Source: an uncultured Clostridia bacterium (GTDB taxonomy: Bacteria; Bacillota; Clostridia; Christensenellales; UBA1750). Taken from it: a stretch of DNA of 39,932 nt. The notes under the pieces are model-generated. The model saw only the letters and a program-made list of their open reading frames with translations. It ran no database searches and was not told where the DNA came from. How positions within the stretch are numbered: position 1 is the stretch's first letter; each line of letters starts with the position of its first letter. The stretch lies in NCBI GenBank assembly GCA_944381265.1, contig CALWKN010000134.1:1-39932 (forward strand), written 5' to 3'. Both the position numbers and the translations under genes were made by a program. Shown piece by piece: positions 1 through 39,932 of this stretch.

Positions 1-39
1 TTTTTTGCACGCAGATCCCCTGCGCGGCATAGACTGAGT

Positions 40-56
40 GTGGGAAATTTTCCCAC
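40..56. promoter_or_regulatory. Perfect 17-bp palindrome GTGGGAAA-T-TTTCCCAC upstream of cotJA (candidate operator or 5' UTR hairpin)
   Basis: Read directly: the 8-nt arms are exact reverse complements around one central T. It lies ~40 nt upstream of the cotJA start. It lies just downstream of CATAGACT (27-34), which resembles CATA-type -10 boxes of mother-cell sigma factors. Confidence 0.3.
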
Positions 57-97
57 GTGCAAAAACGCAATTCTTCATCCTGAGGGGAGGATGCCTC

Positions 98-289
98 ATG
101 ATGCAAGCGACTTTGGGCGCAGCCGCCGCGCTGCGCTATACGATCAACGCGCCGCTGGCCATGGCCTATGTGCCGATGCAGATCTGGCGCAATCTCTACA
201 GCGCGGAGGCGGCGCTGGACCGGGGCACGCTCTTTTCCGAGCTCGATCTGCCCTTCCTGGGAAAGGAGGCGGGGGCGCGTGTCTGCTGA
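98..289 (+). CDS. cotJA: Spore coat-associated protein CotJA
   Basis: The motif LAMAYVPMQIWRNLYSAEAALDRGTLFSELDLPFLG matches my recollection of clostridial CotJA. GAGGGGAGG RBS at 83-91 precedes ATG 98. It is followed by cotJB and cotJC in the canonical order. Confidence 0.8.
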   Translation: MMQATLGAAAALRYTINAPLAMAYVPMQIWRNLYSAEAALDRGTLFSELDLPFLGKEAGARVC

Positions 290-293
290 GGCG

Positions 294-530
294 ATGGCCG
301 CGCTGCGCGGCGTGATGATCGAGGGCTTTGCGCTGGACGAAGCCCGCCTTTTTCTCGACACCCACCCCGGCGACGCGGCGGCGCAGGGCTTCTACGCCCA
401 GGCCCAGGCGGCCTACGCGGCGGCGGAGGAGGCGTATGCGGCGCAGTACGGGCCGCTGCGCATCGACGACCCCGCCGCGGCGGGCAGCGGCTGGGTCTGC
501 GCGCCCTGGCCCTGGGAAACGGAGGGATGA
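294..530 (+). CDS. cotJB: Spore coat protein CotJB
   Basis: LFLDTHPGD and the C-terminal W-x-x-APWPWE motif are typical of CotJB. ATG 294 lies 5 nt after the cotJA stop; an in-frame GTG at 279 is an alternative start. Confidence 0.8.
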   Translation: MAALRGVMIEGFALDEARLFLDTHPGDAAAQGFYAQAQAAYAAAEEAYAAQYGPLRIDDPAAAGSGWVCAPWPWETEG

Positions 531-533
531 GCG

Positions 534-1130
534 ATGTGGCGCTATGAAAAGAGACTGCAGTTCCCGGTGCGGATCGTCACACCCAACGCGCGCCTGGCCA
601 AGGCGATCGTCAGCCAATTGGGCGGGCCGGACGGCGAGCTCTCCGCCTCGCTGCGCTACCTGAACCAGCGCTATGCCATGCCCACGCGCGAGAACATGGC
701 GCTGCTGACGGACATCGGCACGGAGGAGCTGGGGCACATGGAGATCATCTCCGCCATCATCCGCCAGCTGACGCGAAATCTTACGGCGGACCAGCTGCGC
801 GCGCAGGGGTTTGACGACTACTATGTGGACCACACCGGCGGCATCTGGCCGCAGGCGGCCAGCGGCGCGGCCTTCACCGCCGCCTACTTCCAGTCCAAGG
901 GCGACCCGATCACGGACCTGAGCGAGGACATGGCCGCCGAGCAGAAAGCGCGCACCACCTACGACAACCTGATCCGCCTGGCGGACGACCCGGACGTCCT
1001 GGCCCCTTTGCGCTTCCTGCGCGAGCGGGAGATCGTGCACTACCAGCGCTTTGGCGAGGCGCTGCGCGCGGTGGCCGAGTCCATGGGCGGCCCGAACTAC
1101 TACGCCATCAACCCCGCCTTCGACCTCTGA
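534..1130 (+). CDS. cotJC: Spore coat protein CotJC (manganese catalase / ferritin-like family)
   Basis: 198-aa ORF. The N-terminus MWRYEKRLQFPVRI...LGGPDGELSASLRYLNQRY and ELGHMEII are typical of CotJC. The start lies 4 nt after the cotJB stop. Confidence 0.9.
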   Translation: MWRYEKRLQFPVRIVTPNARLAKAIVSQLGGPDGELSASLRYLNQRYAMPTRENMALLTDIGTEELGHMEIISAIIRQLTRNLTADQLRAQGFDDYYVDHTGGIWPQAASGAAFTAAYFQSKGDPITDLSEDMAAEQKARTTYDNLIRLADDPDVLAPLRFLREREIVHYQRFGEALRAVAESMGGPNYYAINPAFDL

Positions 1131-1159
1131 GTCCTTTGGGCGGCCTTGCCAAAACGTTC

Positions 1160-1194
1160 AAGCGCGCGGAAGCGTTCCTCCCGCGCGCTTTTTG
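1160..1194. terminator. Bidirectional intrinsic terminator between convergent cotJC and the response regulator
   Basis: Stem AGCGCGCGG (1161-1169) pairs with CCGCGCGCT (1181-1189). It is followed by TTTT on the + strand and preceded by an A-rich stretch. Confidence 0.6.
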
Positions 1195-1196
1195 CG

Positions 1197-2684
1197 CTAT
1201 CGGGCCTGGGCGCGGTAGCGCGAGGGGCTGCAGCCCACCGCCTTGCGAAACGTGTTGGAAAAGTACTCCACCGACGCAAACCCGCAGCGCTGCGCCGCCT
1301 CGCTGACGGACATGCCCTGGCGCAGGAACGCCTTGGCGTGCTCCAGGCGGATGCGCTCCAGATAGGCGTTGAAGGAAAGCCCCGTCTCGGCCTTGAGCAG
1401 CTTTCCCAGGTAGGCGCTGTCGTAGCCGAGCTCGCGGGCCAGGTCCTTGAGCTTCAGCGCCTGCGCGTAGCGCGTCTCCATCAGGTGCAGCACGCGGCGG
1501 CAGACGTCCGCCGTGCCGGCGTCGGGGCGGGCGCTGTTCTGCAGCACGCGGCGCAGGGCCTGGCGCAGCGCCTCCACCGCCTCCTCCAGGCAGGCGGCGG
1601 CGCCGATGCGCACGATGCCCTCCTCGCCCAGGGAGACGCCGGAGAAAAAATCGCGCAGATGCCGGTTGGCCTCGCGGTACAGGCCGAGCAGGAAGGCGCG
1701 CGTATCGCGGGGGTTGAGGCCGCGGCCGCGCAGAAGGGAGAGGAGCACCTCCATCTCCCGGTCCAGGTCGTCGAGGTTCTGCGCGTCCAGCACGCGGAAC
1801 AGCCTCTGCGCGGTCTCGCGGCGGTCCGGCGGCGGCTGCGTCTTGCCAAGATAGGCGGCAAAGGCGCGCGCGTCGCAGATCGCCGGCGCGGCGGAGCGGA
1901 AGAACCAGGCGTTCTCCAGCAGCTCCATGGTTTGGCGGTAGCGCGGGCGCAGGTCCTCCGGGCGCGTGCCGGTATCGCTGAGAAAGAGCCCCGCCTCCGG
2001 GTCCTTGGCAAAGACCGCGGCCGCGACGCGCTCCCGCGCGGCGATGACCTCGCGCCCGGACAAAAGCGCCACCGTGCAGCGCTCCATGTTGGCCATCGGG
2101 CAGTCCACGGGCAGGGCGCGGCACAGCGCCGCCCGGTCCGCGGCGGCGCGCTCCGGCCTGCAGGAGAGCAGCAGCAGGCGAAAGGGCTCGCCGCGGCGGC
2201 ACAGGCCCACGCTCTCGGCGTCGCGGTCCACGGCCCCGCGCAGCAGCCCTTCCAGTATCGAAGCGCGCAGCTGGCTCAGGCTCTGGCTGCCGTAGAGCTC
2301 CACGACGTTGTCCAGCAGCAGGGTCTCCTCGGCCTTGAGCACGGCGCGCAGCAGTTCCCCCTCGTCCACGGGCTTTAGCAGGTAGTCCGTGGCGCCGCAG
2401 CGTATGGCGTCGCGCGCGTACTCGAAGTCGGCGTAGCCGGTCAGGAGGATGAACTTCCCGTGGAACCCGGCTTCGCGCGCGCGGCGCATGCACTCCACGC
2501 CGCTCAGGCCCGGCATCTTGATGTCGAGCAGCACGATGTCCGGCCGCAGGGCGAGGATCTTCTCCAGCGCCTCCTGGCCGTCGCCCGCCTCGGCCGCCAC
2601 CGTGAAACCATAGGCGCGCCAGTCCACCAGGCTCTGCAGGCCCTGTCGGACCAGCGGTTCGTCATCGACAAACATCAGGTTCAT
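1197..2684 (-). CDS. Two-component response regulator, CheY receiver plus AraC-type HTH (YesN-like)
   Basis: Receiver N-terminus MNLMFVDDEPLVR...VLLDIKMPGLSG. C-terminal AraC HTH (YLGKLLKAETGLSFNAYLERIRL...GFASVEYFSNTFRK). ATG 2684 overlaps the kinase stop (ATGA at 2681-2684). The track ORF start at 2756 is probably too long. Confidence 0.9.
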   Translation of the reverse strand: MNLMFVDDEPLVRQGLQSLVDWRAYGFTVAAEAGDGQEALEKILALRPDIVLLDIKMPGLSGVECMRRAREAGFHGKFILLTGYADFEYARDAIRCGATDYLLKPVDEGELLRAVLKAEETLLLDNVVELYGSQSLSQLRASILEGLLRGAVDRDAESVGLCRRGEPFRLLLLSCRPERAAADRAALCRALPVDCPMANMERCTVALLSGREVIAARERVAAAVFAKDPEAGLFLSDTGTRPEDLRPRYRQTMELLENAWFFRSAAPAICDARAFAAYLGKTQPPPDRRETAQRLFRVLDAQNLDDLDREMEVLLSLLRGRGLNPRDTRAFLLGLYREANRHLRDFFSGVSLGEEGIVRIGAAACLEEAVEALRQALRRVLQNSARPDAGTADVCRRVLHLMETRYAQALKLKDLARELGYDSAYLGKLLKAETGLSFNAYLERIRLEHAKAFLRQGMSVSEAAQRCGFASVEYFSNTFRKAVGCSPSRYRAQAR

Positions 2685-4453
2685 CTGTCTTTCTCCGTCC
2701 GTATCGGCAGGCGAAGCTCCACGCGCGTGCCCTCGTCCTTTCTGCTGTGCAGGCACAGGCCAAAGTCCCCTCCAAAGCTGAGCCGTATGCGCTGCGCCAC
2801 GTTGTACAGGCCTATGTGCTTGCCGTCCGGCTGCGGCTCGCCGCTCTTTAGGCGGCGCAGAAGCTCTTTTCGCCTCTCCTCGTCCATGCCCACGCCGTTG
2901 TCCTCGACAAGGAGGTAGAGCGCCTTTTCCTCGCGCCTTGCCGCGACGCGTATGCGCCCCGTGCCGCGCTTGTCGTCCAGGCCGTGGAGCACGGCGTTTT
3001 CCACCAAGGGCAAGAGGAGCAGCGGCAGCGTGTAGAGGGCGTCCGGGTCCACCTGCGGGGCGACCTCGATTTCAAAGGCGATGCGCTCGCCGTGGCGGAA
3101 CTGCTGGATCTCCAGGTAGTCGCGCACAAGGTCCAGCTCGCTGCGCAGCGTCACGGTGCTCTGAGAGGCGGAGAGCAGGCGGCGCATGATCTGCCCGAGC
3201 TTGTGCACGACGCAGGCGACCTCGCGGTCTTTGTTCATGACCGCCTTCATGCGGATGGATTCCAGCGTGTTGAAGAGGAAGTGCGGGTTGATCTGGCTGG
3301 CCAGCATCTTGTACTCGATCTCCTTCTGATAGGAAAGCAGTTTCTGGTAGCGCAGCTCCTTTTCATACACCTTGCGGCTGAGGTCCTGCAGCACGCGTAT
3401 GGTGCGCGTCATGTCGAGGAAGAGCTGCCCCAGCTCGTCGCCCCCCGGGACGGTCTTGGAGATGACGGTGCCGCCCTCGGCGATGACGCGCATCTGGTTG
3501 CGCAGCACGGTCACGCGGCGGCCGAGGCGCCGGCTGTAGGCCCAGACGATCAGCAGCGCCGCCAGCATCGGCAGGCAGAGCAATCCGGCAAAGCTAAAGC
3601 GCATGTTGCGCAGGTCCGCGGGGGCGTCGGGGTCGGCGGTGACGACGGTAAAGGCGTTCTCGCTCTGGAGGATGTGGACGCGGCTTTGGCAGGCGAGCAT
3701 TTCGCTTCCGCGATAGGCGGCAAGGCGGGCGTAAGGGGCCTCCTCGCCCAGATCCTCGCCCTTGCCGTAGAACGGCTCTCCGTCCAGGTACAAGCCGGTG
3801 ATAAGCTCGCCGTCCGCGGTCTGCAGTCGCAGGTAGTCGCTGCTCAGCGCGATCACCATCACCGCAAAGCGCTCCCCGCCAAGGGGGATCTTGCGCACGA
3901 GGCAGAGCTGGCGGCGCCCTTCTTCCCGCTCCAGCACATACCAGCGTATCACGCCCTTGCTGCCTGCGGCGGCCTGGAACCATGCCGACGCGCGCACGTC
4001 CGCGTCCGCGTCAAGAAAGCGGCTCCGGCCCATCAGCCCGCGGTTCTCGGTGTAGATGTCGATGCTGGCGATGGCCGGATAGCTGCGCATAAGCTCGTCC
4101 AGCCCGCGAAAGGAGACCAGCGCGCGGGCGGCCTGGTCTTCCGGCAGGAGCAGAAGCTCGCGCAGCTCCTCGTCAAAGAGCACGCTGTGGGAGACGTTGA
4201 CGCAGAGCGTGGCGGCGTTGGAAAACACCACGCGCGTCTGGGCGTGCTTGCGCTGCACCGCCTGCGCCCGCTGGGCAAAGAGCAGATCGCCGGCGCTGAC
4301 GACGGTGAAGCTGCCCGCCGCAAGGCAGGGCAGGGCGCAGACGAACAGGAAGAAGAGGCGCAGCTTCGTGCCCATGTGCAGTGCGTCGAGGCGAGCGGCC
4401 AACGCCCGCGCGGCGCGCGCGATTTTTCTCCTCAACGCAGTCTTCCCCTCCAT
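2681..4453 (-). CDS. Sensor histidine kinase, YesM/LytS-type (His_kinase plus HATPase_c)
   Basis: Two hydrophobic segments flank a ~270-aa extracytoplasmic domain. H-box LASQINPHFLFNTLESI. ATPase motifs VENAVLHG, EDNGVGM and GLYNV. The start is uncertain; ATG 4375 is an alternative. Confidence 0.9.
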   Translation of the reverse strand: MEGKTALRRKIARAARALAARLDALHMGTKLRLFFLFVCALPCLAAGSFTVVSAGDLLFAQRAQAVQRKHAQTRVVFSNAATLCVNVSHSVLFDEELRELLLLPEDQAARALVSFRGLDELMRSYPAIASIDIYTENRGLMGRSRFLDADADVRASAWFQAAAGSKGVIRWYVLEREEGRRQLCLVRKIPLGGERFAVMVIALSSDYLRLQTADGELITGLYLDGEPFYGKGEDLGEEAPYARLAAYRGSEMLACQSRVHILQSENAFTVVTADPDAPADLRNMRFSFAGLLCLPMLAALLIVWAYSRRLGRRVTVLRNQMRVIAEGGTVISKTVPGGDELGQLFLDMTRTIRVLQDLSRKVYEKELRYQKLLSYQKEIEYKMLASQINPHFLFNTLESIRMKAVMNKDREVACVVHKLGQIMRRLLSASQSTVTLRSELDLVRDYLEIQQFRHGERIAFEIEVAPQVDPDALYTLPLLLLPLVENAVLHGLDDKRGTGRIRVAARREEKALYLLVEDNGVGMDEERRKELLRRLKSGEPQPDGKHIGLYNVAQRIRLSFGGDFGLCLHSRKDEGTRVELRLPIRTEKDR

Positions 4454-4558
4454 GTTTCTCTCTCGGGATTTAGACTAGCACCCAGGTGCAGAGCCCGTCA
4501 AGAAATGGAAATACAAAATTCTATCTCTTTTCGTGTGCAAAGCGCTAAAATCCTGGCA

Positions 4559-4595
4559 ATCACTAATTTTTACAAAAAACATCACTAATTCTTAC
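4559..4595 (+). promoter_or_regulatory. Two 15-bp direct repeats ATCACTAATT(T/C)TTAC, 22 bp apart centre to centre, in the divergent kinase/ABC intergenic region
   Basis: Read directly: repeats at 4559-4573 and 4581-4595, 14/15 identical. The second repeat ends 15 nt before a TAATCT -10-like hexamer (4611-4616). This is a likely binding site for the adjacent YesN-like regulator. Confidence 0.4.
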
Positions 4596-4651
4596 ATTCT
4601 CCCACGGCCTTAATCTATGTAAAAATCGAAGACACGGAAGGAGGGTTATCT

Positions 4652-5602
4652 ATGTCGAACACCCCAGTATCGGCGGCTGTGCGAAAGCCGGCGCTCAACC
4701 CCAGGAAGGTGCAGAGCATCAAGATGTTTCTTCTGATCCTGCCGTTCATGCTCCTGGTATTCCTGTTCTCCTACTTTCCCCTGCACGGGTGGGTGTACGC
4801 GTTCTACGACTACCGCCCGCCGTTCCAGCTTTCGGACTGTGAGTTTGTCGGGTTCGAGTGGTTCACCTCGATGTTCGCCACGCCCGCCAAGCGCGCGCAG
4901 ATCGGCGACGTGATGCTGAACACGTTTGTCATGAGCGGCCTTGGGATCCTGACCTCCTGGCTGCCGATGGCCTTTGCCATACTGCTTACGGAGATCCCGA
5001 ACCAGCCGTTCAAAAAGGCGGTGCAGACGCTGACCACGCTGCCCAACTTCATCTCCTGGGTCCTGGTGTACTCTCTGGCCTTCTCCCTGTTCTCCAGCTC
5101 CGGCATGGTGAACAACCTGATGATCCGGCTCGGGGTGTATGACGAACCGATCCTCTACCTGCAGATGGAGAGCAACGTCTGGCTGACGATGTGGCTGTGG
5201 AGCAACTGGAAGGGCATGGGCTGGTCGGCGATCATGTACATCGCCGCGATCACGGGCATCGACCAAGAGCTCTACGAGGCGGCCTATGTGGACGGCGCGG
5301 GGCGCTTCCGCGTGATCTGGCACATCACGGTGCCGGGGCTGCTGCCGACCTACTTCGTGCTGCTGCTCATGAGCGTGGCCAACTTCCTGAACAACGGCGT
5401 GGACCAGTACTACGTCTTCCAGAACGCCTTCAACAAGAAGCGCATCCAGGTGCTGGACCTGTACGTCTACAACCTGGGCCTGGGCTCGGGCAGCTACTCT
5501 CTGGCCACGGCGATCTCGATCCTGAAGTCCCTGGTGAGCCTTACGCTGCTCTTTACGGTCAACGGGCTTTCCAAGGCCTTCCGCGGCGAGAGCATCATCT
5601 AA
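4652..5602 (+). CDS. Sugar ABC transporter permease (CUT1, LplB/YtcP-type)
   Basis: 316 aa, multi-TM. Permease loop YEAAYVDGAGRFRVIWHITVPGL. GGAAGGAGGG RBS upstream. Confidence 0.9.
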   Translation: MSNTPVSAAVRKPALNPRKVQSIKMFLLILPFMLLVFLFSYFPLHGWVYAFYDYRPPFQLSDCEFVGFEWFTSMFATPAKRAQIGDVMLNTFVMSGLGILTSWLPMAFAILLTEIPNQPFKKAVQTLTTLPNFISWVLVYSLAFSLFSSSGMVNNLMIRLGVYDEPILYLQMESNVWLTMWLWSNWKGMGWSAIMYIAAITGIDQELYEAAYVDGAGRFRVIWHITVPGLLPTYFVLLLMSVANFLNNGVDQYYVFQNAFNKKRIQVLDLYVYNLGLGSGSYSLATAISILKSLVSLTLLFTVNGLSKAFRGESII

Positions 5603-5626
5603 ACGAAGGAAAGGAGGCATAAGCAC

Positions 5627-6556
5627 ATGGCAGCAACAGGCGCAAGGCCCGTCGGCAAGAAGATCACGCTGGGCGAGCGCATCTTCATCGTAGTTCTCTA
5701 TCTGTTCTTCCTTCTGTTCACGCTCATCTGCGTATACCCCTTCTACTACCTGATCATCAACTCCATCTCGGCCAACGACGTTTCCGCCCGCGGCGACGTC
5801 ATGTTTTACCCCATCGCCGTCCATTTCCAGAACTACATAGACGTCATGAAGATCGAGGGCCTGGGGCAGGCGGCGATCATCTCCATCGGCCGCACGGTGC
5901 TGGGCACGCTGTGCACGATCATCGGCTCCTCGTTCCTGGGCTTCATGTTCACGCAGGAGAAGCTGTGGCAGCGCAAGTTCTGGTACCGCTTCACGGTGGC
6001 GACGATGTACTTCTCCGCTGGGCTCATCCCCTGGTACATCACGATGATGAACCTGCACCTGACGAACAACTTCCTGGCCTACATATTGCCCGCCATCGTG
6101 CAGCCGTTCAACATCATACTTGTCAAGACCTACATCGAAAACACGCCCGCGTCCCTGCAGGAGGCGGCGGAGATCGACGGCGCCGGGGTCCTGCGCATCT
6201 ACGCGCAGATCATCGTGCCCATCTCCATGCCCGTTCTTGCCACGGTCGCCATATTCGCGGCGGTCGGGCAGTGGAACGCCTTCCAGGACACGCTGATGCT
6301 GATGACGGACCAGGACCTCTACACGCTGCAGTACACGCTGTACCAGTACATCAACCAGGCCTCGTCCCTGGCGCGCATGATCGAGTCCACGGGCGGCGCG
6401 ATCTCGGACTCCGTGATCACGGCGGCGACGCAGCAGACGCCGACCTCCGTGCGCATGACGGTCTCGGTCGTGGTCGTGCTGCCGATCCTGCTGGTCTACC
6501 CGATCTTCCAGCGCTTCTTCGTCAAGGGCATCATGATCGGCTCTGTGAAGGGTTAG
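5627..6556 (+). CDS. Sugar ABC transporter permease (CUT1, LplC-type)
   Basis: 309 aa, multi-TM. Loop LQEAAEIDGAGVLRIYAQIIVPISMP. AAGGAGG RBS. Confidence 0.9.
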   Translation: MAATGARPVGKKITLGERIFIVVLYLFFLLFTLICVYPFYYLIINSISANDVSARGDVMFYPIAVHFQNYIDVMKIEGLGQAAIISIGRTVLGTLCTIIGSSFLGFMFTQEKLWQRKFWYRFTVATMYFSAGLIPWYITMMNLHLTNNFLAYILPAIVQPFNIILVKTYIENTPASLQEAAEIDGAGVLRIYAQIIVPISMPVLATVAIFAAVGQWNAFQDTLMLMTDQDLYTLQYTLYQYINQASSLARMIESTGGAISDSVITAATQQTPTSVRMTVSVVVVLPILLVYPIFQRFFVKGIMIGSVKG

Positions 6557-6601
6557 GCCCCGCGGCCATAATTCCCTAAAAAAGACAAAGGAGGAACCCA
6601 C

Positions 6602-8371
6602 ATGAAACGCAAACTGCAAAAGCTCCTGAGCCTGCTGCTCGTCCTGCTGCTGGCGCTGAGCCTTGCCGCCTGCTCCTCTTCGGGGACGCCCGCGGCGGAC
6701 GGCGGCGCGGCAGATGGCGGCACAGCCGACGACGGCGCGGAAGCGCCCGCGGCGGACAGCTCCTCGGAGGAACTCTACAAGGTGGAGATGTTCAACACCT
6801 ACGCCAACTACATGGGCGTGCAGCCCGGCTGGTACGGCAAGCTCATCAAGGACAAGTTCAACATCGAGCTGAACATCATCGCCCCCAACGTGGCCGGCAC
6901 GGGCGACGCGCTCTACCAGACGCGCACGGCGGCGGGGAACCTGGGCGACATCATCGTGCAGACGCAGGCCCGCATGGTGGACTGCCATAAGGCGGGGCTG
7001 CTGCTGGACATCTCCCCCTATCTGGAGGACGCGCCCAACCTGCAGAAGCTGGACGCCGGCATACAGAACCTGGCCAAGCTCATCGGCGACGAGGGCATCT
7101 ACGCCATCCCCGGCCGCGTCTCCACCTCGGCGGCGACCGAGCCCGCCGGCCGCGGCGTGAACCCGGAAGCGGCCTCCTTCCTGCGCTGGGATTGGTACTA
7201 TGAGGCGGGCGCGCCCGAGATCCAGAACATGGACAGCCTGCTGGAGATCCTGGCCCAGATCTGCGAGACGCATCCCACCAACGAGAACGGCGACAAGGTC
7301 TACGCCTTCTCCCTGTTTAAGGACTGGGACGGCGACAGCGTGCGCGCGGCGCGCGAGATGATGTACCTGTACGGCTACGGCCCGGCGCAGGGCTTCTACT
7401 GGATGACCGCGGACGGCAGCGAGGTCGTCAACATCCTGGACGACGGCAGCATGTACTACGACATGCTCAAGCTCTACAACACCGCCTACAGCATGGGCAT
7501 ACTGGACCCCGACTCCTCCACGCAGAACTACGACATGTTCGCCTCCAAGGTCAAGGACGGCCGCGTGCTCTTCGTCTGGTGGCCCTGGGTCACCTCGACC
7601 ATCCACGACCGCTTCGACATGGAGACCGGCATGCCCATGGCCTATGTGCCGATCGCGGACTCCGTGGTCAACAACCCCGGCTACAGCCCCTACGGCATGG
7701 AGGGCCTGGCCTTTGCCATCGGCTCCGGCGCCAAGTACCCGGATCGCCTGGTGGAGTTCCTCGACTGGTACGCCTCTCCCGAGGGCGTGATGTACAACAA
7801 CGGCCAGGTGGAGGGCGTGACCTATGAGATGGTCGACGGCCGCCCGGTGCTGACGGAGTTCGCGCTGGACACCGACCCCAACAAGGAAGCGCCGGAAGAG
7901 ATGGGCGGCGGCTCCTGGAGCGAAGGTTCCTGCCAGATCAACTACCCGCTGGTGCACCAGGACGACGTCAACAGCGTCATCGGCGAGCCCACCAACTCCA
8001 ACCTCTGGGCTTCCACCATCGAGAGCAACGCCAACGAGTACAACACGCAGTGGGAAGAGCTCTACGGCACGAATTCTCCCCTGGAGTACCTAAAGAACAA
8101 CAACATGCTCACCGTCGCCCCCGGCACGGATTACACCACGCCTTCCGAGCCCTCGGACATCACGACCATGCGCGCGCAGCTGCGCGAGATCGTGACGGCG
8201 GCCGGCTGGCAGATGATCTACGCCGCGGACGAGGCCGAGTTTGACGCGATCTGGACCGAGATGCAGGCGCAGCTGCCGGACTTCGGCTACGAAGAAGTGC
8301 TGGCCTACGACATGGAGATCGTCAACGACATGATCGAGGCGCGCCAGCGCGTGCTTGGCGGCGCGGAGTAA
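6602..8371 (+). CDS. Extracellular solute-binding lipoprotein (large LplA-type SBP)
   Basis: Signal peptide with lipobox LSLAAC, then a Gly/Ala/Asp-rich linker. The 589-aa size is typical of LplA-like SBPs. AAAGGAGG RBS. Confidence 0.9.
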   Translation: MKRKLQKLLSLLLVLLLALSLAACSSSGTPAADGGAADGGTADDGAEAPAADSSSEELYKVEMFNTYANYMGVQPGWYGKLIKDKFNIELNIIAPNVAGTGDALYQTRTAAGNLGDIIVQTQARMVDCHKAGLLLDISPYLEDAPNLQKLDAGIQNLAKLIGDEGIYAIPGRVSTSAATEPAGRGVNPEAASFLRWDWYYEAGAPEIQNMDSLLEILAQICETHPTNENGDKVYAFSLFKDWDGDSVRAAREMMYLYGYGPAQGFYWMTADGSEVVNILDDGSMYYDMLKLYNTAYSMGILDPDSSTQNYDMFASKVKDGRVLFVWWPWVTSTIHDRFDMETGMPMAYVPIADSVVNNPGYSPYGMEGLAFAIGSGAKYPDRLVEFLDWYASPEGVMYNNGQVEGVTYEMVDGRPVLTEFALDTDPNKEAPEEMGGGSWSEGSCQINYPLVHQDDVNSVIGEPTNSNLWASTIESNANEYNTQWEELYGTNSPLEYLKNNNMLTVAPGTDYTTPSEPSDITTMRAQLREIVTAAGWQMIYAADEAEFDAIWTEMQAQLPDFGYEEVLAYDMEIVNDMIEARQRVLGGAE

Positions 8372-8400
8372 TTGCGCTAAAATAAGAGAAACAAAAAAAC

Positions 8401-8429
8401 GGGGCGGCAGGGGGATCCTCCTCCGCCCC
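8401..8429 (+). terminator. GC-rich hairpin after the SBP gene (partial terminator or processing site)
   Basis: GGGGCGG (8401-8407) pairs with CCGCCCC (8423-8429), with further inner pairing. It is preceded by an A-run, and the downstream T-tract is weak. GH5 starts 21 nt later, so read-through is likely. Confidence 0.4.
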
Positions 8430-8449
8430 CAATTTCAAGGAGGGTGCAC

Positions 8450-9493
8450 ATGAAAAGACTGGATGGGTACATGGCGGGCGTGAACCTGGGCGGCTGGCTC
8501 TCCCAGTACGCGGGCAACCTGCAGCGCGACCCGGAACACCACTTCGACCGCTTCATCACCGAGGAGGACATGCGGCGCATCGCGGACTTCGGCTTTGACC
8601 ACGTGCGCGTGCCCTTCGACTACCCGCTGATCGAGGACGACGACAAGCCCTTCGTCTACAAGGAGGCGGGTTTTGCCCAGCTGGACAACTGCGTAAGCTG
8701 GTGCAGGAAGTACGGCATCAACCTGGTGCTGGACCTGCACCGCGCGCCCGGCTTCTCCTTCAACGAGCCGGAAAAGAGCGTGCTTTTCGGCGACCAGGAT
8801 TCCCAGGCGCGGTTCCTTGCCATCTGGCAGGCGTTCGCCAAGCGCTATAAGAACGAGGGACACATGCTCTTTGAGCTGCTCAACGAGATCGTGGAGCCCG
8901 ACTCCAGCCGCTGGAACGCGCTGGCCACCCGCGCCATCGCCGCCATCCGCGAGGTGGACACAGAACACCCCATCGTCATCGGCGGCATCGACTACAACAA
9001 CGTCTGGCGCCTGAAGGACATGCCGATCTTCGACGACCCGAAGGTGATCTACAACTTCCACATGTACGAGCCCTTTGCCATGACGCACCAGCGCGCCAGC
9101 TGGAACGAGGCGGCCATGCGCTTCAACCGCACCATGTACTACCCGGACAAGCTGGACGGCTATCTGGAGTTCCCGACGCAGCTGCATCGGCGGCTGGACC
9201 TGTACGAGGGGCTGACCTACATGGACCGCGACTTCGTCTACCGCTTCCTGCAGCCGGCGGCGGACTTCATTGCCGAGCACGACCTGCCGCTGTACTGCGG
9301 CGAGTACGGCGCCATCGACAACGCGGACAGCGAGAGCCGCGCCGCCTGGACGCAGGATGTGGCGGCCTTCTGCACGCAGCACGGCATCGGCCGGGCGCTG
9401 TGGAGCTATCGCGGCATGAACTTCGGCCTAATCGACGAGGAGACGAAGGAACCGGTGAGCGCGGCGCTGCTGCGCGCGGCGGTGCGCAAATAA
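8450..9493 (+). CDS. Glycoside hydrolase family 5 (cellulase-superfamily), no signal peptide
   Basis: GVNLGGWLSQ N-terminal motif. FELLNEI (acid/base NE) and CGEYG (nucleophile Glu context). AAGGAGGG RBS lies 5 nt before ATG 8450; the track start at 8444 is a GTG. Confidence 0.85.
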   Translation: MKRLDGYMAGVNLGGWLSQYAGNLQRDPEHHFDRFITEEDMRRIADFGFDHVRVPFDYPLIEDDDKPFVYKEAGFAQLDNCVSWCRKYGINLVLDLHRAPGFSFNEPEKSVLFGDQDSQARFLAIWQAFAKRYKNEGHMLFELLNEIVEPDSSRWNALATRAIAAIREVDTEHPIVIGGIDYNNVWRLKDMPIFDDPKVIYNFHMYEPFAMTHQRASWNEAAMRFNRTMYYPDKLDGYLEFPTQLHRRLDLYEGLTYMDRDFVYRFLQPAADFIAEHDLPLYCGEYGAIDNADSESRAAWTQDVAAFCTQHGIGRALWSYRGMNFGLIDEETKEPVSAALLRAAVRK

Positions 9494-9509
9494 AAGGAGG
9501 GCTTGATCG

Positions 9510-11000
9510 ATGCATCTGTTTTCCACGCTGTTTACCGCGCAGTCCGTGGACCGCGACCTGCGCAATGAGGAAGGAATTTCCAAGGCCATCGCCTGGTGCA
9601 AGGCTTCCGGGCTGAACAAAGTCTACGTCGAGTCCTTCCGCGGCGGCCTGTTCATCGAGCAGGAGCTGCTGGAGGCGGTGCGCGACCGGTTCCTGGCCGA
9701 GGGCTTCCTGGTGCACGGCTGCGTGACGCCCACGGGCCTGCCCAAGGTCTCCAACAACTGGAAGGACGGCGGCTGCTACTCCTATCCGGCCACGCAGGAG
9801 CTGATGGCGCAGATCTTCCGCCGCACGGCCGCGGTGTTTGACACGGTGATGATCGACGACTTCCTGTTCACGGACTGCACCTGCGAGGACTGCGACAAGG
9901 CGCGCGGCGAGCGCAGCTTTGCCGACTTCCACAGCGACCTCATGCACGAGATGAGCGTGCGCTGCATACTGCGCCCGGCGCACGAGGTGAACCCGCGCTG
10001 CAAGGTGATCATCAAGTACCCGCTTTGGTACGAGAACTTCCACAAGAACGGCTACGAGACCATCCGCCAGACGCGCGACTTCGACTTGATCTGGGCCGGC
10101 ACCGAGACGCGCGAGCCGGACTCCGAGCGCTGGGGCCGCTATCCGCAGACGCAGGGCTTCTACATGATGGCCTGGGACGTAAAGCTCGGCGGCGGCAAGT
10201 GCATGGGCGGCTGGTACGACCCCTACACCACCACGCCGCCGACGTACCTGGAGCAGGCGCGCCAGACGATACTGGGCGGCGCGAAGGAGAGCATGCTCTT
10301 CTGCTACCGCGCGCTGTCCGAGGAACAGCCGGGCATGGAGGACACCGAGGCCCTGCGCAAAGAGCGTCCCGGGCTGCTGAAGTTGGCCTACCTTACCGAA
10401 AATAAGCGGATCGTGGGCGTTTCCGTGCCCAAGAAGCCGGACGTGGACGCCGAGGAAGAGCGGTACTTAAGCAGCTTCTACGGCATGCTGGGCATTCCCG
10501 TCTGCCCGGAAGTATCGCTGGATGAAAACGCCCCGAGCGCCATACTCGGCGCGCAGGCGCTGGGCTTTGCGGGCATACGCGACTACGCGCTGGACCTGCA
10601 GGAGCGCGGCGTGCCGACGGCCTATTCCGCTGCCTTCCTGCGCAAGACGGGGCTCGCCGCCGCGGGCGCGCCGGTGATCGACCCGGGCGCGGACAACTGG
10701 ACGCTGATGGACATGGAGAAGGGCGCGCTGGATGCCCTGCGCGACGCGCTGACCGCGCCGCTGGGCCTGCGCTTCCGCGCGCCGACGCGCGTGGCGCTCA
10801 ACCTCTACGACCAGGACATGGAAGTGATCCAGAACTTCCTGGATGAGCCGGTTGAGGTAGAATTGGACCTCTTTGGGCGCGATCCCAAGGCGCGGAAGAT
10901 CGCTCTGGTGCTCTCCGAGGGGCGCAAGGTCGATCTTGCGCGCGAGGGCAGCCTCTACCGCCTGACGATCCCGCCGCGCACGCTGGTCGTGCTCAACTGA
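9510..11000 (+). CDS. Hypothetical protein co-transcribed with GH5 (possible glycoside-hydrolase-like enzyme)
   Basis: 496-aa ORF with an AAAGGAGGG RBS, starting 17 nt after GH5. It has backbone-like codon usage, no signal peptide and no TM segment. It carries a DCTCEDC cysteine cluster at aa 122-128. I do not recognise the family. Confidence 0.75.
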   Translation: MHLFSTLFTAQSVDRDLRNEEGISKAIAWCKASGLNKVYVESFRGGLFIEQELLEAVRDRFLAEGFLVHGCVTPTGLPKVSNNWKDGGCYSYPATQELMAQIFRRTAAVFDTVMIDDFLFTDCTCEDCDKARGERSFADFHSDLMHEMSVRCILRPAHEVNPRCKVIIKYPLWYENFHKNGYETIRQTRDFDLIWAGTETREPDSERWGRYPQTQGFYMMAWDVKLGGGKCMGGWYDPYTTTPPTYLEQARQTILGGAKESMLFCYRALSEEQPGMEDTEALRKERPGLLKLAYLTENKRIVGVSVPKKPDVDAEEERYLSSFYGMLGIPVCPEVSLDENAPSAILGAQALGFAGIRDYALDLQERGVPTAYSAAFLRKTGLAAAGAPVIDPGADNWTLMDMEKGALDALRDALTAPLGLRFRAPTRVALNLYDQDMEVIQNFLDEPVEVELDLFGRDPKARKIALVLSEGRKVDLAREGSLYRLTIPPRTLVVLN

Positions 11001-11021
11001 TCTCTCCCCACGGGACAAAAC

Positions 11022-11066
11022 GGGGGCGCAAGGGAAGTTCTCTTCCCTTGCGCCCCTTCGTTTTGC
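11022..11066. terminator. Strong intrinsic terminator (bidirectional) ending the sugar operon
   Basis: GGGGGCGCAAGGGAAG (11022-11037), TTCT loop, CTTCCCTTGCGCCCC (11042-11056), then TTCGTTTTGCG. An A-run lies upstream. Confidence 0.8.
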
Positions 11067-11084
11067 GATCCCCCGGCGCCGGCT

Positions 11085-11579
11085 TTACAGCGCATAGCGG
11101 TAGACGTAGTCGTCCATGCAGAAGCCGGAGCCGATGTCGTTCTTCTCCTCGCGCAGGCGGACAAAGCCCATGTGCTCATAGGCCTGCACCGCGCTGTTGC
11201 CGCGGTTGACGTTGAGCTCCACCGCGCGCAGGCCCAGCGCGCGGGCCTGCCGGAGCACGAAGCGCAGCATCTGCCAGGCCAGGCCCTTGCCGCGCCAGTC
11301 CTTGCGCAAGTAGAACTTGCTCAGGTACAGCGCCTCCCCTTTGGGGTAGAAGGCGAGAAAGCCGATGCGCTCCCCGCCGTCCGCGCAGGCGAAAAAGTAG
11401 CGATAGCCGCTCCTGAGCTGCCCGCAGATGGCGGGCACGGACTGGAACTTCTTTAGCATGTAGTCGTTCTGGGCCTTGCCGATCAGCGGGTCGAAGTGCT
11501 CCCGCACGATGGCGGTGGCCAGGCGGGAAAGCGCTTCGATCTCCGCTTCATCCCCGAGTCTCACTTCCGCAAATCGCAC
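11085..11579 (-). CDS. GNAT family N-acetyltransferase
   Basis: Acetyl-CoA binding core LRKDWRGKGLAWQML and NSAVQAYEHMGF. The proposed GTG start at 11579 overlaps the upstream GNAT stop by 19 nt. The track ORF to 11690 is Arg/Gly-rich junk at its N-terminus. Confidence 0.75.
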   Translation of the reverse strand: MRFAEVRLGDEAEIEALSRLATAIVREHFDPLIGKAQNDYMLKKFQSVPAICGQLRSGYRYFFACADGGERIGFLAFYPKGEALYLSKFYLRKDWRGKGLAWQMLRFVLRQARALGLRAVELNVNRGNSAVQAYEHMGFVRLREEKNDIGSGFCMDDYVYRYAL

Positions 11580-12124
11580 GCCTCTCCCTCCCCTTCCGCT
11601 TCCAGCTCCAGGTACCAGAAGACGGCCTTTTCCCGGCTGCCAAAGCCGGCGTAGAGCTTTTCGTCGATCCCGCCGATGCGAAGGCCGCACTTGCGGTAGA
11701 AGCGGCAGGCGAGCAGGTTGTCGTCCTGTGTCTCCAGCATCAGGCCGTGCAGGCCGCGTTCCCGCGCCCAGGCCCTGGCGCAGTCCATCAGGCGCGTGCC
11801 GACGCCCTGGCCGCGCCGCTCCCGGTCCACCGCCAGCTCGTGGACGAAGGCATAGCGGTTCCAGTAGGCCTCCAGCAGGAGGACGCCCGCAACCCGCCCG
11901 CCCTCCCGAGCGGCAAAACCGGCGCAGTCCGCTTCCCGCAGGAAGCGCTCCAGGTCCACGTCGTCGGGGTAGGTCTTCTCCCTGACTTCGGGGAAGAGCT
12001 CCTCCCGCGCGGACCAGCGACCGTCGCGGTACTCGGGCAGCAGACGGCCGATCACGGCAAAGGACTGGCGCAGCACGGCGGCGCAGGCGGGCGCGTTTTG
12101 CCGCGTCAGGGGCTCGATGCGCAT
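11561..12124 (-). CDS. GNAT N-acetyltransferase resembling streptothricin acetyltransferase (SatA/YyaR-like)
   Basis: The segment EAYWNRYAFVHELAVDRERRGQGVGTRLM...GLMLETQDDNLLACRFYRKCGLRIGGIDEKLY...VFWYLEL matches my recollection of the Sat/STAT family core (LETQ..N..AC.FY..GF..GG.D). Confidence 0.7.
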   Translation of the reverse strand: MRIEPLTRQNAPACAAVLRQSFAVIGRLLPEYRDGRWSAREELFPEVREKTYPDDVDLERFLREADCAGFAAREGGRVAGVLLLEAYWNRYAFVHELAVDRERRGQGVGTRLMDCARAWARERGLHGLMLETQDDNLLACRFYRKCGLRIGGIDEKLYAGFGSREKAVFWYLELEAEGEGEACDLRK

Positions 12125-12127
12125 CTC

Positions 12128-12655
12128 TCAGCCCTCCAGCACGTCGATCTGCGCGCCGCGCAGCACGTCCATGGCCTTATCGTGCAGCGCTGGGTCAAAG
12201 GAGCGGGTCAGCGCCCCGTTGACGGCGACGCGGCACTCGGGCAGCGCCGCCTTGCAGAGCACGGCGTTGGAGAGCACGCACATGTTGGAGACCAGGCCGC
12301 ACAGCTCGATCTCCTGCACCGGGTGGTCGATCAGGTACAGCAGGAGCTCGCGGCTGCCGAGCGCGCCCTTGCAGAAGCAGAGGTCCTCCGGCCGCTGCAT
12401 CTGCGCCACGCGGCCGTAGAGCGCCCAGCCGGGCGTGCCGGCGATGCAGTGGGGCGTGGGCAGGCGGCGGCCCTCCTGCGTCTCCAGGTAGTCTTTGTGG
12501 TGGGTGTCAAACGTGAAATAGACTTCCCAGCCCTCCTCGCGGGCGCGCTCGATGCGGCGGCAGATGGGGCCTTCCAGCGCCTCGGCGCCGGGAAAGCCCA
12601 GCGCGCCGTCCACAAAGTCCTTTTGAAAATCCACCACGAGAAGCACCTTGCGCAT
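12128..12655 (-). CDS. Isochorismatase-family cysteine hydrolase (nicotinamidase/pyrazinamidase-like)
   Basis: LLVVDFQKDF N-terminus. THHKDY...PTPHC metal/substrate region. Catalytic Cys context GLVSNMCV. Confidence 0.8.
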   Translation of the reverse strand: MRKVLLVVDFQKDFVDGALGFPGAEALEGPICRRIERAREEGWEVYFTFDTHHKDYLETQEGRRLPTPHCIAGTPGWALYGRVAQMQRPEDLCFCKGALGSRELLLYLIDHPVQEIELCGLVSNMCVLSNAVLCKAALPECRVAVNGALTRSFDPALHDKAMDVLRGAQIDVLEG

Positions 12656-12681
12656 CTTCGCTTCCTCCTAAGGTCAGAGCT

Positions 12682-13812
<1,131 letters not shown>

Positions 13813-13818
13813 ACTCCC

Positions 13819-14310
13819 TCAATCCTCCTTGTCGTTCAAAAGGCGCAGCAGCAGGCGCAGCGCGCATTCCGCCGCGGCCCGGCGCACCTGCGCCCGGTCC
13901 CCGGGGAACACGCATCTCTCCACCACCGCCCGCTCCCGAAACTGCGCGGCCATGTACACCAGGCCCACGGGCTTGTCCGCCGTGCCGCCGTCCGGCCCGG
14001 CAATGCCCGTGACCGCTATGCCGCAATCACTGCCTGTAGTATGACAGATGCCATGCACCATTTCCAGTGCGCACTGCTCGCTGACCGCGCCGTGCGTCTG
14101 TAAAGTTTCCGTTAACACGCCCAGGCGGCGCACTTTGGCGGCGTTGGAGTAGCAGACGCAGCCCTCCAGCAGGGCGGCGCTGACGCCGGGGCAGGCGACC
14201 AGCGCGGAGGCGATCATGCCGCCGGTGCAGGACTCCGCCAGGGCGATGGTCTGCTTTTTCTCCAAGAGCCGCGCAACGAGCGCGCGGGCAAGGGATTCCA
14301 GTGTGTCCAC
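13819..14310 (-). CDS. cinA: CinA C-terminal domain protein (nicotinamide-nucleotide amidohydrolase PncC-like)
   Basis: LAESCTGGMIA and GIAVTGIAGPDGG motifs. It sits in the classic pgsA-cinA-recA arrangement. Confidence 0.85.
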   Translation of the reverse strand: MDTLESLARALVARLLEKKQTIALAESCTGGMIASALVACPGVSAALLEGCVCYSNAAKVRRLGVLTETLQTHGAVSEQCALEMVHGICHTTGSDCGIAVTGIAGPDGGTADKPVGLVYMAAQFRERAVVERCVFPGDRAQVRRAAAECALRLLLRLLNDKED

Positions 14311-14316
14311 GCAGCG

Positions 14317-14871
14317 TCACTCCTTTTCCAACAGCACCTGCTTGTTCTTTGCGATGTAGTCCACGCCGGACCAGATGGTGAAGACCACGGCCACGACCTC
14401 GGCGACCTTGTCCATGGGCAGGCCGATGAAGCGGAAGGGGAAGTTGTTGAGCAGGAGCAGGACGACGGCGATGATCTGCGTGGTGGTCTTGATCTTGCCC
14501 AGATAGCTCGCGGCGATGACCACATCGCGCTCGGCGGCGACGAGGCGGAAGCCGGAGATGATGAACTCGCGCGAGAGTATGATGATGCAGCTGACCGCGC
14601 TCATGCGGCCGTCGCCGACCAGGAGCACGAAGGCCGAGGTGACCAGGAGCTTGTCGGCGATGGGGTCGATGAACTTGCCGAAATTCGTGACCTCGTTGCG
14701 GCTGCGGGCCAGGTGGCCGTCCACCCAGTCGGTGGCGGCGGCGATGATGAAGAGCAGCGTCGGCACCACGCGCGCAGCGCCATCGGGGTTGAAGAAGCAG
14801 TAGCTGCAGATGAAGAGCGGGATCAGGCAGATGCGCAGGAGCGTCACCTTGCTGGCCAGCGTCAGCTTCAT
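14317..14871 (-). CDS. pgsA: CDP-diacylglycerol--glycerol-3-phosphate 3-phosphatidyltransferase
   Basis: CDP-alcohol phosphatidyltransferase motif DWVDGHLAR...GKFIDPIADK. Multi-TM. The start overlaps the rimO stop (ATGA at 14868-14871). Confidence 0.9.
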   Translation of the reverse strand: MKLTLASKVTLLRICLIPLFICSYCFFNPDGAARVVPTLLFIIAAATDWVDGHLARSRNEVTNFGKFIDPIADKLLVTSAFVLLVGDGRMSAVSCIIILSREFIISGFRLVAAERDVVIAASYLGKIKTTTQIIAVVLLLLNNFPFRFIGLPMDKVAEVVAVVFTIWSGVDYIAKNKQVLLEKE

Positions 14872-16178
14872 GCCAGCACCCCCGTTACGTCGTAGTCCTG
14901 CGCGTCGGTGATGCGCACGGAGACAAAGCTCCCTTCCTCCAGGTTCTCGGCGAGCTTGATGTAGATCTTGCCGTCGGTCTCCGGCGCCTCCCAGGCGGAG
15001 CGACCGTAATAGAGGCCGTTTTCCTCGCGGCCCTCGACGAGTACCTCGACGGTGCTGCCGACGCGGCTCTCGTTAAAGGCGCGGGAGATCTTCTTCTGCG
15101 CGCGCATGATCTTGCCCTCGCGCGCCTTGCGCACGCGCACAGGCACCTGGTCCTGCCGCGCGGCGGCGGGGGTGCCCTCCTCCTCGGAGAAGGCGAACAC
15201 GCCGAGGCGGTCGAAGGGGCAGTCCTGCACGAACTGGAGCAGCTCCTGGAACTCCTCCTCCGTCTCGCCGGGGAAGCCGGTGATGAGCGTGGTGCGCAGG
15301 GCAAAGCCGCCCATGTCCCGGATCTTCCGGTAGAGGGAGCGGATCAGGGCGCTGTCGCCGCGGCGGTTCATCTCGCGCAGCACCTTGTCGTTGATGTGCT
15401 GCAGGGGGATGTCCAAATAGGAACAGACCTTGGGCTCCTCCTTCATGACGGAAAGCAGCTCGTCGTCGATGAGCTCGGGGTAGCAGTAGAGCGCGCGCAC
15501 CCAGTGCACGCCCTCGACCGCGGCCACGCGGCGCAGAAGCTCTGCCAGCATGGGCCTATGGTAGAGGTCCTTGCCGTAATAGGTGGTGTCCTGCGCCACG
15601 AGCACGATCTCGCGCACGCCCTTTTCCGCAAGAGATCGCACCTCGCGCTCGATGTTCTCCAGCGGGCGGGAGACGTAGTTGCCGCGGATGTAGGGGATGG
15701 CGCAGAAGGCGCAGCGGTTGTTGCAGCCGTCGGCGATCTTGACATAGGCGGTGTAGCCGGGGGTAGTGAGCACGCGGTCCACGTTCTCCAAGTAGCAAAA
15801 GGGAGCGTCCGCGTCCACGATGTGCGCGCCCGCCGCGCACTCGCGCACGACCTGCGCGATCCTCTCCGTCTCACCGATGCCAAGGAACGCGTCCACCTCC
15901 GGCATCTCCGGCGGCAGCTCCTTGGCATAGCGCTTGGAAAGGCAGCCGGTGACGATGAGCGCCTTGCAGTTCCGCTGCTTGTACTCGGCCATCTCCAATA
16001 TCGTGTCGATGGACTCCTGCTTGGCGGCCTCGATGAAGCCGCAGGTGTTGACGATGATGGCGTCCGCCTTTTCCGGGTCGGACTCCAGCTCAAAGCCTTC
16101 GCGCGCCAGCACGCCCAGCATCAGTTCCGCGTCCACGCGGTTCTTGGCGCAGCCCAGGGAGACCATTCCGATTTTCAT
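14868..16178 (-). CDS. rimO: Ribosomal protein S12 methylthiotransferase RimO (radical SAM)
   Basis: N-terminal SLGCAKN. Radical SAM cluster CNNRCAFCAIP. C-terminal TRAM-like domain. 436 aa. Confidence 0.9.
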   Translation of the reverse strand: MKIGMVSLGCAKNRVDAELMLGVLAREGFELESDPEKADAIIVNTCGFIEAAKQESIDTILEMAEYKQRNCKALIVTGCLSKRYAKELPPEMPEVDAFLGIGETERIAQVVRECAAGAHIVDADAPFCYLENVDRVLTTPGYTAYVKIADGCNNRCAFCAIPYIRGNYVSRPLENIEREVRSLAEKGVREIVLVAQDTTYYGKDLYHRPMLAELLRRVAAVEGVHWVRALYCYPELIDDELLSVMKEEPKVCSYLDIPLQHINDKVLREMNRRGDSALIRSLYRKIRDMGGFALRTTLITGFPGETEEEFQELLQFVQDCPFDRLGVFAFSEEEGTPAAARQDQVPVRVRKAREGKIMRAQKKISRAFNESRVGSTVEVLVEGREENGLYYGRSAWEAPETDGKIYIKLAENLEEGSFVSVRITDAQDYDVTGVLA

Positions 16179-16186
16179 AGGTCCAT

Positions 16187-19009
16187 CTACTCCTCGTCGT
16201 CGTGATAGGCCGGGGCGTCGGGCTCGACGCCGGCCAGTTGGTAGAACTGCTCGCGGGTGATCCGGGTCTGGCGGGGCTTGGAGCCCTCAAAGCCGGAGAT
16301 GAAGCCGCGCTTTTCCATTTGGTCGAGTATGCGTCCGGCGCGGGCGTAGCCCACGCGGTGCTTGCGCTGGATCATGGAGGCGGAGATCTGCCCGGCGTCC
16401 ACGGCCAGCTCCACGCAGTCCATCAGCAGGGGATCGGCGCCTTCCTCCTCCTGCTGCTCGTCCTTCTGCTTCTTGTCGCCGCTGTCCGCGCGCTCCAGCG
16501 CCTCGGTGACGCTCTCGTCGTAGCGGGCGGCGGCCCTGTCCTTGACAAAGTCCACAAGGTTTGTGACCTCGTCGTCGCTGATGAAGGCGCCCTGGACGCG
16601 GATGGCCTTGCTGGCGCCGCTGGGGTCAAAGAGCATGTCGCCGCGGCCGAGCAGCTTTTCCGCCCCGCCGATGCCAAGGATCGTGCGGCTGTCCACCTGC
16701 GAGGCCACGGCAAAGGCGATGCGCGAGGGCACGTTGGCCTTGATCAGGCCCGTGATGACGTCCACGGACGGGCGCTGCGTGGCGATGACCAGGTGGATGC
16801 CGGCGGCTCTTGCCAGCTGCGTCAGGCGGCAGATCTTCTGCTCGACGTCGCCCTGCGCAACCATCATAAGGTCCGCCAATTCGTCTATGATCAACACGAT
16901 CTGCGGCAGGGGCTCCAGGCCGTTTTTCACGGCGTACTTGTTGTAGCCCTTGAGGTCGCGCACCACCGCGCCCTCAAAGCGCTTGTAGCGGTCGGTCATC
17001 TCCTGCACGGCCCAGCCCAGCGCGCCGGCGGCCTTCTTGGGGTCGGAGACCACGGGCGTGAGCAGATGCGGGATGCCGTTGTAGACGCTCAGCTCCACGA
17101 CCTTGGGGTCGATGAGGATCAGGCGCACCTCGTCGGGCGTGGCCTTGTAGAGTATGGAGGCGATGATGGAGTTGATGCACACGGACTTGCCCGAGCCCGT
17201 GGCGCCGGCGATGAGCAAATGCGGCATGCGCGCAAGGTCCGCCACCACCGGCGTGCCGGCGATGTCCTTGCCCAGGGCCACGGCGATCTTGGAGGGGTGG
17301 TCCTGGAACTCCGCGCTCTCGAGCACCTCTCGCAAGGGGACGGTGGCGATGGTGGCGTTGGCGATCTCGATGCCCACGGCGGACTTTCCGGGTATGGGCG
17401 CCTCGATGCGCACGCCGCCCATGGCCGCCATGTTCAGGGCGATGTCGTCGGCAAGGCCGGTGATCTTGGAGACCTTGACGCCGCGGGCGGGCTGCAGCTC
17501 GTACCTGGTGATGGCCGGGCCGCGGGCCACGTTGACCACCTTGGCTTCGATGCCGAAGGAGAGCAGCGTCTCTTCCAGCAGGTCGATCTTCTTCTGCTGC
17601 TCCTCTTCCTGCTCGTGGTCGTGCAGCGGATCGGGGGCCTTTGCGGGGGTGAGCAGGTTCAGCGGCGGGAAGCGGTAGGGCGGCAGGGCGTCCGGGTCGA
17701 TGACCGGCGTCTTCTCCTCGGCGAACTGGTACTCCACCTCGCGCGCCGGGGAGATCTCGCGCGGCTTGCCAAGGACAAGGTTCGGCATCTCGCGCGGCGG
17801 CTCGATGATCTCGTCCTCCGCGTCGTCGTCAAAATCGGCGACGGAGGGGTTTTGCGGCTGCTGCTGCGCCTGCAGGGGCGAAAAGCGCAGCGCGGCGGCT
17901 TCTTCCTTCGGCGCGGGCGCTTCCGCCTTAGGCTTTGCCGCCTCCTCCGCCGTATCGCTCTCCATGGCCTCTTCCGCCTGTGCCGCGCCTTCTGCCTCCG
18001 GCACGGCCACGGGCTTTATCACCGGCACGATCTCCAGCGGCACGACCTCTTCTCCCTCGGCGCTTTCCTCCGTCCGCGCCTGCGGGGCGACGTGGTCGAT
18101 CTCGATCTCGTCCGGTTCGGCCTGCTTGCGGGAAAAGAGCTCAAAGCGCGGCAGCGTCTTGCGCGGCGCCTCGTAGACCTCGCCCTCCTCCATCTCCTCC
18201 GGCTCCTCGCGCCTCAGCGGCGTCATCAGCGGCTCCGGCTCGTCTCTGTGGGCGGGGGCGGTGACGTGTTCGTTGCGCAGGGGCGGCTTCTCCCGCTCCG
18301 CGGCGGGCGGCGGCGTCTCGGCCCGGCGCAGATCGCGGCGCAGGGCGCGCTCCTGGCTGTAGCTGCGGGCGCTCTCGCGCACGCGGCGGCCCGCATCGAC
18401 GGCGGCCTCGCTGACCTTCTGGGCGGTAGAGCGCATGGAGAGTTTGCCCAGGGCAAAGACGCAGCCCACGATCAGCGCCACGGTGAGTATCCAGCAGCCG
18501 ACGCTGCCCAGCAGCGCCCGCAGGGGGAAGGTGAGCAGCCCGCCCAGCGCGCCGGAGCCGGTGTGGTTGGCCTGGCCGTAGGCGTAGGAGGCGGTGATGT
18601 AGCCCCAGTATCCCACGCTCTCCCGCGCCTCCAGCACGGCCTCCTGCACGCGGCCGTCCACGATCAGATGGTTGACCACAAAGAGCATGAGCACGGTGAC
18701 GCAGGTGAGGGCGAGCTTGCCGGGGTGCAGGCGCAGGCGCTTGGCGATGAGCGTGATCCAGCCGGACGCGATCAGCAGCAGCGGCACGACGTAGGCCCCC
18801 AGGCCGAAGAGGCCGAACATCACGCCGGCGATGCTCTCGCCCAGCAGCCCCGCCCCGCCCATCACCACCGCCACAAAGGCGAAGATGCCAACGACGATGA
18901 GCGCAAACCCGGTGATTTCCCGGGACGCGGCGGGGGATTGTTTTTTCGCTCTGGCCTTGGAGGCGGCGGTCCGAGCCCCGCTCCGCGCGCCTTTCTTTGC
19001 GGTCGCCAT
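16187..19009 (-). CDS. ftsK: DNA translocase FtsK/SpoIIIE
   Basis: N-terminal TM helices and a long Pro/Glu-rich linker. Motor domain with Walker A GATGSGKS and Walker [10 protein letters not shown]. Gamma winged helix [28 protein letters not shown] 19009 is chosen as the start; GTG 19033 is an upstream in-frame alternative. Confidence 0.95.
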
Positions 19010-19112
19010 TTGCTTTCCCACGCTCCTTTCCACACGGAGATCTGCAAAAATCGAAACTTATATAAATTCTGCTTGAGGGTGGAAAAATCCTTCTTTTTCC
19101 GGGCGGCGCGGC

Positions 19113-19661
19113 CTACACGCCGCCGAAATCCAGCAGATCGTCCCCGCCCGTCTCCACGGGGGTGAGCTTGGGCAACTCGTCCAAAGAGGAGAGGGCGAAG
19201 TGCTGCAAAAACTTTTCCGTCGTGCCGTAGAGTATGGGGCGGCCGACGGTGTCGCGGCGGCCCACCTCCTCGATGAGGCCGCTGTGCGCGAGGGTCGCGA
19301 TGGCGCGGTCGCACTGCACGCCGCGGATCTGCTCGATCTCCAGGCGCGTGATGGGCTGGCGGTAGGCCACCACCGCCAGTGTCTCCAGCGCGGCCTGCGT
19401 CAGCGTCTGGCGGCGCACGGGCTGAAGCACCTTTTCGATCAGGGGCAGGTACTGCGGCCGCGTGCAGAGCTGCAGGCTCTCCTCGTAGCGCATCAGGCGC
19501 ACGCCGCGCCCCTCGCCGTAGCGCAGGGCCAGGCCGCGCAGCACGGGCTCAAACGCCTCCGGCCCGATCTCCAGCGCCTCCAGGAGCGCGCGTATGGACA
19601 CGGGCTCGCCGGAGGCAAAGAGCACGGCCTCGGCAGCGGAGATCTGTTCCTCCAGCGTCAC
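19113..19661 (-). CDS. scpB: Segregation and condensation protein B
   Basis: AEAVLFASGEPVS N-terminus and tandem winged-helix pattern. The GTG start overlaps the scpA stop (GTGA at 19658-19661). The track ORF extension to 19862 is Arg-rich junk. Confidence 0.9.
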   Translation of the reverse strand: MTLEEQISAAEAVLFASGEPVSIRALLEALEIGPEAFEPVLRGLALRYGEGRGVRLMRYEESLQLCTRPQYLPLIEKVLQPVRRQTLTQAALETLAVVAYRQPITRLEIEQIRGVQCDRAIATLAHSGLIEEVGRRDTVGRPILYGTTEKFLQHFALSSLDELPKLTPVETGGDDLLDFGGV

Positions 19662-20383
19662 ATCTCCTCCTCCTCTCCCTTTTCGATGACGATGGGCGCG
19701 TAAATGTCCTCCTGGCGGAGCGTCACGCGGTTGGCCTTGAGCAGTTCCAGCAGCGCCAGGAACGTGGTGACGATCTCGTCGCGCGTGGCGTCGGCGGGGA
19801 AGAGCTCGGAGAACTCCACCCGGCCGTAGACCAGCACGCGGTGCAGCACGCGCAGCATGCACTCGCCGATGGTGAAGTCGTCCCGGGGGATCTGGCGGGG
19901 CGGCGGCGGGGCGGCCTCGCTGCGCTCCGCCCGCAAAAGCACGCGCAGAAGCGCCTCCTGCAGCGCGCTTAAGGACACGCGCGCAAGCTCCACGCGCGCG
20001 TCTTCGATCAGCTCCATGGGCAGGCGGGAAACCATTGCCGCGGCCTCGCCCTCGTAGAGGCGCAGGGCCTTGCCCGCCTCCTTGATCTGGCGGTACTCCT
20101 CCAGGCGGCGCAGGAGCTCGGCCTTGGGGTCTTCCTCCTCGTCGTCCTTAGGCGGCTTGGGCAGGAGGGCGCGGGACTTGATCTCCATGAGCGTGGCCGC
20201 CATCTGCAAAAACTCGCTGGCCGCGTCCATGTCCAGCCCGCTCAGGTCCTGTATGGAGGCGAGGTACTGTTCGGTGATCTCGGAGACGAATATGTCCTCG
20301 ATGCGCACCTTCGCCCGACCGATCAAGTGCAGGAGCAGGTCCAGCGGCCCTTCAAAGTCCCGAAGCTGCACGACATACGCCAT
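19658..20383 (-). CDS. scpA: Segregation and condensation protein A
   Basis: The N-terminus MAYVVQLRDFEGPLDLLLHLI is typical of ScpA. Start ATG at 20383. Confidence 0.9.
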   Translation of the reverse strand: MAYVVQLRDFEGPLDLLLHLIGRAKVRIEDIFVSEITEQYLASIQDLSGLDMDAASEFLQMAATLMEIKSRALLPKPPKDDEEEDPKAELLRRLEEYRQIKEAGKALRLYEGEAAAMVSRLPMELIEDARVELARVSLSALQEALLRVLLRAERSEAAPPPPRQIPRDDFTIGECMLRVLHRVLVYGRVEFSELFPADATRDEIVTTFLALLELLKANRVTLRQEDIYAPIVIEKGEEEEM

Positions 20384-20402
20384 CTGCGCACCCCCTCCCC
20401 GA

Positions 20403-21017
20403 TTAGAAAATCTGCGCAAAAAGGCGCAGCGCCGCGCCCTGCAGTGTGCCCAGCACGCGCCCAAGTACGCCAAGGAGCGACAGCGCCACCAGTATCAGCA
20501 CGCCGTAGCGCTGCAGGAAGTTCACAGCGCGGTACGAGCGCAGGGGCAGAAAGGCGCGCAGCACGGCAAAGCCGTCCAGCGGCGGCACGGGCAGCAGGTT
20601 CAGGAAGCAAAGCGTGAGATTGACCGTAGCGCCGTACTGGAAAAATCCGCTCCACCAGCCGGAGGGAACGTACGTCCACAGCGCGTAGCTCAGCGCCGCC
20701 AGCAGGAAGTTGGACAGCGGGCCGGCCAGGGCCACCGCCGCCTCGCCCCACTTGCGGCCGCGCAAGTTTCCGGGCTGTATGCGCACCGGGCGGGCGTAGC
20801 CCCAGCCCAGCAGCACAAAGAGCAGCAGGCCCACCCAGTCGATGTGGGCGGCGGGGTTGAGCGTCAGGCGCCCTTCCCAGCGGGGCGTGGGGTCGCCCAG
20901 GCGCACGGCGGCCGCGGCGTGGCAGAACTCGTGCAGCGTAAAGCCCAGTATCAGCGCCGGCAGCATGTAGACCAGCCCGAGCAGCCAGGACCTCAGGTCG
21001 CCAAGCAGAAACAGCAT
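20403..21017 (-). CDS. Site-2 protease family (M50) membrane zinc metalloprotease
   Basis: HEFCH (HExxH) within a TM helix. Multi-TM, 204 aa. NLLPVPPLDG motif. Confidence 0.8.
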   Translation of the reverse strand: MLFLLGDLRSWLLGLVYMLPALILGFTLHEFCHAAAAVRLGDPTPRWEGRLTLNPAAHIDWVGLLLFVLLGWGYARPVRIQPGNLRGRKWGEAAVALAGPLSNFLLAALSYALWTYVPSGWWSGFFQYGATVNLTLCFLNLLPVPPLDGFAVLRAFLPLRSYRAVNFLQRYGVLILVALSLLGVLGRVLGTLQGAALRLFAQIF

Positions 21018-21074
21018 GCGCTCTCCCCTTTCCGCCCGCGCAGCGCGCAGGCAGTCTTTAACCAGATAAGTATA

Positions 21075-21107
21075 ACAAAAAACGGCCGGGATGGCAAACC
21101 CCGGCCG
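21075..21107 (-). terminator. Minus-strand intrinsic terminator-like hairpin in the leader of the M50-scpAB genes
   Basis: CGGCCGGG (21083-21090) pairs with CCCGGCCG (21100-21107). On the minus strand it is followed by TTTTTTGT (complement of 21075-21082). Confidence 0.5.
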
Positions 21108-21128
21108 CCGGAACAGCGGAAATGGGGC

Positions 21129-21157
21129 TTGCGCAAGGCCCGCCGCTTCGCTATAAT
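21129..21157 (+). promoter_or_regulatory. Sigma-A-type promoter TTGCGC-17 nt-TATAAT for the lipoprotein gene
   Basis: Read directly: -35 at 21129-21134, 17-nt spacer, consensus -10 at 21152-21157. It lies ~100 nt upstream of ATG 21259. Confidence 0.5.
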
Positions 21158-21258
21158 ACCCCTATGGAAAAACCGCGCGGCAAAGCGAAATGTGGACGAT
21201 CCGTGAAGTCCTTTCCGCACCGCGCGCAACTTACGCAAGCAAAAAGGAGACCATTCAG

Positions 21259-21705
21259 ATGAAACGCATACTCGCCCTGCTTCTTGCGCTGTGCGCGCTG
21301 TCTATGCTGACCGCCTGCACCGACGGCCCGCTGATCGCCACGGCCACGCCCGTGCCCACGCCCACCCCCACCCCGGAGCCGACGCCGGAGGTGACGTACC
21401 TGGAGTACGAATTCCTGCCGCAGGACGAGGGCATCGGCGCGCTGATCCCGGACTTCCCGCTGATCCTGGAGGTCGTCGTCATAACGGGCGACGAATCGAT
21501 CTTCGCGGTGTTTGAGGAATACGACAGCAGCACCATCGACGACTACATCCAGTCGCTCAAGGACGCGGGCTTTACGGTGATCGACGAGGAGAGCGATATG
21601 TTCTTCGCCGCCTCCAAGGAGGGCACGGACGGCCTCCTGCGCGTCAACCTGATGTACGAGGGCGGCTACGGCACGCTGCAGGTCTACGACGACCGGGAAC
21701 CCTGA
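21259..21705 (+). CDS. Hypothetical lipoprotein with Pro/Thr linker
   Basis: Signal peptide MKRILALLLALCALSMLTAC (lipobox), then TPVPTPTPTPEPTPE linker. AAGGAGA RBS at 21244-21250. This is the last high-GC gene before the low-GC block. Confidence 0.75.
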   Translation: MKRILALLLALCALSMLTACTDGPLIATATPVPTPTPTPEPTPEVTYLEYEFLPQDEGIGALIPDFPLILEVVVITGDESIFAVFEEYDSSTIDDYIQSLKDAGFTVIDEESDMFFAASKEGTDGLLRVNLMYEGGYGTLQVYDDREP

Positions 21706-21775
21706 TATGGTCTGCTTTCCCGGCAATGCTGTGCGTCTACACGACATACTGTGCGCACCGAATTGAAGACATCAC

Positions 21776-21810
21776 AAAATGGACGCCTGCAACCCACACG
21801 GAATGCAGGC
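21776..21810 (-). terminator. Candidate terminator downstream of the AraC-family gene
   Basis: GCCTGCA (21785-21791) pairs with TGCAGGC (21804-21810) across a 12-nt loop. On the minus strand it is followed by ATTTTGTGA. It lies 166 nt past the stop, so the assignment is tentative. Confidence 0.3.
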
Positions 21811-21976
21811 AGGCTGGAAAACAGTGAATTTTCTAGCTGTATTTTCAATACGGCGGCGCAAATCCTTTCTCGCAGTACATTCCTGTCCAAGTCCACGCGT
21901 TTGATTCCATTTAGCAGTTCGGCGGGTCTTCCCTCCGTTCTGCTTTTTATTTTTGTTGAATCTTTCGCGAGCTTCC

Positions 21977-22963
21977 TCATGACTCAAGCAAAAGTCTATA
22001 TTGTCTCGGCGTGATTCCGTATTCATCTTTGAATATCTTGAAAAAGTGACTGATCGAGTGGTAGCCGACTCTTTCAGCAATTTCCCCTACTGGCATTTTG
22101 CTGTTTGACAATAGCTCTATCGCCTTTTGCAGCTTCGCTTCCTTCATAATGTCTTTGCAGTTTCTTCCCGTTCGCATCTTGATCAAACGCGTTAAGTAAT
22201 TCGGCGTATAGTGGAAGTGTTCCGCCATTTCATTGAGCGTAGCATATGTGCAATTTTCACGGATATAGTCCAGTATCTGCTGCGTCGATTCATCCACTCC
22301 GTAGAAGCTAAATTCTCCCAAACGTTCCAGGGTGATGAAAAGCAGGACCAAGTATGCCTCCAGTGCAATATCGGAGCACAAATCCTCCCTTGTGTATTCA
22401 TGGACAATTTCTCGAATTCGGTTCTGGATCAAAGCATCCGCCCGCGCAGCAAAAAACATATAATTTCTAACGATGTCGGTTCCATTCTTTAGAAAGTTCG
22501 CTATTTGATTGTCTTCCATGCAGAACCCTCGCAGCATTCCTTCAAATACAGATGGAAGCAAATCGATATTGATCAAGACGGCGTTTTTGTCTATGCACTC
22601 CAGTTTATGCTGCGCATTTGTATTGTGTAGGCAAAGATCTCCCTGCCCCATATAGAGATTCTCTCCATCGACCTGATTGATCACACGCCCCTTGCACACA
22701 TACAGTATCTCAAAGAAATCATGGCGGTGCTGGCCGAAATTCGAATGCACATCATAGCAATAGATATATACATCGTTTCTTCCTTGCATGGGCTGTCTGT
22801 CAAACAGAGATGTTCCCAGTGCAGGATCTTGCTGATATATATCAATCAGCGTGCGGTCGGCAAAATCCTCTGGAAGAATGTCCAACGGCATTGTTTTCAT
22901 CGGATTTGCCGCATTAAGTGCGCGAATCAGCTTCAAAGGCAACAAGCCGCTATAGTCCGCCAT
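21977..22963 (-). CDS. AraC-family transcriptional regulator (cupin sensor plus HTH)
   Basis: Cupin-like N-terminal half (HRHDFFEILYVCKG). C-terminal AraC HTH (MAEHFHYTPNYLTRLIK...VGYHSISHFFKIFKDEYGITPRQYR). AAGGAGGG RBS precedes ATG 22963. G+C is about 40%. Confidence 0.9.
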   Translation of the reverse strand: MADYSGLLPLKLIRALNAANPMKTMPLDILPEDFADRTLIDIYQQDPALGTSLFDRQPMQGRNDVYIYCYDVHSNFGQHRHDFFEILYVCKGRVINQVDGENLYMGQGDLCLHNTNAQHKLECIDKNAVLINIDLLPSVFEGMLRGFCMEDNQIANFLKNGTDIVRNYMFFAARADALIQNRIREIVHEYTREDLCSDIALEAYLVLLFITLERLGEFSFYGVDESTQQILDYIRENCTYATLNEMAEHFHYTPNYLTRLIKMRTGRNCKDIMKEAKLQKAIELLSNSKMPVGEIAERVGYHSISHFFKIFKDEYGITPRQYRLLLES

Positions 22964-23070
22964 GATTTCCCTCCTTTCCAAATGAAATTCTTTCATGTGC
23001 ATTATAGCAAACCAACAAAAGTTTTAAAATGCAATGTAAGAATATCGCATTTTCTACACATGCAACCGCA

Positions 23071-23099
23071 TTGAATACGCCGTATAAAAAGTAGATAAT
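23071..23099 (+). promoter_or_regulatory. Candidate promoter TTGAAT-17 nt-GATAAT for the oxidoreductase/TIM-barrel operon
   Basis: Read directly: -35 at 23071-23076 and -10 at 23094-23099. GAAGGGA RBS at 23114-23120. ATG at 23132. Confidence 0.4.
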
Positions 23100-23131
23100 G
23101 TAACTAATCCATAGAAGGGAGCGTAGAGCAC

Positions 23132-24295
23132 ATGAGAGAAATCCGAATCGGCATCATAGGCACCGGTATCATCGCGCACCAACACATGCAGATGTATCAA
23201 GACATCGAAGGCGTCCGAGTTGTCGCCGCCTGCGATCTGATCCCCCAGAAGCTGGATTGCTTCTGCAAGCGTTATGGAATCGAGTTCCAATACGCAGACT
23301 ATCGGGAATTGCTCAAGCGGGACGACTTGGACGCCGTAGACGTCTGCCTGCACAACAATCTTCACGCCCCGATTTCCATCGATGTAATGGCTTCCGGAAA
23401 AAACTGCTACTGCGAAAAGCCTATGGCGGGTTCCTACGCAGACGCACTGGCGATGTATAAAGCTGCCAAACGGTATGGCGTAAAGTTCCACATTCAGCTT
23501 GCCATGATTTATGGCGGCGAAGTGATTGCCGCAAAAAAGCTCATAGACGAAGGATACCTGGGACACATCTACCATGCGCGGAGCTATGGATATCGCCGCC
23601 GTGGTCGTCCTTTCGTGGATGGATACGCGGAAAAGGAGTTTAACTCGCAGTATTGGGCGGGGCATGGCGCTCTATACGACATGGGTGTGTATCACATCTC
23701 GCAGCTGCTGTATCTGCTCGACCTGCCAAAGGTGGAGCGCATCAGCGGGAGCATCTATCAGGAAATGCCAATGGACGAAGAACGGCGCCGCATCAGCGGC
23801 TTCAACGTCGAGGAACTGGGCCTTGGCCTTGTAAAATTCGAGAATGGGCTGACGATGGACATTCTTGAATCTTGGTCCATTCATGGCGCCCCCTTCCCGG
23901 CCTCCTCGATCCATGGCGCGCAGGGCGGTCTGCAGTTTGCGCAGAGCGGGCAGCTCAAATACTACTCCGAGATTGCCGGCTACATGGCGGAAACAACACT
24001 GGACGTGGCCAGCGAAGATTACCGCCAGACACAGCTGAATCCGCCGAGCCGGCTGCTGTACAAGAATTCGCAGGCGCACTGGATTGGCGTACTGCGGGGC
24101 GAGTGCCCGCAAATTGATACGCCTGCCATCGCGCTGCAGACGATGCTGATCTCGGAAGGCATTTTCCTGAGCAATCAGCTGAAGCGCGAAGTCAGTGCGG
24201 AAGAAGTTCAGGCTCTGAGCGTTTCCAACGCCATTACGGAACAGGAAACACCCTTTGGCGAGCTCGTCTACCGCAAGTACCCTTTTCAGGATTGA
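23132..24295 (+). CDS. Gfo/Idh/MocA family NAD(P)-dependent oxidoreductase (paralog 1)
   Basis: Rossmann N-terminus IRIGIIGTGIIA and family EKP motif (CYCEKPMA). 387 aa. Confidence 0.9.
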   Translation: MREIRIGIIGTGIIAHQHMQMYQDIEGVRVVAACDLIPQKLDCFCKRYGIEFQYADYRELLKRDDLDAVDVCLHNNLHAPISIDVMASGKNCYCEKPMAGSYADALAMYKAAKRYGVKFHIQLAMIYGGEVIAAKKLIDEGYLGHIYHARSYGYRRRGRPFVDGYAEKEFNSQYWAGHGALYDMGVYHISQLLYLLDLPKVERISGSIYQEMPMDEERRRISGFNVEELGLGLVKFENGLTMDILESWSIHGAPFPASSIHGAQGGLQFAQSGQLKYYSEIAGYMAETTLDVASEDYRQTQLNPPSRLLYKNSQAHWIGVLRGECPQIDTPAIALQTMLISEGIFLSNQLKREVSAEEVQALSVSNAITEQETPFGELVYRKYPFQD

Positions 24296-24332
24296 CGGTC
24301 AAAAGACAAATTATACAAAAGGAGAAAAGAGA

Positions 24333-25184
24333 ATGAAAAACAGGTTTTCCGTCGCGTCTTATTCCTTCCATGGGCTCTATGCCGTCGGAGCGATAAACAT
24401 TTTCCACTACTTTGAGACCGTTCGCTATCGCTATCACTTGAACACCGCCGATATCTGGAACGGCATGCTGGAGCGTTATGACGAAGACTATCTTCGCCTG
24501 GTCAAGCAGCAGATGGATGAGCACGAACTTGCGCTCGTCAACCTTTGCTGCGACGGCGCTCATGTCTGGAACGACGACGAAAAGGAACGCGAACTTTGCA
24601 GTCGTCGGGCCGAAGACTGCCTGCGCGCCGCAGAGATCCTCGGCGCGGAAACCGTTCGCATTGATCTGGGCCTGGCCGGAAGCGATGCAACGGACGAACA
24701 AATCGAACACTGCGCGAAGATATATGACGCATACTGCCAGCGAGCAGCGCAGTTCGGCGCAAAACTCGGGCCGGAGAACCACTGGGGCGCTTCGACGAAC
24801 GTTGCGGTCATGCGCAAGCTCTTCGAGGCTGTCAAAGCACCCAACTTCTCGCTGTTGTTGCATCTGGGGAACTGGCACAAGACACCCGATATTACGTTCG
24901 AGAAGAGCTGCGAATACGACGTAGAATTTGCGGCGCGTGCCATGCATATGCACATGCATTATGAGGCATGCTTAAACGCAGAAAACCAGTTCCCCGCGCT
25001 TGCCAAAGCCGGATACACGGGTTGCTGGGGCATTGAAAGTCACAAGTCTGTCAACGAATACAACAATGTCGCCTTCCAGTTGGCACAGGCGAAGCGCGTG
25101 CTCGTCCCGCTGATTTACAAAGCCAAGCCGCAGGGAGAACCGAGCCCCGAAGTTGCGACGTTGATCGAAAAGCTGTCGAAGTAA
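24333..25184 (+). CDS. Xylose-isomerase-like TIM-barrel protein (sugar phosphate isomerase/epimerase, AP_endonuc_2 family)
   Basis: 283 aa from ATG 24333, with a GGAGAAAAG RBS. FSVASYSFHG N-terminus and the acidic/His pattern (RIDLG, GPENHWG, HMHMH, GIESH) are typical of this fold. The track start at 24255 overlaps the upstream gene and lacks an RBS. Confidence 0.85.
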   Translation: MKNRFSVASYSFHGLYAVGAINIFHYFETVRYRYHLNTADIWNGMLERYDEDYLRLVKQQMDEHELALVNLCCDGAHVWNDDEKERELCSRRAEDCLRAAEILGAETVRIDLGLAGSDATDEQIEHCAKIYDAYCQRAAQFGAKLGPENHWGASTNVAVMRKLFEAVKAPNFSLLLHLGNWHKTPDITFEKSCEYDVEFAARAMHMHMHYEACLNAENQFPALAKAGYTGCWGIESHKSVNEYNNVAFQLAQAKRVLVPLIYKAKPQGEPSPEVATLIEKLSK

Positions 25185-25197
25185 AGCCACACAGACC

Positions 25198-25244
25198 AAG
25201 GGGGAATGGCGCGCAAAACAGGAACGCTCCATTCCCCCTTTTGC
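25198..25244 (+). terminator. Intrinsic terminator after the TIM-barrel gene
   Basis: CAAGGGGGAATGG (25198-25210) pairs with CCATTCCCCCTT (25229-25240), followed by TTGC. Confidence 0.65.
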
Positions 25245-25270
25245 ACAATACACAACAGTGAGGGATTTTC

Positions 25271-26806
25271 TTGAAACGGATTGAGAGTCGAATCGTAAAC
25301 GTGCAGCAGGGAAAGCTCCGCGGCGTTGCCGGGCGCAATCCGGAGATCAGCGTATTCCGCGGCGTTCCTTACGCTGCCCCGCCAACGGGCGCTCTGCGCT
25401 GGCGGCCGCCGCAAGCGCCCGCGTCCTGGCAAGGCGTGCGTCCTTGCATTCGAGAACCTATTGTGCCGCTGCAGCAGCAGGGGCAATTTGCTGACGGTGG
25501 CCACTTTGCAGAGATGTACCGCAGCGAGGAATGTTTGACGCTGGATGTTTGGACGCCTGCGCAAGAAAACACTGTAGAAAAATATCCGGTCATGGTCTGG
25601 TGCTTCGGCGGAAGTTTCCAAGGCGGTTACGCCTCAGACGCCATGTACGACAGCGAACTCATCGCCGCCAGGGGAATCGTCTGCGTTGCGCTCAATATGC
25701 GCGTAGGCATAATGGGGTACCTCTGTCACCCGGGTCTGGCCGCAGAAAGCGAAACTTGTACCTGCGGGAACTACGGCCTTCTGGATATCGCTTTTGCCCT
25801 GCGCTGGATCCAGAAAAATATTGCCGCATTTCATGGAGACCCTGAACAGGTAGTATTGGTTGGACAATCCACAGGCGCAATGAGCCTATGCCGGCTGGCT
25901 GCGTCGGGACTGATCGACGGGCTTTACGCAGGCCTGATCCTGCAAAGCGGCGATCCTTTAGTGGACTTCTCCATTTTCCATCGCGACTATGAGGACGCTT
26001 TGGCAGAAGGACAGCGCTTTGCAGAAGCTCTGGGCGCGCGCGATATGGAAACCCTGCGTTCGCTTCCGCCGGATGCGTTTTACCCAAACGGAGAAAACCT
26101 CTACACGCGCATCATCGGCCATCCGTGTGTGCCGGTGCAGGATCCGGTGTATTTTACGACGCCCTTTTCGCTGTCTTTGTTTACGGAACACACGGCATCG
26201 GTTCCCATTCTGCTGGGCTCCAATGCGGACGACTCGCTTTCCATCTGCCCTTGCACACCGGCAGAACTGCGTTCCGACATCAAGGCGCGGTTCTCCGTTT
26301 TCGCGGAAGAGGTGCTGAAACTCTATCCTTTTTCCACGATGCCGCAGGCCCTGAAGATGCAAAGCCGCATGGAGCGGGATTTCTGGTTTGCGCGTCTGCG
26401 CTACATTGCTCTAGTGCGCGCAAAGATGGGTCATGCAAAGACCTGGCAATACTTCTTTACGCAGCCTTACCTGTGGCCGGGAATCGGACTTGTGGGCGCC
26501 GTGCATGTATCGGAGCTCCCGTATATCTTTGGCTCTATACGGCTGTTGAAAGGATACAATTATCCGTGGGACGAGACCAACGATCACATTTTCCAAATCA
26601 TGTCCAGCTTTTGGAGTTCCTTTATCCAGCGGCGAGATCCAAACGTTGGCTGGCTGCCCGTATGGTTTCAGCGCAGCGCAACGCACAGCTACATGGAGAT
26701 CGGGCTGCACACAGGTATGCGAACAGACGACATGGTTCTAACTGCTCAACAGCTCGATCTGTGGACTCGATACTGCCAATATCGCACAGGGATTAGCGTG
26801 GATTAA
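25271..26806 (+). CDS. Type-B carboxylesterase/lipase family protein (PnbA-like)
   Basis: N-terminus GKLRGV...FRGVPYAAPPTGALRW. Nucleophile elbow region FHGDPEQVVLVGQSTGAMS. TTG start at 25271 with a GAGGGA RBS. Confidence 0.85.
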   Translation: MKRIESRIVNVQQGKLRGVAGRNPEISVFRGVPYAAPPTGALRWRPPQAPASWQGVRPCIREPIVPLQQQGQFADGGHFAEMYRSEECLTLDVWTPAQENTVEKYPVMVWCFGGSFQGGYASDAMYDSELIAARGIVCVALNMRVGIMGYLCHPGLAAESETCTCGNYGLLDIAFALRWIQKNIAAFHGDPEQVVLVGQSTGAMSLCRLAASGLIDGLYAGLILQSGDPLVDFSIFHRDYEDALAEGQRFAEALGARDMETLRSLPPDAFYPNGENLYTRIIGHPCVPVQDPVYFTTPFSLSLFTEHTASVPILLGSNADDSLSICPCTPAELRSDIKARFSVFAEEVLKLYPFSTMPQALKMQSRMERDFWFARLRYIALVRAKMGHAKTWQYFFTQPYLWPGIGLVGAVHVSELPYIFGSIRLLKGYNYPWDETNDHIFQIMSSFWSSFIQRRDPNVGWLPVWFQRSATHSYMEIGLHTGMRTDDMVLTAQQLDLWTRYCQYRTGISVD

Positions 26807-27128
26807 ATCTTCTCAAAAGAGATCGTGACGCTTTCGCACCAGCTTGCCCGACAACAACGCAGAAAGCTGCCGGTTGGGAATGGAATGCTGCACGCACAGA
26901 GGGAGACATCTCTTCTAGGCGCAGGCTTCCATTCCTTTTTTCCAGCTCTTCCTCCAGTTCAACATAAATTCTGCAAAGGACCGCAGATCTGTGGATCATA
27001 CAAGGCTGTGGGTCTTGAAAGAACTCCATGCTTAGGTCCAAAATCACGTTTTCTGGTGGAACAAAGAAGTGCAGTGGAGCGTCAGCAAGGAGCTCTCCCT
27101 GCGCATCCAACACCTGAATGTTCAACAT
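26793..27128 (-). CDS. Hypothetical protein (111 aa) downstream of the CcdA-like gene
   Basis: AAAGGAGAAGG RBS lies 6 nt before ATG 27128, which is 25 nt after the upstream stop. I recognise no family. Its 3' end overlaps the convergent esterase by 14 nt. Confidence 0.45.
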   Translation of the reverse strand: MLNIQVLDAQGELLADAPLHFFVPPENVILDLSMEFFQDPQPCMIHRSAVLCRIYVELEEELEKRNGSLRLEEMSPSVRAAFHSQPAAFCVVVGQAGAKASRSLLRRFNPR

Positions 27129-27152
27129 ACTACGCCTTCTCCTTTCTCGAAG

Positions 27153-28589
27153 TTACAAAACGAGCTGTACGCCCCAATACACAGCGATGACGACAAAGAA
27201 AACACCATTGGCAAACTTTATGACCGGCATCATTTTTCTTGCAGTTTCCGTCAGTTCAAATACCTGCTTACCGCAAACGGCAAGGAAGGCCAGGGCGCAC
27301 ATCGGAAGCGAAAGCCCAACGATATACACCAGCAATACGGCGAAAGACGCTATCTGCGCTTCTGCCATCACGATCAAGCCCGCCAAAGTGACCTGTCCTG
27401 TGCAGAAGAACTCGCCCCCTGCCATGAGCACGCCAGCGCCAACGAGCAAGGGCAGCAGCCACTTTCCCTGAACTCCCTGCACGCGGGAAAGGAAGCGCTG
27501 GTTAATGCTGCGGAGCTTTGCCGGGAGTTGCAAATGTATGCGCCCATAGCGTTCCGCGCGTGCCTGAAAGAAATCACCGAAGTTAAGCAGCGCCAACGCA
27601 AGACTGAGCAAGAGCAGCATAATCTGCAGCCCTTTCATCCATCCACTGATTTGGATCGTCTGGACGATGCCCGCGAAACAGAGGAAGGCGGTGCAGATCG
27701 CCGTATACATCAGGCCGCGGCCCAAAATATAGGCCAGATAGAAGCGAAAAGGACGCTGCATCTGCAGACCGGCGATCAGAAAGAAGAACAGCGACAACGA
27801 GCATGGGTTAAGTCCCGCAAGCAGGCCTGCGCCCAAAGCGGAAAGCAGACTCAGAGGCGCTGTATCCGCTTCATTGTGCAGCTCCGGATAGTGAAAGCCC
27901 TGCAGCGCCCCCGTAGAAAGCAATTGCGGCAGATTCTCTTCGATAGCCTCTACGCCGGACAGGTATCCTCCGGCATAGAACAAAATGGGGACCTGTCTTG
28001 CCTCCGCTGGCACTTCCCACTGAGAAAAACAGGCTTCCAGCAGGGCAAGGCCATTGGGCTCCAGTATGCTGTATGACTCACACTGGAGTGCTGGATTATC
28101 GCTCTTGAACTGATTGAGCCATGCGCTGGTTCGGCTGCAATCTATGCAGGGCGAAGTGTAGAAATACAGTGCAACTTCAGCGTCAGGATCCGGATCGGGC
28201 GGCAGCTGATCCGCTTGAAGATCGGACTCCTGCGATGGCAGAGAAAAAACGAGGCTTTGTGCAATGGCATCTTTTCCAGAAATATACGTATCGCCTATAA
28301 AGAGCGCGGGCAAGACGCGTTCCGCTTCCGACACGCCCAAGCGATCGCAGCGTTCAAGGAAATCCTCTCGGCCCGTCTGCGCGGTGTTTTCCACGGTAAG
28401 CACATAAGGGGTGTGATTTAGCGCAGGGGCATATTGCTCAAAAAGCTCATAGAACTCGCGGTCCTCATGGCAAGATGCGCAATACGACTCGTAATAATAC
28501 GCGATTTGTAATTTCTCAGGTGCACAGCCCTGAAGGCATAACACGAATATACAAAAGAAGCACAGGCAAAGCAAACGCAGTGTTTTCAT
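27153..28589 (-). CDS. Exported tandem CXXC (glutaredoxin/thioredoxin-like) domains fused to a six-TM DsbD/CcdA-like membrane domain
   Basis: N-terminal signal/lipobox-like VLCLQGC. CASC at aa 37-40 and CIDC at aa 148-151. Each CXXC is followed ~60 aa later by a LF(I/Y)-G-x-Y(I/L)SG motif. The C-terminal half has six hydrophobic helices with GLNPCSL and EFFCTGQV cysteines. Confidence 0.8.
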   Translation of the reverse strand: MKTLRLLCLCFFCIFVLCLQGCAPEKLQIAYYYESYCASCHEDREFYELFEQYAPALNHTPYVLTVENTAQTGREDFLERCDRLGVSEAERVLPALFIGDTYISGKDAIAQSLVFSLPSQESDLQADQLPPDPDPDAEVALYFYTSPCIDCSRTSAWLNQFKSDNPALQCESYSILEPNGLALLEACFSQWEVPAEARQVPILFYAGGYLSGVEAIEENLPQLLSTGALQGFHYPELHNEADTAPLSLLSALGAGLLAGLNPCSLSLFFFLIAGLQMQRPFRFYLAYILGRGLMYTAICTAFLCFAGIVQTIQISGWMKGLQIMLLLLSLALALLNFGDFFQARAERYGRIHLQLPAKLRSINQRFLSRVQGVQGKWLLPLLVGAGVLMAGGEFFCTGQVTLAGLIVMAEAQIASFAVLLVYIVGLSLPMCALAFLAVCGKQVFELTETARKMMPVIKFANGVFFVVIAVYWGVQLVL

Positions 28590-28668
28590 ATGTCTTTAAA
28601 ATTCAGGGCCCCGGGAGGAATCGCCCAATACAGCTATCATCCGGGGCCCACAAGCAAGTTGAAGAGGG

Positions 28669-30384
28669 TTACTTTGTTATGGACGAATTGAGTTCATCCA
28701 GGACATTCTGCACAACAGGGCGATTGGCCTCGACCCAGGCGTTGAAATTGGCTTCGATGTCGCCATCTGCCACAACCAGCGCCGAGAGTTCATCGCCATA
28801 ATCCATGGAAGAAACAAACTTGTCGTAGTACGTGCCGGAGAAGAGCTGCAGATCCCAGTCAATGGGGCGGATTTTGCCTTCAGCCTTGATGGCAAACGTT
28901 GCGTTGACGGCATCGCGGATCTCCACAGGCAGTGCGGGGTCTTCCAAAGAGAAGCCATCGGTGCAGACCGTCATGCACTCTAGGAAGTTTCCAAGGGAAG
29001 GATAGATGCTGCCGATCGAGGGCCAGGAACCGCTTTCATTCTGCGGGCGGAGGATCTCCATATTCCCTTCGTCGTCATACCCCCAATCCTGACCGTAGAT
29101 GCCAAGGCGAAGCAGGTACTGACCAGGATCCGAAGAAATCCAATCGAGCATCTGGAGGAAACGGGTCAACTTTTCGTCGGAGAGAGAGGGGCTGAAGATC
29201 GTGCCGCCCCAGTAATTCGTGGTTTCGGAGTTATAGGCGATTCCATCGTCCGCAACACTTGCGGCGTAGTGGAGGTTGGCGCCATCGTTGCCCTCCACAC
29301 TGACAAACTGGTTATAGGTGCCGAACGTGCACATGCCCGTTCCGCAGTCAAACACAGCAGCGGCCAGTCCAGAAGCCAGGTTGGAAGAAGGATTGCGGTT
29401 GGTGGAAATATAGAACTCCTTATGCAGAACGCCCTTATTCCAAGCCTCCTGCATCACGCGCAGGCCTTCCAGAGTTGAGGGATCCTCCGCGCCCCAGACG
29501 TACTGGCCCTTTTCCTCATCGAAGTAGAAGGTGTCGTAATAGGGATTGTAGGGCTGTACGAAAATCTGGCACAGGTAGTTCAGGTGTGTCGAATCGATGC
29601 CAAACGTCTGGCCGGGGATTGCTCCGGGGAGGTCCGTAGCGGCTGCCACCTGAGAGCAGAAGTCAATCAGTTCCGACGGCGTATAGCGGTCTTTGATCTC
29701 AAAGCCAAGCGCCTGCAGCCAATCCTTGCGCAGGACCAGCATCTGGTGTCCGACGAGCGGATCGGTGGGCGGATCGCGATACACGACTCGCGGGAGGATG
29801 TAGAGCCCACCGAAACGCTCAACAAACTGGTTGGAGATCTCCGTGCGCTCCAGAACATTGTTGAGCATGGGGTAGTTCTCTGCGAAGTTCTCCATCGGGA
29901 TCTCACGAATGAGTCCCTGGTCCACATAGTTGCTCAGGTCTGCATAGTTGATGTTGTAGAACATGACATCGGGCATATCGCCGGAATTGATCCAGATGCG
30001 CATGGTCTCATCCCAGTTGTCCCACGTCAGGTTCGTCGCTTCTTCAAAGCGGAAATTAAACTTGTTTTCGATTGTGCACATGATGTCGTCGCACTGGCTG
30101 AAGTCCTGCACTTCTGTGGACATGCCAACGCCGGCATAGGTATAGCTGAACTGTTCCTGCTGGCTGTAATCGACATTTGCGTACAGTCCGCCGTCGGTCG
30201 TCGGGTCGATGCCAGGGTTCAAAGCGGCGCTGTCAGCCGGTTCTGTTCCCGCAGACTGCGCGGGATCACTCGGGGACTCGCCGCCAGAATCACTGGGCTG
30301 CGAGGATGTCTGCGAGGGGGTGCACCCAACTGTGGCGAGGAGCAGTAGCATCGCCAAAGCCGCTGCTAGGATTCGTTTACGCAT
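28669..30384 (-). CDS. Extracellular solute-binding lipoprotein (large LplA-type SBP), island copy
   Basis: MRKRILAAALAMLLLLATVGC lipobox and a Ser/Pro-rich linker. AAGGAGG RBS precedes ATG 30384. 571 aa. Confidence 0.9.
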   Translation of the reverse strand: MRKRILAAALAMLLLLATVGCTPSQTSSQPSDSGGESPSDPAQSAGTEPADSAALNPGIDPTTDGGLYANVDYSQQEQFSYTYAGVGMSTEVQDFSQCDDIMCTIENKFNFRFEEATNLTWDNWDETMRIWINSGDMPDVMFYNINYADLSNYVDQGLIREIPMENFAENYPMLNNVLERTEISNQFVERFGGLYILPRVVYRDPPTDPLVGHQMLVLRKDWLQALGFEIKDRYTPSELIDFCSQVAAATDLPGAIPGQTFGIDSTHLNYLCQIFVQPYNPYYDTFYFDEEKGQYVWGAEDPSTLEGLRVMQEAWNKGVLHKEFYISTNRNPSSNLASGLAAAVFDCGTGMCTFGTYNQFVSVEGNDGANLHYAASVADDGIAYNSETTNYWGGTIFSPSLSDEKLTRFLQMLDWISSDPGQYLLRLGIYGQDWGYDDEGNMEILRPQNESGSWPSIGSIYPSLGNFLECMTVCTDGFSLEDPALPVEIRDAVNATFAIKAEGKIRPIDWDLQLFSGTYYDKFVSSMDYGDELSALVVADGDIEANFNAWVEANRPVVQNVLDELNSSITK

Positions 30385-30430
30385 ATTGGTTCCTCCTTTT
30401 TTATTTCGGGCTCGACCCGAAAGAATACGC

Positions 30431-31348
30431 TTACGCTTTGATCGCACCGATCAACATGCCTTTGACAAAATACTTCTGCAGGAAGGGATAGACACACATC
30501 ACCGGCAGCATTGTCAGTATAATCGCGGCCATCTTCATGCCTTTAACGGGCTTGAGCGCCTGTGCAAGGTCTGCCGCGCCGCTCCCGCTCTGCCCGCCGG
30601 ACGTTGCAATCTGCGCCTGCATGACGATGTTCCTGAGCACGATTTGAAGCGGCTTCATATCGTTTTTCCGCAAGAACAGCATGGGATTATACCATTCGTT
30701 CCAGCGGTCGACCAGACAGAACAACGCGATCGTGGCCAGAATCGGCAGGGAAAGCGGCAAGATAATGCGCAAAAAGATGGTAAATTCCGACGCTCCGTCA
30801 ATTCGCGCGCTCTCCCTGAGCGCAGCCGGGATGGAAAGAAAGTAGTTGCGTGTGATGATGAGATAAAAGGTATTGCACCCCGACGCGAGCACTACCGACC
30901 ACAGCGTGTTCATCAGGTTGAGCTCTTTGATAACCAAATAGAGCGGCACGATTCCGCCATTGAAGAGCATGGTAATCAAAACATAGAGGATAAAAAGCTT
31001 CTTTCCGGGGAAAGTGTCCTTACTCAGAGCATAGGCGGTCAGCGTGATCAGGAAAAGATTTATGGGCAGCGCCAAAGCCACGAGGGAGAGCGTCGTGCGG
31101 TAACCAATTCCAATTGAACCGCCGCCGAGGAGATCGATATAGCTTTGCAACGTAGGCTCCTGGGGGAAGAGCAAAAAGGGAGTGCGCGTGTATTCCACCA
31201 TAGGAGAGATGGAAACGATCACGACATTGTAAAACGGGATCAGTATGAGCAGCGCGCCCAATGTCACGATGATATATATAATGACTGTAAATAGGTCAAT
31301 CTCTCTTTTCTTCTTTCGCGTAGATACGTTTTGCGTCGCATTTTTCAT
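30431..31348 (-). CDS. Sugar ABC transporter permease (LplC-type), island copy
   Basis: Multi-TM. Loop LRESARIDGASEFTIFLRIILPLSLP. AAAGGAGG RBS precedes ATG 31348. Confidence 0.9.
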   Translation of the reverse strand: MKNATQNVSTRKKKREIDLFTVIIYIIVTLGALLILIPFYNVVIVSISPMVEYTRTPFLLFPQEPTLQSYIDLLGGGSIGIGYRTTLSLVALALPINLFLITLTAYALSKDTFPGKKLFILYVLITMLFNGGIVPLYLVIKELNLMNTLWSVVLASGCNTFYLIITRNYFLSIPAALRESARIDGASEFTIFLRIILPLSLPILATIALFCLVDRWNEWYNPMLFLRKNDMKPLQIVLRNIVMQAQIATSGGQSGSGAADLAQALKPVKGMKMAAIILTMLPVMCVYPFLQKYFVKGMLIGAIKA

Positions 31349-31385
31349 GCCAAGTACCTCCTTTTCAAAAAGTTTCAGAAACCTC

Positions 31386-32348
31386 TCACTCAAACAGGCC
31401 GTTATCCGTCAGGCGCTTTGAGCTGAAGTTCGCCAGGATCACCAGAAGGAAATTCACCAATGATTTCATAAGAGAGATGGCAGTCGAGAAGGAAAAGTCT
31501 GCGCTAGCTTGAAATGTGATTCGGTAAATATAGGTGTCCAATACATCCAAGCTCTCTTCCACCGCAGGGTTGCTCAGATTAAAGATCTGGTCAAATCCGG
31601 CATTCATCATGTTGCCTATCTGCAGGATCAGCATCACAGAGATGGTCGGCAGGAGACTGGGCAGCGTGATATAGATCATCTGTTGGAATCGGGAAGCTCC
31701 GTCAATCGTTGCTGCTTCATACTGCTCGGAATCGATCCCGGCGATGGCGGCTAGATAGATGATAGAAGACCACCCGGCACTCTTCCAGATATTGGTGACG
31801 AAGAGAAGCACAAACATCGAGGTGGAGCTGCTTAGGAAATTGACCTCTTCGCCGCCCAGGGAAACGATCAAGCCATTCACCAAGCCCGAGGATTCAAAGA
31901 CATTGATCATTACGCCGGCAACAACTACCCACGAAAGGAAATTGGGGAATGTGTATATCGTCTGTAATGCTTTTTGATATCCTTTGCGGCGTATCTCTCC
32001 CAAAAGCAGAGCAAGAATAATTGGGACGGGGAATTCCACCAAAATGCGCACCGCACTGATGATCAGTGTATTGATAAGCGCCTGGAAGAACGCGGGATCG
32101 TTGAAGACGTATTCATAGTTGCTCAGACCAACCCATGGGCTTCCCAAGATGCCAAGGTTTGCCTTATAGGACTTAAAGGCAAGCGTAAGTCCGCCCATTG
32201 GCATATAGCAAAAGATAAAGTACCATACCAGCCCGGGAAGGAGGAGGACATATGTCTCCCAATTGCGGAGTATGCGGCGGTGCAGGGGGATGGGTCTTCG
32301 ATGAGGTGCTACAGATGGGATTCGCTTGGATGCAGACAGCATAATCAT
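31386..32348 (-). CDS. Sugar ABC transporter permease (LplB-type), island copy
   Basis: Multi-TM. Loop YEAATIDGASRFQQMIYITLPSL. AGAGGAGG RBS. The start is ATG 32348 or 32342. Confidence 0.9.
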   Translation of the reverse strand: MIMLSASKRIPSVAPHRRPIPLHRRILRNWETYVLLLPGLVWYFIFCYMPMGGLTLAFKSYKANLGILGSPWVGLSNYEYVFNDPAFFQALINTLIISAVRILVEFPVPIILALLLGEIRRKGYQKALQTIYTFPNFLSWVVVAGVMINVFESSGLVNGLIVSLGGEEVNFLSSSTSMFVLLFVTNIWKSAGWSSIIYLAAIAGIDSEQYEAATIDGASRFQQMIYITLPSLLPTISVMLILQIGNMMNAGFDQIFNLSNPAVEESLDVLDTYIYRITFQASADFSFSTAISLMKSLVNFLLVILANFSSKRLTDNGLFE

Positions 32349-32510
32349 TCGGCCTCCTCTTTTCTTTTTTCTGCAAATCACTTCTTAACAAAACGGTCTG
32401 GAACGCTCCACTGGACTTAACAAAAGCATCGCACATTAGACACTCACTTGCAATTCGTTTCTCTGGTGTAATTGTGTGGATTTCTTTCCAGCGCCATGAC
32501 TTTTTCACAA

Positions 32511-32536
32511 AAATCCGCAGGCAATCCTGTGGATTT
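32511..32536. promoter_or_regulatory. Imperfect inverted repeat AAATCCGCAG-N6-CTGTGGATTT in the divergent ABC/oxidoreductase intergenic region
   Basis: Read directly: 9 of 10 arm positions are complementary. A third copy of TGTGGATTTC lies at 32475-32484. Confidence 0.3.
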
Positions 32537-32642
32537 CGCAGAAGAAAGAAAAGCGCATATTGAAAACAGAAGAAAGAATTGTCATATGTTTTCCTGTGCT
32601 TCATACTGTATTTACATTAACCTCACAAAGGAGTGAACAGGC

Positions 32643-33767
32643 ATGACGTATCCCAAACTTCGAGTAGCTGTTATCGGCAACGGAATGATCGCCAACGCCG
32701 CCCACATTCCTGCCTACCGAAACCTCTCCGACCGCGTAGAAATTGTCGCTGTTGCCGATACGCGGCTGCAAGCAGCCCAAGAAACTGCAGCACGCTACGG
32801 CATTGCCAAATGGTATGACGACCCGCAGCAAATGCTGGATGAAGTGCATCCGGACTGGGTTTCCGTCTGCACGCCAAACAACTACCACAAGCATTGGTCC
32901 ATCCAGGCGCTGCGCGCGGGCGCGCATGTGCTCTGCGAAAAGCCCATTGCCCTGCGTCTCCAAGATGCACAGGAAATCTATGCCGAGGCGGATCGAGCGG
33001 GAAAGCTGTTTTTCCCCTGTCAGTCCATGCGCTTCTCTTCCGATATTCAGGCAGCCAAGAAGATCTTCGACAGCGGACGGCTGGGAGAAGTGTACTTCTC
33101 CGACATCGAAATCATTCGCAGGCGCGGAGTTCCGACCTGGGGCATGTTCCACATGAAGAAGCACAACTTCGGCGGGCCTTTCTGCGATCTGGGCGTGCAC
33201 TTTTTGGACAGCGCGCTGTATATTCTTGGCTCTCCCAAGATGCACTCCGTATCGGGCGGCGCCTTCTGCAAAATTGCAAATCTCGGAGAGAACGTGGAGA
33301 CTTCTCTTGCTGACAGCGGCGCGCCGGCCGGAACCTTTACTCCGCGTCCGTACGACTACCATGAATTTGACGTAGAAGATTTCTCCGCCGGTTCGATGAT
33401 CTTCGAGAACAACATGATATTGAACTTCAAGTTCTCCTGGGCTGTAAACCTTCCCAATGGTGGACACATGGACTTTGCGGGTGACAAAGGCGGAATGCGC
33501 GCGTCTCCCCTGCAAATCTGGACGAACCTGGATGGCTATCAAGTAGATGTAAAACCGCACACATACGCGATGAGCCAATACCAGAATGTGCCCTTCTCCG
33601 GTCACTGGTACATGATTGAGCACATTGAGCGCTGCATCCGCGGCGAGGAAGAATATCTGGTCAAGCGGGAAGAAGCGTTGAATATTTGCGCGATCATAGA
33701 GGCGTTCTACCTGTCCGCTGAGAAAAAGCGCCCCGTTCTCATTCAGGAACTCCAGAGTATGGAATAA
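32643..33767 (+). CDS. Gfo/Idh/MocA family oxidoreductase (paralog 2)
   Basis: LRVAVIGNGMIA Rossmann N-terminus and VLCEKPIA motif. AAAGGAG RBS. 374 aa. Confidence 0.9.
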   Translation: MTYPKLRVAVIGNGMIANAAHIPAYRNLSDRVEIVAVADTRLQAAQETAARYGIAKWYDDPQQMLDEVHPDWVSVCTPNNYHKHWSIQALRAGAHVLCEKPIALRLQDAQEIYAEADRAGKLFFPCQSMRFSSDIQAAKKIFDSGRLGEVYFSDIEIIRRRGVPTWGMFHMKKHNFGGPFCDLGVHFLDSALYILGSPKMHSVSGGAFCKIANLGENVETSLADSGAPAGTFTPRPYDYHEFDVEDFSAGSMIFENNMILNFKFSWAVNLPNGGHMDFAGDKGGMRASPLQIWTNLDGYQVDVKPHTYAMSQYQNVPFSGHWYMIEHIERCIRGEEEYLVKREEALNICAIIEAFYLSAEKKRPVLIQELQSME

Positions 33768-33783
33768 AAACAGCAAAGAAAGG

Positions 33784-34911
33784 ATGAGGAATATGAAGAA
33801 GGAACTCTACAAAATCGGAATTATCGGCTTTGGCCATATGCACATCAACGACGTTGCCAAACACTTTGTCGATCATCCGCGTACACAGATCGTGGCTTGC
33901 TGCGACCTGCCTCCAGCCGTTCCGGAGATACGGGTTGCGCCGTATACCCGTGCGTGGAATTTGCAGCATGCAGTTGAAAATTTCGGAAATCCAAAGGTTT
34001 ACACGGATTACAGGCAAATGCTCAAAGAAGAAGATCTGGATCTGGCCATCGTCACGACGGAAGTTGTGAATCATCGCAAAGTGGTCATTGATTGTCTGCG
34101 TGCCGGTGTGGGTGTGAGCATTGAAAAACCCATGGCAATGAACCTCTCCGATGCTCTGGCGATGGTTCGAGAGGCGGAAGAAACGCATTCCCTGTTGTTT
34201 GTGAATTGGCCTGTCGCATGGTCTGCGGCCGCCTACAAATTAAAGGAACTCGCCGACAGCGGAGTTATTGGGAAAATCCTTGAGATGAAATACCGTACCG
34301 GGCACTCCGGACCCTTGGGACCTGGTGCCAAGCATGCCGGCGTTTCCGAAACCGCCCAGCCCATGACCGGATATGAGCGCGCGCAGACCTGGTGGCACCA
34401 GGCGCGCATGGGCGGCGGCGCGATGCTTGACTATTGCTGCTACGGGAGCCTGCTGAGTCATTGGTACATTCCTCAACCCGCAGTTGCTGTAATGGGCCTG
34501 CGCGCGAATTTGGACAGCCAGTATGGCGATGCAGACGATAATGCCGCCATGATCGTGCGCTTCCCCAATGCCATAGCACTTCTCGAGGGGACATGGAGCA
34601 CGTTCCATCACGGCATTCCCTGCGGACCGGTACTGTATGGCAGCAAGGGAACATTGGTGGAAAACTGGGATGCAATCAAGGTGTTCCCCGCGGAGGGAGA
34701 AGCCTATGACGTTCCCGTCGAACCTCTGGCGGAAGCCTGGAAGGACGTCGCTTGTGCCTATGTAACGCACATGGATACGCGCCAGCCTCTTCCGCTGCCG
34801 CTGGATATGTATTTCAATTTAGAGGCCATGGCCATACTGGATGCCGGCATACGCTCTGCTGAAAGTGGGCGCATGGAACTCATTCAGAATCGTGCCTGGA
34901 ACATTGGGTAA
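33784..34911 (+). CDS. Gfo/Idh/MocA family oxidoreductase (paralog 3)
   Basis: YKIGIIGFGHMH N-terminus and SIEKPMA motif. 375 aa. ATG 33793 is an alternative start. Confidence 0.9.
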   Translation: MRNMKKELYKIGIIGFGHMHINDVAKHFVDHPRTQIVACCDLPPAVPEIRVAPYTRAWNLQHAVENFGNPKVYTDYRQMLKEEDLDLAIVTTEVVNHRKVVIDCLRAGVGVSIEKPMAMNLSDALAMVREAEETHSLLFVNWPVAWSAAAYKLKELADSGVIGKILEMKYRTGHSGPLGPGAKHAGVSETAQPMTGYERAQTWWHQARMGGGAMLDYCCYGSLLSHWYIPQPAVAVMGLRANLDSQYGDADDNAAMIVRFPNAIALLEGTWSTFHHGIPCGPVLYGSKGTLVENWDAIKVFPAEGEAYDVPVEPLAEAWKDVACAYVTHMDTRQPLPLPLDMYFNLEAMAILDAGIRSAESGRMELIQNRAWNIG

Positions 34912-34915
34912 AGAA

Positions 34916-34947
34916 AAAGGAGTGCTTCAATAGAAGCAAGCTCCTTT
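34916..34947 (+). terminator. AT-richer hairpin directly after the last island gene
   Basis: AAAGGAGTGCTTC, AATA loop, GAAGCAAGCTCCTTT (2-nt bulge). There is no separate T-tract. Confidence 0.4.
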
Positions 34948-34954
34948 AAGAAGA

Positions 34955-34998
34955 GGGCGCGCAGGGGCTGTGAGGCCCTTGCGCGCCCTGGGTTTTTT
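34955..34998. terminator. GC-rich intrinsic terminator at the island/backbone junction
   Basis: GGGCGCGCAGGGGC (34955-34968) pairs with GGCCCTTGCGCGCCC (34974-34988), with T6 at 34993-34998 on the + strand. The reverse orientation could also serve the minus-strand ATPase operon. Confidence 0.65.
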
Positions 34999-35006
34999 CG
35001 CGGGCT

Positions 35007-35138
35007 TTAGTCGTCTTCCAGTATCAGCAGCGCCAGCGTCAGCAGCAGCGCGTCCTCCTCGCTCTCGCCGCTGCGGCTGAGATGGAGCAGGAGCAGCAGG
35101 AGCACCTGCCGGAGCTCCCGCGCGGAGATCTCCCCCAT
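35007..35138 (-). CDS. Small hypothetical ORF (43 aa) downstream of the ABC ATPase
   Basis: Hand-translated: MGEISARELRQVLLLLLLHLSRSGESEEDALLLTLALLILEDD. GGGAGGGGG RBS lies 5 nt before ATG 35138. It is too short for the supplied ORF track and I recognise no family. Confidence 0.35.
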   Translation of the reverse strand: MGEISARELRQVLLLLLLHLSRSGESEEDALLLTLALLILEDD

Positions 35139-35186
35139 GGCAACCCCCTCCCTTTGCCACAGTCTACGCCGGAGGGGGCGTTTTTG

Positions 35187-35852
35187 TCACCGGGGCTCGC
35201 CCAGGCGCCCGTCGCGCATCTCCAGGCGGCGCTGGCAGCGGCGCGCCACGCCCTCGTCGTGGGTGATGAGGACGATGGTGGTGCCGGCGGCGTTGCGCGC
35301 CTCCATGCAGCGCAGGATCTCCCCGCCGGAGGCGCTGTCCAGGTTGCCGGTGGGCTCGTCCGCCAGCAACAGCGGCGGGCGGGTGATCAGCGCCCGAGCA
35401 ATGGCCACGCGCTGCTGCTGCCCGCCGCTCATCTGGGCGGGCAGGTGGTCGCGGCGGTGGTAGAGGCCGACGCTCTGCAGCGCGGCGGCGGCGCGCTCCC
35501 GCCGCTCGCGCAGGGGCACGCCGCGGTAGACCAGGGGCAGGGCAGCGTTCTCCAGGGCGGTCAGGTGCGGCAGCAGGTTGAAGTTCTGGAACACAAAGCC
35601 GATCTTGCGTCCGCGCACGCGCGCCAGGTCGTCGCTGTCAAGGCGCGTGACGTCCTCGCCGTCGAGGAAATAGCGGCCGCCGGTGGCGCTGTCCAGGCAG
35701 CCCAGCACGTTCATCAGCGTGGACTTGCCGCTGCCGGAGGGGCCGACGATGGCGAGGAATTCGCCGTCCCGCACCTCCAGACTGACGCCGCGCAGCGCTT
35801 CCACCGCGCAGGCGCCGCCGTAAACCTTTGAAAGCTCCCGCGTCACGATCAT
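35187..35852 (-). CDS. ABC transporter ATP-binding protein (MacB/LolD/FtsE-like)
   Basis: Walker A GPSGSGKST, signature LSGGQQQRVAIARAL, Walker B LLLADEPTGNLD. 221 aa. Confidence 0.9.
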   Translation of the reverse strand: MIVTRELSKVYGGACAVEALRGVSLEVRDGEFLAIVGPSGSGKSTLMNVLGCLDSATGGRYFLDGEDVTRLDSDDLARVRGRKIGFVFQNFNLLPHLTALENAALPLVYRGVPLRERRERAAAALQSVGLYHRRDHLPAQMSGGQQQRVAIARALITRPPLLLADEPTGNLDSASGGEILRCMEARNAAGTTIVLITHDEGVARRCQRRLEMRDGRLGEPR

Positions 35853-35909
35853 GCGCGCGCCCCCTCTCCCGCCTAGCTTGCCCGGGAAAGGGGACGCGTT
35901 ATGCGTTTT

Positions 35910-36875
35910 TCAGGGCTCCCGCTCCAGCTCGTCCAGGTAGGAAAGGAGAATGTCCGTCAGCTGCGGCAGGCTCTGGGCAGCGTTGACGCGCACGCGGGCC
36001 TGGGCGCTGCCGCGCAGGCCGTGCAGATACCAGGCGGCGTGCTTGCGCATCTCGCGCAGGCCGATGTACTCGCCCTTGTGCATGACGAGCGCCTGGGCGT
36101 GCGCAAGCGCCGTCTTGACGCGCTCGCGCGGCGTGGGCGGCTGCGGCGGCAGGCCCCGGCGGGCGCGCTGCCAGTCGCGGAAGATCCAGGGATTGCCCAT
36201 GGCGCCGCGGCCGACCATGACCGCCCAGCAGCCGGTTTGGCGCAGCATCTCCTCGGCGTCCGCGGCGCAGGCGATGTCGCCGTTGCCGATGACGGGGATG
36301 GAGAGATGGGCGCTGAGCTCGCCGATGGCCTCGATATGCGCCCGGCCGGCGTACATTTCGGCGCGCGTGCGGGCGTGGAGCGTCACGGCGCTGACCCCGG
36401 CGTCCTGCGCCATCTTGCCGGCCTCCAGGTAGCAGAGCGACGTTTCGTCCCAGCCCAGGCGCATCTTGACCGTGACGGGCAGTGAAGCGCTGCGCACCAC
36501 GGCGCGCAGCACCTTTTCGGCGTTTTTGAGATCGCGCAGCATGGCGCTGCCGTCCCCGCCGGAGACGATCTTGGGCGCGGGACAGCCCATGTTGACGTCG
36601 AGAGCGGAAAAGCGGCTCTCGCATAGCTGCGCGGCGGCGCGGCCCATGCAGTCGGCGTCCGAGCCGAAGATCTGCAGCGCGCAGCGCTCGCCCGGGCTGG
36701 TCTCGCGCAGCTGCACGACCTCCTGCCTCTCCTTGGGCGAAAGCAGGTAACCCTTGGCCGAGACCATCTCCGTGACCGTGCCGTCGGCGCCAAAGCGCGT
36801 GCAGATCTCGCGGTAGACCTTGTCCGTCACGCCGGCCATGGGCGCCAGCAGCAGGCTTCCCTTCTCCGGCCACAT
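35910..36875 (-). CDS. dusB: tRNA-dihydrouridine synthase
   Basis: LAPMAGVTD, DVNMGCPAPK and VMVGRGAMGNPWIF motifs. ATG 36875 lies 1 nt after the upstream stop. The track ORF to 37205 is an out-of-frame overlap extension. Confidence 0.9.
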   Translation of the reverse strand: MWPEKGSLLLAPMAGVTDKVYREICTRFGADGTVTEMVSAKGYLLSPKERQEVVQLRETSPGERCALQIFGSDADCMGRAAAQLCESRFSALDVNMGCPAPKIVSGGDGSAMLRDLKNAEKVLRAVVRSASLPVTVKMRLGWDETSLCYLEAGKMAQDAGVSAVTLHARTRAEMYAGRAHIEAIGELSAHLSIPVIGNGDIACAADAEEMLRQTGCWAVMVGRGAMGNPWIFRDWQRARRGLPPQPPTPRERVKTALAHAQALVMHKGEYIGLREMRKHAAWYLHGLRGSAQARVRVNAAQSLPQLTDILLSYLDELEREP

Positions 36876-36876
36876 A

Positions 36877-37425
36877 TCACGCGCCCTCCTGCGCTTCGGC
36901 GGTCTCGGGCGTTTCCTCTGCGGTCTTGACAACGTCTGTGATGATCCAGCGATGGTCCTCGTCCTTGTGCAGCGTGATTTCGTAGGTGCCGCCCTTCCAA
37001 GGCGGGGGTGGGATCTTGTTGGGGTCGGCCAATTGCTCGGGCGTCTGCTTGCTGATGGGCAGCTCGCCGGAGATCTCCACGCTCTCCTGCACCACGGCGG
37101 TGGCCGTGTCCTCCCAGGGCAGCGTGTGCAGGGACTCGACCTCGACCTGGGCGTCGAAGGAGTGGATGGTGTAGTCCAGATACGTGGTGTCCAGGAGCAG
37201 CGCATCGCCGGCCAGGTAATCGGCGGTGAAGAACTTGTTCAGCTCGTCCGCGTCGTTGTAGCCAAGGACGACGCCGGTGCGCATCTTCATGCCGTCGGTG
37301 ACCAGTATGTTTACGTTGGTATAGTCCATGGCGAACAGGAACACGCCCGCGCAAAGGGCGCAGACCACCAGTACGATGAGCGCCCAGCGCAGCACGCACA
37401 GCAGGAAACGCAGAAAATATTCCAT
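36877..37425 (-). CDS. Hypothetical membrane-anchored protein
   Basis: 182 aa with one N-terminal TM helix (ALIVLVVCALCAGVFLFA), a ~130-aa extracytoplasmic domain and an acidic tail. It is tightly coupled to dusB. Confidence 0.7.
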   Translation of the reverse strand: MEYFLRFLLCVLRWALIVLVVCALCAGVFLFAMDYTNVNILVTDGMKMRTGVVLGYNDADELNKFFTADYLAGDALLLDTTYLDYTIHSFDAQVEVESLHTLPWEDTATAVVQESVEISGELPISKQTPEQLADPNKIPPPPWKGGTYEITLHKDEDHRWIITDVVKTAEETPETAEAQEGA

Positions 37426-37486
37426 AAAGTACCCTCAATTCCGCGCAAAAGCATCGCGTATGTCCCTTCCATTTTACACCAGGTCG

Positions 37487-37534
37487 GGCAAAAAGTAAAT
37501 CCGGGAAGAAGCGGGTGGGACGCTCTTCCCGGAT
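37487..37534 (-). terminator. Intrinsic terminator after the TepA-like gene
   Basis: ATCCGGGAAGA (37499-37509) pairs with TCTTCCCGGAT (37524-37534). On the minus strand it is followed by TTACTTTTTGCC. Confidence 0.6.
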
Positions 37535-37581
37535 GCTTCGCAAATAAAACGCGCGGGTCGGGGCGTGCGTTCCCCTGCGCG

Positions 37582-38223
37582 TCAGAGCAGGCTCCTCAGC
37601 GCCTCCAGCGCGTCGCCCAGGCCGCCTATGCGGTCGATCAAACCGCAGCGCACGGCGGCCTCGCCGTCCAGTATCGTGCCCACGTCGTTGGCCATGTCCT
37701 CGCGCGCCTCCAGCAGGCGGTAGAAGCTCTCCTTGGGCAGGGAGGAGTGCGCGCAGACAAAGCGCGCCACCCGCGCCTGCATCTGCCGGAGGTAGTCCAC
37801 GGACTGCGGCGCGTTGATCACAAGGCCCGAGACGCGCACCGGGTGCAGCGTCATGGTGGCGGTGGGGACGATGAAGGAGCGGCGGGCGCAGACGGCCAGC
37901 GGCACGCCGATGGAGTGGCCGCCGCCGATCACCAGGGACACCGAGGGCTTGCGCATGCCGGCCACCATCTCGGCGATGGCCAGCCCCGCCTCGACGTCGC
38001 CGCCGACGGTGTTGAGCAGCAGCAGGAAGCCGCGCGTCGTCTCGCTCTGTTCGATGCGCACCAGCTCCGGCAGTATGTGCTCGTACTTGGTGGACTTGCT
38101 GCTCTCGGGCAGCAGCATATGGCCTTCGATCTGGCCGATGATGGACACGCAGGCGATGGGGCTCTCGGGCGTCTCCGTCACGCCTGTGTCCGCGCGCGTG
38201 CGCTCTTCTTCACTCTTTGGCAT
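37582..38223 (-). CDS. tepA: ClpP-family serine protease, TepA-like
   Basis: LLLNTVGGDVEAGLAI and GGGHSIG (Ser context). LHP His context. GGGAGG RBS lies 8 nt before ATG 38223. The position between the M16 peptidase and ftsK-side genes mirrors Bacillus synteny. Confidence 0.8.
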   Translation of the reverse strand: MPKSEEERTRADTGVTETPESPIACVSIIGQIEGHMLLPESSKSTKYEHILPELVRIEQSETTRGFLLLLNTVGGDVEAGLAIAEMVAGMRKPSVSLVIGGGHSIGVPLAVCARRSFIVPTATMTLHPVRVSGLVINAPQSVDYLRQMQARVARFVCAHSSLPKESFYRLLEAREDMANDVGTILDGEAAVRCGLIDRIGGLGDALEALRSLL

Positions 38224-38268
38224 ACAATGCACCTCCCTGACGTGCAGTATGCCCCAAAGGCGCGCCGT

Positions 38269-39522
38269 TTAGGCAAAGGCGTCGAAGGAAAGCGGCGCGC
38301 CGCCGCGGCCGACGACCGCGGTGGAATAGGGCGAGGAGAAGATGCGCCGGGCGACGTCGTTGACGTCGTCGCAGGTGGTGTTTTGGAGCTTTTCCAGTAT
38401 CTCCTCAAAGGAGCGGGTGGTGTCATAGAGCAGCAGCACATTGCCGTTGCCGCGCATGCGGGAGGTGTTGCTCTCCTGGCCCATGACAAAGGAGATGCGG
38501 GCGCTCTGGCGCGCCTTCTCAAACTCCTCCGGTTTTACGCCCTCGCGCAGCAGCTTCTTTACCTCCGCGCCCATTAAGTCCAGGACCTTTTGCGCCGTCT
38601 CGGGCGAGGTGCCGGCGTACAGCTCCATCTGTCCGGCGCCGGAATAGGCGCTGACGTAGCTGTAGACGGAGTAGGCCAGGCCGTTGCGCTCGCGGATGCT
38701 CTGGAACAGGCGGGAGGACATGGCCCCGCCAAAGAGCGTGGAGAGGATCAGCTGGGCGTAGGACTCCGGCGCGTTGCCGGCAAAGGCGGGGTAGCCGATG
38801 CAGATCTGCGTCTGCTCGACGTCCTTCAGGCGCACGATGTGGTTCTGCTGCGCGGGGGCGGGGGGCATGCCGCCCGCCGGGCGCCCGCCGCCGCTCCAGG
38901 CGCCAAAGGCCGCCTGCAGCAGGTCCACGGCCTCCTGCCAGTCGTAGGCCCCGGCCAAAGAGACGACGGTGTTCTCCGGCGTATAGTGGGTGCGCAGGAA
39001 GCGGAAGAGCGCCTCGCGCGTGACGGAGCGGATGTTGTCCTCCGTGCCGAGTATGCGCAGTCCCAAGGGGTGGCCCTGGTACTGGGCGTCGGAGAGGAGC
39101 TCGTGCACCAGGTCCTCGGGGTTGTCCTCGCACATGGCGATCTCCTCCAGCACGACGCCCTTCTCCCGCTCCAGGTCCGCCGCCGGGAACTCCGGGTGCA
39201 GCACCAGGTCCTGCAAAAGGCCGATGCCGCGGCCGAGGTCCTCCCGCAGGACCTTGGTGTAGAAGCAGGTGCTCTCCTTGGTGGTGAAGGCGTTGGTGGC
39301 GCCGCCGAGGCGGTCCATCTCGTCGGCCAGGGCGGCGGCGTCCTTCTTGCTCGTGCCCTTGAAGACCATGTGCTCGACGAAGTGGGAGTAGCCGTTCTCC
39401 GCCGCGCTCTCGTTGACCGCGCCGGTGCGCACGAACACGCCCACGGCCACGGTGCGCAGGCCCTCCATGCGCTCGCCGATGATCCTAAGGCCGTTGGGCA
39501 ATGTGATGCGATCGTAAGCCAT
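38269..39522 (-). CDS. M16 family zinc peptidase (pitrilysin/insulinase-like, MlpA/YmxG-type)
   Basis: Inverted zinc motif HFVEH followed by FKGT. 417 aa. It lies immediately downstream of pnp, as in Bacillus. Confidence 0.9.
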   Translation of the reverse strand: MAYDRITLPNGLRIIGERMEGLRTVAVGVFVRTGAVNESAAENGYSHFVEHMVFKGTSKKDAAALADEMDRLGGATNAFTTKESTCFYTKVLREDLGRGIGLLQDLVLHPEFPAADLEREKGVVLEEIAMCEDNPEDLVHELLSDAQYQGHPLGLRILGTEDNIRSVTREALFRFLRTHYTPENTVVSLAGAYDWQEAVDLLQAAFGAWSGGGRPAGGMPPAPAQQNHIVRLKDVEQTQICIGYPAFAGNAPESYAQLILSTLFGGAMSSRLFQSIRERNGLAYSVYSYVSAYSGAGQMELYAGTSPETAQKVLDLMGAEVKKLLREGVKPEEFEKARQSARISFVMGQESNTSRMRGNGNVLLLYDTTRSFEEILEKLQNTTCDDVNDVARRIFSSPYSTAVVGRGGAPLSFDAFA

Positions 39523-39549
39523 GCGTTAGATTCTCCTTTTTCTCTGTGT

Positions 39550-39581
39550 GCGAAAGGGGAACGATGCGCGCATCGTTCCCC
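39550..39581 (-). terminator. Hairpin (attenuating terminator) between pnp and the M16 peptidase gene
   Basis: Perfect 26-nt palindrome GGGGAACGATGCG/CGCATCGTTCCCC (39556-39581). On the minus strand it is followed by TTTCGC. Confidence 0.6.
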
Positions 39582-39597
39582 TCGGGGTCGGCTTTCT

Positions 39598-39932
39598 CTA
39601 GTCGTCGTTCCTCTCGCGGCGGCGGTTGCCGTTGGAGCGGAAGGGGTAGTTGGGCTTGGGGCCCTCGCGGTTGTCGCGCTCGCGGCGCGGCGGACGGGGC
39701 TTGTCCTCGATGACGACGTCCGTGCGGACCAGGTTGACGCGGCCCTGGGAGTCGATGTTGGCCACGCGCACCTTGACCTCGTCGCCGATGTTGAGCACGT
39801 CCTCCACCTTCTCCACGCGCTCGTTGGAGAGCTTGGAGATGTGGATCATGCCGTCCTTGCCGGGCAGCAGCTCGACGAAGGCGCCGATGGGGATGATGCG
39901 CACGACCTTGCCGGTGTACTCCTGGCCGACCT
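39598..39932 (-). CDS. pnp: Polyribonucleotide nucleotidyltransferase (PNPase), C-terminal S1 domain; 5' part lies outside the window
   Basis: S1 domain [25 protein letters not shown] and a basic Arg-rich tail. The reading frame stays open to the window edge. Confidence 0.9.

Follow-up and report, generated by a model that had tools for sequence, protein, structure and literature searches.

A horizontally acquired ten-gene island with DgpA-related dehydrogenases and an uncharacterised TIM barrel: a candidate oxidise-eliminate-reduce pathway for an imported glycoside

The window, a stretch of 39,932 nucleotides on a contig of an uncultured Clostridia bacterium, harbors a 13 kb block of ten genes (21977-34911) that was gained by horizontal transfer. 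Two of its three Gfo/Idh/MocA dehydrogenases have the glycoside 3-dehydrogenase DgpA as their nearest relative of known structure, and its single AP_endonuc_2 TIM barrel is assigned to a small subfamily that is as yet uncharacterised. We tentatively, and with somewhat less than even confidence, read the block as a catabolic island under AraC control, whose imported substrate, a glycoside or small oligosaccharide and perhaps an acylated one, would be degraded by an oxidise-eliminate-reduce pathway. If this reading is correct, the island may represent a credible new version of the recently described breakage of sugar bonds via prior oxidation of the sugar.

The genes and signals of the block are collected in Table 1. 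The gene of the AraC-family regulator is divergent from gfo1 and that of the LplB-like permease from gfo2, and at least three transcription units are present. A hairpin in the gap between the TIM barrel and the esterase Est is a possible partial terminator, while the strong terminator behind gfo3 marks the end of the Gfo2-Gfo3 unit and the right-hand border of the island. Nine of the ten genes had been listed in an earlier sequence-only reading, and their positions and orientations hold; their identities are borne out by Pfam scans and, for the solute-binding protein (SBP), by a match of its AF2 fold; the tenth gene, Memb, and the compositional island had been missed. As that reading had noted, Pfam and NCBIfam scans assign no open reading frame of the block to any family of glycoside hydrolases, kinases or phosphorylases, and neither an unassigned open reading frame nor an intergenic gap within 21977-34911 is large enough for a small DgpB-like subunit. 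All enzymes of the block lack signal peptides. The block is a low-GC compositional island, with a GC3 of 0.52-0.68 versus 0.85-0.94 in its flanks.

Table 1. Genes and transcription signals of the island, in window coordinates.
Feature	Position	Strand	Basis
AraC-family regulator, cupin sensor domain and HTH	21977-23002	-	Pfam HTH_18 1.3e-20, AraC_binding 2.6e-10
Gfo1, cytoplasmic Gfo/Idh/MocA dehydrogenase	23132-24295	+	Pfam
TIM, AP_endonuc_2 (xylose-isomerase-like) TIM barrel	24333-25184	+	Pfam 1.9e-15
GC-rich hairpin followed by T run, TIM/esterase gap	25201-25243	+	by eye in the sequence
Est, cytoplasmic type-B carboxylesterase	25271-26806	+	Pfam COesterase 4.1e-82
Memb, 478-aa membrane protein with lipoprotein signal	27153-28589	-	ORF, sequence
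SBP, large lipoprotein solute-binding protein of ABC importer	28669-30384	-	lipobox LATVGC
LplC-like permease	30431-31393	-	Pfam BPD_transp_1
LplB-like permease	31386-32381	-	Pfam BPD_transp_1 1.5e-17
Gfo2, most DgpA-like Gfo/Idh/MocA dehydrogenase of the block	32643-33767	+	PDB match DgpA 7xr9
Gfo3, divergent Gfo/Idh/MocA oxidoreductase (EKP Lys, Asp...Tyr)	33784-34911	+	Pfam
Strong intrinsic terminator, 16-bp stem with 12 GC pairs, T run	34954-34989	+	sequence

The same ten genes are found collinearly in a second lineage at 78% nucleotide identity, and the DNA common to both extends from the stop codon of the AraC gene, exactly at 21977, where the homology with L107-L110 begins, to the stop codon of gfo3. 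The encoded proteins are 68-95% identical and, with dS above 1 and dN/dS of 0.02-0.13, all ten genes are under purifying selection. The block is present on at least 23 contigs, and both island junctions recur in an independent assembly (L001 and L111). On an unrelated metagenome contig (L098) the dehydrogenase and barrel genes form one same-strand run in the order Gfo1-Gfo2-Gfo3-TIM-TIM. Parts of the block also recur elsewhere: across five phyla, 54 of 80 loci have a Gfo1 ortholog beside the TIM gene, the Gfo2-Gfo3 pair is found in seven metagenome loci at 50-55% identity, and Gfo3 adjoins Gfo2 in most related loci of sufficient length. Because of the ten-gene collinearity, the joint occurrence of the four enzyme types in L098 and the reproduced junctions, the grouping is not attributed to chance, and the transfer as a block, the purifying selection and the recurrence in L098 support the view that the ten genes behave as one unit. 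That several unrelated small operons became neighbours by accident is scarcely credible. The multiple transcription units, the hairpin that separates TIM from Est, the occurrence of the Gfo1-TIM and Gfo2-Gfo3 pairs each singly in other genomes, and the fact that a search of the block found no shared operator motif would fit such an accident; ten genes moved and conserved with exact common borders, selection acting on every one of them, and the union of both pairs in a single gene run would not.

Each of the three dehydrogenases possesses the N- and C-terminal Gfo/Idh/MocA Pfam domains and the lysine of the EKP motif. In searches of the PDB, DgpA (7xr9) is the top match of both Gfo1 (E 1.6e-32, runner-up 1.7e-21) and Gfo2 (E 2e-49, best non-DgpA match 2.9e-26), more than ten orders of magnitude ahead of the next family, and the matches of Gfo3 are weak (best 2e-12). 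Gfo2 shares 35% identity with DgpA over 268/367 residues (73%), Gfo1 32% over 233 residues and Gfo3 24%, to be read against a working threshold for DgpA-type enzymes of at least 33% identity over at least 80% coverage (PMC11170127). Among the residues lining the sugar pocket of DgpA (K100, R159, W166, D182 and H186; He et al., PMC9939296), all five are retained in Gfo2, three in Gfo1 (K100, R159 and D182, with Val at position 166 and Tyr at 186) and two in Gfo3. Gfo2 is the best candidate for the glycoside oxidiser of the block.

None of the Gfo proteins approaches an equivalog cut-off of NCBIfam: the models of BT_2158/BT_2159 (NF058561, NF058563) yield 16-46 bits versus cut-offs of 650-750, that of levoglucosan dehydrogenase (LevoglcsnDh, NF052479) 40-83 bits versus 650, and that of IolG (TIGR04380) 39-104 bits versus 355. 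By these scores no enzyme of the block falls into an inositol clade, and none reaches membership of any characterised family. GH109 glycosidases have the Gfo/Idh/MocA fold as well, and it is conceivable, if very improbable, that one Gfo protein is a complete NAD-dependent enzyme of this type, which would carry out all four steps, from oxidation through elimination and hydration to reduction, at a single active site and leave the TIM barrel to an unrelated tailoring of sugars. The absence of a classical hydrolase from the island would agree with this; among the listed PDB matches of Gfo1, Gfo2 and Gfo3, however, no GH109-labelled molecule is found, and the tight pairing of Gfo1 and TIM in different phyla speaks for a role of the barrel in the core chemistry.

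The AF2 model of TIM has a pLDDT of 96, and its ATG start agrees with the 283-aa open reading frames of two related loci (L090 and L107). In 60 sequences of the subfamily Glu148, His150, His177, His207 and Glu235 are invariant (Glu148-Asn-His150) and His205 is nearly so, with His177 taking the place of the usual aspartate ligand on strand β6. These positions on β5-β7 align with the E-x-H, Asp and His of the C-glycoside deglycosidase α subunit (7bvs), and likewise with IolE, with which His-rich β5 and β7 motifs are shared and which also has the β6 aspartate. The ligand set described for eliminases, including the glutamate on strand β8, corresponds to that of TIM (Bitter et al., PMC10628242). 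Metal ligands on β5, β6, β7 and β8 as well as a histidine two residues past the β5 ligand are thus all present, so that metal site and base histidine are, as judged from sequence, intact, and the four metal-binding residues (E148, H177, H207, E235), loss of which had been named as evidence against an elimination, are retained. None of the sequence-level observations that the earlier reading had regarded as incompatible with its proposal was made.

By sequence, TIM is no lyase of the DgpC, LgdB or BT2157 type. TIM has no match at all in NCBIfam, and neither there nor in a PDB profile search is a characterised lyase or hydratase significantly matched. The only significant PDB relative of the family profile is the uncharacterised 4ovx (E 2e-13, TM 0.78-0.82, 21% identity); 7bvs, at E 0.047, is the sole C-glycoside deglycosidase reached, and no DgpC entry appears among the matches. 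In fold searches the DgpB-C and CGD entries score TM 0.62-0.70 and the AL1/BT1 lyases TM 0.60-0.61 (ranks 44-45), no higher than the epimerases, YcjR and IolE, the ketose 3-epimerases and YcjR being about level with them at TM 0.64-0.72. The E-x-H and His/Glu site occurs throughout the superfamily and hence is no specific sign of elimination.

These similarities bear on two further explanations. In the first, which follows the logic of YcjQ/YcjR/YcjS and is unlikely although to be taken seriously, a Gfo protein would make a 3-keto-glycoside or keto-sugar, TIM would epimerise or isomerise the adjacent carbon and another Gfo protein would reduce the product, so that without any bond cleavage a rare sugar or glycoside becomes usable by ordinary enzymes encoded elsewhere. 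The shared AP_endonuc_2 fold and metal site would suit this, as would three oxidoreductases with one barrel for an order of oxidation, epimerisation and reduction, and in one locus (L060) the TIM-Gfo1 pair lies next to a phosphorylase, a GH3 enzyme and an ABC importer, a layout that we take to resemble the E. coli ycj cluster. On the other hand, the family profile HMM reaches neither YcjR nor any epimerase even at E 10, the island lacks an enzyme to cleave the cargo of its oligosaccharide-type SBP, and the solved structures closest to Gfo1 and Gfo2 are those of dehydrogenases from a pathway that does cleave. Bond cleavage and keto-sugar epimerisation nevertheless cannot be told apart.

In the second explanation, after the logic of IolG/IolE, Gfo1 would oxidise a cyclitol or free monosaccharide and TIM would dehydrate the resulting ketone. 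We regard this as improbable. Dehydration beside a ketone does not differ chemically from the elimination, IolE (3cny) is the second-best PDB match of the TIM profile, and Gfo1 and Gfo2 have weak NCBIfam matches to IolG-type models. The IolE match, however, is marginal and partial (E 0.0095), the IolG scores stay far below their cut-off, other iol genes are absent, the SBP belongs with the large oligosaccharide binders, and the lead of DgpA over all inositol dehydrogenases amounts to 10-30 orders of magnitude.

The importer had been described as LplABC-type. Two BPD_transp_1 permeases and a lipoprotein SBP of more than 500 residues with an oligosaccharide-binding fold correspond to the CUT1 LplABC/aldouronate systems. 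The SBP has no Pfam match and no PDB sequence match; its AF2 model (pLDDT 88) is most similar in Foldseek to large oligosaccharide-binding proteins (TMt 0.6-0.7), and its homologs are labelled 'aldouronate transport system SBP' by JGI, for which reasons the designation is acceptable. The LplC- and LplB-like permeases are 92% and 93% identical to open reading frames of 303 and 318 residues in L090, and their true starts are probably the ATG codons at 31348 and 32342, respectively. No ATPase gene lies within the island, and a 240-aa ATPase at 35187-35909 has host composition. Memb, the final gene of the importer operon, combines two extracytoplasmic CxxC segments with a CcdA/DsbD-like transmembrane core (weak DsbD_2 match, E 0.008). 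Only 24 homologs were found, the distant ones labelled CcdA/glutaredoxin-related by JGI, and the gene is intact in L090 (dN/dS 0.13). Est matches COesterase (PF00135) with 277 bits over model positions 2-504/515, displays the GQSTG serine and GAVHVSE histidine motifs of a type-B esterase, and has the fumonisin B1 esterase 8s6d as its top PDB match (5e-68, runner-up 6e-48). The 'esterified glycoside' proposed as substrate is a conjecture from the presence of this generic cytoplasmic enzyme, whose link to the other genes is confined to L010 and the closest relatives.

In the favoured oxidise-eliminate-reduce pathway the substrate would enter via the lipoprotein SBP and the two CUT1 permeases, energized by an ATPase encoded elsewhere, and its acyl group would be taken off in the cytoplasm by Est. 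A DgpA-like NAD-dependent dehydrogenase, with Gfo2 as the foremost candidate and Gfo1 as the conserved partner of the barrel, would then turn a ring hydroxyl, most likely that at C3, into a ketone. His150 of TIM could serve as the base that takes the proton adjacent to the ketone, whereby the aglycone or leaving sugar would be expelled by β-elimination; hydration might follow, either by TIM itself or spontaneously. The other Gfo proteins would finally reduce the keto-sugar to an ordinary hexose and thereby recycle the hydride. The pathway is favoured because of the unit character of the block, the relatedness of Gfo1 and Gfo2 to DgpA, the Gfo2 pocket, the TIM site and the Gfo1-TIM pairing, together with the fold of the SBP, enzymes devoid of signal peptides and an island devoid of glycosidases. 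Counted against it are the low identity of Gfo1 and Gfo2 to DgpA (32-35%), the failure of TIM to match any characterised lyase, the single barrel instead of the usual two barrel/hydratase components, the restricted occurrence of the esterase, and the situation in Bacillus sp. CSS-39, where the TIM-Gfo1 pair adjoins a GH3 enzyme and a β-1,2-oligoglucan phosphorylase and hence is no substitute for glycosidases. Of the oxidoreductive cleavage proposed beforehand, the unit character, the proximity of Gfo1 and Gfo2 to DgpA and the metal/base site of TIM stand, whereas a lyase-like sequence of the barrel does not.

In order to compare the island with known systems, 4ovx may be considered first, a xylose-isomerase-domain TIM barrel of Planctomyces limnophilus from structural genomics whose entry name gives no function; unlike the TIM family, it has an aspartate at the position of the invariant His177. 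The levoglucosan pathway (LgdA/LgdB1/LgdB2/LgdC) likewise combines oxidation and reduction by Gfo enzymes with TIM-barrel proteins for elimination and hydration, but the dehydrogenase model and NCBIfam do not connect its enzymes to those of the island, and a large-ligand importer is ill-suited to an anhydro-monosaccharide. DgpA/DgpB-DgpC of strain PUE and DfgE/DfgAB of Eubacterium cellulosolvens deglycosylate C- and O-glycosides via 3''-oxo intermediates. With DgpABC the island has in common a Gfo/Idh/MocA 3-dehydrogenase and an AP_endonuc_2 metal barrel, and the Dgp operon contains a second Gfo gene (DgpF). Apart from the moderate identities, the island differs in the absence of a DgpB subunit gene, in a barrel that is not DgpC-like by sequence and carries histidine for the β6 aspartate ligand, and in the added importer, esterase and membrane redox protein.

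The stepwise oxidation-elimination-hydration pathway for glycans of Nasseri et al. comprises BT2156-2160, Alistipes AL1-5 and the Gram-positive fosmid P2B11 (Iso1-Oxido1-Oxido2-Iso2); the last, a four-gene cluster, was shown to operate in this manner, which lends the proposed pathway a precedent, and further architectures were predicted. Like the island, these clusters lack glycosidases and combine at least two Gfo oxidoreductases with sugar-phosphate-isomerase-type barrels, and we count as likenesses the cytoplasmic location and metal dependence of the Gram-positive version and its lack of DUF1080. The BT and AL proteins are distant in model scores and in fold rank, P2B11 is likened by description, and the island has three Gfo proteins and one barrel instead. 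The Agrobacterium tumefaciens GlycDH/AtOGE/AtHYD/Gfo operon (Bitter et al. 2023, PMC10628242) differs in its oxidiser GlycDH, by description a different protein, and in its two barrels, OGE and HYD, and no sequence relationship between TIM and AtOGE was detected. It nevertheless follows the same four-step logic of oxidation, β-elimination, hydration and reduction, and AtOGE is, like TIM, a stand-alone TIM barrel without β subunit, with a histidine-containing metal site and a histidine two residues past the β5 ligand.

The ORF listing and the Pfam and NCBIfam scans bear out the nine genes and the coordinates proposed for the island in the sequence-only reading, which overlooked, however, a tenth gene coding for a CxxC/CcdA-like membrane protein (Memb). 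This gene starts 79 nt downstream of that for the lipoprotein solute-binding protein of the importer (SBP). As had been claimed, no family match to a glycoside hydrolase, kinase or phosphorylase is present in the block in these scans, and a DgpB-like small subunit is indeed missing among the block ORFs, which leave no DgpB-sized space. With respect to the NCBIfam equivalogs every island enzyme is far from the cut-offs, with no matches for the AP_endonuc_2 TIM-barrel protein (TIM), SBP and Memb. A strong terminator is located 3' of the third Gfo/Idh/MocA oxidoreductase gene (Gfo3), and a hairpin with a T run is found between TIM and the type-B carboxylesterase gene (Est). An 11-14-nt motif, GGAACGCTCCACTG, was rejected as a common operator of the intergenic regions (7 matches versus 4.95 expected from shuffles). 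No RNA families were found in an Rfam search of the entire window.

Genes of the island and further features of the window; identity refers to the proteins of island and second lineage
Feature	Coordinates	Strand	Identity	Basis or remark
AraC regulator	21977-23002	-		ORF listing, Pfam/NCBIfam scans
Gfo1	23132-24295	+	94%	ORF listing, Pfam/NCBIfam scans
TIM, AP_endonuc_2 TIM barrel	24333-25184	+	92%	ORF listing, Pfam/NCBIfam scans
Est, type-B carboxylesterase	25271-26806	+	82%	ORF listing, Pfam/NCBIfam scans
Memb, 478 aa	27153-28589	-	68%	lipoprotein signal, two CxxC segments, CcdA/DsbD-like membrane core
SBP, large lipoprotein binding protein	28669-30384	-	89%	ORF listing, Pfam/NCBIfam scans
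Two permeases	30431-32381	-	90-93%	ORF listing, Pfam/NCBIfam scans
Gfo2	32643-33767	+	95%	ORF listing, Pfam/NCBIfam scans
Gfo3	33784-34911	+	91%	ORF listing, Pfam/NCBIfam scans
ORF at island border, 182 aa	21157-21705	+		host composition, no family match
ORF at island border, 43 aa	35008-35138	-		host composition, no family match, called as gene in contig L001
ORF farther out from border, 185 aa	36877-37434	-		host composition, no family match
Second sugar locus	4589-11000	+		native composition, GC3 about 0.9

Housekeeping genes surround the island: one flank carries recA, cinA, pgsA, a rimO/miaB-type gene, ftsK and scpA, the other dus, a Clp protease and an M16 peptidase. The third-codon-position GC of these flank genes is 0.85-0.94, versus 0.52-0.68 for the ten island genes. 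A chimeric assembly as the source of this jump is ruled out, because both junctions are spanned in an independent assembly (run SRR27114641), whose contigs L001 and L111 cross the right and left junction with 99.6% and 99.4% identity, respectively. A second lineage has all ten genes in unchanged order, with 78% nucleotide identity to the island (at least 23 contigs; the compared copies from four different samples are mutually 97-98% identical). Homology between the two starts exactly at 21977, the AraC stop, and ends with the Gfo3 stop, at about 34911-34912. The left neighbours in the second lineage are a zeta-toxin-like gene, a phage pRha-type regulator, a sigma factor with DUF4367 and a giant Cna_B surface protein, with a local GC of 0.42-0.62, close to that of the island. 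Synonymous sites are saturated between the two copies (dS > 1), and dN/dS is 0.02-0.06 for SBP and those enzymes where it was computable, and 0.13 for Memb. Given the exact shared borders and the low dN/dS, the limits assigned to the block from sequence therefore delineate a natural unit that is maintained functional as a whole. The ten-gene block is a transferred unit. At its borders no tRNA, integrase or transposase is found, just an 11-nt shared string, and neither the island DNA nor the TIM protein matches anything in the plasmid collection.

The second sugar locus of the window encodes two permeases, a 599-aa SBP unrelated to that of the island, a GH5 cellulase-family enzyme and a 497-aa protein without family match.

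Comparison with solved structures relates two of the three oxidoreductases to the glycoside 3-dehydrogenase DgpA of strain PUE, which is the best match of Gfo2 (E 2e-49, next family 2.9e-26; 35% identity) and of Gfo1 (E 1.6e-32, next family 1.7e-21; 32% identity), while Gfo3 (24% identity) displays no DgpA preference. DgpA activity requires Lys100, Arg159 and Asp182, and Trp166 and His186 are located in its glucose pocket (He et al., PMC9939296). Lys100 and Asp182 are retained in all three Gfo proteins, Arg159 is retained in Gfo1 and Gfo2 but is Ser in Gfo3, and Trp166 and His186 are retained in Gfo2 but replaced by Val and Tyr in Gfo1 and by Thr and Tyr in Gfo3, so that Gfo2 keeps five, Gfo1 three and Gfo3 two of the five residues. 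All three are far below the NCBIfam cut-offs for levoglucosan dehydrogenase, BT_2158, BT_2159, IolG and UDP-GlcNAc 3-dehydrogenase. The Gfo proteins are relatives, not orthologs, of DgpA. We suspect that DfgC/DfgD (AKC35075, AKC35076), which cleave flavonoid O-glucosides without a DgpB subunit, could be the closest characterised pair.

In a scan for the TIM family across one genome per species (80 loci), a Gfo1 ortholog (at least 40% identity, maximum 79%) directly adjoins the TIM gene in 54 loci, in 53 on the same strand, and in either order. The hosts belong to Bacillota, Spirochaetota, Chloroflexota, Verrucomicrobiota and Armatimonadota. Frequent neighbours are CUT1 permeases (19-24 loci), and a Gfo3-like gene is the third partner at several loci. 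Gfo2-Gfo3 recurs as an adjacent pair in seven metagenome loci (50-55% identity) and appears to be a portable module. A 266-kb contig of 65% GC (L098) carries Gfo1-Gfo2-Gfo3-TIM-TIM in this order, all on one strand and uninterrupted by transporter or hydrolase genes, which independently supports joint action of the four enzyme types.

The surroundings of these pairs vary. Gfo2-Gfo3 (52-54% identity) directly follows a PFL-like glycyl-radical enzyme (759 aa) and its radical-SAM activase in L100 (4885-10388), and two ORFs in L094 (2647-8150) that match those of L100 in size and order; in L091 it comes after an ABC importer and GH42-like and GH67C-like proteins. On the Bacillus sp. CSS-39 chromosome (L060, 131-20434), DUF5696, two permeases, GH3 and a beta-1,2-oligoglucan phosphorylase (SOGP) precede TIM-Gfo1 in a gene run on one strand, with a LacI regulator, ThuA, two Gfo genes and another barrel farther downstream; here TIM-Gfo1 stands alongside classical glucoside-degrading enzymes, not in their place. 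Several related contigs carry the Gfo1 ortholog as two ORFs (209+173 aa, 85+263 aa; L003/L009 8788-9948, L089 708-1765) next to an intact barrel gene, owing either to a frameshift that made it a pseudogene or to faulty assembly. URO-D-family genes are repeatedly located near Gfo1-TIM in unrelated Clostridia contigs (L005/L006 6545-7744, L007/L008 12954-13994), and the next gene after the barrel gene in L007/L008 is a 500-aa member of the ADP-ribosylglycohydrolase family (L007 10844-12346).

The AF2 model of TIM is confident (pLDDT 96). Its only significant solved relative, and the only significant hit of a profile search of the PDB, is the uncharacterised Planctomyces protein 4ovx. Below it the fold search reaches a flat plateau (TM 0.6-0.72) of C-glycoside deglycosidases, Art22 isomerase, ketose 3-epimerases, UlaE, YcjR, IolE and AL1/BT1 lyases, in which lyases are not separable from epimerases. 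The subfamily is small (64 representatives at E 1e-30 or better, of 1.84 billion); its invariant residues include E148-N-H150, H177, H207, E235, D74, R109 and D111, with H77, H205 and H237 nearly so. Profile alignments place E148 and H150 on E-x-H of 7bvs, a C-glycoside deglycosidase alpha subunit, and on H-H-H of IolE, and H207 on the beta7 histidine of both, while H177 stands where 7bvs, 4ovx and IolE have the beta6 aspartate. For the eliminases AtOGE and PuCGE a ligand on beta5 plus Asp, His and Glu is described, and the catalytic His follows the beta5 ligand by two residues (Bitter et al., PMC10628242). Apart from His177 for Asp, the ligand set of TIM matches this description, and the catalytic His is matched as well; the site for abstracting a proton adjacent to a ketone is therefore present in TIM. 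Because epimerases and dehydratases use this site too, it does not decide the reaction. Epimerisation of a keto-sugar without bond cleavage, for which the epimerases on the plateau speak, is rather unlikely, as the island encodes no other enzyme to cleave its import; dehydration of the IolG/IolE type would suit the positions shared with IolE, and is less likely still with Gfo proteins so distant from IolG.

The best single mechanism, tentative as it is, is beta-elimination: a Gfo protein would oxidise C3 of the imported glycoside, TIM would then cut the glycosidic bond, and the remaining Gfo proteins would reduce the cleavage product. It is favoured because the island has no other means to cleave its import, because the nearest characterised relatives belong to cleavage pathways, and because Gram-positive clusters of such composition have been shown to cleave by exactly this route (Nasseri et al.). 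The order of Gfo action, the need for a separate hydration enzyme, the group removed by Est and the substrate are all assigned by inference.

Est is cytoplasmic; among solved structures fumonisin B1 esterase is nearest to it (5e-68, versus 6e-48 for the next match). In a soil Clostridia genome (L010) an esterase with 56% identity to Est likewise follows the barrel gene. An SBP-esterase module was considered for Paenibacillus rigui (L106), where the esterase beside a homologous SBP is just 29% identical to Est; the module is therefore unsupported by this locus. The SBP has 30 detectable homologs in all, many of them JGI-named aldouronate-type SBPs, in varied glycan loci with GH1, GH38/39 or GH51/GH127 genes. 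Its model resembles large oligosaccharide binders, namely 5gx8 (a glycosaminoglycan-disaccharide SBP), AlgQ1/2, FusA, Blon_2347 and NgtS. Besides the lipobox it contains eight cysteines in four close pairs (C99/C104, C244/C273, C348/C353 and C471/C475), all of which are common to the second-lineage SBP only among the 30 homologs. Memb is rare (24 homologs in 5.8 billion proteins), and just these two eight-cysteine SBPs were seen adjoining a Memb-type gene, which is absent near the SBP homologs whose surroundings were examined. This co-occurrence suggests that Memb is a dedicated extracytoplasmic thiol-disulfide partner of the SBP.

Taken as a whole, the island is probably a transferable locus for glycoside or oligosaccharide uptake and subsequent cytoplasmic conversion via keto-sugar intermediates. 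A doubtful, more specific proposal is that, jointly, Gfo1 and the His177-type barrel form an unrecognised two-component non-hydrolytic glycosidase, Gfo2-Gfo3 a portable, possibly heteromeric keto-sugar redox partner, and the Memb-type protein services an unusually cysteine-rich SBP.

The keto-sugar route has only recently been recognised as a general alternative to glycoside hydrolases, and acts where ordinary glycosidases cannot cut (for example C- and S-glycosides, both anomers); to our knowledge, it is missed by carbohydrate-enzyme annotation. As a Gram-positive candidate the island is compact, self-contained, transferable and clearly bounded, and it contributes a conserved Gfo-barrel pair. 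Proof of its chemistry would bring a new enzyme subfamily into the pathway and provide a marker for such loci in metagenomes from gut, soil and termites; if Gfo1-TIM is instead an epimerase system, an unannotated module of many phyla would gain a function. Glycosidic cleavage via keto-sugars is as a concept already known. The island differs from known systems in a barrel subfamily without characterised member and with a predicted His-for-Asp ligand change, in three Gfo proteins that occur as two conserved pairs, in the attached esterase and membrane thiol-disulfide protein, and in the transfer of the entire gene set as a block.
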